From Chromatiaceae bacterium (lineage in GTDB: Bacteria; Pseudomonadota; Gammaproteobacteria; DTRM01): a stretch of 40,586 nucleotides of DNA. This document shows positions 1 to 40,586 of the stretch, piece after piece (the stretch's first letter is position 1; each line of letters begins with the position of its first letter). The translations under genes were made by a program, and so were the position numbers. The notes under the pieces are model-generated. The model was not told the origin of the DNA, ran no database searches, and was given only the letters and a program-made list of their open reading frames with translations. Location: the NCBI GenBank assembly GCA_012965975.1, contig DTRM01000027.1:1-40586 (forward strand). The letters are read 5' to 3'.

Positions 1-549
1 GCACTGGGTGATAGTATCGCGGTCAATGGTGTGTGTCTGACAGCCGTGGAATTCGGTGCGGAATACTTTTGTGCGGACGTGTCGCGCGAGACCCTGGACG
101 TGACAACACTGGGTGGGTTGCAACCGGGCGCGACGCTGAATCTGGAAAAGGCGCTGACCTTGTCGACACCGCTGGGTGGTCATTTAGTCAGTGGTCACGT
201 CGATGGCATCGGTGAGGTTATTGCACGGTCACCCGACGCGCGTTCCGAGCGTTTTGAGATTCGGGCGGCGGACAGTTTGGCGCGTTATCTTGCGGCGAAG
301 GGCTCGATTTGTGTGGATGGGGTGAGCTTGACGATCAACTCGGTGGACGGCGCGGTGGTGGGGCTCAATATTGTGCCGCACACGCTGCAGCAGACTAATT
401 TGTCGGAGTTGCATCCGGGTCGCCGAGTCAACCTTGAAGTTGATATCATAGCCCGCTATCTGGAACGGCTGATGCTGGGTGACCGGGCGGCTGAGGCCAC
501 GGGGGCCGGGTTAACCGAAGCGGTACTCCGGGACAGCGGATTTATTTGA
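1..549 (+). CDS. ribE: riboflavin synthase (alpha chain), 5'-truncated by the window edge
   Basis: Frame 1 is open from nt 1 (ALGDSIAVNGVCLTAVEF...). It has two lumazine-binding repeat signatures (GDSIAVNGVCLT and SICVDGVSLTINSV). The conserved rib-nusB cluster follows. Confidence 0.9.
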   Translation, partial: ALGDSIAVNGVCLTAVEFGAEYFCADVSRETLDVTTLGGLQPGATLNLEKALTLSTPLGGHLVSGHVDGIGEVIARSPDARSERFEIRAADSLARYLAAKGSICVDGVSLTINSVDGAVVGLNIVPHTLQQTNLSELHPGRRVNLEVDIIARYLERLMLGDRAAEATGAGLTEAVLRDSGFI

Positions 550-1676
550 ACACTGAGAAACCAATGGCATTGAATTCAACCGAAGAAATTGTCGAAGACA
601 TTCGTCGTGGCAAAATGGTCATCCTGATGGACGATGAGGATCGCGAGAATGAAGGCGACCTGATTATGGCGGCCGAGTATGTGTGTGCGAGCGATATTAA
701 TTTTATGGCACGTTATGGCCGTGGCCTGATTTGTTTGACCTTGACCAGTGAACGTTGTCAGAAGTTACGTCTGCCATTAATGGTCGATGACAATCAGGCA
801 GCGCTGGCAACCAATTTTACCGTATCGATCGAAGCGGCCGAAGGCGTGACGACCGGTATTTCAGCCGCGGATAGAGCGGCCACGGTCAAGGCGGCGGTGG
901 CTGAAGATGCGACCGCAGACGACATTGTGCAACCCGGGCATATCTTTCCATTGCGCGCACAGCCGGGCGGGGTACTAAACCGCGCGGGCCATACCGAAGC
1001 CGGTTGTGACCTTGCGCGCTTGTCCGGTGCTGAACCCGCGGCGGTTATTGTTGAAATCCTGAATGAAGATGGCAGCATGGCGCGTATGTCGGACCTGCTG
1101 GTGTTTGCACGTGAGCACGATCTTAAAATTGGCACTATCGCCGATCTGATTCAGTATCGGATGGATCATGAAAAGACCGTTGAACTCATCTCCGAGTGTG
1201 AGTTTCCTACCGAGTATGGCCACTTTCGGTTGCACGCGTTCGAAGATACGCTCGATGGTCGGATTCATATCGCGCTCATCATGGGAGACCTTGGCGGCGA
1301 CGATCCAGTTCTGGTGCGAGTGCATATGGAGAACGCCCTGTGTGATCTGTTTGGGTCGCAGCGTGCCGATTGCGGTTATCCATTGCAGGCGGCGATGAAG
1401 CGCATCGCACGCGAGGGCAGGGGTGTGGTGGTGGTGTTACGCAAGCCAACGACCTCACGTGGGCTGGCCAATCAGTTGCATACCTATCAACTTGAAGACG
1501 ATGGTTTGGATGGTTCTGTGGGAGATCAGGTTTGGGACGTGCGCAGCTACGGTTTAGGCGCGCAGATTTTGTCCGCTATAGGTATTCACACGATGCGTGT
1601 GTTGAGCTCACCAAAGAACGTGCATGGCTTGTCCGGGTTTAATCTTGAGATTGTCGAATACGTTGAGTGTGACTAA
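546..1676 (+). CDS. ribB: 3,4-dihydroxy-2-butanone-4-phosphate synthase fused to a degenerate GTP cyclohydrolase II-like domain (RibBX type)
   Basis: The N-terminal half has DHBP synthase motifs ([28 protein letters not shown]). The C-terminal half aligns to RibA, but the Zn-binding Cys triad region reads [18 protein letters not shown], so only one of three Cys is kept. TTG 546 overlaps the ribE stop; ATG 564 is an alternative start. Confidence 0.88.
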
Positions 1677-1726
1677 TCAGCGAATCCCTGTCCTTTGACC
1701 CTGTCTTACGGTAAGGTTATGAAATT

Positions 1727-2200
1727 ATGAGTGAAATTAACACAATCGAAGGCGATCTGATCGTCGGGGATGCCCGCTTTACGCTAGTGGTCACACGCTT
1801 TAACAGCTTTATCACCGAGAGTTTGCTCGATGGCGCTGTTGATACCTTGCTGCGTCACGGAGCCAAGCGCGAGAACCTGACTATTGTCCGCGTGCCTGGC
1901 GCATTCGAATTGCCACTGGTAGTGAAAAAGATTGCGGCCAAGGGCGACGTTGATGCCATCGTCGCGTTAGGGGCGGTTATTCGTGGTGGCACACCACATT
2001 TTGAGTATGTTGCGGGTGAGTGTGTTAAAGGCATGGCCTCGGCGATGATGGCGCATCAAGTGCCGGTCGCGTTTGGAGTGTTAACCGTTGATTCCATCGA
2101 ACAGGCGGTCGAACGAGCGGGCACCAAGGCCGGCAACAAGGGCGGCGAAGCGGCGCTTTCAAGCATCGAAATGGTCAATATTCTCCGTCAGCTCGACTGA
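1727..2200 (+). CDS. ribH: 6,7-dimethyl-8-ribityllumazine synthase
   Basis: 157 aa with typical RibH sequence ([36 protein letters not shown]). It sits between ribB and nusB. Confidence 0.93.
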
Positions 2201-2589
2201 TGAGCAGGGAGAGGACCCGGGCTCGCCATCGCGCCGTACAGGGGTTGTATCAATGGCTTCTCTCCGGCATCAGCACCGAAGATATCGAAACCCAGTTTCT
2301 TGAAACCCAGGACATGAAGGGTGTCGAGATGTCTTACTTTCAAGAACTTCTGCATCAGGTTCCAGCGCACGTAACCGAGCTTGATGAGCAGTTGAGTCCG
2401 CATGTCGACCGATCGCTGCAGGGGCTTGATCCGGTCGAGCTTTCTATCCTTGCGTATGAATTGGGTTATCGTAAAGAGATTCCGTACAAGGTGGTTATTA
2501 ACGAGGCCGTCAATGCGGCGAAGCGCTTTGGTGCTGAAGGTAGCCACAAATTTGTCAATGGGGTGCTGGATAAACTGGCACACAGCTAA
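2200..2589 (+). CDS. nusB: transcription antitermination factor NusB
   Basis: 129 aa with NusB-like sequence (RARHRAVQGLYQW, AILAYEL, VVINEAVNAAKRFG, KFVNGVLDKL). Its ATG overlaps the ribH stop. Confidence 0.9.
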   Translation: MSRERTRARHRAVQGLYQWLLSGISTEDIETQFLETQDMKGVEMSYFQELLHQVPAHVTELDEQLSPHVDRSLQGLDPVELSILAYELGYRKEIPYKVVINEAVNAAKRFGAEGSHKFVNGVLDKLAHS

Positions 2590-2595
2590 AGAAAG

Positions 2596-2640
2596 CCCTC
2601 ACCTTGGCCCTCTCCCTTCAGGAGAGGGCCAAGGTGAGGG
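2596..2640. repeat. perfect 20-bp stem / 5-nt loop hairpin (REP-like element or nusB-thiL attenuator)
   Basis: ccctcaccttggccctctcc (2596-2615), loop cttca, ggagagggccaaggtgaggg (2621-2640). It lies between the nusB stop (2589) and the thiL ATG (2670). There is no immediately adjacent T-tract. Confidence 0.75.
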
Positions 2641-2669
2641 ACTATAATTTAGTTTTTTCAGTTATTCCT

Positions 2670-3629
2670 ATGCCTCTATCTGAATTCGAACTCATCCAGA
2701 AATACTTTAAGCGCGCGCGAGGTAATGGCATCGTGCTGGGTGTAGGCGATGACGCGGCGATCATCGACTGTCCAACCGGTATGCAGCAGGTCATTACGGT
2801 GGACACGTTAGTTGAGGGCACCCACTTCAGCATCGACGCCGACCCCGAGAGTCTGGGACACAAGACGTTGGCAGTGAATCTCAGTGACCTCGCCGCGATG
2901 GGTGCCACGCCCGCATGGATAACGTTGGCACTGACCCTGCCTGCGGTAGACGAAGGCTGGCTACAGGCATTTTCGCAAGGCTTGCTGGGCTTGGCGCAAC
3001 GCTGGAATGTCTCGTTGATCGGTGGTGATACCACGCGCGGTCCCTTGTCGATTACACTACAGGCTGGTGGTTGGGTGAAGGCAGGGCAGGCGTTGCGCCG
3101 CGACGGTGCTGGCAAAGGCGATTTGATTTATGTCACGGGTTGCTTGGGCGATGCGGGTTTGGCGCTGATGGTCGAGCAGCAAGAGTATCGTCCAGATCCC
3201 GGTTATGGCGACTATCTCGCGCAGCGTTTGCATCGGCCTGAGCCTCGTGTGAATGAGGGCCTGGCTCTGTCTGGCATCGCCTCGGCCGCGATTGATATAT
3301 CGGATGGCCTGATCGCCGATCTTGGACACATCCTCAGTGCCAGTGTGATGGGCGCGACCATTCACAGTGACAGGATTCCACACTCGGCTGCGTTGCAGTC
3401 TTATATCGACAGCACAGGCGATGTCACGCTGGCGATGCTGGCCGGAGAGGATTACGAGCTATGCGTTACGGTACCGGAAAGTACTCAGGCTGAATTTGAG
3501 CAGCGGTTACCGAATGCTTGTTGGATCGGGGTTGTGGAGGCAGACGCAGGTCTGCGTTGCGTCGATGCGCAGGGTGACAAGATCGAGTATTCCCGCGGGG
3601 GATACGATCATTTTTGCGAGACGCAATAA
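2670..3629 (+). CDS. thiL: thiamine-monophosphate kinase
   Basis: ThiL/AIR-synthase-related motifs are present (GVGDDAAII, NLSDLAAMGA, GGDTTRG, IDISDGL). ATG 2670 (MPLSEFELIQKYF) is preferred over ORF start 2604, which would translate the hairpin. Confidence 0.9.
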   Translation: MPLSEFELIQKYFKRARGNGIVLGVGDDAAIIDCPTGMQQVITVDTLVEGTHFSIDADPESLGHKTLAVNLSDLAAMGATPAWITLALTLPAVDEGWLQAFSQGLLGLAQRWNVSLIGGDTTRGPLSITLQAGGWVKAGQALRRDGAGKGDLIYVTGCLGDAGLALMVEQQEYRPDPGYGDYLAQRLHRPEPRVNEGLALSGIASAAIDISDGLIADLGHILSASVMGATIHSDRIPHSAALQSYIDSTGDVTLAMLAGEDYELCVTVPESTQAEFEQRLPNACWIGVVEADAGLRCVDAQGDKIEYSRGGYDHFCETQ

Positions 3630-4114
3630 TGGCTAGAGTGCCCGATGTAACCGAGTTGTTAACTGATTTCAGATTGCTGCTGGCATTCGGGTTCGGCACT
3701 GGTCTGGCACCGAAGGCACCGGGAACCGCAGGTACGGTGGTGGGTTTGATGTTGTATCTGGTATTGCCTGAAATGCCGGTGTGGCAGTACGTCGTATTGT
3801 GTCTGGTGATGTCGGTAGTAGGGGTTTGGCTATGTGAATATGCGGCGAACTGGTCCGGCGTCAAGGATCACCCCGGTATTGTGTTTGATGAAATCGTCGG
3901 TTATCTGGTGACCATGACGTTCGCGCCGGCGGGCTTGGGTTGGGCCTTGTTGGGGTTTCTTTTGTTTCGGGTATTCGACATACTCAAACCGTTTCCGATC
4001 GACGTGCTGGACAAAAATTGTCGTGGCGGTTTTGGAATAATGATCGATGATATTGTCGCGGGTTTCGCGGCACTGGCATCACTGCAGTTTATTGTTTGGC
4101 TTGTTCAGGTATAG
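3629..4114 (+). CDS. pgpA: phosphatidylglycerophosphatase A
   Basis: PgpA family sequence (GFGTGLAPKAPGTAGT, DHPGIVFDEIVG, FRVFDILKPFPI). ATG 3629 overlaps the thiL TAA by 1 nt. thiL-pgpA synteny is conserved. Confidence 0.85.
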   Translation: MARVPDVTELLTDFRLLLAFGFGTGLAPKAPGTAGTVVGLMLYLVLPEMPVWQYVVLCLVMSVVGVWLCEYAANWSGVKDHPGIVFDEIVGYLVTMTFAPAGLGWALLGFLLFRVFDILKPFPIDVLDKNCRGGFGIMIDDIVAGFAALASLQFIVWLVQV

Positions 4115-6260
4115 CGTCGGTGATGATTTCTATCATTTGATCGCTTGATGAGTTCAATAGTGCTTCCAATTTAGCTGCACTCAGCGGTTCGCTGAACAGT
4201 TCCCCCTGAACTTCATCGCAGTCGTTCTCGGTGAGAAACTCAAGTTGTGCAAGGGTTTCCACGCCTTCCGCAATCACGTTCATTCCCAGTTTGTGTGCCA
4301 AGGAGATAATGGCCGACGCCATCGCCGAATCATCAGGGTTATGCGGAATATTACGAATAAACGATAGATCAATTTTGAGATTATCCAGTTTGAATCGGGT
4401 CAGGTAATTCAGGGATGAGTAACCGGTACCAAAATCATCAATGGATGTGTGAATGCCGATGGCGTTCAGGTGGCGTAAGGTAGCTGCGGTACTCTCTACG
4501 TCGTTCATCGCAAGCGACTCAGTGATTTCCAGTTCGAGTAATCCCGGTTGTAGCCCGGATTCATCAAGGGTTTCCTCGATCAGTGACCCGATATAGTCCT
4601 GGTCCAACTGTCGCGCAGATACGTTCACCGCAACGCGCACGGAACCTATCCCGTCTCGGTGCCACCGACTGGCGTTGCGGCAAGCCGTTTTCAGCACCCA
4701 TTCTCCAAGAGGAATGATCAGTCCGGATTCCTCAGCGATCGGTATAAATTCAGACGGTGGTATAACGCCCAGTTCGGCGGTCTCCCAGCGTAGCAGAGCC
4801 TCAACTCCAACCATCTGGTGGGTCTTGGTTGATACCTTGGGTTGATACACCAGGGTAAATTCATTTTTTTCGATTGCCTTGCGCATGTGTTGCTCAAGGT
4901 TGAGGCGATTGATGGCGGCCTGGTCCATGTCAGCCGTATAAAAGGCATAGGCATTGCGCCCCTTGTCCTTGGCACGATACATGCTGGTGTCTGCATTTTT
5001 AATAAGCACATCACTCGCGCTGCCATCTTCAGGGTAAATTGCGATGCCGACGCTGGTCGTGACGTTGAGTTCCTGATCCTCAAATACAACGGTTTGTGAA
5101 ACTGATTCGATGATTTTCTTGGCCACCCGACCAGCATCTTCGGCGACAGAGATGTTTGGCAGAAGAATCATGAATTCATCGCCACCCAGTCGCGCCACCG
5201 TGTCATCGTCGCGTATGCAGTTCTGTAGGCGTTGGGCGACCACACGCAGTAATTGATCTCCGAAGGAGTGACCGAGTGAGTCGTTAATGATCTTGAACCG
5301 ATCTAGATCGAGAAATAAAATGGCCAGCTGTTTTTTCTCACGTGATGCATGTGCCAGTTCGATGTCGAGCCGATCGTTCAACATCGTGCGATTAGGTAAA
5401 TCTGTCAACGCATCGTGATAGGCCTGCCAGGTCATCCGCTTGGCGGCGGTTTCGGCACGTTCTTTGGATATGGCCAACTGCTGGTTTGCAGTTTTCAACG
5501 CGTGGGTGCGCTCCGCAATATTTTCTTCAAGTATCACGTGTTGTTGGGCAAGTTCGGAATCGCGGATCTGAATCTCGTTCATCATTTTGTTAAAAGTGCC
5601 GATCAGTCGTCCGATCTCATCACTACCTTCGCCAGCGACTTGCAGCGCATAGTTATTGTTTTTAGCTACTTCTGTCGCGGCTTTCGATAAACGCAAAATG
5701 GGGTCGGTGACTAGCCGTTGCAGTTTGGATGCGATGGCATAGACCAGTATCAACGATCCCATCAATATGGACAGAAGAACTACGCCATACCAGATCAGGC
5801 GCGCCTTCATCACCATCAGATCGGAACGAATATACATAGCCCCGTATTTCTGGCCATCGATTACGATGGGTTCCATGATGTCGAAATGATCATCCCATAA
5901 CGGGACCGATTCGCCGGTGGCGTTGATCGGTACCGTTCCGTCGGGGATGTCATCGCGCAGATAATGGGCAAAGGCTCGGCCGTCAGGCGAATAAATAGTG
6001 GCCGCCAGAATATGCGGTTGGGAAGACAGAAAACTGAGAGTCTGGACCGCGGTTGCGGTGTCGTTCAACGTTAAAGCGGCGGCGATATTCGGCCCGAGTA
6101 TTTGGGATACCGTGATCAGGTCGGTGCGTAGCGATTTTCTGAGGTTACTGATGTCGTTGAGCATCAGGACAGTACAGGTCAGCACCAGCACGATGATGCT
6201 GGTGAGCATCATCATGCCGGTTATTTTCTGTTGCAGAGAAAGACTGCTAAACCGCGCCAT
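4089..6260 (-). CDS. membrane sensor diguanylate cyclase/phosphodiesterase (periplasmic sensor, HAMP, coiled coil, GGDEF, EAL)
   Basis: 723 aa with two TM segments flanking a ~140-aa periplasmic domain (possibly CHASE8-like, not verified). It has an HAMP-like linker, an intact GGDEF motif (RLGGDEFMILL), and intact EAL motifs (EALLRWE, DDFGTGYSSL). Confidence 0.9.
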   Translation of the reverse strand: MARFSSLSLQQKITGMMMLTSIIVLVLTCTVLMLNDISNLRKSLRTDLITVSQILGPNIAAALTLNDTATAVQTLSFLSSQPHILAATIYSPDGRAFAHYLRDDIPDGTVPINATGESVPLWDDHFDIMEPIVIDGQKYGAMYIRSDLMVMKARLIWYGVVLLSILMGSLILVYAIASKLQRLVTDPILRLSKAATEVAKNNNYALQVAGEGSDEIGRLIGTFNKMMNEIQIRDSELAQQHVILEENIAERTHALKTANQQLAISKERAETAAKRMTWQAYHDALTDLPNRTMLNDRLDIELAHASREKKQLAILFLDLDRFKIINDSLGHSFGDQLLRVVAQRLQNCIRDDDTVARLGGDEFMILLPNISVAEDAGRVAKKIIESVSQTVVFEDQELNVTTSVGIAIYPEDGSASDVLIKNADTSMYRAKDKGRNAYAFYTADMDQAAINRLNLEQHMRKAIEKNEFTLVYQPKVSTKTHQMVGVEALLRWETAELGVIPPSEFIPIAEESGLIIPLGEWVLKTACRNASRWHRDGIGSVRVAVNVSARQLDQDYIGSLIEETLDESGLQPGLLELEITESLAMNDVESTAATLRHLNAIGIHTSIDDFGTGYSSLNYLTRFKLDNLKIDLSFIRNIPHNPDDSAMASAIISLAHKLGMNVIAEGVETLAQLEFLTENDCDEVQGELFSEPLSAAKLEALLNSSSDQMIEIITDAIPEQAKQ

Positions 6261-6407
6261 ACCATCAATTTTGTGGCAGCAGACCGGATTGTCATCCGCG
6301 CCTGATACCCCCTATACCCTAGATATTGGTTTACTCTGGGGGTTATCGGCCAAAAGGGGGCCGACTTTATTGATGATTTCCGGCAACAGCCGGCGGGGAA
6401 AGGGGGG

Positions 6408-7226
6408 CTATTGCTTGTCTTTGTCGTGCTCAATCAGCGCATAGGCAGAGTGGTTGTGAATGGACTCAAAATTCTCTGATTCGACCGTATAGGCCGCAAT
6501 CCGCTCATCCGCGTTAAGAATACTGGCCACGTCGCGCACCATATCCTCAACAAATTTAGGGTTTTCATAGGCACGTTCGGTGACGAATTTTTCATCGGGC
6601 CGTTTCAACAAGCCGTACAGTTCGCACGATGCCTGTTTCTCGACTATGTCGATGACTTCTTCGATCCACACGAAACCACGGGTGCGGACGGTGATGGTCA
6701 CGTGGGAACGCTGATTATGCGCCCCATGCTTGGAGATTTTCTTCGAGCATGGACACAGGCTGGTGACCGGAACCACAACTTTGAGGGACATATCCGCCTG
6801 ACCGTCATGGATTTCGCCGATGAAGCTGACCTCATAATCAAGCAGGCTTTTTACGCCCGTGACCGGAGCCGTTTTATCCACGAAGTAGGGGAAGGTCATC
6901 TCAATGTGGCCGGAGCTGGCTTCAAGGCGATCGGTCATTTCGGCCAGCATTTCGTTAAAGGACTTGACCGTAATCTCGTTCTCATGACCGTTGAGGATCT
7001 CCATGAAACGCGACATATGCGTCCCTTTAAAATTGTGTGGGAGATTCACGTACATGTTGAAGTTGGCGATAGTGTGTTGTTCGCCACTGCTGCGGTCGCG
7101 CACCTTAATCGGGTGCCGAACATCTTTGATGCCGACTTTGTCGATCGCAATATGGCGCGTATCAGGGGTGCTTTGAACGTCATCCATGGGTTGTGGGGTA
7201 TCGATGGTTGAGGTGCACTGAGTCAT
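6408..7226 (-). CDS. folE2: GTP cyclohydrolase I type 2 (FolE2 / GCYH-IB)
   Basis: 272 aa with COG1469/FolE2-like sequence ([37 protein letters not shown]). Confidence 0.85.
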
Positions 7227-7441
7227 GGGTTCGATAAAGGCCTTTTATTGAGTCCGCCGACGTTTCGCCGAGTCGGACCCGAATACCTGATAAGATTAGT
7301 AGGTATTTTACGCGAATCGGCGTCCATCAGCAACCACTGGCGGTGGGTCGAAACCTAAAGTCAGCTCTAGAAACGGCCTTCAATCAGCTGCCATTGACGA
7401 CGATAAGCCCATGAAAAATATTGATTAGTTGGTCGCTTGGT

Positions 7442-8371
7442 TCAACTCGGTCGGACGATGATGAATTCGGCGATTCGGCGCAGCATATCCGCACGCTGGT
7501 CAAGATCAGACAGGCTTTTGAGGGCCCGCTGATACAGGTCCTCGGCCTTTTCACGGGCCGCTTCCAGACCGATTAGCGACGGATAGGTGGGTTTGTCCAT
7601 GGCGATATCCTTGCCTTGGGTCTTGCCCAGTGTGTGGGTATCGCCCTCGATATCAAGAATGTCATCGCGTATCTGGAAGGCGAGTCCAATGCAGTTGGCA
7701 AAGTGACTGAGGCGCTTTATTTGCTCGTCGGTCACCTCGGTCGTCGCATAGGCACCGAGCAGCACACTGGAGCGAATCAGCGCCCCGGTTTTGTGAATGT
7801 GCATATTCTCAAGCTCGGTGACGCTGAGGGTTTTGCCGACTGACGCCAGATCAATGGCCTGCCCACCGGCCATGCCTCGCGACCCGGAGGCAAGGGCCAG
7901 CGCCTCGATCATGCGCAGGCGAGTGTCCGCCACAATGCTCAGACGCGGATCATGGCTGAGAATATAGAATGCCAGTGACTGCAGGGCATCCCCTGCGAGT
8001 AACGCGGTTGCCTCGTCAAACGCCACATGGCAGGTTGCGCGCCCTCGGCGTAACTCATCGTTATCCATGGCCGGAAGATCGTCATGAATCAGAGAGTAGG
8101 AATGAATCAGTTCAACCGCGCAGGCGGGCCCGTCGAGACCCCGCATATCAACACCCAGCGCGATGCCCGTCGCATAGACCAGCATCGGACGCACACGCTT
8201 GCCGCCGCCCAGAACCGAGTAACGCATGGCCTTGTGCAGAATTTCCGGCGTGGTGTCGGGTGACGGAAGCCAACGGTCGAGCGCAGGTTCTACCCGCGCC
8301 TGGCACTCCAGCATAAACGCGTCGAGGTCGGACGGTTTACTCTGACTCAAAGTTTTGGGGTTCACTTTCAA
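7442..8371 (-). CDS. ispA: (2E,6E)-farnesyl diphosphate synthase
   Basis: First and second Asp-rich motifs are present ([17 protein letters not shown]; FQIRDDILD). It lies downstream of xseB as in many gammaproteobacteria. The longest ORF starts at TTG 8371 and overlaps xseB by 35 nt; ATG 8314 is a plausible true start. Confidence 0.9.
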
Positions 8372-8570
8372 AATCCTTTGACAGCAGAATCTCGACTTTC
8401 TGTTCTGCCTCGGTCAGCGCCTGCTGACAGGTTCGAGTCAGTTCGATGCCGCGTTCAAAATGTTGCAGCGACTCTTCGAGGCTGATATCGCCTTGTTCCA
8501 TCTTTTCAACCAAGGTTTCCAGTTCTTTCAAGGATGCCTCAAAGTCGATTTTTTTGTTTTTGCTTGTCAC
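8337..8570 (-). CDS. xseB: exodeoxyribonuclease VII small subunit
   Basis: 77 aa with a GTG start and XseB-like sequence ([43 protein letters not shown]). Confidence 0.9.
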
Positions 8571-8662
8571 TGGATTTTCACTAACTGATTGCTGGTACTG
8601 GAAATAATACTGGAAGTTGCCGGTTTCGAGAACATCAACCGTGATTTAGTGCTTGCGAGCTA

Positions 8663-8692
8663 TTGACACCCCAATTACGCGGGGCTTATAGT
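8663..8692 (+). promoter_or_regulatory. candidate sigma70 promoter for the rubrerythrin gene
   Basis: TTGACA (8663-8668), 18-nt spacer, TATAGT (8687-8692), about 79 nt upstream of ATG 8771. This is a sequence match only. Confidence 0.4.
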
Positions 8693-8770
8693 TCCTGGCC
8701 TCAAGGTTGTAAAATAACCTGATAAATCATATAATTATAGTTTAAATTCTACGGAATAGTGGAGGGAATT

Positions 8771-9190
8771 ATGGATCTTAAAGGCAGTAAAACAGAGCAG
8801 AGTCTAAAAGACGCCTTTGCCGGTGAAAGTCAGGCAAATCGTCGTTATTTGTATTTCGCGGCCAAAGCCGATGTCGAAGGTTACAATGATGTAGCCGCTG
8901 TTTTCCGCTCAACGGCGGAAGGTGAAACCGGCCATGCTCACGGTCATCTGGAATATCTTGAGGCCGTCGGTGACCCGGCGACTGGTATGCCCATTGGCGG
9001 TACCGGCGACAATCTTAAGGCATCCATCGCGGGTGAAACCCACGAGTACACGGATATGTACCCAGGTATGGCCAAGGACGCACGTGACGAGGGTTTTGAC
9101 GAGATCGCCGACTGGTTTGAGACGCTGGGCAAAGCCGAGCGTTCTCACGCCAATCGTTTTCAGAAGGCGTTGGACGCACTCGACGATTAA
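8771..9190 (+). CDS. rubrerythrin-family diiron protein (ferritin-like domain only, no rubredoxin domain)
   Basis: GESQANRRYLYFA, EGETGHAHGHLEYL, IAGETHEYTDMYP and KAERSHANRF provide the ExxH diiron ligand pairs. A GGAGG Shine-Dalgarno lies just upstream of ATG 8771. Confidence 0.85.
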   Translation: MDLKGSKTEQSLKDAFAGESQANRRYLYFAAKADVEGYNDVAAVFRSTAEGETGHAHGHLEYLEAVGDPATGMPIGGTGDNLKASIAGETHEYTDMYPGMAKDARDEGFDEIADWFETLGKAERSHANRFQKALDALDD

Positions 9191-9262
9191 TACCGATGGT
9201 GCGCCGGTTGGGCGGTTCGCCTGCCGGCGTGTGGCCATTGTGCTTGGCTACAGGAAACGCAA

Positions 9263-9865
9263 TTGATGCAGGAACACATGATGGGCAAGTTGTCGCGACA
9301 GGATTTAATGAGTCTGGAAGACTACGCAGCAGCGCGGTCCTCCTTTCGAGCCGACGTGATGGCGCAGAAGAAACATCGGTTTCTTCAATTGGGCGATCAT
9401 GTGCGTCTTATTTTCGAAAGTCGCCTGACCATGCATTATCAGGTGCAGGAGATGCTGCGGGCGGAAAAAATTTTTGAGGCGGATGGGATTCAGGAAGAAC
9501 TGGATCAGTATAATCCACTGATACCCGATGGCTGTAATTGGAAGGCCACCATGATGATCGAATATTCTGACGTGGCTGAGCGACAGGATATGTTGGCGAA
9601 AATGAAGGGTATCGAGGATCGGGTCTGGGTTCAGGTCGGCGGCTACGACAAGGTCTGGGCAATTGCCGACGAAGACTTGGAGCGCTCCAACGACGAAAAA
9701 ACCTCGGCGGTGCACTTTTTGCGCTTCGAGTTGGATACCGATATGGCCGAGGCGATGAAGTCTGGCCAACCGCTGAATATCGGCATCGAACACCCCTCGT
9801 GCTGTGTGCAAATCGAGCCGGTTGGCGAGGATTTGCATCAGACGCTGACCAGCGATCTGGATTAG
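9263..9865 (+). CDS. DUF3501-family protein (uncharacterised; commonly paired with rubrerythrin)
   Basis: About 195-200 aa. The sequence (KLSRQDLMSLEDYAAAR..., EMLRAEKIF, YNPLIPDG.NWKATMMIEY) matches my recollection of DUF3501; an HMM search would confirm it. The start is ambiguous (TTG 9263, ATG 9266, 9278 or 9281). Confidence 0.65.
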   Translation: MMQEHMMGKLSRQDLMSLEDYAAARSSFRADVMAQKKHRFLQLGDHVRLIFESRLTMHYQVQEMLRAEKIFEADGIQEELDQYNPLIPDGCNWKATMMIEYSDVAERQDMLAKMKGIEDRVWVQVGGYDKVWAIADEDLERSNDEKTSAVHFLRFELDTDMAEAMKSGQPLNIGIEHPSCCVQIEPVGEDLHQTLTSDLD

Positions 9866-9874
9866 AGCTGAAAC

Positions 9875-9913
9875 GGTTCGCGGGCAAGCCCGCTCCTGCA
9901 GTGTGGGCGAACC
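9875..9913. repeat. REP-like compound hairpin
   Basis: ggttcgc gggcaagcccgc tcctgcagtgtg gcgaacc. The core ttcgcgggcaagcccgctcctgca resembles the common Pseudomonas-type REP unit. A related copy (ttctcgggcgagcgcgcccctaca) lies at about 17632-17655. Confidence 0.4.
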
Positions 9914-10034
9914 GAACAAGCCCCGAAGCTTCGACGCGTCAGCGACAACATAGCCCATTGATACGCCCGATTGTTGCGTTATACTGAACGCGTAAATGTT
10001 CCTCCTCGCGACCTTACGGAGTTAGTCACAGACG

Positions 10035-11921
10035 ATGGCTGGTAGTTACGATGCCTCGGCAATTGAAGTTCTGACCGGACTCGAACCGGTTCGAAAGCGC
10101 CCCGGTATGTATACCGATACGGCGCGTCCCAATCACCTCGCACAGGAAGTCATCGACAACTCGGTCGATGAGGCCATCGCCGGTCACGCCTCCATTATCG
10201 ATATCCAATTGTTCAAGGACGGGTCCTTACAGGTGCGCGACAACGGTCGCGGCATGCCGGTCGATATTCATCCTCAGGAAGGCGCCCCCGGGGTGGAGGT
10301 TATCCTCAGCAAACTGCATGCGGGCGGTAAGTTTTCGGGCAAGAATTATCAGTTTTCAGGCGGCCTGCATGGGGTCGGTGTGTCGGTCGTGAACGCGTTG
10401 TCGAAAAACCTGGAAATTTGGGTGCGGCGTGGCGGACAGGAATACAATATGTCGTTCGCCAACGGGGAAAAGACCTCCGATCTTGAGGTGGTTGGCAAAG
10501 TCGGCAAGAACAATACCGGCACCACGTTACGGTTCTGGCCCGACCAGCAATTTTTTGATAGTCCCAAAATTTCGTTGGCGAAGTTGCGTCACACTTTACG
10601 GGCCAAGGCGCTGCTGTGCCCTGGCCTGAATGTCAACCTGCTTGACGATGCCAGTGGGGAAAAAACCTCCTGGTGTTACGAAGATGGTTTTATCGCGTAC
10701 ATGAATGAGCGCATCGGTGATGTTAATTGCATTCCCGAAGAGGTTTACACCGGCGGTATTGAAGGTGAGCGCGAGATGGCCGATTGGGCCGTGGTGTGGC
10801 TACCGGATGGAGGCGAGGGCGTCACCGAGAGTTACGTTAATCTGATTCCGACCGCACAGGGTGGCACACATGTGAATGGTCTGCGCGCGGGTCTGACCGA
10901 CGCGGTGCGCGAGTTTTGCGAATTTCGTAATTTGATTCCACGCGGGGTCAAGATCAGTCCCGATGATGTTTGGGATCAGTGCAATTATTTACTCTCAGTC
11001 AAGTTACGCGATCCGTCGTTTACCGGCCAGACCAAGGAGCGATTGTCGTCGCGCGAGTGTGCGGCGTTCGTCTCGGGTGTGGTCAAGGACAGCTTTGGCT
11101 TGTGGTTAAATCAGCATACCGCTGCTGGAGAATTGCTGGCCGATCTGGTGATCAACAATGCCAATCGACGCCAGCGTGCTGGCAAAAAGGTGATTCGTAA
11201 AAAAGTCACCACAGGCCCGGCACTGCCGGGCAAACTGGCTGACTGCACGGTGCAGGATCTGGGTCGGACTGAGTTGTTTCTGGTTGAGGGAGATTCCGCC
11301 GGTGGTTCGGCGAAACAGGCGCGCGATCGCCAGTTTCAGGCCTTAATGCCATTGCGTGGCAAGATTCTAAACACCTGGGAGGTGGACGCATCTGATGTAC
11401 AGGCCTCGCAAGAGGTACACGACATCGCTCAGGCCATTGGCGTGGAGCCGGGATCCGATGACTTGTCGGGGCAGCGCTATGGCAAGATTTGTATCCTTGC
11501 CGATGCCGACCCCGATGGCGCACACATTGCGACACTATTGTGCGCGCTGTTTCTGCGTCATTTTCGGCCGCTGGTGGTGGCAGGCTCAATCTATGTGGCG
11601 ATGCCACCGCTGTATCGTATCGATGTCGGCAAGCAGGTGTTTTATGCGCTCGATGATTCCGAGAAACAAGGTATTCTGGATCGAGTCGAGGCCGAGAAGA
11701 TGAAGGGCAAGGTGAGCGTGCAGCGCTTTAAAGGTCTGGGTGAGATGAATCCGATGCAGTTGCGCGAGACCACCATAGCACCTGAGACTCGGCGTTTGAT
11801 TCAGCTAACAATCGAACCCGGTGACGATACCAATACGTTAATGGATATGTTGTTGAGCAAGAAACGTGCGAGTGATCGCAAGAGCTGGCTCGAAAAGAAC
11901 GGCGATCTGGCGGTTGTTTAA
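10035..11921 (+). CDS. parE: DNA topoisomerase IV subunit B
   Basis: 628 aa with a GHKL ATPase N-terminus ([16 protein letters not shown]) and a TOPRIM domain ([32 protein letters not shown]). The ParE-like length and the immediately following parC support the call. Confidence 0.93.
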
Positions 11922-11923
11922 GC

Positions 11924-14173
11924 ATGAGTGACACGATTGACATCAATACCGATGGCGTAGAGCAACTGCCGCTGCGCGAGTTTACCGAGAAGGCCTACCT
12001 CGATTATTCGATGTACGTGATTCTCGACCGTGCGTTGCCGAATATTGGCGACGGTTTGAAACCGGTGCAGCGTCGTATCGTTTACGCCATGTCCGAACTG
12101 GGCCTGTCTGCGGTATCCAAGCACAAAAAATCCGCGCGTACCGTTGGTGACGTATTGGGCAAGTTTCATCCGCATGGTGATTCGGCCTGTTATGAGGCCA
12201 TGGTATTGATGGCGCAGCCATTTTCCTATCGTTATCCACTGGTGGATGGGCAGGGCAACTGGGGTTCACCGGACGATCCCAAATCGTTTGCTGCGATGCG
12301 CTACACCGAGGCACGGCTAACTGGCTATGCGCAGTTGTTGTTGTCGGAGTTGGGCCAAGGTACGGTAGATTGGACGCCGAACTTTGACGGTACCCTGAAA
12401 GAGCCCGCGTTGTTACCGGCGAGGGTCCCGAATTTATTGCTCAATGGTGTGACCGGAATTGCAGTCGGTATGGCAACCGATGTGCCACCACACAATCTAC
12501 GCGAAGTGGTTAGTGCTTGTATTCGCTTGCTTGAGAGCCCCAAGTCGACGGTTGATGAACTGTGTGAAGATGTACTGGGGCCTGATTATCCCACCGAAGC
12601 TGAGGTCATCAGTTCACCCGAGGATGTTCGCAAAATCTACCAGACCGGTAACGGCAGTGTGCGTATGCGCTCGGTGTTTGAACTCGAAGACAGTGACATT
12701 GTGATTACCGCATTGCCGTACCAGGTCTCGGGCGCGAAGATATTGGAACAGATCGCGAACCAGATGCGTGCGAAGAAACTACCGATGGTAGAAGACCTTC
12801 GCGATGAGTCGGACCATGAGAATCCCACCCGTCTGGTGATATCACCGCGCAGCAACCGAGTGGATGTTGAGCAATTGATGTCACACCTGTTTGCCAGTAC
12901 CGATCTCGAACGCACCTATCGGGTGAACTTGAATATTATCGGTCTCGACGGACGTCCGCAGGTGATGAATCTGCGTACCCTGCTCAAACAGTGGCTCACC
13001 TTTCGCACCACAACGGTACGTCGTCGTCTGCAATATCGTTTGGACAATATTTTAGCGCGTCTACATATCCTCGACGGCTTGCTGGTGGCCTATCTGAATA
13101 TCGATGAGGTGATTGCGATTATCCGTAACGAGGATGAACCCAAACCGGTGCTGATTGCGCGATTTGATCTGAGTGACATTCAGGCCGAGGCGATTCTTGA
13201 CTTGAAGTTACGCCACCTCGCCAAGCTCGAAGAGATGAAGATTCGTGGTGAGCAGGAACAACTCGCACAGGAGCGGGATCAGCTACAGAAAGTTCTGGGT
13301 TCAGAGCGTCGCTTGAAAACGCTGATCCGCAAAGAACTGGAGGCTGATGCCGAAAAGTTTGGCGATGACCGACGCTCACCGATCGTGGTCCGAGAGCCTG
13401 CGGTTGCACTGAACGAAATGGATCTGATATCCAGCGAGCCGCTGACAGTCGTATTGTCACAGAAGGGATGGGTGCGAGCCGCCAAGGGGCATGACATTGA
13501 CCCGTTGAAGTTGACGTACAAGGCGGGTGATGCCTTCTGTTCGGCCTCGCGAGGCAAGAGCAACCAAGCGGTGGTGTTTCTCGATAGCACGGGTCGTAGT
13601 TACAGTATGCAGGCCCATACCTTGCCCTCCGCACGTGGCCAGGGCGAACCGCTCAGTGGGCGGTTATCACCTCCGTCAGGTGCGACCTTTGCTGGCGCGA
13701 TGATTGGCGAACCCGGTGACAAGATCGTACTCGCATCGGATGCGGGTTATGGCTTTGTCATCCAACTCAAGGATCTCTACGTCAAGAACAAAGCGGGCAA
13801 GGCGTCATTGAAATTGCCCAACGGCTCGGAAGTGCTGACGCCGGTATCCGTTATCGATATGGACAGCGACAGGCTTGCGGCGGTTACCACCGAAGGTCGT
13901 TTGTTGGTATTCCCCGTGTCCGAGCTGCCGCTGTTGGCGCGAGGCAAGGGCAACAAGATCATTCAGATACCGGGCAAGCGGGTAGCCGCACGCGAAGAGT
14001 ATGTGGTCGGCATTATGTGTATTCCCGAGAAGGGACGTCTTACGATTCATTCCGGGCAACGTCACTTTACGTTGAAGCCAAAAGACCTCGATGCATTTGA
14101 AGGGGAACGCGGTCGACGTGGTAACAAGCTGCCACGCGGGTTTCAGCGTGTTGACGGCCTGACCATCGAATAA
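11924..14173 (+). CDS. parC: DNA topoisomerase IV subunit A
   Basis: 749 aa with [13 protein letters not shown] and the [10 protein letters not shown] catalytic-Tyr region. It starts 2 nt after parE. Confidence 0.93.
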
Positions 14174-15369
14174 TGTTATGCGCGCCGTTCAAGGGGCTTC
14201 GACCAGTCCGCGGGCGGGAAAGCGAGGTCATTGCGCCACCCTACGACGTTGTTAACAGTGCCGAAGCGGCACAGCTTGCGGCCGATCGACCCTATAGTTT
14301 TTTGCATATCTCCCACCCTGAAATCGATGCCCGTGAGGGCGCTGATCTGTACGCCACAGCCAGTGAAGCATTGGCGAATCTGTCGGAACAGGGTGTGCTC
14401 GCTCGCGATTCCACGGCGTGTTACTACGTGTATCGCATCTCCACCGAAGACCATGTGCAGACCGGAGTCGCGCTGGCCGCATCAGTAGACGCCTATATCG
14501 ACAACCGCATTCGTAAGCACGAGTTTACGCGACCGGACAAGGAAGACGAACGTGCTGAACACATCGATCGGCTAAACGCACAGACGGGGCCGGTCCTATT
14601 GGTCTACGCCGAACAACCTCAGTTGGACACCATGTTGCAGACGCTCGCAGCAGTGCCACCTGATATGGACGCACTGCTTGTCGGTGTGCGTCATCAAGTT
14701 TGGGTGGTGCGCGAAGCCGAGCAGGTGCGTGAACTTGATCTCGCCCTGAATGATTTACCCGCCATGTACATTGCGGATGGTCATCATCGCTCGGCGGCTG
14801 CGGCGCGTGTGTGTGAGCGACGCCAACGTGGGGATGCGAGCGAGTATTTTTTGGCGGTCGCGTTTCCGCATACGCAAATGAACATCCTCGACTACAATCG
14901 CGTGGTCACCGACTTGAACGGTCTGTCGAGCGATCGGTTTCTCGAGCGCGTTGGCCAGCGGTTTGGGGTTATGCCGGAGGCGGAACCGGTCCGCCCGCAC
15001 CGGCCCAGAGAGTTTGGTTTATACCTTGATGCTCAGTGGTATCGCTTGGTCGCCAACGATACTGACATCAGTGACGACCCGGTGAAGGGCTTGGATGCCA
15101 GCATTCTTTCCGACGGGTTATTAGCGCCGATTCTGGGTATTCATGACCCTCGGCGAGATGCTCGCATCGATTTTGTCGGTGGTGCCCGTGGGCTTGATGG
15201 CTTGCAGCGGCGAGTGGATGAGGGCGATATGGTCGCTGCGTTCTCGTTGTTTCCGACCCCCATGGAGGCGTTAATGGCGGTTGCCGACAGCGGTGAAGTG
15301 ATGCCACCAAAATCCACCTGGTTTGAACCGAAGCTGGCAGATGGTCTACTCTCCTATATATTGGAGTGA
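14173..15369 (+). CDS. DUF1015 domain-containing protein
   Basis: 398 aa. The N-terminus (PFKGLRP...VIAPPYDV) and the ADGHHR motif are typical of DUF1015. Its ATG overlaps the parC TAA by 1 nt. Confidence 0.8.
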   Translation: MLCAPFKGLRPVRGRESEVIAPPYDVVNSAEAAQLAADRPYSFLHISHPEIDAREGADLYATASEALANLSEQGVLARDSTACYYVYRISTEDHVQTGVALAASVDAYIDNRIRKHEFTRPDKEDERAEHIDRLNAQTGPVLLVYAEQPQLDTMLQTLAAVPPDMDALLVGVRHQVWVVREAEQVRELDLALNDLPAMYIADGHHRSAAAARVCERRQRGDASEYFLAVAFPHTQMNILDYNRVVTDLNGLSSDRFLERVGQRFGVMPEAEPVRPHRPREFGLYLDAQWYRLVANDTDISDDPVKGLDASILSDGLLAPILGIHDPRRDARIDFVGGARGLDGLQRRVDEGDMVAAFSLFPTPMEALMAVADSGEVMPPKSTWFEPKLADGLLSYILE

Positions 15370-15381
15370 CGGAAAGACTGA

Positions 15382-17586
15382 ATGGTTAGTGTCAAAAGCA
15401 GGGTGCCGGTTTCGGATCAGATCGGCGAGGTTGATCTGAATGCGTGGCTAGCATCCATTTCGGATAGTTATCCAGAGGAACAGCTGGAGATTATTGCGCG
15501 TGCCTGCGCACTGGCGGCCAAGGCACATCACGGACAGTCGCGCGCGTCCGGTGAGGCCTATGTCGGTCACGTTATGACAGTCGCCGATATTTTGGTCGAT
15601 CTGCACATGGATTACGAGACCGTGTCGGCGGCGCTGTTACACGACGTGGTGGAAGACACCTCGGTTGAGCTGACAGAAATCGAGCGTGACTTTGGACTGA
15701 GCACGGCTCGATTGGTTGATGGCGTGACCAAAATGAGTTCCTTGCCCCAGTATCGCAGTGCGGCAGGAGAGGGCAGTGTGGATGCCCAGCACGCGGAAAG
15801 TCTGCGCAAGATGTTGTTGGCGATGGCGGAAGATGTTCGCGTGGTGTTGATTAAGCTGGCCGATCGACTGCACAACATGCGCACCCTGAATTTTCTGCCG
15901 GAGTACAAGCAGGTCCGTATCGCCCAAGAGACCAAGGATATTTACGCGCCGTTGGCGAATCGTCTGGGTATCTGGCAGATCAAATGGGAGCTGGAAGATC
16001 TCTCGTTTCGTTACCTCGAACCAACGACCTATAAACAAATAGCCCAGCTGCTTGCTGAACGCCGTCTTGATCGGCAGCAGTTTATTGATGAGGTGGTGGG
16101 CCGTCTCACCAGCGAGCTGGAACAGGTAGGCATTAAGGGTGAGATCCAGGGTCGCGCCAAACACATCTACAGTATCTGGCGAAAGATGCGGCGCAAGGAT
16201 GTCGAGTTCGACAAAATATTCGATGTTCGAGCCGTACGTATTTTGCTGGATAACGTGGCGCAATGTTATGCCGCGCTGGGTATCGTGCACTCTTTGTGGC
16301 CGCCGATTCATGGTGAGTTCGATGACTACATTGCGACACCGAAGGATAATCTGTATCAGTCACTGCATACGGCGATCTATGGGCCAGGTGGTCGCGTGGT
16401 CGAGGTTCAGATTCGCACCCATGAGATGCACGAGCACTCTGAACTGGGTGTGGCGGCGCATTGGCGTTACAAGGAAGGCGGCAAGCATAATGCCGCATTT
16501 GAAGATCGTATTGCGTGGATGCGTCAGTTGTTGGAATGGAAGGATGAGTCCGACGATGCGGGTGATTTTATTGATCGTTTCAAGGCTGAGGTGTTCGAGG
16601 ATCGTGTCTATGTGATGACGCCGATGGGCAAGGTGATGGATCTGCCGCAAGGCGCCACGCCACTGGATTTTGCGTATTACGTGCATACGGATATTGGTCA
16701 TCGCTGTCGAGGCGCGAAGATCGATGGACACATTGTGCCGCTGACCCACGAGCTTACCAATGGCGATAGCGTTGAAATATTGACCTCAAAACGGGGGATT
16801 CCCAGTCGCGATTGGCTGAGTCCACATCTGGGTTATTTGAATACACCGAGGGCGCGCGCGAAGGTGCGCAGCTGGTTTCGTCATCGCGATCACGATCAAA
16901 ACCTTGTCTCCGGGCGGGCGCTTTTTGATAAGGAACTGCATCGTTTGGGCGTCGAGAAATTCGATAAGAAAAGCCTTCTGACGCGTTTTAACTATCATAA
17001 GTTTGACGACTTTCTCGCGGCGATTGGTCATGGTGAGATATCGACTGCACAGTTGGCGAATGCGGTGGATATGCCGGTTCAGGCATTGCCGCGACAGCAA
17101 CCCCGACACAAACGTGGGCATGCCAAGAGGCTCAAGTCCGATGAGATTTGGGTTCAGGGTGTGGGTGATCTGCTGACTCAAATTGCGAAGTGTTGCAAGC
17201 CGGTGCCTAAAGAACCCATTGTTGGTTACATCACCCAAGGACGCGGCGTGACCATTCATCGACACGATTGTTCCAGCCTGCTACGGATGCAAAAGAGTCA
17301 TCAAGAACGACTGATCGAGGTCAGTTGGGGTGGCGATACGCGCTCGTCTTACCCAGTCGATATGTTGATTATTGCGTATGATCGTCGCGGGTTGTTGAGC
17401 GACATATCGATGTTGTTGAGTAACGAGTCGATTAATGTGAATTCAGTGAATACCTTGACCGATCGGCATGACAACATGGCGCACATGACCATTAGCATGG
17501 AGATCAGTGACCTTGCCCAGCTAAGTCGTGTGCTCGACAAGATCGGGCAGTTACGCAACGTTGTCGAAGTGAAACGACGAACGTAG
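15382..17586 (+). CDS. relA: RelA-type RSH (p)ppGpp synthetase whose N-terminal HD hydrolase motifs appear intact
   Basis: 734 aa. The synthetase region closely follows RelA orthologues (ANRLGIWQIKWELEDLSFRYLEP, ERRLDR, GRAKHIYSIWRKM, VRAVRILL, EVQIRT). TGS and ACT-like C-terminal domains are present. HD-domain motifs are also present (HHGQSRASGEAYVGH, LLHDVVEDT, ADRLHNMRTL). Confidence 0.9.
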   Translation: MVSVKSRVPVSDQIGEVDLNAWLASISDSYPEEQLEIIARACALAAKAHHGQSRASGEAYVGHVMTVADILVDLHMDYETVSAALLHDVVEDTSVELTEIERDFGLSTARLVDGVTKMSSLPQYRSAAGEGSVDAQHAESLRKMLLAMAEDVRVVLIKLADRLHNMRTLNFLPEYKQVRIAQETKDIYAPLANRLGIWQIKWELEDLSFRYLEPTTYKQIAQLLAERRLDRQQFIDEVVGRLTSELEQVGIKGEIQGRAKHIYSIWRKMRRKDVEFDKIFDVRAVRILLDNVAQCYAALGIVHSLWPPIHGEFDDYIATPKDNLYQSLHTAIYGPGGRVVEVQIRTHEMHEHSELGVAAHWRYKEGGKHNAAFEDRIAWMRQLLEWKDESDDAGDFIDRFKAEVFEDRVYVMTPMGKVMDLPQGATPLDFAYYVHTDIGHRCRGAKIDGHIVPLTHELTNGDSVEILTSKRGIPSRDWLSPHLGYLNTPRARAKVRSWFRHRDHDQNLVSGRALFDKELHRLGVEKFDKKSLLTRFNYHKFDDFLAAIGHGEISTAQLANAVDMPVQALPRQQPRHKRGHAKRLKSDEIWVQGVGDLLTQIAKCCKPVPKEPIVGYITQGRGVTIHRHDCSSLLRMQKSHQERLIEVSWGGDTRSSYPVDMLIIAYDRRGLLSDISMLLSNESINVNSVNTLTDRHDNMAHMTISMEISDLAQLSRVLDKIGQLRNVVEVKRRT

Positions 17587-17686
17587 GAGAAGCAGCCTTG
17601 GCCGCGAACCTTCCATGCTGCGGAATATCCTAGTTCTCGGGCGAGCGCGCCCCTACATAATCGTCGCTAAAATAGAATAAGGAAAT

Positions 17687-17761
17687 TGGTAGGCGCGGGC
17701 AGGGTCGAACTGCCGACATCTACGATGTGAACGTAGCGCTCTACCGCTGAGCTACGCGCCT
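17687..17761 (-). tRNA. tRNA-Val (anticodon CAC)
   Basis: The reverse complement AGGCGCG-TA-GCTC-AGCGGTA-GAGC-G-CTACG-TTCACAT-CGTAG-ATGTC-GGCAG-TTCGACC-CTGCC-CGCGCCT-A-CCA folds as a 75-nt cloverleaf with an encoded CCA. Confidence 0.9.
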
Positions 17762-17875
17762 GTAGAGGCCTGCCACCATACAAGATTCCCCAGTATGGAT
17801 TCAAGAGAAAGTGTGATTTGGCGGTGATGTTCCTGTTAAAATCGCGGTTTTATAGCCACTTTTTCGACCGAATTC

Positions 17876-19288
17876 ATGATTCGCACCCGTTTTGCCCCCA
17901 GTCCGACCGGTTATCTGCACATTGGTGGTGCCCGCACCGCGTTATTTTCTTGGCTCTACGCGAAAAAGCACGGTGGCCAGTTCATTTTGCGCGTGGAAGA
18001 CACGGACCGGGAGCGCTCGACCCAAGAGGCGGTCGACGCGATCTTTGCGGGTATGGAATGGCTTGGTTTAACCGCCGAAGAAGGGCCGTTCTATCAGACC
18101 CAGCGTTTTGGCCGATACAAAGAGGTCATGCAGCAGTTGCTCGACGATGGCAAGGCCTACCACTGTTACTGCTCGAAGGAACGGTTGGAGCAGCTGCGCG
18201 AAGACCAAATGGCCGCGGGCAGCAAGCCTCGATACGACCGCTGTTGTCTGAATCGTGAAGGTGCGCCCCCTGAGGGAGTCGATCCGGTTGTGCGATTTTT
18301 GAACCCGACTGAGGGCAGTGTGGTGGTCGACGACCAGATCAAGGGCGCCGTAGTATTTGATAACGCCGAGCTGGACGACCTCATTATCGCGCGTTCCGAT
18401 GGTTCACCCACCTATAATTTCTGCGTCGTCGTTGATGATCTCGATATGCAGGTCACGCATGTGGTCCGCGGTGATGATCATCTCAACAATACGCCTCGTC
18501 AGATTAATATTCTGACCGCCTTAGGCGCCAACCCACCCAGCTATGCACATGTGCCGATGATTCTCGGCGATGATGGACAGAAACTTTCCAAGCGTCATGG
18601 CGCAGTGGGTGTGATGCAGTACCGTGACGACGGTTTTTTGCCCGAGGCGGTGCTGAACTATCTGGTGCGACTGGGCTGGTCGCATGGGGATCAGGAAATC
18701 TTTTCAGTCGACGAGATGATCGAGCTGTTCGATCTAGCCGATGTGAATAAATCCGCATCCGCCTTTAATACCGAGAAGCTGTGCTGGCTCAATCAGCACT
18801 ACATGAAAGAATCGGACCCCCAGCGTCTGGCCAACTTGTTGGAACCCCATTTGCAAAAGCTGGGGATTGATCCCGCGTCTGGCCCGGATCTGGTGGACGT
18901 CGTTGAAGCGCAGCGTGAGCGTGCGCAGACCTTGGTGGAGATGGCGGAGATCAGCGAGTTCATCTATCGCGACTTTAGCGAGTACGACGAGAAGGCAGCG
19001 AAGAAGAACCTACGCCCGGTTGCAGCCGATCCGTTGGTACAGGTAAAACAGGCCTTGCAGTCGCTTGAGGATTGGGCGCCAGAGGCCTTGCACCAAGTGA
19101 TTATCGATGTCTCCGAGGCGATGGGTGTGAAGATGGGGAAAGTCGCGCAGCCACTGCGTGTCGCTGTGGTTGGTCGTGCAGCATCCCCCGGCATTGACGT
19201 GACGCTGTTTCTGGTTGGTAAAGAGGCCTGTCTGCGTCGTATCGATCAGGCGTTGGCCTTTATCGATCAACGCGCGGCCGTGTCCTGA
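17876..19288 (+). CDS. gltX: glutamate--tRNA ligase
   Basis: 470 aa with the class I signatures [19 protein letters not shown] (HIGH) and KLSKRHG (KMSKS). Confidence 0.95.
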
Positions 19289-19310
19289 TTGACGACGAGA
19301 GAATAAAAAA

Positions 19311-21014
19311 ATGTCAGAAGACGTATCCAAACCCAGTAACTTTATTCGTACTATCATTGATCAGGATATCGATTCTGGCAAACACGATGGCCGCGTGCAT
19401 ACCCGTTTTCCACCCGAGCCCAACGGTTATCTCCACATCGGCCACGCCAAATCCATTTGCCTGAATTTCGGCATCGCACGTGACTATAGTGGTCAGTGCA
19501 ATTTGCGTTTTGATGATACCAATCCGAGCAAGGAAGACGTCGAGTACGTTGATTCCATTCAGGAGGATGTGCGCTGGTTGGGGTTTGATTGGGAAGATCG
19601 GCTGTTCTACGCATCAAATTACTTCGACAAGTTGCATGGCTTTGCGGTTGAGTTGATCAAGCAGGGCAAGGCCTATGTGTGTGGCCTGAATGCCGAACAG
19701 ATGCGAGAGTATCGCGGTACCCTGACGGAGCCTGGAAAAAACAGCCCCGCACGAGATCACAGTGTGGAAGACAACCTTGATCTGTTCGCGCGTATGCGCA
19801 AGGGCGAGTTTGAGGATGGCGCCTATTTATTGCGCGCAAAAATCGATATGGCGCATCCAAATATGAATATGCGCGACCCCGCGTTGTATCGTATTCGTAA
19901 GGGTGCGGTTCATCATCAGACTGGCGTCCAGTGGTCGATTTATCCGATGTATGATTTTACGCATCCCATTTCCGATGCGATGGAAGGCATCACCCACTCT
20001 CTGTGTACGCTCGAGTTCGAGGATCACCGCCCCTTGTATGACTGGGTGCTTGATCAATTGCCCGAGCTTAGCCACCCGCAGCAGATCGAGTTCTCGCGTC
20101 TGTCATTGCAGTACACGGTGATGAGCAAACGTAAGTTGACCGAATTGGTCGCTGGTAATTTTGTGTCCGGATGGGATGATCCCCGTATGCCAAGCATTAC
20201 CGGTCTGCGTCGGCGCGGCTATACCCCCACATCGATCCGCGAATTTTGTGATCGCATTGGCATTACCAAATCAGGCAACACCATTGAGATGGGCGTGTTG
20301 GAAAACTGTATTCGTGAAGACTTGAATGCGAATGCCCCGCGCGCGATGGCGGTGTTGAATCCACTTAAAGTCGTGATCGAGAATTTCCCGGAAGGGGACG
20401 CCGAGACGCTTCCCGCAGCAAACCACCCGCAGAACGAATCAATGGGAACCCGCGACATTGTGTTGACCCGCGAAGTTTATATCGACAAGAACGATTTTCT
20501 GGAAGTGGCGCCAAACAAGAAATTCAAACGTCTGGTCAGCGGGGGAGAGGTGCGGTTGCGCAACGCCTATGTGATTCGCTGCAACGAAATGATCAAGGAT
20601 GATGCCGGCGAGATTATCGAACTGCGCTGTACCTATGACCCCGACACGCTGGGTAAGAATCCCGAAGACCGGAAGGTCAAAGGCGTGATCCACTGGGTCT
20701 CGGCCAATCACAGTCACGAGGTCGAAGTGCGGCTCTACGATCGACTGTTTTCCGATCCCATGCCGGAGGCCAACAAAGAGGTCGAGGACTTTAAGGATCT
20801 TCTAAACCCACAATCGCTCGAAATATTGACCGGCTGCCGGGTCGAAAACAGTTTGGCCAATGCCCCCGCAGGTGCCCGTTTTCAGTTCGAGCGAGAAGGC
20901 TATTTCTGCGTCGACCCGGTCGATTCGACAGCGGAATCCCTAGTCTTTAACCGGACCGTCACGTTGCGCGACTCTTGGGCCAAGATCGAGGCCCAAGCGA
21001 AACAGGGCAAATAG
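19311..21014 (+). CDS. glnS: glutamine--tRNA ligase
   Basis: 567 aa with [19 protein letters not shown] (HIGH), VMSKRKL (KMSKS), and GlnRS-type N- and C-terminal domains. Confidence 0.95.
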
Positions 21015-21085
21015 CCAGCCGCTACAGGGCATCCGCAAAATCTGTGGACACAACCCCCTGATTCCCCTAAAATTCACCGTTTCCC

Positions 21086-21161
21086 GGGGCCATAGCTCAG
21101 CTGGGAGAGCGCAACACTGGCAGTGTTGAGGTCAGCGGTTCGATCCCGCTTGGCTCCACCA
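21086..21161 (+). tRNA. tRNA-Ala (anticodon GGC)
   Basis: 76-nt cloverleaf GGGGCCA-TA-GCTC-AGCTGGGA-GAGC-G-CAACA-CTGGCAG-TGTTG-AGGTC-AGCGG-TTCGATC-CCGCT-TGGCTCC-A-CCA. It carries the G3:U70 Ala identity pair. Confidence 0.93.
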
Positions 21162-21187
21162 TATTTGTAAAGTTTGACGACAGATTA

Positions 21188-21263
21188 GTCCCCATCGTCT
21201 AGAGGCCTAGGACTCCGCCCTTTCACGGCGGCAACAGGGGTTCGAACCCCCTTGGGGACGCCA
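21188..21263 (+). tRNA. tRNA-Glu (anticodon UUC)
   Basis: GTCCCCATCGTCTAGAGGCCTAGGAC...CCGCC-CTTTCAC-GGCGG...GGGGTTCGAACCCCCTTGGGGACGCCA, 76 nt with an encoded CCA. Confidence 0.93.
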
Positions 21264-21383
21264 TCTTATCCCCCAGATTGATGCCAATACGGTAATCAAT
21301 CTGGCATTCGTGGCTGGCCGGGTCCAGAGTGACCCGGCATGTGCATCTAAAACTGACCCCTTTTAAATTCTCTATTATGAACT

Positions 21384-21827
21384 ATGAAACTACGTGAACT
21401 CATGGCCAAGCTGCATCGATTGCAAGCTGAGGTTAATTCATCGGAATCTGGCCAAGCCGATATAGTTGCGCAGATAGCGTCGCTGGGAGCTGAAATTCGG
21501 ACACGATTGGATGCCTCGGATGAGGCCTTTTCTGATCTTTCTGAGCAAGAATTTCAGTCCTTGATGGCCGATCTTGGGGATCCAAAGCAGGTGACGGTTG
21601 AAGTGGTCTATGCGACGAAAGTTGAACAGGCCATCCATGAGGTTCAACTCGCGCAGGGTGCCAGTATAGAGGATTGTATTATCATGTCCGGTATTCTGGA
21701 TGGCTGTCCGGACATTGATTTATCAGTCAATAAAGTCGGTATTAACGGCGCAGTAAAACCGCTATCTGAGCGGGTAGCCGATACGGATCGTATCGAGATC
21801 TATCGGCCAGTCACTGCCGAAGTCTAA
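21384..21827 (+). CDS. RnfH/UPF0125 (ubiquitin-like) family protein with a ~60-aa N-terminal extension
   Basis: The C-terminal ~87 aa (VTVEVVYATKVEQAIHEV.L..GASIEDCIIMSGIL...PDIDLSVNKVGINGAVKPLSERVADTDRIEIYRP) matches the RnfH/RatB pattern. The N-terminal 60 aa look coiled-coil-like. No start has a clear SD; internal ATG 21564 would give a canonical-length RnfH. Confidence 0.65.
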   Translation: MKLRELMAKLHRLQAEVNSSESGQADIVAQIASLGAEIRTRLDASDEAFSDLSEQEFQSLMADLGDPKQVTVEVVYATKVEQAIHEVQLAQGASIEDCIIMSGILDGCPDIDLSVNKVGINGAVKPLSERVADTDRIEIYRPVTAEV

Positions 21828-21915
21828 TCTTCCTGTAGTATAAGTCCTACTTAAATTGGATTAAGCAGTTACCTCTTTGTGGGGCGCTCTCATCTAGTGC
21901 GGAATAATTCTTTTT

Positions 21916-21932
21916 CGCACCGAAATGGTGCA
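21916..21932. promoter_or_regulatory. NtrC-like enhancer site (cGCACC-N5-GGTGCA)
   Basis: CGCACCgaaatGGTGCA matches 11 of 12 positions of the enteric NtrC consensus TGCACC-N5-GGTGCA. It lies about 100 bp upstream of the sigma54-like promoter at 22033. Confidence 0.35.
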
Positions 21933-22032
21933 TTGAGGCGTTGGCAACATCACTATTTTTAGAATTATCAGGTCTACGAAAGTCCCTGTTACAAAACAAT
22001 ATTCTTCCTATTTTTTAGTGTTTTTGATGGGT

Positions 22033-22048
22033 TGGCACATTTTGTGCA
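22033..22048 (+). promoter_or_regulatory. candidate sigma54 (-24/-12) promoter of the ABC operon
   Basis: TGGCACattttgTGCA compared with consensus TGGCACG-N4-TTGCW. The GG and GC elements have correct spacing. It lies in an AT-rich 340-nt intergenic region, about 124 nt upstream of ATG 22172. Confidence 0.5.
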
Positions 22049-22171
22049 GCTAACACAGGTAGCTATTGCTATTAGCTATAATGAGTTGTTTGCTAGATTT
22101 TTTTGATTAACACACCAGTCCAGCGACTGTAACGACTGGACTGAATAACGAAGAGAGAGGAACTATTGCAC

Positions 22172-23557
22172 ATGAAAAGTCAATTAGTAGGCGCTATGGC
22201 GCTTGTATTGGGTGTGGCGAATGTTGCCAGCGCCGAAGACATCCGTATCGCTGTTGGCCATCAGAGTAAATGTACGGATACCTATTCCGCGGGCATTATT
22301 TTGAAAGAGTTAGAACTTATTCAAAAGTATTTACCAAGAGATGGAAAGTATAAGGATGTAAGCTACACATTTGATTGGAAGGACTATTCGTCTGGTTCAC
22401 CAATCACCAATCAGATGTTGGCAAACAAATTGGACTTTGGCGTGATGGGTGATTACCCGCTGATCGTCAACGGAGCCAAGTTTCAAGCCACCAAGAGCTT
22501 GGAAACCAAGTATATCGCCGGCACCGGTTATAACCAGAAGGGTTCTGGTAACGCCATTGTTGTGCCAATCAACTCGGACATCCAGACCCTGGCTGAGCTT
22601 AAAGGCAAGTCAATTTCGGTCCCAGTGGGTAGTGCTGCTTGGGGTATGACCCTGAAGGCCTTTCAGGATCTGGGTATCGATACCAAGAAAGACCTGACTC
22701 TGAAGAATCAGAGCCCATCCGTCGGCGCGGCTAATATTGCAGCGAATAAGATTGATGCGCATGGTGACTTCTGTCCTTGGTCTGAGATCATGGAGTTCCG
22801 CGGTACCGGTCGTAAGATCTTCGACGGCAGTGAAGCCGGCGTCCCTTATCTGCACGGTGTTGTGGTTCGTAACGACTACGCAGAAAAGTATCCTGAAGTT
22901 GTCGTCGCTTTCATGAAGGCAGTGGTTGAGGCAGGTAACTGGGTGCGTAACGATCCCGTCCATGCGGCAACGATGTTAGAGGAATGGACGGGTGTAGAGC
23001 GTGAAGTACAGTATCTCTACTTTAGTGAGGGCGGTGCCCTGACGCTGGATCCAACCATCAAGGCGGAATGGGTCGAGGCGTTGGAATTCGATCACACCGT
23101 TCTGGTTAAGGAAAAAACCATTCCACCTTTGGACTTCAAGCGTTGGATCGACGATCAGTACATCCGTACTGCGTATAAGGACCTAGGTTTGGACTACGAT
23201 AAAGATCTGGCCTACACGCGTGTTGCCAAGGCTGAAAACATGAAGCTTAATCCTGCCGAAATTTGGCATAAGGATAAGGGCATCCTGAGCTACGACAGTG
23301 TTTCTGCGATGCTTTCCGATAAAGATTCATTCGGTAAGGCAGGCACCCTGCGTGCATCTTATGTCTATGACAACACCACCGGGTTGAAGATATTTGGGCA
23401 TATTGCGACCTACGTAAAGGGTAGCGATGGTATTGTCACCGCCTTTATGCGTAAAATAGACGCAGAAGCCTTTGCTACAAGCAATGGTGGCTCGCTGATG
23501 GCTGCGGGATCTACCTCCGTAACGGGTGAGCTGATCAAGCAAGCAAGCATGCATTAA
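22172..23557 (+). CDS. periplasmic substrate-binding protein, NMT1/SsuA/TauA-like (NitT/TauT ABC family), with a ~110-aa C-terminal extra domain
   Basis: It has a signal peptide (MKSQLVGAMALVLGVANVASA/ED) and an SsuA/TauA-like core to about residue 345. The additional C-terminal domain spans nt ~23228-23557. An AGAGAGG SD precedes ATG 22172. Confidence 0.85.
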   Translation: MKSQLVGAMALVLGVANVASAEDIRIAVGHQSKCTDTYSAGIILKELELIQKYLPRDGKYKDVSYTFDWKDYSSGSPITNQMLANKLDFGVMGDYPLIVNGAKFQATKSLETKYIAGTGYNQKGSGNAIVVPINSDIQTLAELKGKSISVPVGSAAWGMTLKAFQDLGIDTKKDLTLKNQSPSVGAANIAANKIDAHGDFCPWSEIMEFRGTGRKIFDGSEAGVPYLHGVVVRNDYAEKYPEVVVAFMKAVVEAGNWVRNDPVHAATMLEEWTGVEREVQYLYFSEGGALTLDPTIKAEWVEALEFDHTVLVKEKTIPPLDFKRWIDDQYIRTAYKDLGLDYDKDLAYTRVAKAENMKLNPAEIWHKDKGILSYDSVSAMLSDKDSFGKAGTLRASYVYDNTTGLKIFGHIATYVKGSDGIVTAFMRKIDAEAFATSNGGSLMAAGSTSVTGELIKQASMH

Positions 23558-23573
23558 GTTGAAGTTAAGTAAC

Positions 23574-23668
23574 GCGACCGGCTGAATCTCAGCCGGTCGC
23601 TGCACTTGCAAAAACCCCTTTTTTTACGCCTTGTAGACAAGGCGTAAAAAAAGGGGTTTTTGCAAGTG
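23574..23668. repeat. two tandem intercistronic hairpins (12-bp stem, then a perfect 31-bp inverted repeat)
   Basis: Hairpin 1: gcgaccggctga-atc-tcagccggtcgc (23574-23600). Hairpin 2: cacttgcaaaaacccctttttttacgccttg (23603-23633), loop taga, caaggcgtaaaaaaaggggtttttgcaagtg (23638-23668). They lie between the binding-protein and permease genes. Confidence 0.9.
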
Positions 23669-23731
23669 ATCTAGTTATCGTTGTATTGATTTTCAGAGGA
23701 GCGTAAGTTTCTCACATTTGGGTACAGCACA

Positions 23732-24580
23732 ATGAGTGAAGGCGTAGGCGGATATAATCAACATGACGCACTGAAGCAGCGGCTTCGCGGTCTGATGGTG
23801 CGCATTAAGCGCGTCGAATGGCAGCGCATCTTAGTGAGCGCATCGGCTTTGGTGGGCGCAGTGGTGGTTTGGCAGCTGCTGGCGATGTACCAGTTCAACT
23901 ACATTATTAGTTTTGAAAATATCCCAACGCCGGTGGTGGTGTTTGAGCAATTTCTCAAACTGATCGTCACCGAAGAGTTCTATCTACATATCGGTGCGAG
24001 TTTGCAGCGCATCGGCATCGCTTTTACGTCGGCGTCGATAATGGGCGTCATTGTTGGCATCTTCATGGGTCGTTCACGCATATTTCACGACATCATGATG
24101 CCCTACATCGAAATTTTAAGGCCGATTCCAGCGGTGGCTTGGATTCCGTTGGCGATCCTGATGTTTCCGACCGAGGAATCCAGCATCATTTATATTACTT
24201 ACCTAGGCACCTTTTTCCCGGTCGTTCTGAACACCGTGCATGGCGTCGAACAAACACCGGAAGCGCTGGTCAGAGCGGCTAAATCGCTGGGTGCCGGTAC
24301 TAAATCGATCCTCTGGCATGTGATTTTGCCGGGCGCCTTGCCCAGTATTATGGCGGGTCTCGCGATCGGTATGGGCGTTGCCTGGTTCTCTTTATTGGCC
24401 GGTGAGATCATTAGTGGTCAATACGGTATTGGCTACTTCACCTGGAACTCCTATACTCTGATTGAGTACCCCAACATTATTATCGGCATGCTGACTATCG
24501 GCGGCTTGGGTACCCTCTCTACCTACCTGGTCAGGCAGGCTTCTAAACCGGCGCTACGCTGGCAGGAGCATAAAGAATGA
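23732..24580 (+). CDS. ABC transporter permease (NitT/TauT family, SsuC/TauC-like)
   Basis: 282 aa, multi-TM, with the BPD_transp_1 EAA-type loop (EALVRAAKSLGAGTKSILWHVILPGALPSIMAGLAIGMGVAW). Confidence 0.9.
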   Translation: MSEGVGGYNQHDALKQRLRGLMVRIKRVEWQRILVSASALVGAVVVWQLLAMYQFNYIISFENIPTPVVVFEQFLKLIVTEEFYLHIGASLQRIGIAFTSASIMGVIVGIFMGRSRIFHDIMMPYIEILRPIPAVAWIPLAILMFPTEESSIIYITYLGTFFPVVLNTVHGVEQTPEALVRAAKSLGAGTKSILWHVILPGALPSIMAGLAIGMGVAWFSLLAGEIISGQYGIGYFTWNSYTLIEYPNIIIGMLTIGGLGTLSTYLVRQASKPALRWQEHKE

Positions 24581-25239
24581 TTCGCTATCTATCTATTGCC
24601 GCGACGTCCATCCGTGCCTACAAGGGCACATTCGTACTGGTCAGTCTGGGCTTTTTTGTGCTCTATTACGCGGCACTTCTGTTGGCAACCATGCTGCGTT
24701 TTGGGGAGATCCCGAATTATGTTGTGTTCCACGACATCATTGGTATCTATGCGTTGGTTTTGCAAGGTACGCCGTCGTTGCAAGACGCTATACCGATTAT
24801 GCTGGGGGAGGCTTGGTTGGAAACGGGCTTCAAGGATCCTCTCTACTATGGGGTGGCGACTTGGAGCTATATGCTGATTCCACCAAAGATGTTGCTGGTT
24901 GCCATAATGGGCATGCTGTTAGGTTTGTTTGCAAGTTTGACGCTGTACAAGCGCAAGCAAGCCTGCTTGTTGGATAACGACCGGCGACTATTTGCGATTG
25001 CAGGAATTGGTACCACCTTTATCAGTTTGACTAGCGCGACCCTCACCTGGGTGGTTTGTTGTGCAACGCCTTCTTGGGTGGTCGCCCTGGCGATGCTGGG
25101 TATGAGTGCGTCGCTGGCGTTAGCCCTGGAGCCGTTGGGTCAGGCGCTTACCCTTGCTGGATTTGGCCTGATGGCTTGGATCATCTGCGTGCAGTTAAAA
25201 CGCTTGGTCGTAACCAACGACCTATCATTGGCGACTTAA
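24577..25239 (+). CDS. integral membrane protein of unknown function, embedded in the ABC operon (vicinal Cys-Cys in a TM helix)
   Basis: 220 aa with about 5 predicted hydrophobic segments. Its ATG overlaps the permease stop (ATGA). The motif TWVVCCATPSW has its cysteines encoded at 25057-25062. I recognise no family. Confidence 0.65.
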   Translation: MIRYLSIAATSIRAYKGTFVLVSLGFFVLYYAALLLATMLRFGEIPNYVVFHDIIGIYALVLQGTPSLQDAIPIMLGEAWLETGFKDPLYYGVATWSYMLIPPKMLLVAIMGMLLGLFASLTLYKRKQACLLDNDRRLFAIAGIGTTFISLTSATLTWVVCCATPSWVVALAMLGMSASLALALEPLGQALTLAGFGLMAWIICVQLKRLVVTNDLSLAT

Positions 25240-25282
25240 GTGCAAGCTCTCCGACTCCGCAATTATTCCCATAGGAAATAGC

Positions 25283-26167
25283 ATGACTGTGACCAGTAAC
25301 TCAGGCGGTATCGCCGCGCAAGACGACGGCGAAGTTGAAATACCGCCTATGGGGAAAACCCATACCACGCAGAGAAAGCCGACCGATGGACACGTAGAAA
25401 TTTCAGGTGTTACCGTGGATTTTGGTCAGGGTGTCGTCGCGGTTAAGGATGCAACCTTGGATATCCAACCCGGTGAATTCGTGTGTCTGCTGGGTCCCTC
25501 CGGTTGCGGAAAATCCACCCTGATGAATACCGTGGCGGCATTTGTAAAGCCGACCACCGGCAGTGTCAAGGTCGATGGAAAAGAGGTTGAAAAACCGGGC
25601 CAGGATCGTGGCATGGTGTTTCAGCAACACTCGCTATTTCCGTGGAAGACGGTCTGTGACAATGTCGCCTTTGGGCCGCTCATGGCCGGTAAGACTAAAT
25701 CACAGGCGCGCAGTATTGCGAGCACCTTTCTTGAGATGGTCGGCCTAAGTGCTTACGAAAATCGTTTTCCCAGTGTGTTGTCTGGCGGGATGAAACAACG
25801 GGTGGGTATTGCCAGAGCATTGGCCAATTATCCGAGTGTGTTATTGATGGATGAGCCTTTTGGTGCGCTGGATGCGCAGACTCGGGCGATGATGCAGGAA
25901 AACTTGCTGCAGATCTGGAGTGAATTTGGCATCACCGTCATCTTCGTCACCCATGATATCGATGAGGCCGTGTTCCTGGCCGATCGTGTTGTCGTGATGA
26001 GTGCCAGCCCCGGTCGTCTGATCGCCGACATCAAAGTGGAGCTGCCACGGCCACGTATTGCGGATATGGTCACCAGCGCCGAATACATCAAGACCAAAAA
26101 ACAATGCATGGATCTGATCCGCCAAGAATCTTTGCGCGCCTTTGAGCAGCAAAGTAATAAAGGCTGA
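25283..26167 (+). CDS. ABC transporter ATP-binding protein (NitT/TauT family, SsuB/TauB-like)
   Basis: Walker A GPSGCGKST, signature LSGGMKQRVGIARAL, Walker B LLMDEPFGALD, and H-loop VTHD. Confidence 0.92.
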   Translation: MTVTSNSGGIAAQDDGEVEIPPMGKTHTTQRKPTDGHVEISGVTVDFGQGVVAVKDATLDIQPGEFVCLLGPSGCGKSTLMNTVAAFVKPTTGSVKVDGKEVEKPGQDRGMVFQQHSLFPWKTVCDNVAFGPLMAGKTKSQARSIASTFLEMVGLSAYENRFPSVLSGGMKQRVGIARALANYPSVLLMDEPFGALDAQTRAMMQENLLQIWSEFGITVIFVTHDIDEAVFLADRVVVMSASPGRLIADIKVELPRPRIADMVTSAEYIKTKKQCMDLIRQESLRAFEQQSNKG

Positions 26168-26201
26168 TTGGGCTAACGAATAGGCATACCCGGCTAGATC
26201 A

Positions 26202-26864
26202 ATGATGAAGCTTGGTACCACTCTCGGACTCGCCGCAATCGTGATCGTTGGGGCCATTGTTGCCAATTTTACGCTTAGGCACGATTCAACTCTTCCCGAG
26301 CAGCTATACGACGTTGCCGTTTTCCCCCCGCAGTCGTTAGAGGCCGTTGATCTTATCGATCAGAATAACGAGGTCGTTGGGATAGAACGCTTCAAGAACA
26401 ACTGGACCTTCCTGTTTGTTGGATTTACTCATTGCGCTCATATTTGTGTGCCGAGTCTTTCGCAGATGGTGTTATTAAAAAAGGCGATCCTCAACCAGCC
26501 AGAGTTTGGGCCTCGGTATCAGGAAAAAGGCTTGGCCTTTGTGTTTGTCAGTGTCGACCCAGCACGGGATACGCCCGAGCATCTGGCGCGCTACATGGGG
26601 AGTTTCGATCCGGGTTTTATCGGCATGACGGGTGAAGAGTCGGCGGTCGAAGACTTTGAGAAACGGCTTAAGGCATTTCACCGCGTGCGCGAAGATAAAA
26701 CCAAACCACAGGGTTACGATATTGATCACAGCGGGGAGATCTTCCTGATTGATCCGGCGGGCAGGCTGGCCGCCAAGTTCCATCCGCCTCTGGATATCAA
26801 CAAGGTGGTGAATCAATTCCAGCTGTTTGTTGGCCACTTCACTGCACCGGTGCCACCAGGTTGA
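26202..26864 (+). CDS. SCO1/SenC-family thioredoxin-fold copper chaperone / thiol-disulfide protein
   Basis: It has an N-terminal membrane anchor, a CxxxC motif (FTHCAHICVPS), and the conserved distal His (DHSGEIFLIDPAGRL). Confidence 0.85.
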   Translation: MMKLGTTLGLAAIVIVGAIVANFTLRHDSTLPEQLYDVAVFPPQSLEAVDLIDQNNEVVGIERFKNNWTFLFVGFTHCAHICVPSLSQMVLLKKAILNQPEFGPRYQEKGLAFVFVSVDPARDTPEHLARYMGSFDPGFIGMTGEESAVEDFEKRLKAFHRVREDKTKPQGYDIDHSGEIFLIDPAGRLAAKFHPPLDINKVVNQFQLFVGHFTAPVPPG

Positions 26865-27526
26865 TCAAAGCAGTCGTCTTGTTGTGGGTTAGAGGCTGGC
26901 TGCTATGCTTGGTCGCTGGCTATGCCAGCCCCGCAGCGGCCGATTATCTGAATGAAGCAGATCAGGCGCCCCATGAGAAATGTGGCTACTGCCACGAACT
27001 CGATGGCAATCCGCGCATGACCCGATATCCACGTCTTGCAGGACAGCAGCGTGACTATATGGTTAAGCAACTTAAGGACTTTCGGTCGGGTCGTCGAACG
27101 GGAGAAATGCAAGGAACAGCGGAATTATTGTCGGACCGTGACATCGACATCGTGTCGGAGTATTTTAGTCAGCAAGCGGTGAAGCTGCCGCAATTGGATA
27201 GCCAGCCGGGCGCCGATCAGCGCTTGGCGAAATCGCTTTATCAGTACGGTGATTCGACAAGGGGATTGCTTGCCTGCAGTGCCTGTCATGGGGCCGTAGG
27301 CTTGGGTGGGGCCGCGATACCACGTTTGGCTGGCCAGCATGAGGCCTACCTATTACAACAGCTGGGCGAATTTAAGGCGGGGCAGCGCAGCAACGATGTG
27401 GAGGCTCAGATGGGCGATATTAGCCGCCTGCTAAGCGATACAGAAATCGCCGTGCTGTCAGCCTACCTGTCTCGCCTTAAGCCCAATAAAAACAATAGTT
27501 TGAAGGTTCTGGATGAGCGTAATTAG
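26861..27526 (+). CDS. dihaem cytochrome c4-type protein
   Basis: It has a signal peptide and two CxxCH motifs (CGYCH, CSACH), each followed by a candidate Met ligand. TTG 26861 overlaps the SCO1 stop. Confidence 0.85.
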   Translation: MIKAVVLLWVRGWLLCLVAGYASPAAADYLNEADQAPHEKCGYCHELDGNPRMTRYPRLAGQQRDYMVKQLKDFRSGRRTGEMQGTAELLSDRDIDIVSEYFSQQAVKLPQLDSQPGADQRLAKSLYQYGDSTRGLLACSACHGAVGLGGAAIPRLAGQHEAYLLQQLGEFKAGQRSNDVEAQMGDISRLLSDTEIAVLSAYLSRLKPNKNNSLKVLDERN

Positions 27527-27529
27527 TCC

Positions 27530-27587
27530 TTGACATCAAACGGTTTTAGGCTAAAATTAAACTTATTATATCATGTTATAACAAGTT
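27530..27587 (+). promoter_or_regulatory. candidate sigma70 promoter with an overlapping 28-bp palindromic operator
   Basis: TTGACA (27530-35), 16-nt spacer, TAAAAT (27552-57). An imperfect palindrome AACTTaTTATAtCATGtTATAAcAAGTT spans 27560-27587 (24 of 28 symmetric) and contains the perfect GntR-type GT-N4-AC core GTTATAAC. It lies directly upstream of the GntR gene. Confidence 0.45.
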
Positions 27588-27605
27588 GGTAGAATAGCGA
27601 TCTAA

Positions 27606-28373
27606 ATGACAACATCGAAGCACCCAATGAAGACAGTCCGTAATGCCTCTGCTGAGCCCATGTATGCGCAGATTAAAGAAGTGCTTAAACAGCGCATTTT
27701 GGATGGCGACTACGAAGTGAACGAACGCTTGCCCTCGGAAAGCGAGATGATGAAGGTGTTCGGTGTGAGTCGTATTACCGTTCGCCAAGCGGTGCGTGAC
27801 CTGCATACGGAGGGGCTGGTATTTAGCGCGCAGGGCAAAGGGACTTTCGTGTCCAGGCCAAAGGCGGTGCAGGACATTCAGCACTTGCAGGGGTTTGGCG
27901 AGGCGATGGCACCGCAAGGTTACGATACCTCGACTCGAGTGGTCGGGATCCAGGAAGTACGCGCCCCACAAGAGGTGGCAGAGGCCTTGAAGATTACGCA
28001 AAACGCCACGGTGGTTGAGTTGACGCGTATTCGGTATTTGAACCGGGAACCGATTTCTGTTGATAACAGTTTTTTCCCGATGAACATTGGTCAGTCGCTA
28101 CAGACTCGTGATTTGACCCAGGATATCTTTCCGATGTTGGAAACGGAATTTGGAGTTGGACTCGGGCATGCAGATTTAAAGATCGAAGCTATCGTCGCCA
28201 CAGCAGAGACGGCGAAACACCTGAACGTTGATAAGGATTCTGCTGTGCTTCGAATTCAACGACTGGTTTTTTCACAAGCAGGCGACCCGATTGATTTTGA
28301 GTATCTGTCCTATCGCGGCGATGCCTTCCAATATCAATTGCGGGTAGGGCGTCAGGAGCCACAGGCAGAATAA
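27606..28373 (+). CDS. GntR-family transcriptional regulator, HutC subfamily (wHTH plus UTRA effector domain)
   Basis: LPSESEMMKVFGVSRITVRQAVRDLHTEGLV is a GntR wHTH. The C-terminal ~150 aa are UTRA-like. Confidence 0.9.
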   Translation: MTTSKHPMKTVRNASAEPMYAQIKEVLKQRILDGDYEVNERLPSESEMMKVFGVSRITVRQAVRDLHTEGLVFSAQGKGTFVSRPKAVQDIQHLQGFGEAMAPQGYDTSTRVVGIQEVRAPQEVAEALKITQNATVVELTRIRYLNREPISVDNSFFPMNIGQSLQTRDLTQDIFPMLETEFGVGLGHADLKIEAIVATAETAKHLNVDKDSAVLRIQRLVFSQAGDPIDFEYLSYRGDAFQYQLRVGRQEPQAE

Positions 28374-28406
28374 TTTATTTAGGACAACTGAGTTAGGAAT
28401 ATCACT

Positions 28407-30167
28407 ATGAACGATAAAACAGATAGCAGTCATGAAGTATTAGAATTTGACGTGCTGGTTATTGGCGGCGGTACTGCGGGCCCAATGGCGGGTGTTCGCG
28501 CTAAAGAGATGAACCCAAAGCTGAGAGTGGCGGTTTTAGAGAAAGCCAACGTGAAACGTAGCGGCTGCATCAGTATGGGCATGGATGGCTTGAACAACGC
28601 CGTTATTCCGGGGCACGCGACGCCCGAACAGTATGTCAAAGAAATCACCGTTGCCAACGATGGAATTGTTAATCAAAAGACCATCATGGCCTATGCGACG
28701 CGTAGCTACGACATGATTAACACCTTGGATAAATGGGGTGTCAAGTTCGAGAAGGATGAGACCGGCGATTACAACGTCAAAAAAGTCCACCACATGGGGG
28801 CCTATGTGTTGCCAATGCCAGAAGGGCATCACATGAAAAAGATCCTTTACCGGCAGCTGCGCAAGAAACGCGTTTCGGTGATCAATCGTTTCATGGCAAC
28901 CCGTTTGTTTAAAGGTAAGGATGGTGCGATCGCCGGTGCGCATGTGGTCAACCCACGCACCGCCGAGACGGCAGTGATTAAGGCTAAAACCGTTATTCTG
29001 TGTACCGGTGCAGCGGGTCGTTTGGGGATGCCAACGTCCGGTTACCTGTTTGGTACCTACGAAAATCCAACCAATGCCGGTGATGGCTATAGCATGGCCT
29101 ATCACGTTGGCGCGGAACTCAGCGGCCTCGAGTGTTACCAGATCAACCCATTGATCAAGGATTACAACGGCCCTGCGTGTGCCTATGTGACGGGTCCTAT
29201 GGGCGGTTACACGGCCAACTCTAAGGGTGATCGCTTCATCGAGTGCGATTACTGGAGCGGCCAAATGATGCTGGAATTCTATAAGGAACTGGAAGGCGGT
29301 AACGGTCCGGTGTTCTTGAAGATCGACCACCTTGCAGAAGAAACCATTTCAGAGATCGAAGTCATTTTGCATTCCAATGAACGCCCCAGTCGGGGCCGCT
29401 TCCACGAAAATCGTGGTACCAATTATCGGGAGCGCATGGTTGAAATGCATATCTCAGAGATTGGGTTTTGCAGTGGCCACAGCGCCTCTGGTATTTGGAC
29501 GGATGAAAATGCGCGCACCACTATTCCGGGACTCTATGCGGCGGGTGATTGTGGCTCCGTGCCACACAACTACATGCTGGGTGCTTTTGTTTATGGTGCG
29601 ATCGCGGCCGAGGATGCGGTCAAATACTGTGCCGAACACGAGCAGTGTGAGATAGACAGTGCCGAGATTGCGGCTGAAAAGGCCCGTGTATTGGCGCCGT
29701 TACAGGTGAAAGATGGCATTCCGGCCGAGCAGATGGAATACAAAATTCGGCGCTTGGTCAACGACTACTTGCAACCACCCAAGGTGACTAAAAAGATGGA
29801 GATCGGCATGGAGCGCTTCGCTGAAATTCGCGCCGACTTGCCTATGTTGCAAGCGAATGATCCGCATGAATTGATGCGTGCGATGGAAGTGCACTTCATT
29901 CTTGATTGCGCCGAGATGGCGGCGACCGCGTCGATGTATCGTACCGAGAGTCGTTGGGGCTTGTATCACTACTACGTCGATCACCCCGATACCGATGATG
30001 AAAAATGGATGTGCCATGTGCAGACCAAGAAAGGTGCAGATGGTCTCCCGGAATGTAGCACGCGCCCTATTGAACCTTACATCGTAGAGTTGGATGAAGA
30101 GGAAATGAGCGCCTATAAGAAATTACGTGTCAGCGATGACGACACCACAGAAACAGCAGGAGTTTGA
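28407..30167 (+). CDS. FAD-dependent oxidoreductase resembling adenylylsulfate reductase alpha subunit (AprA-like; SdhA/FrdA superfamily)
   Basis: 586 aa with an FAD fold (DVLVIGGGTAGPMAG, LEKANVKRSG), AprA-like segments (ERPSRGRFHENRG, ISEIGFCSGHSASGIW), and a C-terminal FAD motif (IPGLYAAGDCG). Confidence 0.8.
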   Translation: MNDKTDSSHEVLEFDVLVIGGGTAGPMAGVRAKEMNPKLRVAVLEKANVKRSGCISMGMDGLNNAVIPGHATPEQYVKEITVANDGIVNQKTIMAYATRSYDMINTLDKWGVKFEKDETGDYNVKKVHHMGAYVLPMPEGHHMKKILYRQLRKKRVSVINRFMATRLFKGKDGAIAGAHVVNPRTAETAVIKAKTVILCTGAAGRLGMPTSGYLFGTYENPTNAGDGYSMAYHVGAELSGLECYQINPLIKDYNGPACAYVTGPMGGYTANSKGDRFIECDYWSGQMMLEFYKELEGGNGPVFLKIDHLAEETISEIEVILHSNERPSRGRFHENRGTNYRERMVEMHISEIGFCSGHSASGIWTDENARTTIPGLYAAGDCGSVPHNYMLGAFVYGAIAAEDAVKYCAEHEQCEIDSAEIAAEKARVLAPLQVKDGIPAEQMEYKIRRLVNDYLQPPKVTKKMEIGMERFAEIRADLPMLQANDPHELMRAMEVHFILDCAEMAATASMYRTESRWGLYHYYVDHPDTDDEKWMCHVQTKKGADGLPECSTRPIEPYIVELDEEEMSAYKKLRVSDDDTTETAGV

Positions 30168-30168
30168 C

Positions 30169-30402
30169 ATGCCATTAATTCAAAGTAGCAGCCGCGCGCC
30201 GGTTACCATTAATTCCGAGGCTTGCATCGCCGACAAGGGTTGTACCGTTTGTGTTGATGTCTGCCCGTTAGACCTGTTGGTCATTGATATGGCCAATGGT
30301 ACTGCGGTCATGAAGTACGACGAATGCTGGTACTGTCTACCGTGCGAATTGGACTGTCCCACCGATGCAGTCAGCGTCGAAATTCCCTACCTATTGAAAT
30401 AA
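30169..30402 (+). CDS. small 2x[4Fe-4S] ferredoxin resembling the N-terminal ferredoxin domain of AprB (lacks the AprB C-terminal tail)
   Basis: 77 aa with CIADKGCTVCVDVCPLDLLVID...ECWYCLPCELDCPTDAV (compare AprB ...ICPNDLM..D...CWECYSCVK.CPQGAI). An AGGAG SD precedes ATG 30169, which lies 1 nt after the flavoprotein stop. Confidence 0.8.
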   Translation: MPLIQSSSRAPVTINSEACIADKGCTVCVDVCPLDLLVIDMANGTAVMKYDECWYCLPCELDCPTDAVSVEIPYLLK

Positions 30403-30415
30403 GCAGGAGTATTCC

Positions 30416-31378
30416 ATGGCGATTAGTTTTGATGAAGGCTTAGACCTGGATGAGGTTTTGGAAAACCTCAGTGATGCCGATGCTGGCGTGCGCAGAGTCG
30501 CAGTGATGGAGCTTCGCGAGTTGGATGAGGACGATGCCATTCCACTGGCAGTCAAGGCCTTGTCCGACAGCGATGCCAATGTGCGCAAAGAGGCGGCGCA
30601 GGTGATGGATGAGTTTGAAGGTGCCGAGACCATTCAGGCGTTGGTGGGTGCATTGGCCGATAGCGATGAGGGTGTGCGTACCACGGCCGCTGCAGTGCTG
30701 GCCGAGACCCAGGATCCGACCGCGGGGCCAATTTTGATGCAGGGAGTGGGCAGCACCAATATCTTCGTCAAGGCTGCTAGCCTGCATGGCTTGCGGGGGT
30801 TGCGACTGGCTGAATCCGAACCCCTTGCGTTGGAGAATTTAGAGCACGCCGAACCGACGGTGCGGCGCGAGTCCGTTGGGGTACTGGCCTATCTTAAGAG
30901 TGTGTCGATACTGCCGGTCTTGATGAACACGGCGGCCAACGACAGCGATGAAAACGTCCGACGCGCGGCGATCGGCTCACTGGTTTATTGTCCGGATGAT
31001 CAAGTCACCGAAACGCTGACTAAGGGTTTGAGTGATGACAATTGGCTGGTGCGTGAAGAGTCCGCTTTTGTGCTGGGTAAGATTGCACCGACCTCGGCGG
31101 TCAACGCACTCATCGATGCCATGAGTGATGAGTATTGGCAGGTTCGGGTGAAGACGGCAGCCGCGTTGGGCAAGCTCAAAGATCCGGCTGCGGTCGATGT
31201 GCTGGGTCAGGCATTGTCATACAACATCAGCAACCTACGCAAAGAATCTGCGGCGGCGCTTGGCGAGATCAAGTCACCCAACGCATTACCGTTCCTGCAG
31301 GTTGCTACTGAAGATGTGGATCCCGATGTGCGTAAGATCGCGCAATGGGCCATTGACCAGATTAATAAAGGAGACTAG
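30416..31378 (+). CDS. HEAT-repeat (PBS-lyase HEAT-like) protein
   Basis: 320 aa made of about 9-10 tandem ~30-aa repeats of the type D.D..VR..AA.ALG......A...L...L.D. Confidence 0.85.
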   Translation: MAISFDEGLDLDEVLENLSDADAGVRRVAVMELRELDEDDAIPLAVKALSDSDANVRKEAAQVMDEFEGAETIQALVGALADSDEGVRTTAAAVLAETQDPTAGPILMQGVGSTNIFVKAASLHGLRGLRLAESEPLALENLEHAEPTVRRESVGVLAYLKSVSILPVLMNTAANDSDENVRRAAIGSLVYCPDDQVTETLTKGLSDDNWLVREESAFVLGKIAPTSAVNALIDAMSDEYWQVRVKTAAALGKLKDPAAVDVLGQALSYNISNLRKESAAALGEIKSPNALPFLQVATEDVDPDVRKIAQWAIDQINKGD

Positions 31379-31380
31379 CT

Positions 31381-31707
31381 GTGGCGTTTATCGTTGGTGA
31401 TGGCTGCATACGTTGTAAATACACCGATTGTGTTGATGTCTGTCCGGTGGAAGATTGTTTCCGGGTAGGTCCAAACTTTCTGGTGATCGATCCGGTCACC
31501 TGTATCGATTGCACGCTCTGTGTGCCGGAGTGTCCTGCCGAGGCTATCTTTGCAGAGAAGGATGTGCCGGAGGATCAGCAGGAATTCATTGCATTGAATG
31601 CGGAGCTGGCCAAGGTATGGCCCGGTATCAATGACCCGATTGACCCCTTGGAAGATGCCGATGACTGGGTCGACGAAAAAGCTAAGCTCCAGTATCTGGA
31701 ACGTTAG
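31381..31707 (+). CDS. fdxA: 7Fe ferredoxin, Azotobacter FdI type ([3Fe-4S][4Fe-4S])
   Basis: 108 aa with a GTG start. AFIVGDGCIRCKYTDCVDVCPVEDCF..GPNFLVIDP..CIDCTLCVPECPAEAIFAE.DVPEDQQEFIALNAELAKVWP is near-collinear with Azotobacter/Pseudomonas FdxA. Confidence 0.9.
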   Translation: MAFIVGDGCIRCKYTDCVDVCPVEDCFRVGPNFLVIDPVTCIDCTLCVPECPAEAIFAEKDVPEDQQEFIALNAELAKVWPGINDPIDPLEDADDWVDEKAKLQYLER

Positions 31708-31734
31708 GCTTCTATCGGGTTTTGAGATTGCGTT

Positions 31735-32310
31735 ATGGGTGAGTACCTGACACTGCTGTTTGCCACTATTTTTGTTAACAATATGGTGTTGTCCCGGTTT
31801 CTGGGGCTGTGCCCCTTTATGGGTGTGTCGAAGAAACTGGAGCCCGCCATCGGCATGGGTTTAGCCACTGCGTTCGTGTTGACACTGGCCTCCGTGTGTA
31901 GCTATCTGGCCAATGAATATCTGTTGCAGCCGTTCGGACTCGAGTATCTGAAGACCGTCACCTTTATTTTGGTCATCGCGGTCATTGTTCAGGGCACTGA
32001 GATGGTGTTGCGCAAGACCAGCCCGCTATTGCACAGCGTATTGGGTATCTATCTACCCTTGATCACCACCAACTGTGCGGTATTGGGCATCGCACTGCTG
32101 AATGTCCAGGAAGACAACAATTTTGTTCGTTCGGCGTTGTATGGTTTTGGTGGTGCAACAGGTTTTACATTGGTGATGGTGTTGTTTGCATCCATTCGTG
32201 AGCGTCTGGAACTGGCAGATGTCCCTGAATCTTTTCGCGGTGCGCCGATTGCCTTGATGACGGCCGGATTGATGTCGGTAGCCTTCATGGGCTTTGCCGG
32301 CATGGCCTAG
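31735..32310 (+). CDS. rnfA: Rnf/Rsx electron transport complex subunit A
   Basis: 191 aa, collinear with E. coli RsxA ([35 protein letters not shown]). Confidence 0.93.
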
Positions 32311-32321
32311 GGAGTAGCCGC

Positions 32322-32876
32322 GTGTCAGTGTTATTGCTTACCGCCCTTGCTTTGGCTTTTGGAGTTTTCCTTGGCTTTGTCGCGATCAAATTCCGCGTGG
32401 AAGGTGATCCCATTGTCGAAAAAATCGATACCCTGTTACCCCAAACCCAATGTGGTCAGTGTGGTTATCCGGGCTGTCGTCCCTATGCCGAGGCCATTGC
32501 CAGCGAAGAGGCCGAAATCAATCAATGCCCACCCGGTGGTGAGGCCGGTGTTCAGGCGCTGGCCGAACTGCTAGGTAAAGAGCCGATGCCGCTGAACCCG
32601 GACAACGGGGTTGCCGAAGAGGGTCCGGCAATGCTGGCGCTGATCGATGAAGAGACCTGCATCGGTTGCACCAAGTGTGTGCAGATTTGTCCAGTCGACG
32701 CGATTTCTGGCGCTCCAGGTTTTATGCATACGGTACTGGATGTTTATTGCACCGGTTGCGAGCTGTGTCTGCCACCCCTATGTCCTGTTGACGACTGCAT
32801 CATTATGGTTCCGGTGGAGGCCAACATCAGGACTTGGAAATGGTCAAACCCTGAGGCCGTGGGTGCGGTTCTGTGA
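32322..32876 (+). CDS. rnfB: Rnf/Rsx complex subunit B (Fe-S)
   Basis: It has an N-terminal anchor, the [16 protein letters not shown] cluster, and two ferredoxin motifs ([16 protein letters not shown]; [18 protein letters not shown]). The second motif has one extra residue before the CP compared with E. coli RsxB. GTG start. Confidence 0.9.
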
Positions 32877-34429
32877 ACAAGCTGTGGCGATTCAATGGTG
32901 GGGTTAAACTCAGTGGTTTCAAGTCGTTGTCTAATGCCGCTGGGGTAAAGCGTCCGCCGCTGCCTAAACGGCTATATTTACCGCTGCAACAGCATATCGG
33001 CGCACCGGCAGAAGCCCTGGTGGAGGTAGGTGATAAAGTTTACAAAGGGCAGTTGATCGCGGCGTCGAGTTCGTTTATCAGTGCGCCCGTACATGCGTCC
33101 TCTTCAGGCACGGTTGTCGAACTCAAAAAACATATCATCGCGCACCCCTCCGGTATTGCGGAAGACTGCATTGTCATTGAGACCGATGGCAAAGATGAAT
33201 GGCACTCCTCTATCAGTGCATTATCGAATCCCGATGCACTGGATCTTGATGAACTCAGAAGCCGTATCAGTGAGGCCGGAGTCGTTGGTCTGGGCGGCGC
33301 GGTGTTTCCCTCTGGCGCCAAGCTAAAACCTACTCGGAGCATCGATACACTGGTTATCAACGGTGCGGAGTGTGAGCCCTATATAACGTGCGATGATCGT
33401 CTTATGCGCACGCGTCCTCGAGAGATTATTCGAGGGCTGTTGCTGCTCAGGCGTCTGGTCAACCCCACCGAATGCATCATCGCGGTGGAAGACAATAAAC
33501 CCGAAGCGGTCCAGCATTTACGACGGGCCATTGATGAATTGAAGTCAGAAGGCATTGGCAGTGTTAGCACGGTGCGGGTGGTGGCTGTGCCTACCCTGTT
33601 TCCTGCGGGCGGTGAGAAACAACTCATCAAGGTGCTGACCGGAAAGGCAGTCCCTCAGCGAGGGTTACCCTATGAGGTAGGGGTGGTGTGTCTCAACGTG
33701 GGCACCACCGCTGCAGTCTATGATGCCATCTATGAGGGCAAACCGCTGATATCGCGGTTAGTCACCATCACCGGCCCCAATGTAAAGCATGCCGCCAACT
33801 ACGAAGTGCCCATCGGGACGCCGGTGCAGCACATGCTGGATATTGCCGGCGCTGATGATACGGGGGGTGGCGAACAGAATCGACTGATCATGGGTGGCCC
33901 GATGATGGGGCACGTTCTGCCGAATGCGCAAGTGCCAGTGGTCAAGGCGACCAATTGTATCCTGGTGGAACCTAAGGCCGATGTCGTTCCGACCACTGCC
34001 ATGCCGTGTATCCGCTGTGGCAGCTGCGCCGACGTCTGCCCCATGCATCTGTTACCGCAACAACTCTATTGGCACGCACGCGGCAAGGCATTTGATAAGC
34101 TGGATCATCACAATTTGGCCGATTGTATCGAGTGTGGTTGTTGTGCGGTCGCGTGCCCGTCGAAAATTCCATTGGTGCACTATTTCCGTTTTGCTAAAAC
34201 TGAAAAGAAAGAGTTTGATGCCAAGGCGATTTTTGCTGACCAGTCCCGCGTGCGCATGCAAATTCGCGAGGCTCGTATCGCACAGCGCGAGCGCGAACTG
34301 GAAGAACGCAAGGCGAAACGTAAGGCAGATCGTTTGAAAAAGAAAAAGGCGAAAGCCGCCGCTGCTGCCGCCAGCGCAAACGCTTCGGTCGATGATCAAG
34401 ATCAGGCCTCTAACGGAGTATCGGTCTGA
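32873..34429 (+). CDS. rnfC: Rnf/Rsx complex subunit C (NADH/FMN-binding, 2x[4Fe-4S])
   Basis: 518 aa with [36 protein letters not shown] and [12 protein letters not shown], plus a Lys/Ala-rich C-terminal tail. GTG 32873 overlaps the rnfB stop. Confidence 0.9.
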
Positions 34430-35487
34430 TGTCTGATAACGCCTCAACGTCTCAAGCGACCTCACCCTTTGTACCGTCGAGTACCTCAGTGGGCGCAGTC
34501 ATGCGCAAGGTTATCTATGCGCTGATCCCTGGGGTGGTTCTCTATATGATTTTGTTTGGTTGGGGCATCGTCATTAACATTATATTGGCCAGTGTTAGCG
34601 CGTTGCTGTTTGAAGCCATCATGTTGATGGTGCGTGGCCGCCCGTTGCGCATGTTTCTGTTCGACGGGAGTGCTGTGGTGACCGCTATACTCCTGACGCT
34701 GGCACTGCCGCCGATGCTGTCGTGGTGGATTCCGGTACTCGGCAGCTTCTTTGCCATTGTGGTAGCGAAACATCTTTACGGTGGTTTGGGTTATAACCCC
34801 TTTAATCCGGCCATGATGGCCTATGCGATTTTGTTGGTGTCCTTTCCATTACAACTTAGCCTATGGGCCGGGCCATTGGACCTCATTGCACAGCCGCTGA
34901 CCTTTGTCGAAACGTTGAATTACTCGTTGTTTCATCAGTTACCGGGTGCAATGGCTTTTGATAGTCTTACCGCTGCTACGCCACTGGATTATCTACGCAC
35001 TCAGGTAGGTCTCGGTCAAACAGTAGAAGCGATCACGCGTGCGCCGATATTTGGTTTGCTGGGTGGGCAGGGTATGGAGTGGGTCAATAGCGCATTTCTG
35101 CTGGGTGGTCTCTGGTTGTTGTATATGCGCATCATAAGTTGGCATATACCGGTGGCGGTGCTGGCATCCATCGGTTCGATCTCTGGTCTCGCCTATTTTC
35201 TCGACCCTGCGGTCTTCGCGAATCCATCGGTTCATCTGTGGGGCGGAGCGAGTATCCTTTGCGCATTTTTCATCGCCACCGATCCGATTACTGCATCGAC
35301 GACCCCTTTAGGGCGGATTATTTACGGCCTAGGTATCGGTGGTCTGACCTTCGCTATTCGGACATGGGGCGGTTATCCCGATGGGGTTGCGTTCGCGGTG
35401 TTGCTAATGGGCCTAGTCGTTCCCTTGCTTGATCATTACACGGTGCCCAAGGTATTTGGTGCAAGGACTGACCGTGGCAATCAGTAG
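34429..35487 (+). CDS. rnfD: Rnf/Rsx complex subunit D
   Basis: 352 aa, polytopic, NqrB/RnfD-like (GGLGYNPFNPAM, TAATPLD flavinylation-region equivalent, ATDP.T). Its ATG overlaps the rnfC stop by 1 nt. Confidence 0.9.
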   Translation: MSDNASTSQATSPFVPSSTSVGAVMRKVIYALIPGVVLYMILFGWGIVINIILASVSALLFEAIMLMVRGRPLRMFLFDGSAVVTAILLTLALPPMLSWWIPVLGSFFAIVVAKHLYGGLGYNPFNPAMMAYAILLVSFPLQLSLWAGPLDLIAQPLTFVETLNYSLFHQLPGAMAFDSLTAATPLDYLRTQVGLGQTVEAITRAPIFGLLGGQGMEWVNSAFLLGGLWLLYMRIISWHIPVAVLASIGSISGLAYFLDPAVFANPSVHLWGGASILCAFFIATDPITASTTPLGRIIYGLGIGGLTFAIRTWGGYPDGVAFAVLLMGLVVPLLDHYTVPKVFGARTDRGNQ

Positions 35488-36148
35488 CGAGCACAAAGGT
35501 ATGGTTGTTGCCGGCTGGCTACTGGCCGTCTCGGCGTTATTGGGAACGGGTCTATTGGCGGTCGTCAATCAGCACTCCGAACCTTATATCGCAGAAAATG
35601 AACGCATAATGCTACTTCGCAGCTTGAACGAAGTGGTGCCCATAGAAAGCTATGACAATGAGATCTTGGAGGACCAAATGATGGTCCTGGCCCCCGAGTA
35701 TCTGGGTAGCAAGAAAGCCTCAATCGTCTACCGCGCAAGAAAGGCGGGCAAGCCGGTCGCAGTGGTACTGACCGTGGTCGCACCGAATGGTTACAGTGGC
35801 CCCATCGTGTTATTGGTCGGCATAGATTATAGCGGCGATATCACCGGAGTGCGGGTGGTTAAACATCGCGAAACGCCGGGTCTTGGCGACGCCATCGAGA
35901 TTGAACGCAGTGACTGGATAGAAAGGTTCACTGGAAAATCGCGCCGTAACCCGGGCAGAGCAGGTTGGAAGGTGAAGCGAGACGGCGGTGAATTCGATCA
36001 ACTGACCGGTGCAACGATTACGCCGAGGGCTGTGGTCGCTGCGGTTTCTGGTGCGCTCGAGTATTTTGAACACAATAGAGACAATCTGTTTATCTCGAAC
36101 GCTGAAATTCAGGCGCGAGACGAAGAAGCAAAGGGCCTACAGCAATAG
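35474..36148 (+). CDS. rnfG: Rnf/Rsx complex subunit G (FMN-binding)
   Basis: It has an N-terminal TM segment and the FMN_bind motif HRETPGLGD ... [14 protein letters not shown]. The start is uncertain: GTG 35474 is preferred, ATG 35501 is possible, and ORF start 35429 overlaps rnfD by 59 nt. Confidence 0.85.
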
Positions 36149-36165
36149 GTCATGGAGAATTTAGC

Positions 36166-36861
36166 ATGAGTGACAATGTATACGGCGACATCGTAACAAA
36201 TGGTCTGTGGACCAATAACCAAGCCTTGGTGGCGTTACTCGGTCTTTGTCCGTTGCTGGCAGTATCGTCAACCGCCATCAACGGTCTGGGTTTGGGCGTT
36301 GCGACCATGGCGACCCTGACACTGACCAACCTGATTGTGGCGTCCATCCGGCGATGGATTTTGCAGGAGATTCGCATCCCTATGTTTGTGATCATCATTG
36401 CCTGCGTGGTGACCGCTATCGAATTATTAATGAACGCCCATCTGCACGACCTCTATCGTGTATTGGGAATATTCGTGCCGTTGATCGTCACTAACTGCGC
36501 GATCATTGGCCGTGCCGAAGCCTTTGCATCGAAAAATAATGTCGTCCGCTCAACGCTGGATGGATTGGTTATGGGGCTGGGTTTTGCACTGGTGCTGGTA
36601 TTCCTGGGGATCATCCGCGAGATACTCGGCTATGGCACTATTTTTCGCGGTGCAGAGCTGATGCTCGGTCCTTGGGCATCGGATCTGACGATAACCCTCG
36701 CCAGTAACTACGACGGTTTGTTGCTTGCCATATTACCGCCCGGTGCGTTTATGGCGCTGGCCGTGATTATCGCACTGAAGAACAAGATTGATCGTGTGCA
36801 GCAGAGACGTAGTGCAAACGCAGTTTCTGTAGCGGTACCCCTGCAGTCATCGCGGGCCTAG
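36166..36861 (+). CDS. rnfE: Rnf/Rsx complex subunit E
   Basis: 231 aa, collinear with E. coli RsxE ([39 protein letters not shown]). Confidence 0.93.
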
Positions 36862-36863
36862 TC

Positions 36864-37310
36864 ATGATCGAAGAACAGGCATTGGTCATCGCGGTGGAGA
36901 AGGGTGCGGTTGTTGTCCAGACCCAGCGGGCATCAACCTGTGGCAGTTGTGCGACAAAACAGGGTTGTGGCACATCGGCGCTGGCTAAGGGAATGGGCAA
37001 GGGATACACGGAGTTACGGGTTGTGTCAGATTTGGATGTTAATGTCGGTGATACAGTGATTCTGGCGATCGATGAATCGTCGTTGCTTAAAGGTGCTGTG
37101 TTTGTCTACTTGTTGCCGTTGATCGCCATGATCCTGGGGGGTATCACGGGCGACTATTGTGCAAATCTGTTCGCCTTGAATAGCGAATGGCTCAGCATTG
37201 TTTTCGGTGTTGCAGGGCTCGTCGGCAGCTTGTTGTTGATACGTCTAAATCCGTATGCGCATCGATTTCAACAACAAATTCAACCAAGGATGGTGTGCAG
37301 GAAGTATTAA
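36864..37310 (+). CDS. rseC: RseC/MucC-family protein (SoxR-reducing system component)
   Basis: 148 aa with the N-terminal domain carrying CGSC....GCG (QRASTCGSCATKQGCGTS) followed by two TM helices. It starts 2 nt after rnfE. Confidence 0.8.
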   Translation: MIEEQALVIAVEKGAVVVQTQRASTCGSCATKQGCGTSALAKGMGKGYTELRVVSDLDVNVGDTVILAIDESSLLKGAVFVYLLPLIAMILGGITGDYCANLFALNSEWLSIVFGVAGLVGSLLLIRLNPYAHRFQQQIQPRMVCRKY

Positions 37311-37674
37311 TCCAGTCGTAGTAATCGGCTTGGGGACGGTACCGCGTACTCTCGAAAAGACCGCTATCATGAATTTCAGGGATTCTATGGGTAACGACAT
37401 CCCAAATGATCTCGGTATCGAGTGCAAAATAATGATGCGCATTGATATCACGGAATTTTGCGGCCTCAGACCATTCAATCTCTGGCATACCAGAAAGCAA
37501 ATCGGGTGGTAGCTTGTTGGCGGCTTCACCAATGACTTGAAGGTTGAACAGAACCGCGTCCAGAAGAACTTCATTGTCGCAGAATGCTTAAAACGATAAC
37601 TGACTAACAGTGCGTTGGATCCTCTCTGCCGCTTTAACAATATCGTCCAGATACAGCAGCGGGTCACGTGACAC
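37192..37674 (-). pseudogene. HepT (DUF86) toxin-like gene interrupted by an in-frame TAA
   Basis: Reading from GTG 37674 gives VSRDPLLYLDDIVKAAERIQRTVSQLSF*AFCDNEVLLDAVLFNLQVIGEAANKLPPDLLSGMPEIEWSEAAKFRDINAHHYF..., with the stop at 37588-37590. The DUF86 Rx4HxY motif is present (RDINAHHY). The C-terminus runs abnormally long into the 3' end of rseC. Confidence 0.6.
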
Positions 37675-38053
37675 GAATCAGATCCTTCTCCACAGCTGGG
37701 CGAGCACGAGGTTTCAGCCCGGATTCGGTTACCAGATCAACCACATTTCCTAAAAGCTACTCGAGAAAACGATTCGGTTTTATGTCAGCATCGAAAGTAG
37801 CTGGGCCATCGAACTCGACAAGGACATCGACGTCGCTATCGTTGCATGCATCGTCACGCGCGGTCGAACCGAACAGCCCTAGATGTCTGACGGAATAGTT
37901 ATTGATGATTTCATCCTGATGTGATGTCAGGATTTCCAGATCCTGTTCTCGAAGCGCAGTGGGGAATGGGGGAGGTCGTTGTATGTTTCGGGCGGCTGGG
38001 CAGAAATCGCATTGATCGGGGCTGGTTGGTCTGATCGTATTTACAAAAGCCAT
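37664..38053 (-). pseudogene. MNT (MntA-type nucleotidyltransferase) antitoxin-like gene interrupted by an in-frame TAG
   Basis: The sequence reads ...HLGLFGSTARDDACNDSDVDVLVEFDGPATFDADIKPNRFLE*LLGNVVDLVTESGLKPRARPAVEKDLIRVT*. The TAG at 37757-37759 sits where family members continue (LE.LLG..VDLVT). The terminal TGA (37664-66) overlaps the HepT GTG start, giving typical toxin-antitoxin coupling. Confidence 0.6.
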
Positions 38054-39495
38054 TGAACGATGGCGTAACGGCTGCGGCCATTGCTCGGTGTGATCGAGTG
38101 ATAGGCGGGATCGCGCACGAAGTCGGTCACCACTAATCGATTGTATTCCGGTGTGATCTGATCAAGCAAAAATAGTTCCGCCGGCTTAACGCCCCCCTGT
38201 TTGACCAGATGGGTCGTCAATGTGCGGTGTTCGTTGAGAAAGTCCAGACGTTCATCTTTGTAGTCTTTCCAGCGAAACTCGACCGCATCAGCGGAAAGAG
38301 GTTCTGTGCGCGCCACCTCTGCCCAGAGTTGCAGGATTGCCCCATCGCTTTCCTTCCAGTCTTTGTTTAAGTAGGTTAACGCAGCAAGGACTACAGATTT
38401 ACGATTGGTTCGATCGGTGTGAATCCAGAACCCCTTGCTGTCGGGATCGTGCGCACGCAGTTTGACGCTGGTTTCACCATTTCCGACGACCAATTTAGTA
38501 TCCGTATACTCAGCTAGCAAGCGGTGCCATGAAGGATGGTAAAACAGTTCGCCCCCCAGAGATCCGCGCCGAGCCGGGGCCCATTTTGAGTCATAAGGGA
38601 GCCCCTTGTCATCCGGGGAAAATTCTAAATGACAATGTTGCTCAATATACTCATCAAGAATCGCTTCGTTAAAGAAGTTATCCAGACATGCGTATTTGGC
38701 AAAGGGTTTTGCCTGACTTGATGCTTTTATCTCCTGAATAGTATCGGGTTCTAGGTAATAGGGGGTCACCCATTTCTTTAAGATGGGGTCTTGGTCGTAT
38801 CGCTCCGCCGCTTTTACCGGTGATATCGCCGCACTGATAGAGTGGGAATGGTTCAGCTGTGGATCAATCGAATCGATGGCAGTTTGGATGGCGTTATCTG
38901 ATGGCCATGGTCGGTCTTCAAAGATGGAAGGTCGTTGACCAAATACAAAGGCAATAATGGACTCCACCTGTGTCTTAGGGTCATCCGTCAGTTCATCAAA
39001 ATCGATCTTCAGAAGATCCGGAGAATGGGTGTCAATGAACTCATCGATTTGACGCAAAAGCCATTCAAAATGCGTTCGGGTTTTGTTCTCATCGCTGCCG
39101 GGCCATTTGCGTTTAAAGCTCCGCAGGCATGCCGATGGAGCTCGCACGCACTGGATGACCTTGTAATGGTAACCTTCTAGTGCGGGCGCAAAATCGAGTA
39201 TCGCTTCAAGGGTTTCAGGCTCCTTTATCCCCCATAGCGGGTAGTGGATAAACCGATTGATTATGAACCGTTCGATGTGAGTCAGGACAGAACGATCATT
39301 GCGATACTGATACAGCAGTCGGCGAAATTGTGCGTCCTCAAAGTGTCCTTTCGGATTCGCCTCAGTCGCGGGCACAAGTTTCTCGCCCATCATGACACCT
39401 AGGTGGTGAAGGATTCCGGCGACGGCGCTGGAACCACTACCGTAGGTTCCTAGCACAATTATTCCCAGAGAGTTTGAAGCATCAACGTGTGACAT
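38041..39495 (-). CDS. two-domain protein: N-terminal sulfotransferase-like domain fused to a C-terminal 2OG-Fe(II) oxygenase domain
   Basis: 484 aa. The N-terminus has a PAPS-loop-like GTYGSGSSAVAGILHHLGV...NPKGHFED. The C-terminus has WIHTDRTNRKSV (HxD), LTYLNKDWKESDGAILQLW, and NRLVV...AYHSITPSNGRSRYAIVQW (distal His and Arg), typical of the 2OG-FeII_Oxy_3-like fold. Confidence 0.6.
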   Translation of the reverse strand: MSHVDASNSLGIIVLGTYGSGSSAVAGILHHLGVMMGEKLVPATEANPKGHFEDAQFRRLLYQYRNDRSVLTHIERFIINRFIHYPLWGIKEPETLEAILDFAPALEGYHYKVIQCVRAPSACLRSFKRKWPGSDENKTRTHFEWLLRQIDEFIDTHSPDLLKIDFDELTDDPKTQVESIIAFVFGQRPSIFEDRPWPSDNAIQTAIDSIDPQLNHSHSISAAISPVKAAERYDQDPILKKWVTPYYLEPDTIQEIKASSQAKPFAKYACLDNFFNEAILDEYIEQHCHLEFSPDDKGLPYDSKWAPARRGSLGGELFYHPSWHRLLAEYTDTKLVVGNGETSVKLRAHDPDSKGFWIHTDRTNRKSVVLAALTYLNKDWKESDGAILQLWAEVARTEPLSADAVEFRWKDYKDERLDFLNEHRTLTTHLVKQGGVKPAELFLLDQITPEYNRLVVTDFVRDPAYHSITPSNGRSRYAIVQWLL

Positions 39496-39895
39496 GGGGT
39501 AATTTTGCCGGTTGGTTTCGGCAATATCAAATTTATGTTCTCTTGTGCCGGGTCATGCCCAAGACAACACAAGTTTATTAACCTAACGCAACAAGCGGAC
39601 CAGACTGGGCGGTCTGATCCGCTTGTTCATGAATGACCCCCCTGGGTTGATGGTGCCCCGACGGGTCGCTCGGCGTATATCTCGAACGGCCTTCTCGGCA
39701 GTGGATTTGGTGTATTTTCTCGGCATCATCGTTCCCTCTATGGGTTAACGATGAGCTAAAACTGTCTCTTAGGTAATCAGGCTGGTTTGTCCAACTTGGG
39801 CTGACGGGATACAGGGCGGGCATTAAGAATATTGATTGTTTAAGGAAGTCTTCTGAAATCAATGAAGGCATGGGCTGTAACTGTTTTTATGTGTT

Positions 39896-40586
39896 TCAAT
39901 TTTCATTGTAAAACCGAGGTAGGAGTGTAGTGATAGATGACTCAAGAAGTTTACTCACAACTGACATTGTAAAATTAGTGCGTACTGTCTCTCGCCCCGC
40001 TTCACCAAATCGAGCACAGAGAGAGTAATCGGAAAGTAGTAATTTAATTGCATCCGCTAATGCTTCAGAATCTTCAATGGGGGTAAGTAAACCATCCTTC
40101 TTATCAGTGAGAATTTCAATCGGCCCTTCGCTTCTAGTTGATATGCAGGGTACTGCTTCGTTCATCGCTTCAATTAAAACGATACCGAATGGTTCATGTT
40201 TTGAAGGTAACACAAAAATATCAATACTCTTAAAAAATTCATCTTTGTCATTTATCCACCCAAGCATAGTTATTTCGTTTGTAAGGTTCGCTTGTTTTAT
40301 TTCAGAATACAGTTTTTCTTTGTTCGGACCATCACCGCCAAGAATTGCATTGCACTGTATGCCTGAATTTTTCAGGATTGAGAGCGCCTTAATGTATATC
40401 CCAAACCCCTTTTTGTCGACAAATCTGCCAAATGCACCTATCACTGGTGGAGTCCTAAGAGTCGGACGATTAGGAGTTTCGGAAAATGCCACCATGTTTG
40501 GAATATGAAATATTTTTTCTTCTGGAATTCCAAAGGAATGCATTCGTTCTACTAATTTCTTTGTGATACAAAAGATGGCGTCGCAT
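39896..40586 (-). CDS. family-1 (GT4-type) glycosyltransferase, 5'-truncated by the window edge
   Basis: The C-terminal Glycos_transf_1 domain is present (GGDGPNKEKL, IFVLPSKHEPFGIVLIEAMNEAVPCIST, DGLLTP). The frame stays open upstream of M at 40543 to the window end (...CDAIFCITKKLVER). The region is visibly AT-rich relative to the rest of the window. Confidence 0.85.
   Translation of the reverse strand, partial: CDAIFCITKKLVERMHSFGIPEEKIFHIPNMVAFSETPNRPTLRTPPVIGAFGRFVDKKGFGIYIKALSILKNSGIQCNAILGGDGPNKEKLYSEIKQANLTNEITMLGWINDKDEFFKSIDIFVLPSKHEPFGIVLIEAMNEAVPCISTRSEGPIEILTDKKDGLLTPIEDSEALADAIKLLLSDYSLCARFGEAGRETVRTNFTMSVVSKLLESSITTLLPRFYNEN

Follow-up and report, generated by a model that had tools for sequence, protein, structure and literature searches.

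Six neighbouring genes in the DNA described here would form a single transporter unit, in which a core ABC importer of the NitT/TauT type is joined by three accessory genes. These encode a membrane protein with a vicinal Cys-Cys motif, a SCO1 protein and a dihaem cytochrome c. The arrangement is far above chance expectation, the same order of six genes being found at about 30 independent loci. The accessory genes are an optional add-on of one lineage, and most clusters lack them. The best reading of their sequences, held tentatively, is that they make up a periplasmic and membrane-bound module that handles thiols or copper in the service of the substrate-binding protein (SBP).

Gene content, distribution and expression

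The window is the whole stretch that was analysed, 40,586 nucleotides from a hydrothermal-vent sulfur bacterium. The six plus-strand reading frames are tightly packed and co-directional, at the positions reported in the first-pass annotation and in the order that it gave: TauA/SsuA-like binding protein, permease, Cys-Cys membrane protein, ATPase, SCO1 and dihaem cytochrome c. Both of the start/stop overlaps that it described are present, an ATGA between permease and membrane protein and a TTGA between SCO1 and cytochrome. The permease (23732..24580, plus strand) is TauC/SsuC/NtrB-like (BPD_transp_1, E 4e-25), and the ATPase (25283..26167, plus strand) is TauB/NtrCD/SaoA-like (ABC_tran, E 4e-34). 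Every NCBIfam equivalog model scores under its cut-off for the permease, and the equivalog scores of the ATPase are likewise under the cut-offs.

The order is not unique to this strain. The unit is found in gamma- and betaproteobacterial MAGs, at 35-81% protein identity, and in every occurrence it stands beside a GntR/AprAB-like/HEAT/FdxA module. In the window this module (27606..31707, plus strand) consists of a GntR/UTRA regulator, an AprA-like flavoprotein, an AprB-like ferredoxin, a HEAT-repeat protein and FdxA, and is followed by RnfABCDGE. Among solved structures the closest relative is 8a8o, a PAPS reductase alpha subunit (E 1e-64), and scores against the AprA equivalog models fall short of the cut-offs (303 bits vs 557; 170 vs 642). 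On the other side, the 5' neighbour of the transporter is an RnfH-family gene (21384..21827, plus strand; Pfam Ub-RnfH, E 7e-23), found in the same position in L001, L003, L005, L007, L009, L012, L013, L020-L022 and other gammaproteobacterial loci.

A link between the importer and the downstream cluster had been proposed earlier, and it withstands rearrangement. An importer of the family adjoins the AprA-like module in over 60 loci and at least three gene orders, without exception among loci of sufficient length; loci of the soil type have the ABC genes between those for the ferredoxin and the HEAT protein. Because the association persists across these gene orders, the importer almost certainly feeds the AprAB-like enzyme, delivering what would be the substrate of a ferredoxin-dependent reductase.

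The add-on is less general. The same system is equipped with a three-gene importer alone in the cultured Sedimenticola thiotaurini and Thioalkalivibrio sulfidiphilus, in Halothiobacillus and Thiobacillus, and in soil Oxalobacteraceae. Thus the earlier view of the passengers as part of the system stands as far as their tie to the transporter is concerned, but not as a general rule, cultured relatives being among those that lack them. SBPs from add-on loci are monophyletic in the SBP tree, while at least five changes are needed to place the add-on on the AprA-like tree; the six-gene unit has therefore been exchanged as a block. Residues specific to the add-on were sought in the AprA-like protein, ferredoxin, HEAT protein, FdxA, GntR and ATPase, and none were found.

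The importer and GntR units have separate control elements. A sigma54-type -24/-12 element, TGGCACATTTTGTGCA (22033..22048, plus strand), lies 5' of the SBP gene and matches at the consensus level only. The pattern TGGCA[CT]-N5-nTGC[A/G/T] occurs there in 12 of 12 gammaproteobacterial loci of the first set and in further loci, both add-on and core-only. A palindrome of the NtrC type, CGCACC-N5-GGTGCA (21916..21932, plus strand; 11 of 12 consensus positions), is a candidate enhancer for this promoter, and the consensus match suggests which activator would bind it. Relatives aligned on the sigma54 element keep GTGCA and (T/C)GCAC(C/T) half-sites at about -146 and -116. The GntR/AprAB-like operon is preceded by a promoter-like site of its own, TTGACA-16-TAAAAT (11 of 12 matches in a promoter scan), and then by the conserved palindromic operator ATATCATGTTATAACAAG (27568-27585; the whole element 27530..27585, plus strand). 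Operators of the ATAACATGTTATAACA type stand 5' of GntR in both add-on and core-only loci. Control is therefore separate for the two units, which are not one transcript.

Two hairpins had been noted between the SBP and permease genes, and both were found again on the plus strand. The first is a perfect 12-bp GC-rich hairpin directly 3' of the SBP stop (23574..23600), whose position is kept in relatives; the second is a 31-bp perfect inverted repeat (23603..23668) present in this window only, related loci having no counterpart. The 130 nt after the SBP stop have a minimum free energy of -78 kcal/mol. All gammaproteobacterial loci have a stable hairpin after the SBP stop, probably an mRNA stabiliser or attenuator.

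The six-gene unit is transcribed in a vent metatranscriptome. An RNA contig begins upstream of the sigma54-type element, and RNA contig depth is 44 before the SBP hairpin and 20 after it. The permease, membrane-protein and ATPase genes share one RNA contig; SCO1 and the cytochrome are transcribed too, but at about one quarter of the depth of the ATPase, which would also fit a looser link to the importer.

A cysteine pair at the ligand cleft

The SBP (22166/22172..23557, plus strand) probably starts at the ATG at 22172. It has a TauA/SsuA-like core, as seen from Pfam (NMT1_2, NMT1), AlphaFold and Foldseek, and a NosL-like C-terminal domain, and its NCBIfam SsuA_fam score of 121 bits is below the cut-off of 163.5. 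The best Foldseek matches of its AlphaFold model (pLDDT 90) are TauA and SsuA. Pocket residues were assigned by mapping onto the TauA ligand residues of PMC6906117. Equivalents of TauA Gln30 and Ser60-Gly61 are kept, and the SBP appears to retain the oxyanion (sulfonate-type) site of TauA and SsuA. By the same mapping, Cys36 of domain I and Cys203 of domain II are predicted to flank the ligand cleft, beside the TauA pocket residues Ser32 and Trp176. The invariant His230, standing where TauA has Asp205, adjoins the two cysteines there.

The cysteine pair goes with the add-on. Both residues are present in 23 of 23 add-on SBPs, while Cys36 is found in none of 40 core-only SBPs, and the add-on is restricted to the one SBP clade that bears the pair. 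Since this co-variation has a single evolutionary origin, it counts as about one event rather than 23. At locus L061 the SBP has both cysteines, yet the interval between permease and ATPase contains no membrane-protein gene; the pair therefore does not strictly require the add-on. The favoured account would be that one sub-lineage acquired a thiol-based add-on acting only at the periplasmic and membrane side of uptake, and that its SBP gained a second cysteine, so that Cys36 and Cys203 came to face the cleft beside His230.

A rival reading places processing of the substrate in the periplasm. In these habitats the substrate could be bound to metal or occur as a thio or disulfide form, a thiosulfonate such as thiotaurine or a thiol-sulfonate complex being examples. 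SCO1 and the cytochrome would convert it by the time it is bound, either beforehand or in the course of binding, and the unchanged cytoplasmic enzymes would be given the compound that their core-only counterparts receive. This would explain why the pocket changes with the add-on while the cytoplasmic proteins show no add-on-specific change, and it suits both the vent origin of the organism and the TauE-type sulfite/sulfonate exporter that is adjacent in many gammaproteobacterial loci. It is nevertheless improbable, as SCO1 is the sole enzyme on hand for such chemistry and Sco proteins have no known action on small molecules.

The three accessory proteins

At periplasmic metal sites, SCO1 is known to reduce the cysteine pair or to load it with copper. 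The SCO1/SenC protein of the window (26202..26864, plus strand; PF02630, 113 bits) is membrane-anchored by a hydrophobic N-terminus (residues 1-27) and has the CxxxC motif, here CAHIC, and the downstream Sco-loop histidine that were reported for it. Among 30 relatives none lacks the motif, which reads CPD[VI]C in 28, CADAC in one and CAHIC in this window, and the histidine is kept in all 30 copies. The last gene encodes a periplasmic dihaem cytochrome c of the c4 type (26861..27526, plus strand; Pfam Cytochrom_C, Cytochrome_CBB3). The two CxxCH motifs expected of it were found, and both are present in 24 of 24 full-length relatives. It is a dispensable, optional member of the add-on, missing from at least six loci (L009, L012, L017, L020, L030, L039).

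SCO1 and c4 cytochromes are usually related to oxidases, and it may be asked whether these two are ordinary oxidase-assembly or electron-transfer genes that are co-located and co-transcribed with the importer and have no role in transport. Their RNA depth below that of the transporter genes and their faster evolution (35-54% identity to relatives vs 65-81% for the transporter) would agree with this. Still, it is very unlikely. In all of the roughly 27 loci that extend over this position, from two proteobacterial classes, SCO1 follows the ATPase, and both genes stay with the unit when it is transferred to a different AprA-like background or gene order. They always accompany the membrane protein, and no cox or cco gene is present in the 40-kb window or in the flanks seen. 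The passengers are thus tied to the transporter rather than to oxidase genes, and metal or thiol handling coupled to transport, as first suggested, still seems the best reading.

Under that reading, the three add-on genes probably service the SBP cysteine pair. SCO1, with its thioredoxin fold, would most likely keep the pair reduced or load and unload Cu(I), and the cytochrome would be a dispensable electron donor to SCO1. Sco proteins can either reduce or metallate the cysteine pair of a client (PMC6696091).

The same evidence can be read without any metal. The membrane protein would be a CcdA/DsbD-like conduit passing reducing equivalents out of the cytoplasm to SCO1, which would act solely as a thiol-disulfide reductase and keep the SBP cysteines or a disulfide-forming substrate reduced against the oxidising conditions of the periplasm. 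The Sco of Thermus is a reductase of CoxB cysteines (PMC6696091), the Cys pair spans both SBP domains so that a disulfide would lock the SBP shut, and cysteines of the membrane protein lie on either side of the membrane. Purely reductive maintenance is unlikely all the same. A vicinal Cys-Cys is poorly suited to thiol-disulfide exchange, known conduits having two separated cysteines, and the membrane protein lacks sequence or fold similarity to CcdA/DsbD. Moreover, the Sco-loop histidine, needed for metal binding only, is kept in all copies, and a c-type cytochrome gives one electron and would be an odd partner for disulfide reduction.

The membrane protein (24577..25239, plus strand) is a member of a rare new family. 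It matches no Pfam family, its 263 homologues are each annotated as hypothetical, and the family amounts to 140 representative clusters among 1.84 billion proteins. It had been described as having five transmembrane segments; hydropathy and the AlphaFold model (pLDDT 80) instead suggest four helices and a poorly modelled Cys-Cys segment. No PDB fold matches the model at E <1. There is a periplasmic domain of about 60 aa, and three cysteines are invariant, two in the segment TWVVCCATPSW and Cys130 in a basic loop with a predicted cytoplasmic location. Weak MerF and MerTP matches fall at the Cys-Cys helix in 15 and 12 of 27 members (NCBIfam 16 bits vs a cut-off of 50), and an hhalign comparison with MerT gives E 0.054, below significance. 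Distant relatives retain the Cys-Cys and the cytoplasmic cysteine, are found in other ABC-importer operons, and exist without any SCO1.

Translationally coupled to the permease, the protein could be an accessory transporter subunit in contact with it, its cysteines providing a MerT-like thiolate path through the membrane. Directly shown are the gene set, its conservation, its optional character, its transfer as a block, the Cys co-variation and transcription in situ; the SBP as client of SCO1, the permease contact, the direction in which any metal or electrons would move and the nature of the substrate are inferences from sequence comparison.

If such a path carried copper inward, its purpose could be copper supply in a sulfidic, copper-poor habitat: SCO1 would capture periplasmic copper, the cytochrome would reduce it to Cu(I), and the metal would pass by the Cys-Cys to the cytoplasmic cysteine, the link to the SBP being secondary. 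The layout resembles MerP/MerT, with a Cys-pair chaperone in the periplasm, a Cys-Cys within the membrane and a cysteine on the cytoplasmic side; the copper ligands of SCO1 are invariant, the host comes from hydrothermal vents, and one distant relative of the membrane protein adjoins NosL. That adjacency is seen in a single place, though, an 81%-identical relative being located elsewhere, and the Mer similarity is under significance. Neither a copper-dependent enzyme nor a copper regulator is encoded nearby, the control elements are sigma54/NtrC-like and not copper-responsive, and the add-on, in its own clade, is never found apart from this importer. A copper import relay is accordingly rather unlikely, and a module serving the SBP remains the preferred reading.

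Comparison with known systems

The three-part importer is shared with the TauABC and SsuABC alkanesulfonate importers of E. coli (NitT/TauT family), and the structures of TauA (6ssy/6st0) and SsuA (2x26/3e4r) are the closest folds to the SBP (Foldseek E ~1e-20). The sulfonate-binding Gln and Ser-Gly are kept, while the TauABC/SsuABC equivalog models score far under their cut-offs. The SBP is about 140 aa longer, with its NosL-like tail and Cys pair at the cleft, and the amine-binding Glu106 and Asp205 of TauA are replaced by Ile and His. Three extra genes are present, and the importer is partnered by an AprAB-like ferredoxin-dependent flavoenzyme rather than by TauD or SsuD.

A second parallel is Sco-dependent CuA maturation of cytochrome oxidase subunit II, as with Thermus Sco1/PCuAC, the Sco proteins of B. 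subtilis and S. lividans, and Bradyrhizobium TlpA-ScoI. The protein described here is likewise a membrane-anchored Sco with CxxxC and His, and the proposed target is again a periplasmic Cys pair beside a histidine. The client here would be a transporter SBP and not CoxB, and the surroundings contain no genes for an oxidase, PCuAC or TlpA.

In the MerP-MerT/MerF relay for mercury transport, too, a Cys-pair protein in the periplasm is combined with a membrane protein in which a vicinal Cys-Cys lies within the membrane just before a Pro, and which also has an LEP-type turn and one or more cytoplasmic cysteines. The similarity is sub-threshold by the scores given above. The protein described here is twice as long, has an extra conserved periplasmic domain and is set in an ABC importer, with no MerA, MerR or MerP.

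The selenocysteine-assisted organometallic (SAO) system has a NitT/TauT-type importer, SBPs with Cys-Cys or Cys-Sec in the pocket, thioredoxin-like and Cys-Cys-motif proteins, and a proposed thiophilic cargo (Haft, bioRxiv 10.1101/2022.07.06.499078). The importer type, pocket cysteines, thioredoxin-like protein and Cys-Cys-motif protein have counterparts here. The SaoX, SaoP and SaoA models score far under their cut-offs, there is no selenocysteine, MerB-like lyase or efflux pump, and the host group and partner enzyme differ.

Finally, the partner module resembles AprAB and the AprAB-like PAPS reductase of Methanothermococcus thermolithotrophicus (8a8o) in combining a flavoprotein with a small two-cluster ferredoxin subunit. 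It scores below the AprA equivalog cut-offs and adds to this pair a HEAT protein, FdxA, an importer of its own and a ferredoxin-reducing module, either Rnf or a large flavo-FeS oxidoreductase.

The six-gene unit and its relatives

All six plus-strand open reading frames listed by the first-pass annotation are present in the order it gave, and Pfam and NCBIfam searches identify their domains. The first encodes a periplasmic binding protein, or SBP (22166/22172-23557), with matches to NMT1_2 and NMT1. It is followed by a permease (23732-24580, BPD_transp_1), a membrane protein without a Pfam family (24577-25239), an ATPase (25283-26167, ABC_tran), a SCO1/SenC protein (26202-26864) and a dihaem cytochrome c (26861-27526, two CxxCH motifs). 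The permease and membrane-protein genes overlap in ATGA and the SCO1 and cytochrome genes in TTGA, both as claimed, and the remaining intergenic gaps in the unit measure 34-43 nt. The two hairpins reported 3' of the SBP gene are both perfect, and the hairpin position 3' of the SBP stop is kept among related loci. Beyond the conserved hairpin lies a 31-bp perfect inverted repeat (23603-23668), in which A/T runs flank CCCC/GGGG. A counterpart was not found in any related locus, and the repeat may be a mobile or strain-specific element.

Downstream in the window are genes for a GntR/UTRA regulator, an AprA-like flavoprotein, a small ferredoxin, a HEAT-repeat protein, FdxA and RnfABCDGE-RseC. An RnfH-family gene lies upstream of the transporter, and the remainder of the 40-kb window consists of housekeeping genes. 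A minus-strand gene (38041-39495) encodes a 484-aa protein; its only match, a weak one confined to the C-terminal part, is to 2OG-Fe(II) oxygenases.

A class II SBP of the NMT1/NMT1_2 type, BPD_transp_1 and ABC_tran, all above the Pfam gathering scores, place the importer in the NitT/TauT family. It is not a TauABC or SsuABC orthologue by the NCBIfam equivalog models, whose cut-offs are missed by the SBP (TauA, 77 bits against 304; SsuA_fam, 121 against 163.5), the permease (TauC, 151 against 342) and the ATPase (TauB, 260 against 357). Assignment to the SAO system was also rejected, all its models scoring far under their cut-offs (SaoX, 30 against 300; SaoP, 139 against 295; SaoA, 260 against 360). 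The cluster contains no MerB-like gene; that system comprises a MerB-like SaoL and selenoproteins.

Related loci, numbered here with the prefix L, were mapped with the window's own proteins as queries. The comparison covered assembly contexts, 16 named MAG loci and 80 metagenome loci fetched with the AprA-like protein. Confinement of the arrangement to one strain, a possibility raised in the first-pass annotation, is contradicted by about 30 loci that carry the order SBP, permease, membrane protein, ATPase, SCO1 and, usually, cytochrome. Their hosts include Sulfuriflexus, Thioalkalispiraceae, Thiohalomonadales, Chromatiales, Ectothiorhodospiraceae, Granulosicoccaceae and MAGs of Burkholderiales/Betaproteobacteria. 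The transporter proteins share 65-81% identity with those of the window, against 37-70% in the membrane protein, 40-54% in the cytochrome and 35-47% in SCO1. Every six-gene-type locus whose contig covers the position has SCO1; the cytochrome gene is absent from L009, L012, L017, L020, L030 and L039.

The three additional genes are optional. The same cluster is found with a plain three-gene importer in Sedimenticola thiotaurini, Thioalkalivibrio sulfidiphilus and Halothiobacillus, and in about 40 metagenome loci. Mapped on the AprA-like protein tree, the addition must have been gained or lost at least five times, on branches with good support; on a tree of the SBP, the proteins that accompany it form one side of a single branch. 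Together, the two trees show that the six-gene unit has a single origin and has since moved as a block between AprA-like clusters. Its internal order is kept even where the modules are swapped (L014, L015 and L108). Hitch-hiking, in which SCO1 and the cytochrome would simply travel with the importer, is the least likely of four rival explanations. The reported arrangement is real, and more structured than a reading of one sequence could reveal.

The added proteins

None of the 263 homologues of the membrane protein has a name, and the family is rare, with 140 representative clusters among 1.84 billion proteins. It lacks a Pfam model, and a fold search of the PDB found no match. The periplasmic domain of the protein is invariant at RFxEIPNY, GTPS, ExWxExG, YYGxATWS and LIPPKM; Cys130, in a basic loop, and TWVVCCATPSW are further invariants. 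The only database similarity, a weak one, is that of its Cys-Cys helix to MerF, seen for 15 of 27 members, and to MerTP, seen for 12 of 27. Alignment of the family profile with MerT by hhalign, using a MerT sequence checked against annotated merT genes, matched CC-x2-P, LG-S, LEP and the next basic patch (E 0.054), which is suggestive and not significant, and is kept as a resemblance only. Membership of MerT or MerF was rejected, as the MerF score is 16 bits against a cut-off of 50 and the gene context contains no mer genes.

Conduits of the CcdA/DsbD type have a DsbD_2/CcdA domain and two separated cysteines in PCxxP-type helices. The membrane protein was rejected as such a conduit, since it has vicinal cysteines and matches neither the Pfam and NCBIfam models nor a PDB fold. 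An apparent permease-membrane protein fusion of the 'Rosetta stone' kind (proteins P0393, P0365 and P0425) proved an artefact of a frameshift-rich assembly, the genes being split in L108.

Distant relatives of the membrane protein retain the vicinal Cys-Cys and a cytoplasmic cysteine in a loop or tail. They take the last position in the gene sets of other ABC importers and precede the gene of a cytoplasmic enzyme, which is a CN-hydrolase in L107, L109 and L110 and an aldehyde:ferredoxin oxidoreductase in L113. The family may be a general accessory of ABC importers. In L109 (8001-9721) and L113 (10001-12692) the relatives are wedged between HAAT-type importers and the enzyme gene, and a sigma54 two-component pair comes next after the set in L109. 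A search for plasmid-borne relatives found none. NosL adjoins one distant relative; this was seen once, and an 81%-identical relative lies in a different operon, so the adjacency is anecdotal and is not used as support.

SCO1 is assigned by PF02630 (113 bits against a cut-off of 22.8), and CxxxC and the Sco-loop histidine are present in 30 of 30 copies. The motif reads CPD[VI]C in 28 relatives and CADAC in one. The window has an atypical CAHIC (residues 78-82; 26433-26447), with a histidine inside the motif. The cytochrome belongs to the c4 type: all 24 full-length copies keep both CxxCH motifs and the Met positions, and the protein has a Pfam Cytochrom_C match and an N-terminal hydrophobic segment; it is not PdsA by the NCBIfam model (54 bits against 330). 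No cox or cco oxidase genes occur in the 40-kb window or in the flanks of related loci. Genetic linkage thus gives no support for SCO1 as an oxidase assembly factor, and the link of SCO1 and cytochrome to oxidase genes elsewhere, which the first-pass annotation had considered, does not appear in these flanks.

The binding-protein cleft

The AlphaFold model of the SBP has a pLDDT of 90. Its fold is nearest TauA/SsuA and also matches NrtA and CmpA; binding of nitrate or bicarbonate as in the latter two was rejected, their folds fitting less well. The pocket was mapped by phmmer alignment to TauA (6ssy) and the published contacts, in which Glu106 and Asp205 are the acidic residues that bind the ligand's amino group (PMC6906117). 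The residues that bind the sulfonate in TauA are invariant: Gln33 corresponds to Gln30, and Ser76-Gly77 to Ser60-Gly61. At the two acidic positions stand Ile131 and an invariant His230, the latter replacing the specificity residue Asp205, and TauA-type taurine binding was rejected on these grounds.

Two cysteines lie near the pocket. Cys36 is beside the position of TauA Ser32, three residues after the Gln, in domain I; Cys203 is beside that of Trp176 in domain II. They would thus approach the cleft from opposite domains. Both are present in 23 of 23 SBPs from loci with the added genes, and Cys36 is found in none of 40 SBPs from complete three-gene loci, which have Val36/Cys203 in 6 cases and Thr36/Val203 in 34. 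Since the SBPs with the addition are monophyletic, this co-variation is effectively one event. The prediction that an SBP with both cysteines always precedes the addition failed for L061, in which both are present yet the ATPase directly follows the permease, as far as the contig reaches. Soil-type SBPs of three-gene loci (for example L066, L082 and L099) have another cleft-side cysteine, at position 39 in INCATGG, so a near-pocket cysteine recurs throughout the family.

Sco proteins are known to act on periplasmic metal sites, whose Cys pair they either reduce or load with copper (PMC6696091). This is the chemistry that the Cys-Cys-His cleft of the SBP would require. In the favoured reading, SCO1 would service the cysteine pair, and the membrane protein would provide a thiolate path. 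Pure reductive maintenance, in which SCO1 would only keep the pair reduced, is the likeliest of the rival explanations, and copper import the second likeliest.

The SBP tail of about 110 C-terminal residues resembles NosL. NosL structures are the top three PDB matches to its domain profile (best E 0.006), and Pfam NosL (PF05573) matches 15 of 18 family members (best E 7e-5), the window copy scoring 14 bits against a cut-off of 24. The alignment is limited to about 45 residues and omits the insert with the Met residues, which is the Cu(I)-binding loop of NosL. The tail domain is common to SBPs with and without the added genes.

A search for residues that track the addition found none in the AprA-like protein, ferredoxin, HEAT protein, FdxA, GntR or ATPase. 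The addition thus bears on the periplasmic and membrane side of uptake, not on the cytoplasmic chemistry. Pre-processing of the substrate ranks third among the rivals, after copper import.

The probable partner enzyme and the proposed role of the unit

In every sufficiently long locus, an importer of the same family adjoins the GntR/AprA-like/ferredoxin/HEAT module, with or without FdxA, in varying order. The gammaproteobacterial order is transporter, then GntR-AprA-Fd-HEAT-FdxA-Rnf. In the betaproteobacterial type, GntR-AprA-Fd-HEAT-FdxA precedes the transporter, and a flavo-FeS oxidoreductase of about 1,170 aa replaces Rnf. The soil type (Duganella, Collimonas, Rugamonas) reads GntR-AprA-Fd-SBP-permease-ATPase-HEAT-DUF971. 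Adjacency that survives such permutation is strong evidence, by association, that the AprA-like enzyme receives its substrate through the importer. The nearest solved relative of that enzyme is the AprAB-like PAPS reductase 8a8o. The enzyme of the window falls outside the NCBIfam equivalog models of AprA, and a literature search on the AprA-like/HEAT/Rnf gene set found nothing relevant.

The flavo-FeS oxidoreductase (about 1,170-1,190 aa, RP005_N/Pyr_redox_2) follows the cluster in loci without Rnf (L015 10244-13705, L024 17085-20552 and L061 7744-11247; also L046, L050, L062, L075 and L083), and is probably an alternative module for the reduction of ferredoxin. Wherever Rnf is absent, the core cluster also regularly includes a small GBBH-like_N (DUF971) protein (33 non-Rnf loci; for example L105 16052-16333). 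About 16 gammaproteobacterial loci of both classes are flanked by a TauE/SafE-type (sulfite/sulfonate) exporter gene (for example L001 6011-6748, L022 18533-19267 and L023 18915-19649), which is absent beside the cluster in the window. This adjacency hints at sulfite or a sulfonate as a product.

A sigma54-type element (22033-22048) upstream of the SBP gene is conserved in loci with and without the addition. Conserved half-sites of the NtrC type are found about 85-115 bp further upstream, and in the window they form a full CGCACC-N5-GGTGCA site. Essentially no NifA-type upstream sites were found. The GntR operon has a separate promoter-like site and a conserved palindromic operator. The latter, a tandem palindrome of the ATAACATGTTATAACA type at 27568-27585, is likely a GntR/HutC-type operator; it is situated between the promoter-like -10 and the start of GntR, and more than 20 loci have an equivalent. 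In most loci, a related ACTTGTATTA box precedes the enhancer region of the transporter.

The six-gene locus was found in many hydrothermal-vent metagenomes. RNA depth over assembled contigs of one vent metatranscriptome, a crude measure of expression, is about 44 for the SBP, about 20 for permease, membrane protein and ATPase on one contig, about 3-8 for SCO1 and cytochrome, and about 2-6 for GntR and the AprA-like gene. The SBP contig begins some 170 nt before the predicted sigma54 element (the 21863-22033 stretch). Transcription may start further upstream, or read through from rnfH.

On sequence comparison, the locus is a mobile and conserved unit of six genes. In it, a sulfonate-type importer whose SBP has a cysteine pair at the cleft has gained SCO1, a dispensable cytochrome and a membrane protein of a new family. 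The unit almost certainly serves an AprAB-like reductase that is widespread and uncharacterised. On the usual view, type I ABC importers require an SBP, a permease and an ATPase only. Here they have been joined by a fourth membrane component, from an undescribed family, and by a copper/thiol chaperone, and the set has stayed together through several transfers. If SCO1 serves the SBP, the role of the Sco family reaches beyond oxidase assembly, and the unit shows the upkeep of functional free-thiol proteins in the periplasm of sulfur-oxidising bacteria. The comparison also marks the importer as the supply line of this very widespread, AprAB-like ferredoxin-dependent enzyme. Natural comparisons with and without the addition, cultured three-gene strains included, open both problems to experiment.

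A joint reading, which we consider improbable as a whole, goes further. SCO1 would build or maintain a Cys2-His site on the SBP, the importer would recognise a thiophilic form of its ligand, and a MerT-like subunit, working alongside the ABC permease, would pass the soft atom or metal through the membrane. SCO1 would then have a client outside the respiratory and N2O enzymes. By analogy, the ligand might be a thiosulfonate or thiosulfate-type anion held through Cu(I), in parallel with CmpA, where Ca2+ acts as the co-ligand.

Follow-up and report, generated by a model that had tools for sequence, protein, structure and literature searches.

In the window, the whole 40,586-nucleotide stretch of Chromatiaceae DNA that we analysed, a flavoprotein/Fe-S enzyme is encoded together with a regulator, an ABC importer, a 7Fe ferredoxin (FdxA) and the six subunits of Rnf (Table 1). 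We lean towards reading these genes as a self-contained module, in which a substrate of the X-SO3 type would be imported and then reduced by the enzyme with electrons from Rnf-reduced FdxA, rnf acting as the ferredoxin reductase of this clade. The unit of GntR regulator, flavoprotein, Fe-S protein, HEAT protein and SsuA/TauA-type importer is conserved in more than 570 species genomes, often also with FdxA or a DUF971 protein. The comparison set consisted of 80 genome loci whose flavoprotein is 69-81% identical to that of the window. GntR, flavoprotein, Fe-S subunit, HEAT protein, substrate-binding protein (SBP), permease and ATPase recurred in these loci, FdxA was present in about half of the 80, and the DUF971 protein was present in 54 of the loci examined.

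Table 1. Features of the module and its surroundings in the window (positions are those of the window).
Feature	Position	Strand	Evidence or remark
RnfH-family (Ub-RnfH) gene	21384..21827	+	Pfam PF03658 7e-23; NF002490
Periplasmic SBP, NMT1/SsuA/TauA/NrtA family	22166..23557	+	Pfam NMT1_2; TIGR01728 SsuA_fam 120.9 bits, below cut-off
ABC permease, TauC/SsuC/NtrB type	23732..24580	+	conserved beside SBP gene in related loci
Hydrophobic 220-aa protein, between permease and ATPase genes	24577..25239	+	
ABC ATPase, TauB/SaoA/NtrCD type	25283..26167	+	conserved in related loci
SCO1/SenC-family protein	26202..26864	+	Pfam PF02630 1.5e-32; clade-specific addition, mainly Rnf-type loci
Dihaem c-type cytochrome	26861..27526	+	Pfam Cytochrom_C, Cytochrome_CBB3; clade-specific addition
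Sigma-70-like promoter, TTGACA-16-TAAAAT	27530..27557	+	11/12 positions; best site in 21000-38200
Palindromic operator TGTTATAACA (consensus TGTYATRACA), presumed GntR binding site	27574..27583	.	3' of promoter
GntR, HutC subfamily (HTH + UTRA effector domain)	27606..28373	+	Pfam GntR 8e-21, UTRA 3e-36
FAD flavoprotein, fumarate reductase/APS reductase superfamily, family PRK08275	28407..30167	+	NF006131, 1040 bits vs cut-off 587
77-aa 2x[4Fe-4S] ferredoxin-like small subunit	30169..30402	+	Pfam Fer4_7; eight Cys, two cluster motifs
HEAT-repeat protein	30416..31378	+	Pfam HEAT_2 6e-72
FdxA, 7Fe (FdI-type) ferredoxin	31381..31707	+	NF045490 145.3 bits vs 135; DUF3470
rnfA	31735..32310	+	
rnfB	32322..32876	+	
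rnfC	32873..34429	+	
rnfD	34429..35487	+	
rnfG	35474..36148	+	
rnfE	36166..36861	+	
RseC/MucC-family protein	36864..37310	+	Pfam PF04246 7e-32

Open reading frames and family scans gave 12 genes, all on the + strand from 27606 to 37310, in the order GntR, flavoprotein, 2x[4Fe-4S] protein, HEAT protein, FdxA, RnfABCDGE and RseC. An initial annotation had described thirteen co-directional genes; the direction and order were right, but the count is 12, with 11 junctions. The junction lengths that it had listed were obtained again from the coordinates: 33, 1, 13, 2, 27 and 11 nt, followed by overlaps of 4, 1 and 14 nt and by gaps of 17 and 2 nt. The 1-nt junction rests on ATG 30169 and the 14-nt overlap on GTG 35474 as the chosen starts, and ATG 30169 agrees with the 77-aa gene calls in relatives. 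As had been annotated, no terminator-like site was seen at any junction; the matches on the + strand were all weak and intragenic, and the 27-nt gap between fdxA and rnfA held neither a promoter nor a terminator match. The single strong promoter and the palindrome proposed for the 5' end of the array were both found there, and the stop codon of the dihaem cytochrome gene lies 3 nt 5' of the -35 box of this promoter.

Control by GntR, which had also been proposed, was borne out by the conservation of both regulator and operator. The GntR gene, which matched no equivalog model at cut-off, is directly 5' of the flavoprotein gene across related loci. The operator TGTTATAACA has only one exact match in the whole window, and 62 of 73 related loci carry its consensus between -200 and +30 relative to the start of the GntR gene. 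At a background rate of 0.024 per 230 nt this is no chance match, and the operator is therefore real. Nine of 17 loci also have the motif 5' of the Nfn-like gene, and 7 Rnf-type loci have it 5' of an SBP gene that stands apart; no good operator was found upstream of the window's own ABC genes. It stands 5' of rnfA in L010 only, and the lack of an own operator at rnfA elsewhere fits read-through from the GntR promoter, by which rnf and the enzyme genes would be co-transcribed.

The flavoprotein, presumably the catalytic subunit, is 69-92% identical to homologues from Alpha-, Beta- and Gammaproteobacteria. Among solved structures, the alpha subunit of the PAPS reductase of M. thermolithotrophicus (MtPAPSR; 8a8o, 2e-77) is closest to it, followed by A. 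fulgidus AprA. AprAB and MtPAPSR likewise combine a FAD flavoprotein of the fumarate reductase fold with a small 2x[4Fe-4S] subunit, and the equivalents of AprA Asn74 and His398 are kept. However, the module flavoprotein has Leu249 where AprA has the catalytic Arg265, Tyr218 in place of Trp234 and Glu79 in place of Tyr95, and the aprA and aprB models gave 169.8 and 27.1 bits against cut-offs of 641.75 and 135.65, so that the earlier label "AprAB-like" overstates the similarity. Without the Arg265 and Trp234 of APS reductase, the enzyme cannot be assumed to follow AprA-type chemistry. The 77-aa Fe-S gene adjoins the flavoprotein gene in every related locus, and its product is a bare ferredoxin without the AprB tail. 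The HEAT protein, present in 82 loci, is an additional subunit relative to AprAB and MtPAPSR. The model NF010374 describes a flavoprotein-HEAT fusion whose C-terminal part (643-895) matches the HEAT protein and whose N-terminal part matches the flavoprotein (827 bits); given this natural fusion, we count the HEAT protein with the enzyme, probably as a scaffold or third subunit. Conservation within it is limited to residues that build the repeat scaffold, and Cys or His motifs are absent.

The structural match and the two retained residues would suit a true APS or PAPS reductase, acting in sulfite oxidation or sulfate assimilation and happening to use ferredoxin. We consider this hardly credible in view of the Leu in place of the catalytic Arg; in addition, the curated models are far from reached, none of sat, aprM and qmo was seen in the window or near related loci, and an ABC importer and a substrate-type GntR, which AprAB and MtPAPSR lack, are ill-suited to a nucleotide substrate made inside the cell. 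It is also very unlikely that the flavoprotein and Fe-S protein act on no substrate themselves and only feed electrons to a separate oxygenase in the manner of AsfA and AsfB (asfRABC, aryl desulfonation in Pseudomonas putida S-313), whose own biochemical role is a proposal. AsfA belongs to the same superfamily, the asf system shares a small ferredoxin, an SsuA-like binding protein and the organosulfur context, AsfA-like paralogues adjoin the module in three loci (L069, L024, L032), and in heterotrophs TauD and LLM oxygenases are often encoded nearby. Nevertheless, the identification of the flavoprotein as AsfA was rejected at 23% identity to the AsfA-like paralogue, and the asfA marker primers matched the paralogue but not the module flavoprotein family. 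The regulator of the asf cluster is of the LysR type, and the cluster lacks a HEAT protein, FdxA and a reductase partner. No oxygenase is conserved with the module, and none occurs in lithotroph loci. A catalytic site in the module flavoprotein is suggested by its identity of about 70% between proteobacterial classes and by its many invariant polar residues.

FdxA was found alongside the enzyme genes in 43 module loci (window and L093 counted) and in only one of 80 related rnf loci from metagenomes. By this distribution FdxA belongs to the enzyme module rather than to rnf, and it presumably carries electrons to the enzyme. Of the 38 FdxA loci in which the flanking sequence is long enough, 37 have an adjoining ferredoxin:NAD(P)H oxidoreductase, which is Rnf in 11 cases, a GltD+PyrK fusion (Nfn-like) in 18 cases and an FNR of the Fpr type in 8. 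The fusion, of about 1180 aa, resembles NCBIfam PRK06567, itself uncharacterised. None of the module loci without FdxA has Rnf, GltD+PyrK or FNR. The reductase gene is immediately 3' of fdxA in L044, L051, L055, L086 and L060, like rnfA in the window; enzymes of the NfnAB/SudAB type and the Fpr-FdI couple, absent from the window, thus take in other lineages the slot that Rnf has here, implying the same role in ferredoxin-pyridine nucleotide exchange. This interchange of partners supports the earlier idea of an electron supply, and the counts uphold the suggested functional tie of FdxA to the enzyme, with Rnf plausibly its reductase in the window clade. About half of the module loci lack both FdxA and a reductase gene, so the enzyme can do without a dedicated low-potential supply.

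All six Rnf subunits (31735..36861) exceed the curated Rnf subfamily cut-offs and five also pass the Rsx equivalogs; the flavinylation motif TGAT is present in RnfG, and RnfC contains the CxxCxxCxxxC motif twice. The six genes code for an ion-motive NADH:ferredoxin oxidoreductase. The fdxA-rnfA adjacency was found in 10 further loci, with Sedimenticola thiotaurini, Thioalkalivibrio sulfidiphilus, Sulfuriflexus, Kaarinaea and several MAGs among the hosts, and is kept even though the Rnf subunits of linked loci have diverged to 43-85% identity. Most enzyme loci have no rnf, and 62 of 63 rnfABCDGE relatives with more than 1 kb of upstream sequence have neither FdxA nor the enzyme. In the neighbourhood survey the enzyme genes were thus often accompanied by fdxA, whereas the link to rnf is confined to one clade of gammaproteobacterial sulfur oxidisers. 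The term "dedicated", which had been applied to the Rnf supply, is not supported: a single rnfABCDGE is reported in the T. sulfidiphilus genome paper, and the Kaarinaea cluster sits among nifQ, draG and draT.

The nif-linked Rnf1 of Azotobacter and the E. coli RsxABCDGE-RseC system of SoxR share with the window a canonical six-subunit Rnf in the order ABCDGE and an FdI-type 7Fe ferredoxin, and the E. coli system also shares an RseC-family gene 3' of rnfE. The window RseC scored 77.6 bits against the E. coli RseC equivalog (cut-off 184). In the other Rnf-type loci no RseC homologue was found 3' of rnfE; a TauE-family gene is there in L002, L083 and L084. The window differs from both systems in that the client would be an uncharacterised flavo/Fe-S enzyme, not nitrogenase or SoxR, and in that the client and ferredoxin genes are directly upstream, in one co-directional array behind a putatively GntR-controlled promoter. 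An RnfH-like gene adjoins the SBP gene in 6 other Rnf-type loci. In the window its start is probably later than 21384, because the domain covers residues 68-145; the gene may instead be a housekeeping RatB/YfjF homologue, given a RatA-like SRPBCC gene nearby in L083.

The conserved SsuA/TauA-type ABC importer upstream of the array (22166-26167), the best clue to the substrate, had been overlooked in the initial annotation. The nearest solved structures to the SBP, which has a homologue in 77 related loci, are SsuA (3uif) and TauA (6ssy). The 220-aa hydrophobic protein had no Pfam or NCBIfam match and is confined to Rnf-type loci (L001, L003, L004, L010, L085, L087, L093); homologues of the dihaem cytochrome occur in L001, L010, L085 and L093. 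Many hosts are obligate lithoautotrophs on reduced sulfur, for which sulfonate scavenging meets no obvious need. The neighbours of the module included TauE/SafE-family exporters (8 loci, 6 of them of Rnf type), TauD (8 loci), LLM monooxygenases (9 loci) and AsfA-like paralogues (3 loci), and none of these occurred in 80 stand-alone rnf loci, a control set not taxonomically matched. TauE and DUF971 are absent from the window, and no further catabolic enzyme is conserved around the module in related loci. Because the SBP is closest to SsuA and TauA and because of the TauE, TauD and LLM neighbours, we infer that the substrate is probably an organosulfur compound, most likely an organosulfonate or another X-SO3 compound.

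In the mechanism that we propose, the module would comprise a HutC-type GntR repressor, the importer, a three-protein enzyme (flavoprotein, Fe-S protein and HEAT scaffold) and FdxA as its dedicated ferredoxin. The importer would bring in the anionic substrate, and the substrate or a derivative would relieve GntR repression. Electrons would pass from NADH through Rnf to FdxA, powered by the ion-motive force, and from FdxA through the small Fe-S subunit to FAD, where the substrate would be reduced by two electrons, probably with release of a sulfur oxyanion such as sulfite. The ferredoxin-reducing job would fall to rnfABCDGE in the sulfur-oxidising gammaproteobacterial clade, and to the GltD+PyrK fusion or the Fpr-type FNR in other lineages. 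MtPAPSR, the nearest solved relative, releases sulfite by FAD-N5 chemistry, and ferredoxin is its proposed donor (PMC10322725).

Rnf could also be an ordinary general-purpose complex with its own expression and many clients (nitrogenase, ferredoxin-dependent carbon fixation or SoxR-type sensing with RseC), alongside which an FdxA-bearing enzyme module was integrated as just one client. Stand-alone rnfABCDGE is indeed the rule, unlinked RnfA proteins are up to 73% similar to that of the window and so equal some linked ones, and the single T. sulfidiphilus rnf, the nif and dra genes around the Kaarinaea locus and the restriction of RseC to the window among Rnf-type loci all agree with such a role. 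We nevertheless think it rather unlikely, though worth serious attention: 11 loci, from MAGs and at least 4 named genera, have retained an fdxA-rnf spacing of tens of nucleotides, 9 of 10 loci have no operator or promoter match 5' of rnfA, other ferredoxin reductases occupy the slot after fdxA elsewhere, and TauE, RnfH and ApbE genes are interleaved with the module. A more doubtful proposition is that electrons flow the other way, an imported low-potential substrate being oxidised and its electrons passing via the Fe-S protein and FdxA to Rnf, the Nfn-like enzyme or FNR. This would yield NAD(P)H, and with Rnf also an ion gradient, a help to lithoautotrophs otherwise needing reverse electron flow, and many hosts are such organisms (Thiobacillus, Halothiobacillus, Acidithiobacillus, Nitrosospira, methanotrophs). 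Rnf, Nfn-type enzymes and FNR are all reversible, and AprAB runs oxidatively in sulfur oxidisers. On the other hand, Fpr-type FNR and FdI-type ferredoxin in aerobes usually work towards reduced ferredoxin, soil heterotrophs have the enzyme but neither FdxA nor a reductase gene with it, nothing indicates a candidate low-potential substrate, and the importer family, TauD, the LLM monooxygenases and TauE speak for oxidised sulfur compounds.

A full-text literature search found no described pathway with such an arrangement, as the initial annotation had supposed. The module of the window represents an uncharacterised yet widespread bacterial Fe-S flavoenzyme with its own ferredoxin, regulator and sulfonate-type importer.

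Genes of the window were called from an ORF listing and from Pfam and NCBIfam scans (table below). The initial annotation had described a co-directional plus-strand array from GntR to RseC, and the scans bore it out, with junction lengths exactly as it gave them, except that the array holds twelve genes and not thirteen. The ATG chosen as the start of the small Fe-S gene (30169) agrees with 77-aa gene calls in relatives, and both this codon and the other chosen start, GTG 35474, are present in the sequence. A second block, from RnfH to cytochrome c, lies directly 5' of the GntR array on the same strand and in the same direction; the ABC importer genes it contains were absent from the earlier account. 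tRNA-Ala(GGC) and tRNA-Glu(UUC) (21086-21263) lie directly 5' of the rnfH-like gene that opens this 16-kb co-directional stretch. An Rfam scan of the window returned three tRNAs only, and no riboswitch was found in the 338-nt leader of the gene for the periplasmic substrate-binding protein (SBP). Elsewhere the window carries ordinary chromosomal genes (those for riboflavin, nusB, thiL, parE/parC, relA, gltX, glnS and three tRNAs), and GC stays at 0.47-0.56 throughout with no marked compositional break. Three minus-strand genes (37245-39495) are convergent with rseC, one of which, the 140-aa ORF, may not be a real gene.

Features of the window, and of related loci (L numbers) where stated
Feature	Location	Strand	Basis or remark
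143-aa ORF	8759-9190		between ispA and parE (8759-9865)
DUF3501 protein	9263-9865		between ispA and parE, after the 143-aa ORF
RnfH-family gene	21384-21827	+	second block, upstream of GntR array
SsuA/TauA/NrtA-family binding protein (SBP)	22166-23557	+	upstream block
Permease	23732-24580	+	upstream block
220-aa hydrophobic protein	24577-25239	+	upstream block; without family match
ABC ATPase	25283-26167	+	upstream block
SCO1 protein	26202-26864	+	upstream block
Dihaem cytochrome c	26861-27526	+	upstream block
GntR/UTRA regulator	27606-28373	+	ORF, Pfam/NCBIfam
586-aa FAD flavoprotein, fumarate-reductase/APS-reductase superfamily	28407-30167	+	ORF, Pfam/NCBIfam
77-aa 2x[4Fe-4S] protein	30169-30402	+	ORF, Pfam/NCBIfam
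HEAT-repeat protein	30416-31378	+	ORF, Pfam/NCBIfam
FdxA	31381-31707	+	ORF, Pfam/NCBIfam
RnfA, B, C, D, G, E	31735-36861	+	ORF, Pfam/NCBIfam
RseC-family protein	36864-37310	+	ORF, Pfam/NCBIfam
140-aa ORF	within 37245-39495	-	without family match; overlaps rseC 3' end by 66 nt
Small nucleotidyltransferase-domain protein	within 37245-39495	-	convergent with rseC
484-aa protein	within 37245-39495	-	weak 2OG-Fe(II) oxygenase matches; convergent with rseC
~100-aa DUF971/GBBH-like_N protein	L084:13360-13683; L002:~11548-11900		and 52 other loci
GltD-like + PyrK-like fusion	L088:16609-20145; L086:13406-16852; L019:17223-20786		and 15 further loci
TauE/SafE genes	L083:18533-19267; L084:18915-19649; L002:~17094-17774; L085:65-640; L087:2416-3150; L001:~2139-2645		3' of rnfE or 5' of rnfH
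AsfA/AsfB-like genes	L069:16573-18506		Andreprevotia, directly 3' of the module

The flavoprotein is a full-length member of NF006131 (PRK08275; score 1040.2 bits, cut-off 587; residues 8-578 aligned to model positions 5-575), which NCBIfam annotates as 'fumarate reductase/succinate dehydrogenase flavoprotein subunit' and of which we know no characterised member. The label AprAB-like in the initial annotation was overstated, because the aprA and aprB cut-offs are not reached and the catalytic arginine is replaced. The flavoprotein scored 169.8 against 641.75 for the AprA equivalog TIGR02061 and 303 against 557 for NF005331. Its closest solved structure was the alpha subunit of the PAPS reductase of Methanothermococcus thermolithotrophicus (MtPAPSR, an APS-reductase-like enzyme; 8a8o, 2e-77), followed by A. 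fulgidus AprA. Active-site residues were compared by profile alignment to 2fja and 8a8o, and we took the A. fulgidus AprA site to consist of Asn74, Tyr95, Trp234, Arg265 and His398 (1JNR/2FJA work). Asn74 and His398 are kept as N63 and H358, and Arg265, Trp234 and Tyr95 correspond to Leu249, Tyr218 and Glu79; these five residues are invariant among 10 members of the family, which also has invariant Cys243, Cys258, Cys280 and Cys355, as well as an invariant His128/129. On scores and residues alike, the protein is not AprA. A PAPS reductase of the MtPAPSR type also appears improbable, since MtPAPSR retains the APS-reductase catalytic residues (PMC10322725) and carries FEMRFIALRVKD, whereas the window's flavoprotein family has IECYQINPLIKD, in which both Arg residues are gone. 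No sat, aprM or qmoABC gene was found in the 40.6-kb window or among the recurrent neighbours of 88 module loci.

The small subunit differs likewise from AprB. AprB has two [4Fe-4S] clusters and a C-terminal tail, whereas the window protein is a bare ferredoxin of only 77 aa with eight Cys, and its score of 27.1 bits against 135.65 for TIGR02060 excluded an AprB identity. Because NF010374 models a natural flavoprotein-HEAT fusion, and both window proteins match it, the HEAT protein is likely to be a subunit of the enzyme. A metalloenzyme like deoxyhypusine hydroxylase was considered for the HEAT protein and rejected, its conserved residues being those of the repeat scaffold only. Modelling the flavoprotein with AlphaFold2 from an alignment of 10 sequences gave a structure of poor quality (mean pLDDT 53, residues 201-364 below 50).

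The AsfA/AsfB pair, which provides a reductase and a ferredoxin for aryl desulfonation (PMC4267179, PMC2864759), was a further candidate. The asfA marker primers asfAF1all (exact) and AsfBtoA (2 mismatches) matched only a paralogue in the Andreprevotia locus, L069, and this paralogue is 23% identical to the window flavoprotein (BLASTP), so that AsfA is a distant relative belonging to a different family; AsfA has LSGMEF where the window's family has LSG(I/L)EC. AsfA-like genes adjoin the module in L069, L024 and L032, and in Andreprevotia canonical AsfA/AsfB-like genes follow the module directly while TauD and an NtaA/DmoA-type monooxygenase are encoded 5' of it. We regard the window enzyme as a flavo/Fe-S enzyme of the AprAB/AsfAB superfamily that has a dedicated ferredoxin and an interchangeable reductase.

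A scan of the genome collection with an alignment of the flavoprotein revealed relatives encoded in at least 573 species genomes. Sixty plasmid or chromid records carry the gene as well. In the best 80 loci of the genomes, the flavoprotein was 69-81% identical to that of the window, and the hosts covered Gamma-, Beta- and Alphaproteobacteria, with genera including Thiobacillus, Halothiobacillus, Acidithiobacillus, Nitrosospira, Methylomonas, Massilia, Herbaspirillum, Variovorax, Pseudomonas, Halomonas, Methylopila and Ancylobacter. Mapping the window proteins onto related loci and clustering all their ORFs defined a single recurring module of GntR, flavoprotein, Fe-S subunit, HEAT protein, SBP, permease and ATPase, joined by FdxA in about half of the loci. 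This recurrence indicates that the ABC importer is part of the core and that FdxA goes with the enzyme module. A small DUF971/GBBH-like_N protein is encoded in 54 of the loci examined, between fdxA and rnfA in Thioalkalivibrio sulfidiphilus, and nowhere within the window's 40 kb. In a Pfam scan of 145 co-directional flanking genes, the families detected were scattered (amidase 5, alpha/beta hydrolase 5, TauD 4, FNR 4) and none was a further conserved enzyme, so the module looks self-contained. A full-text literature search found no description of the PRK08275-type family or of the gene arrangement, in line with the earlier remark that no described pathway of this kind was known.

FdxA is a 7Fe ferredoxin of the Azotobacter FdI type (NF045490, 145.3 against 135; DUF3470 C-terminal extension PF11953, 1e-15) and occurs in 43 module loci, including the window and L093, a metagenome rnf locus. 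The loci are named Rnf-type, Nfn-type or FNR type by the ferredoxin reductase that adjoins the module (table below), and none of the three reductases was found in FdxA-less module loci. The reductase gene lies directly 3' of fdxA in L044, L051, L055, L086 and L060, as does rnfA in the window.

Reductase partners of FdxA in module loci
Partner	Loci	Hosts or loci
rnfABCDGE	11	window, L001-L004, L010, L083 (Sedimenticola thiotaurini), L084 (Thioalkalivibrio sulfidiphilus), L085 (Sulfuriflexus), L087 (Kaarinaea lacus), L093
~1180-aa GltD-like + PyrK-like fusion	18	Thiobacillus, Halothiobacillus, Acidithiobacillus, Acidihalobacter, Thermithiobacillus, Burkholderiales
Fpr-type ferredoxin-NADP reductase	8	Halomonas, Methylopila, Azoarcus, Telluria, Pelomonas
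Sequence ends within ~1-2 kb of module	5	L011, L012, L049, L064, L072
Full flanks, no adjoining partner	1	L059

The fusion, found together with FdxA in aerobic lithotrophs, consists of a GltD-like module (FAD/NADPH, 2x[4Fe-4S]) and a PyrK-like FAD/NAD module. It contains Pfam RP005_N, and its NCBIfam matches are PRK06567, PRK12778 and PRK06222. GltD-like and PyrK-like units are the two module types that compose NfnAB/SudAB enzymes; we infer that the fusion is Nfn-like, and aerobes would thereby have an Nfn-type enzyme in fused form. When the flavoproteins were placed on a neighbour-joining tree, the Rnf-type loci fell into essentially one clade with the Nfn-type locus L086 nested within it, and the FNR type appeared at least three times. 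Judged from these loci, the interchange is a non-orthologous displacement at a fixed position. This displacement is the strongest evidence for a required electron exchange between FdxA and pyridine nucleotides, which Rnf would perform in the window's clade.

All six Rnf subunits are encoded in the order A-B-C-D-G-E, each over curated cut-offs (RsxA 311 vs 240, RsxB 253 vs 203, RsxC 663 vs 345, rnfD TIGR01946 367 vs 207, RsxG 221 vs 178, RsxE 310 vs 184), with the RsxD equivalog slightly under its own (390 vs 415). RnfG has the flavinylation motif TGAT at residue 178, RnfC has two CxxCxxCxxxC motifs (379 and 418), and RnfB has an N-terminal CGQCGYPGC and, by regular expression, one CxxCxxCxxxC motif; a simple pattern search of RnfD found no (S/T)G(A/S)T. 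The RseC-family protein matches PF04246 (110.6 bits) and stays below the E. coli RseC equivalog NF008115 (77.6 vs 184).

In a reverse test, metagenome contigs were scanned with an RnfA alignment, giving 80 loci with RnfA 59-73% identical to that of the window. Upstream sequence exceeds 1 kb in 63 of these loci, among which L093 alone carries FdxA together with the enzyme genes there, which indicates that rnfABCDGE normally stands alone and that fdxA does not travel with it. The initial annotation had reasoned that an fdxA-rnf-rseC unit conserved by itself, with the GntR-AprAB-HEAT block absent or elsewhere, would make the adjacency coincidental; rnf is indeed alone in 62 of the 63 loci, but fdxA stays with the enzyme module and not with rnf. 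The linkage of Rnf to the enzyme is nevertheless real: it is kept in at least four named genera and in MAGs, across all of which the Rnf subunits have diverged to 43-85% identity, yet it is lineage-restricted. In the neighbourhood survey that had been suggested, fdxA-rnfA adjoined the enzyme genes in the 11 Rnf-type loci, but the fusion or FNR took that place in other FdxA loci. The earlier observation is confirmed and its interpretation partly supported: of the proposed dedicated low-potential supply by Rnf and FdxA, the ferredoxin supply is favoured by the interchange of partners, but neither exclusivity nor generality of the Rnf link is.

The promoter placed at the 5' end of the array, TTGACA-16-TAAAAT (27530-27557), was the best promoter-like site in 17 kb, with the cytochrome c stop codon 3 nt 5' of its -35 box. 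As had been claimed, no terminator-like site was present in any junction from GntR to rseC. The regulator is of the HutC subfamily (GntR HTH PF00392, 8e-21, at the N-terminus; UTRA PF07702, 3e-36, at the C-terminus), and no named GntR equivalog (HutC, PhnF, PhnR, TreR) reached its cut-off. An exact 6-nt-seed inverted-repeat search of 27480-27640 reported nothing. k-mer enrichment in regions 5' of GntR genes across loci yielded the palindrome TGTYATRACA, whose sole exact copy in the window, 16 nt 3' of the -10 box (27574-27583), accords with the palindromic operator noted earlier. When at most one mismatch was allowed within -200 to +30 of a gene start, the motif occurred near the GntR start in 62 of 73 loci (background 0.024 per 230 nt), before the Nfn-like gene in 9 of 17 loci, before the SBP gene in seven Rnf-type loci having a separate importer operon, and before rnfA in L010 only; the window's own SBP leader had no good match. 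This placement marks out a GntR regulon to which the importer belongs, together with the reductase in those loci where that stands as a unit of its own. The pattern is also compatible with transcription of rnf by read-through from the promoter of GntR.

The best-matching models for the SBP, permease and ATPase were those of sulfonate, taurine and nitrate importers, though below cut-offs (SsuA_fam 120.9 vs 163.5, TauC 151 vs 342, TauB 260 vs 357), and the closest solved SBP structures were SsuA and TauA. TauE/SafE-family exporter genes lie beside the cluster in S. thiotaurini, T. sulfidiphilus, Sulfuriflexus, Kaarinaea, L001 and L002. Among 88 module loci we counted TauD 8 times, LLM monooxygenases 9, TauE 8 and AsfA-like genes 3, and none of these in 80 stand-alone rnf loci, a control not taxonomically matched. 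A Paraburkholderia locus runs on into genes for an LLM oxidoreductase, a 3-mercaptopropionate dioxygenase and a rhodanese. Importer and neighbours are suggestive of an organosulfur or sulfur-oxyanion substrate. In the window the RseC-family gene holds the position after rnfE, and in Sulfuriflexus an ApbE flavin transferase gene adjoins TauE. In Rnf-type loci only (window 24577-27526, L001, L003, L004, L010, L085, L087, L093), the importer operon has three additions, the 220-aa hydrophobic protein with a VVCCATPSW stretch, SCO1/SenC and the dihaem cytochrome c; the flavoenzyme beside them is cytoplasmic.

Gene content, conservation, operator and partner interchange being observed, we infer the direction of electron flow, the substrate class and co-transcription, and propose the following mechanism. 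The ABC system would import an anionic substrate, and this substrate or a derivative would release the GntR repressor. Rnf would then reduce FdxA using NADH and the ion-motive force, electrons would pass from FdxA through the 2x[4Fe-4S] subunit to FAD, and FAD would reduce the substrate, plausibly with release of sulfite. Against the proposed direction, the Rnf, Nfn-type and FNR partners are all reversible. Half of the loci lack both FdxA and a reductase gene, and many hosts are lithoautotrophs whose need for a sulfonate is not obvious. The linked Rnf may, moreover, be the cell's only Rnf, because the T. sulfidiphilus genome paper mentions one rnf and the Kaarinaea cluster lies amid nif/dra genes. 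In Kaarinaea lacus (L087) nifQ, draG, an alanine dehydrogenase-like gene and draT flank the whole cluster (1-2255, 21647-21737), and Rnf there may also serve nitrogen fixation.

Tentatively, and with more doubt than confidence, we suggest that flavoprotein, Fe-S subunit and HEAT protein together constitute a ferredoxin-dependent reductase of a new class, which would be common among the aerobic Proteobacteria and also on plasmids. The enzyme would cleave an imported X-SO3 and receive low-potential electrons, according to lineage, from Rnf, an Nfn-like bifurcating fusion or FNR. X-SO3 would be a sulfonate, thiosulfonate, sulfamate or sulfate ester from which sulfite is released, by a chemistry derived from, yet distinct from, that of APS reductase. 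If this is true, the enzyme would be a rare catabolic or assimilatory enzyme of aerobes powered by ion-motive reverse electron flow via Rnf. To our knowledge, the known clients of Rnf and 7Fe ferredoxins in aerobic bacteria are few, chiefly nitrogenase and SoxR, and the locus is a concrete new candidate client of both. Hundreds of species, as well as plasmids, carry the family, whose members keep about 70% identity between proteobacterial classes; no characterised member was found. That Rnf, the Nfn-like fusion and FNR replace one another behind one ferredoxin can be read as a natural experiment, indicating that the enzyme depends on a ferredoxin exchanging electrons with NAD(P)H. Since the hosts include the cultured Sedimenticola thiotaurini, Thioalkalivibrio sulfidiphilus, Pseudomonas, Herbaspirillum, Halomonas and Acinetobacter, and the module's own binding protein and regulator can act as ligand reporters, the question of the substrate is directly testable. 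Should it prove to be an organosulfur compound, the sulfur cycle would gain a reductive route that has gone unrecognised.

Follow-up and report, generated by a model that had tools for sequence, protein, structure and literature searches.

The question raised by this locus is what reaction is catalyzed by a flavoprotein resembling the APS reductase alpha subunit when its ferredoxin partner is reduced to a bare core and is encoded downstream of it. The two genes lie in a 40,586-nt stretch of DNA from a Chromatiaceae bacterium, which was analyzed over its whole length and is termed the window. Bona fide apr loci have the gene order aprB-aprA and are accompanied by sat and by aprM or qmoABC; the AprBA enzyme catalyzes the reversible interconversion of APS with AMP and sulfite by way of a sulfite adduct at FAD N5. 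An earlier note on this DNA described a non-canonical pair and proposed a paralog of AprBA with a different substrate and the same FAD and 2x[4Fe-4S] electron wire. Phylogeny, the loss of active site residues and the lack of membership in a characterized family support this proposal. The pair very probably represents a ferredoxin-linked terminal oxidoreductase for an imported compound other than APS, PAPS or fumarate. A more tentative assignment, held with rather less than even confidence, is that the substrate is an organosulfur anion from which sulfite is released.

Translation of the open reading frames gives the two proteins at the positions and with the sizes noted earlier, 586 aa and 77 aa, in the order A-then-B (Table 1). 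The flavoprotein motifs that had been quoted are all present in the translation (LEKANVKRSG, ERPSRGRFHENRG, CSGHSASGIW and GLYAAGDCG), as is the AprB ferredoxin-core pattern in the small partner (CPLDLLVID...ECWYCLPCELDCPTDA). The flavoprotein displays the Pfam domains FAD_binding_2 (E 2.5e-37) and Succ_DH_flav_C and matches NCBIfam family NF006131 with 1040.2 bits vs a cut-off of 587; residues 8–578 correspond to positions 5–575 of the 577 in the profile. The eight Cys of the 77-aa protein make up two cluster motifs, and its Pfam matches are 4Fe-4S dicluster families. Its start codon is ATG. A GTG at position 30127 would yield 91 aa, but homologs are consistently 77 aa in length, which favors the ATG. 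With long ORFs and HMM scores of up to 1040 bits, chance is excluded by far. The pair is a real one and is part of a family related to APS reductase that is widespread and highly conserved. NF006131 is found in more than 592 species, with homologs of 55–92% identity from Actinobacteria and Cyanobacteria to Proteobacteria. Hosts include Pseudomonas, Acinetobacter baumannii, rhizobia, cyanobacteria and sulfur oxidizers; the genes occur in autotrophs and on rhizobial plasmids, and are often carried by plasmids and chromids.

Table 1. Features of the flavoprotein locus and its surroundings, in window coordinates
Feature	Position	Strand	Basis
RnfH-family protein	21384..21827	+	Pfam Ub-RnfH, E 7e-23; NCBIfam NF002490
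SsuA/TauA-like periplasmic binding protein (SBP) of NitT/TauT-type ABC importer, 463 aa	22166..23557	+	Pfam NMT1_2/NMT1
TauC/SsuC-like ABC importer permease	23732..24580	+	Pfam BPD_transp_1
Predicted membrane protein, 220 aa, between permease and ATPase genes	24577..25239	+	no Pfam match
TauB/SsuB-like ABC importer ATPase	25283..26167	+	Pfam ABC_tran
SCO1/SenC-family protein, lineage-specific accessory	26202..26864	+	Pfam SCO1-SenC, E 1.5e-32
Dihaem c-type cytochrome, lineage-specific accessory	26861..27526	+	Pfam Cytochrom_C, Cytochrome_CBB3
Candidate sigma-70-like promoter match and near-palindrome	27530..27585	+	consensus match
GntR-family regulator with UTRA effector domain (HutC/PhnF type)	27606..28373	+	Pfam GntR and UTRA
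FAD flavoprotein, alpha, presumed catalytic subunit, 586 aa	28407..30167	+	NF006131/PRK08275; AprA/PAPS-reductase-like fold
2x[4Fe-4S] ferredoxin, beta subunit, 77 aa	30169..30402	+	Pfam Fer4_7, Fer4_10, related families
HEAT-repeat protein, 320 aa	30416..31378	+	Pfam HEAT_2, E 6e-72
FdxA-type ferredoxin with DUF3470 tail	31381..31707	+	NCBIfam FdxA_Protbact, 145 bits vs cut-off 135
rnfABCDGE	31735..36861	+	RnfA, RnfE by Pfam; genes between by synteny
RseC/MucC-family protein, end of rnf cluster	36864..37310	+	Pfam RseC_MucC, E 7e-32

The small subunit had been described as devoid of the C-terminal tail that wraps AprA, and comparison with solved structures agrees with this. The 77-aa protein aligns to residues 7–63 of 3gyx_B (166 aa), to residues 2–64 of 1jnr_B (150 aa) and to residues 5–58 of the 104-aa beta subunit of MtPAPSR, an archaeal PAPS reductase. 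The ferredoxin segment alone is present; the beta-sheet and tail segments, which constitute B69–B148 of AprB (PMC2211403), are missing. The Trp that follows the fifth Cys is kept and is equivalent to Trp-B48. By sequence the protein is only weakly AprB-specific: TIGR02060 gives 27.7 bits (cut-off 135.65), and the scores of other ferredoxin families are as high or higher.

The flavoprotein module of the window sits within an rnf cluster. RnfH represents the upstream edge of this cluster and flanks the module also in loci L001 and L003, and RseC/MucC is at the same position in locus L220. For the window genes rnfB, rnfC, rnfD and rnfG the assignment is by synteny: the respective Pfam families are present in the genes of L001, L003 and L220. 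From gntR to rseC the intergenic gaps are 1 to 33 nt, with no convincing terminator in this interval; the exception is an overlap of roughly 60 nt between rnfD and rnfG, which depends on the start codon chosen. The best sigma-70-like match of the region, TTGACA-16-TAAAAT at positions 27530–27557, agrees with 11 of 12 consensus positions and is a consensus match only. A near-palindrome at 27562–27585 contains GTTATAAC. Positions 27530–27585 are a candidate promoter and operator of a gntR-flavoprotein operon.

The importer proteins score below the curated models: the SBP has 120.9 bits for NCBIfam SsuA_fam (cut-off 163.5), the permease is under the cut-offs of TauC, SsuC and NtrB, and the ATPase, with about 254–260 bits, is under those of the taurine and nitrate ATPase models. 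PDB relatives of the SBP are solely SsuA 3uif (1.3e-18), TauA 6ssy, and SsuA 3e4r and 2x26. SCO1/SenC has the same position in 7 loci and in L220, and the dihaem cytochrome in 6 loci. The 220-aa membrane protein recurs in 7 of 89 loci, each time with SCO1/SenC. A profile scan of every window ORF of at least 100 aa judged a plausible gene found no sat, aprM or qmoABC in the 40.6 kb, consistent with the earlier description, and likewise no cysC or cysH.

A census of 89 loci, which are not phylogenetically independent and do not include L220, shows a seven-gene module that is conserved across Proteobacteria, Cyanobacteria and Actinobacteria. The 77-aa ferredoxin accompanies the flavoprotein in 86 of the 89 loci and the HEAT-repeat protein in 81. 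The importer genes are similarly frequent (ATPase 76, SBP 75, permease 74), and in 72 loci the gene of the GntR/UTRA regulator immediately precedes that of the flavoprotein. DUF971 is found in 58 loci. Actinobacterial members contain a natural fusion with the HEAT repeats at the C-terminus of the flavoprotein (e.g., P0122, 925 aa; NCBIfam NF010374), and the HEAT-repeat protein is probably a third subunit or scaffold. FdxA adjoins the module in 31 loci, some of them without Rnf; Fpr, a ferredoxin-NADP reductase, is present in 10, a 1190-aa Pyr_redox_2 oxidoreductase in 9, and Rnf in 5 as well as in L220. Only a single lineage of Gammaproteobacteria has Rnf next to the module, and this adjacency could be positional. 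Because the 89 neighborhoods contain no further conserved catabolic enzyme, the flavoprotein is taken as the terminal catalyst. None of sat, cysDN, cysC, APS kinase or PAP phosphatase genes is recurrent among the annotated neighborhood gene clusters or present in the window.

The inverted gene order and the tail-less B subunit, which the earlier note described as non-canonical, are indeed present, but they are not particular to this locus; they are the norm in the AprAB-like assemblage at large and had already been noted in Clostridial and archaeal AprAB-like paralogs (PMC8477390). Similarly, the two genes of the pair are real, but the unit is larger and includes the HEAT-repeat protein, the ABC importer, the GntR regulator and FdxA-Rnf. 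Sister clades of 36–40% identity have the same A-then-B genes together with TctCBA, NhaC-type or YeiH transporters.

An AF2 model of the flavoprotein (pLDDT 88, pTM 0.91) has the alpha subunit of MtPAPSR, 8a8o_A, as its top Foldseek match (TM 0.87/0.92, rmsd 2.3 Å), with AprA and FrdA ranking below. The order is the same for nearest solved structures by sequence, where MtPAPSR alpha (E 1e-64; 1e-162 in a profile search) is followed by AprA. Phylogenetic placement had been suggested as a check. In a neighbor-joining tree the flavoprotein is outside the AprA and PAPS reductase clade, which has a bootstrap value of 100% without it. The AprA models score far under their cut-offs (TIGR02061, 169.8 vs 641.75 bits; NF005331, 303 vs 557).

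A comparison of active sites, the second suggested check, shows major changes relative to AprA. The roles of the mapped AprA residues are taken from PMC2211403. Two of the four sulfate-contacting residues are kept, Asn63 (Archaeoglobus fulgidus [Af] Asn74) and His358 (Af His398); in AprA this Asn and His hold the sulfite oxygens at FAD N5 (PMC2211403). The other two are replaced, Trp-A234 by Tyr218 and Arg-A265 by Leu249, and these replacements are invariant within the family. His387 is the kept equivalent of Af His446. The adenine clamp is missing, with Met287 in place of Arg-A317 and Thr262 in place of Leu-A278, and further nucleotide-site replacements are Ala257/Cys258 for Val273/Gly274 and Glu79 for Tyr95. 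The local alignment around a conserved KD motif is gap-free. Replacement residues are near-identical in eight aligned family members; of the 22 positions that were mapped, 3 show variation, each of them in a single member. The fumarate site is lost as well. The His that binds FAD covalently (FrdA His44) is Gly53, and is Gly also in AprA, and FrdA residues His232, Thr234, Glu245, Arg287, His355 and Arg390 correspond to Asn247, Leu249, Tyr260, Ser284, Ile352 and Ser384, the alignment being less certain at FrdA positions 287 and 355. Judged by these residues, the AprA model scores and its place in the tree, the flavoprotein is not an APS or PAPS reductase. It also falls in no family of known substrate, as NF006131 carries a generic name only, and a literature search found no paper on this family.

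The gene pair may be viewed as the catalytic center of a self-contained module for the import and reduction of a compound. A small anion would be taken up via the NitT/TauT-type ABC transporter, with its binding protein that resembles SsuA/TauA most, and the anion or its product would be sensed by the GntR/UTRA repressor. The substrate would be reduced by the flavoprotein, with non-covalent FAD, in complex with the 77-aa 2x[4Fe-4S] subunit and the HEAT-repeat partner. Electrons would pass from NAD(P)H to reduced ferredoxin (FdxA), to the two [4Fe-4S] clusters of the beta subunit, to the conserved Trp and to FAD. Ferredoxin would be reduced in the window lineage by Rnf, against the membrane potential, and in other loci by Fpr or the 1190-aa oxidoreductase. 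Gene content, family membership, fold, the conserved neighborhood and the loss of APS-site and fumarate-site residues are shown by the analysis, while we infer that the proteins form a complex, in which direction electrons flow and, most of all, what the substrate is. Because the Asn and His are kept while the AMP and adenine contacts and the catalytic Arg are lost, the reduced FAD is proposed to attack the sulfo group of a non-nucleotide organosulfur anion, i.e., a sulfonate, sulfate ester or thiosulfonate. Sulfite would be freed for assimilation, and O2 would not be needed.

Several features hint at sulfur, and each is modest. A bona fide sulfate-binding protein, Sbp, is less than 10 kb away in 6 loci and is directly upstream in Trinickia; a YeiH-family 'putative sulfate export' protein is found in 10 loci and also beside sister clade P0127; TauE/SafE is found in 4. 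Sbp, YeiH and TauE are thus present in at most 11% of the non-independent loci. The restriction of the solved SBP relatives to SsuA and TauA is a further hint. The nearest characterized relatives all form sulfite at FAD N5 (PMC10322725), and related AprAB-like paralogs have been tied to sulfur assimilation and nitT/tauT transporters (PMC8477390). Against sulfur, the SBP is under the cut-offs of both SsuA and TauA, and Arg265, invariant in all sulfite-forming relatives, is lost. The transporters found with sister clades (TctCBA or NhaC-type) are kinds that typically serve carboxylates. The flavoprotein has a high content of Cys and Met (6.8%; family median 5.3%) and therefore does not have a sulfur-sparing composition. 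To our knowledge, flavin-driven reductive cleavage of an unactivated C-S bond is without precedent. Many hosts are sulfur oxidizers in reduced-sulfur habitats, where scavenging seems unnecessary.

The alternative that survives best, although somewhat unlikely, is that the module reduces or oxidizes a non-sulfur anion, such as an unsaturated or substituted carboxylate or a nitro or other N- or P-bearing nutrient, and that the sulfur neighbors are coincidental. C=C/C-C redox on carboxylates is the usual chemistry of the superfamily, and the transporters of the sister clades (YeiH included), the HutC/PhnF type of the regulator and the position of SBP and transporter under every curated sulfonate, taurine and nitrate cut-off are all compatible with such a substrate. 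The hosts (autotrophs, cyanobacteria, rhizobial plasmids) are those of many nutrient-acquisition modules. However, all dicarboxylate-binding and catalytic residues of Frd, Sdh and NadB are replaced, sulfite-forming enzymes are nearest by sequence, profile and fold, the two AprA-site residues that are kept are those that touch the sulfo group, and the sole solved SBP relatives bind sulfonates.

Instead of being a terminal enzyme, the pair could also transfer electrons to an oxygenase or another enzyme whose gene lies elsewhere, as proposed for AsfA/AsfB with SsuD, where a flavoprotein is likewise followed by a small ferredoxin and linked to an SsuA-like binding protein. This is improbable in that AsfA belongs to another clade, no oxygenase or acceptor enzyme is conserved in any of the 89 neighborhoods, and the family strictly conserves the residues of its substrate channel. 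Furthermore, separate reductases (Fpr, Rnf, the 1190-aa protein) and FdxA come before the pair, which is therefore the end of the electron chain.

Rnf is a reversible complex, and its linked version is hosted by sulfur oxidizers. Both points fit an oxidative direction, in which a dehydrogenase would take electrons from the imported substrate and deliver them to FdxA and, in the window lineage, via Rnf to NAD+; AprBA runs oxidatively in sulfur oxidizers (PMC2211403). This direction also has a low probability: reduction of a low-potential ferredoxin of the FdxA type would be uphill for a flavin with the reported AprA potential (about -45 mV; PMC2211403), MtPAPSR showed no measurable reverse reaction (PMC10322725), and the versions linked to Fpr or the 1190-aa protein resemble classical chains from NAD(P)H to ferredoxin to a terminal enzyme. 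A genuine ferredoxin-dependent assimilatory APS or PAPS reductase like MtPAPSR, to which the best structural and sequence match, the shortened MtPAPSR beta subunit and Sbp near the module in 6 loci might point, is highly improbable given the replaced APS-site residues (MtPAPSR itself keeps Asn, Trp, Arg, Arg and His), the low TIGR02061 (170 vs 642) and NF005331 scores, exclusion from the fully supported Apr/PAPSR clade, the lack of sat, cysDN and cysC in the window and as recurrent neighbors, and a dedicated SsuA-like importer that would be pointless for APS.

The findings also bear on annotation. The family is now annotated as 'fumarate reductase/succinate dehydrogenase flavoprotein', the name of NF006131, though the residues that define this function are all missing. 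Among bacterial proteins whose active site is clearly re-tooled, it is the nearest relative of the APS/PAPS reductases, and identification of its substrate would reveal how a new use was found for FAD-N5 sulfite chemistry or for the scaffold itself. NF006131 should be left out of metagenomic surveys in which AprA-like matches are counted as sulfate reduction or sulfite oxidation. If the substrate is organosulfur, an O2-independent sulfur-scavenging route would be added that is relevant to rhizosphere, marine and clinical bacteria, and a role of Rnf and FdxA in aerobic sulfur oxidizers would be accounted for. The strongest form of this proposal, an AprA-derived, ferredoxin-driven enzyme that works through an FAD-N5 sulfite adduct with the HEAT-repeat protein as obligatory partner, is unlikely to hold in full. 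If true, it would be a new sulfur route independent of O2 and a fourth mechanistic class of desulfonating enzyme in all of the species that carry the family. Known classes are the flavin/O2 monooxygenases (SsuD), the 2-oxoglutarate dioxygenases (TauD) and the glycyl-radical or ThDP lyases.

Comparison with known systems shows both shared and distinct properties. Fumarate reductase, succinate dehydrogenase and L-aspartate oxidase share the fold (TM about 0.8) and the FAD_binding_2 and Succ_DH_flav_C domains. Identity with these enzymes was rejected, with 22–24% sequence identity, replacement of the covalent-FAD His and of all catalytic and dicarboxylate residues, and 120–160 bits for the curated models vs cut-offs of 450–930. 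The partner is a 77-aa dicluster ferredoxin and not the three-cluster SdhB/FrdB subunit, and there is no membrane anchor. AsfA/AsfB (asfRABC; Pseudomonas putida S-313; Cupriavidus metallidurans Rmet_4334/5) consist of an FAD_binding_2 flavoprotein and a small ferredoxin in an arylsulfonate-desulfonation cluster linked to an SsuA-like binding protein, and are biochemically uncharacterized. The architecture is analogous, in that A, B and an SsuA-like SBP are all present in the window, but the regulator is GntR/UTRA and not the LysR-type AsfR, and a HEAT-repeat protein is added that asf does not have. Identity with AsfA was also rejected: primer-defined AsfA proteins are 21–24% identical to the flavoprotein and are on the Sdh/Frd/NadB side of the tree (94%). 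Neither asfA primer has an exact match in the 89 family loci, and the C. metallidurans CH34 replicon that carries asfAB has no match better than 1e-40.

AprBA (A. fulgidus 1jnr/2fja; Desulfovibrio gigas 3gyx) has the same superfamily, domain order and FAD motifs, the Gly at the covalent-FAD position, the equivalents of Asn74, His398 and His446, the ferredoxin core and the Trp-B48 equivalent. It differs in sequence (29% identity), in Arg265, Trp234, Arg317, Leu278, Val273, Gly274 and Tyr95, in the beta-sheet and tail of its B subunit, in B-A gene order with sat and aprM or qmo, and in a membrane quinone-linked partner where the module has a soluble ferredoxin supply. The best match in sequence, profile and fold is MtPAPSR (Methanothermococcus thermolithotrophicus, PDB 8a8o; Jespersen et al. 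2023, PMC10322725). Both have a compact alpha subunit without the AprA insertions, a beta subunit reduced towards the ferredoxin core, and non-covalent FAD with 2x[4Fe-4S]. The identity is 29.5%, and the flavoprotein is outside the MtPAPSR clade. The catalytic Asn57, Trp206, Arg237 and His346 of MtPAPSR and its Arg276, which together with a 3'-phosphate loop characterize this type, correspond to Asn63, Tyr218, Leu249, His358 and Met287. Genes for Sat, APS kinase and PAP phosphatase are missing around the flavoprotein gene. In addition the module has a HEAT subunit, a regulator of the GntR family and an ABC importer of its own, and the beta subunit is 77 vs 104 aa. The Clostridial and archaeal AprAB-like paralogs are similar in genomic setting, as they are found near nitT/tauT transporters and have been proposed to function in sulfur assimilation (Neukirchen & Sousa 2021, PMC8477390).

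The flavoprotein is a member of a widespread and strongly conserved branch of AprA-like flavoenzymes, and the gene pair is embedded in a module for import, regulation and ferredoxin supply that the earlier note had not seen. Both open reading frames are present where that note had reported them, and every motif it quoted is found in the translations. The absence of sat, aprM and qmo from the window, which it had also claimed, holds in a scan of all plausible ORFs from 100 aa upwards, as does the absence of cysC and cysH. The genes identified by the scan are ribE, ribBA, ribH, nusB, thiL, pgpA, a GGDEF/EAL protein, folE2, a polyprenyl synthase, rubrerythrin, DUF3501, parE, parC, DUF1015, relA, gltX, glnS and rnfH; the window also holds the module, rnfABCDGE, rseC, a 2OG oxygenase, a glycosyltransferase and three tRNAs. 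The tRNAs are the only Rfam matches in the window, and no riboswitch or other RNA that would indicate a ligand was found there by Rfam. The rubrerythrin gene is followed by the DUF3501 gene, and the two look like a conserved pair.

Features of the window and of related loci, with the number of the 89 census loci in which each is found (loci other than the window are numbered L; positions are then those of the locus)
Feature	Position (nt)	Strand	Loci of 89	Description
FAD flavoprotein, 586 aa	28407-30167	+		FAD_binding_2 and Succ_DH_flav_C domains
Dicluster ferredoxin, 77 aa	30169-30402	+	86	eight Cys; start two bases past the flavoprotein stop codon
HEAT-repeat protein			81	
ABC ATPase			76	
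SsuA/TauA-like periplasmic binding protein (SBP)			75	
ABC permease			74	
GntR/UTRA regulator			72	
DUF971			58	
Membrane protein, 220 aa	24577-25239		7	no Pfam family; CC pair
SCO1/SenC	26202-26864		7	
Dihaem cytochrome c	26861-27526		6	
Near-palindrome	27562-27585			CTTATTATATCATGTTATAACAAG, with perfect GTTATAAC inside
Rubrerythrin	8759-9190			
DUF3501	9263-9865			
Region 3' of rseC	37310-38041			no + strand ORF of at least 100 aa
Pyr_redox_2 protein, 1180-1190 aa (L006)	17070-20642			
Three-gene cluster (L093)	24833-28399	-		unannotated
ApbE flavin transferase (L220)	13188-14249			3' of rseC
Plasmid locus (L095)	8986-15089			Pseudanabaena galeata pPg_02

The ferredoxin has the Cys patterns C-x5-C-x2-C-x3-CP and C-x2-C-x2-C-x3-CP. 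It can be aligned only to the first approximately 60 residues of AprB (3gyx_B, 1jnr_B) and of the 104-aa beta subunit of the PAPS reductase of Methanothermococcus thermolithotrophicus (MtPAPSR). Because the alignment is limited to this part of AprB, the protein is without the sheet and tail segments defined in PMC2211403. By sequence alone it is barely more AprB-like than other ferredoxins.

The flavoprotein scores above the cut-off of one curated model only, NCBIfam NF006131 (PRK08275), at 1040 bits vs 587; the name of this model is generic. Two AprA models give 170 bits against a cut-off of 642 and 303 against 557, and models for Sdh, Frd, NadB and TcuA score below these. The nearest solved structure is the alpha subunit of MtPAPSR (8a8o), with Archaeoglobus fulgidus AprA (AfAprA) second; E-values are 1e-64 and 1e-42, respectively, in the sequence search and 1e-162 and 1e-112 in the family-profile search. 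Sequence identity is 29.5% to MtPAPSR and 29% to AfAprA, vs 40% between those two. An AlphaFold (AF2) model of the flavoprotein (pLDDT 88, pTM 0.91) gives Foldseek TM-scores of 0.87/0.92 to MtPAPSR alpha and 0.86/0.78 to AfAprA, and of approximately 0.8 to E. coli FrdA. In a neighbour-joining tree with 200 bootstraps that took in E. coli SdhA, FrdA and NadB, the NF006131 family forms a clade with 100% bootstrap support, and AprA, MtPAPSR and two relatives form a separate clade, also at 100%. The family joins several uncharacterised groups of 36-40% identity at 97%, and the two assemblages are united at 62%. The topology is the same with saturated and with capped distances.

A comparison of active sites was made by aligning AfAprA and MtPAPSR, recovered with their own numbering from printed alignments, with 24 relatives; residue roles in AprA are those of Meyer & Kuever 2008 (PMC2211403). 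Among the contacts to the sulfo group, AfAprA Asn74 and His398 are kept (window Asn63 and His358), Trp234 is replaced by Tyr218, and Arg265 by Leu249 in a region that aligns without gaps and is anchored on a conserved KD dipeptide. The adenine clamp Arg317/Leu278 is Met287/Thr262. Of the ribose-phosphate contacts, His446 is kept as His387, and Val273, Gly274 and Tyr95 are Ala257, Cys258 and Glu79. MtPAPSR, in contrast, retains Asn, Trp, Arg, Arg and His where the window protein has partly other residues. The replacements are near-identical in eight family members, one of them an actinobacterial fusion protein, with variation at 3 of the 22 mapped positions and in one member each; the site is different and well defined, not decayed.

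A genuine APS or PAPS reductase, which the structural searches place closest, is thus ruled out by the residues, the HMM cut-offs and the tree placement, and the same evidence supports the earlier interpretation of a paralogous enzyme with a different substrate. The taxa of the family (Variovorax, Pseudomonas, Cupriavidus, actinobacteria) and the A-then-B ferredoxin layout raised the idea that the pair is AsfA/AsfB of the arylsulfonate cluster of Pseudomonas putida S-313; primers, identity, tree and the Cupriavidus metallidurans CH34 replicon all stand against this. The published asfA primers have an exact match in none of the 89 family loci. Proteins from metagenome loci that match both primers (L100, L120, L137, L173 and about 30 others) are 21-24% identical to the window flavoprotein, and this primer-defined AsfA (530-590 aa, LSGMEF motif, amplicon of approximately 1.07-1.13 kb) branches with Sdh/Frd/NadB in the neighbour-joining tree. 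On the asfAB-bearing CH34 megaplasmid no match to the family is better than 1e-40, and Rmet_4334 was not located along 250 kb of this unannotated replicon, where only an unrelated Sdh/NadB-like gene was found. On sequence grounds AsfA is a separate, likewise uncharacterised branch of the FAD_binding_2 superfamily, and AsfAB a probable functional analogue of the window pair; the loci matching both primers offer bona fide AsfA-AsfB sequences ready for use. Fumarate reductase, succinate dehydrogenase and aspartate oxidase are ruled out by residues and by the partner subunit: FrdA His232, Thr234, Glu245, Arg287, His355 and Arg390 and the covalent-FAD His44 are all replaced. The NCBI product name therefore very probably misstates the function.

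The products of the three-gene cluster in the CH34 megaplasmid segment at 869-919 kb are an Fe-S protein of 212 aa, an Sdh/NadB-like flavoprotein of 549 aa that carries an HPTG motif, and a NuoF-like protein of 414 aa. This cluster is neither AsfAB nor a member of the NF006131 family.

Close homologues of the flavoprotein (75-92% identical) are found in sulfur-oxidising Gamma- and Betaproteobacteria, i.e., Sulfuriflexus, Sedimenticola thiotaurini, Thioalkalivibrio sulfidiphilus, Acidihalobacter, Thermithiobacillus, Halothiobacillus and Thiobacillus. Members of 67-81% identity are present in Pseudomonas, Variovorax, Herbaspirillum, Massilia, Caballeronia, Halomonas, Marinobacter, Methylomonas, Methylobacterium and Acidithiobacillus, and a scan of one genome per species confirmed at least 592 relatives among the 600 matches listed. 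The gene is on plasmids or chromids in rhizobia, Burkholderia relatives, cyanobacteria, A. caldus, Tsukamurella and Nonomuraea, and is also in Acinetobacter baumannii records of the plasmid collection.

For the neighbourhood census all ORFs of the 89 loci were clustered and presence was checked by tblastn (see table). No further conserved catabolic enzyme was found among the clustered ORFs. Cofitness has tied DUF971 to the maintenance of Fe-S clusters (bioRxiv 072470). Actinobacteria have the flavoprotein and HEAT fused into one chain, with HEAT at the C-terminal end (P0122, 925 aa; NCBIfam NF010374), which argues that HEAT is a physical partner. On the Pseudanabaena plasmid a Crp-family and a long LysR-type regulator replace GntR, and Mrp/NBP35, YeiH and TauE/SafE genes are directly downstream of HEAT. 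The SCO1/SenC, dihaem cytochrome c and 220-aa membrane protein genes lie inside the transporter/regulator part of the window module; SCO1/SenC and the membrane protein have the same positions in seven loci from several gammaproteobacterial lineages, six of which also have the cytochrome gene, and the whole set recurs in L220, a 92%-identical relative outside the census.

An FdxA-type ferredoxin gene is 3' of HEAT in 31 of the 89 loci. With it goes one of three putative systems for ferredoxin reduction: Rnf, in five census loci, all from gammaproteobacterial sulfur oxidisers and including the window (plus L220), Fpr (ferredoxin-NADP reductase), in ten, or a protein of approximately 1190 aa, in nine (L006, L005, L012, L015, L016, L025, L030, L032 and L071). 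Rnf and Fpr are established ferredoxin-linked systems. The third protein, with cysteine-rich regions and a central Pyr_redox_2 domain, which is the sole basis for counting it as a putative ferredoxin reductase, replaces Rnf/Fpr after the module in Halothiobacillus, Thermithiobacillus, Acidithiobacillus and some Betaproteobacteria and is possibly a dedicated NAD(P)H:ferredoxin reductase.

In the window the module is flanked by rnfH on one side and by fdxA-rnfABCDGE-rseC on the other, a layout repeated in L220, S. thiotaurini and T. sulfidiphilus. Intergenic gaps from gntR to rseC are 1 to 33 nt; the exception is rnfD and rnfG, which overlap by approximately 60 nt, depending on the choice of start codon. 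Of the promoter-like sites in 17 kb, the best (11 of 12 consensus matches) is a short distance 5' of gntR, and no convincing terminator was found downstream of it. The near-palindrome comes just 3' of this site, 20 nt before gntR starts, and is a candidate operator for the GntR/UTRA regulator. This layout, that of a chain from reductase by way of ferredoxin to terminal enzyme, suggests that the flavoprotein is reductive with ferredoxin as donor; electrons would pass from the reductase system to ferredoxin and on to the flavoprotein. Where L220 has the ApbE gene after rseC, the window is without a + strand ORF of at least 100 aa, and its next gene is the divergent 2OG-Fe(II) oxygenase.

The features of the pair that had been considered unusual are present, and are general in the wider assemblage rather than peculiar to this locus. 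The A-then-B order with a bare-ferredoxin B, already described for AprAB-like paralogues in 2021 (PMC8477390), occurs throughout (proteins P0127, P0129, P0130 and P0139, each with a 64-78-aa ferredoxin gene downstream), and sister clades of 36-40% identity (L221-L223, L224, L009) retain it. The transporters beside these clades differ (TctCBA, an NhaC-type antiporter-family protein, YeiH), which suggests that AprA-like reductases coupled to importers have radiated over different substrates.

A sulfur oxyanion group in the substrate of the window family is suggested by several independent hints, each of them weak. The two residues kept among the sulfo-group contacts are one, and sulfite formation at FAD N5, common to all characterised near relatives (PMC10322725), is another. 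SsuA and TauA, at low identity, are the only solved relatives of the SBP. A bona fide sulfate-binding protein (NF008022, 548 bits) is encoded no more than 10 kb away in six loci, which represent four lineages (L055, L061, L068, L086, L047 and L036; Caballeronia, Trinickia, a Betaproteobacterium with two copies and a Methylococcaceae MAG), and in Trinickia it is directly upstream, ending approximately 300 nt before the flavoprotein start. A YeiH-family protein (clear by Pfam PF03601, below the cut-off of the NCBIfam 'putative sulfate export' model) is encoded after the module in ten loci, and one is found with a sister clade as well; TauE/SafE is present in four loci. For 'AprAB-like' paralogues of Clostridia and archaea, a connection with nitT/tauT transporters and genes of sulfur assimilation had already been made (PMC8477390). 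Against a sulfur substrate are the loss of Arg265, the TctCBA or NhaC-type transporters beside sister clades, the reduced-sulfur surroundings of many hosts, and the Cys/Met-rich flavoprotein. In a check for sulfur-sparing composition, as a mark of a sulfur-starvation function, the family median of Cys+Met is 5.3% for the flavoprotein, 1.4% for the SBP (3.25% in the window) and 1.1% for HEAT. Ferredoxin-driven, sulfite-releasing reduction of an imported organosulfur anion is therefore proposed tentatively, as a reaction that may well prove not to be the one catalysed, and a substrate free of sulfur is considered somewhat less likely still.

The family represents a well-defined and tractable target for function discovery, and its analysis corrects a misleading annotation. 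No study of NF006131/PRK08275 or PRK13800 was found in the library searched, which is not proof that none exists. The nearest published systems are MtPAPSR and the 'AprAB-like' paralogues of other phyla in the DiSCo description.
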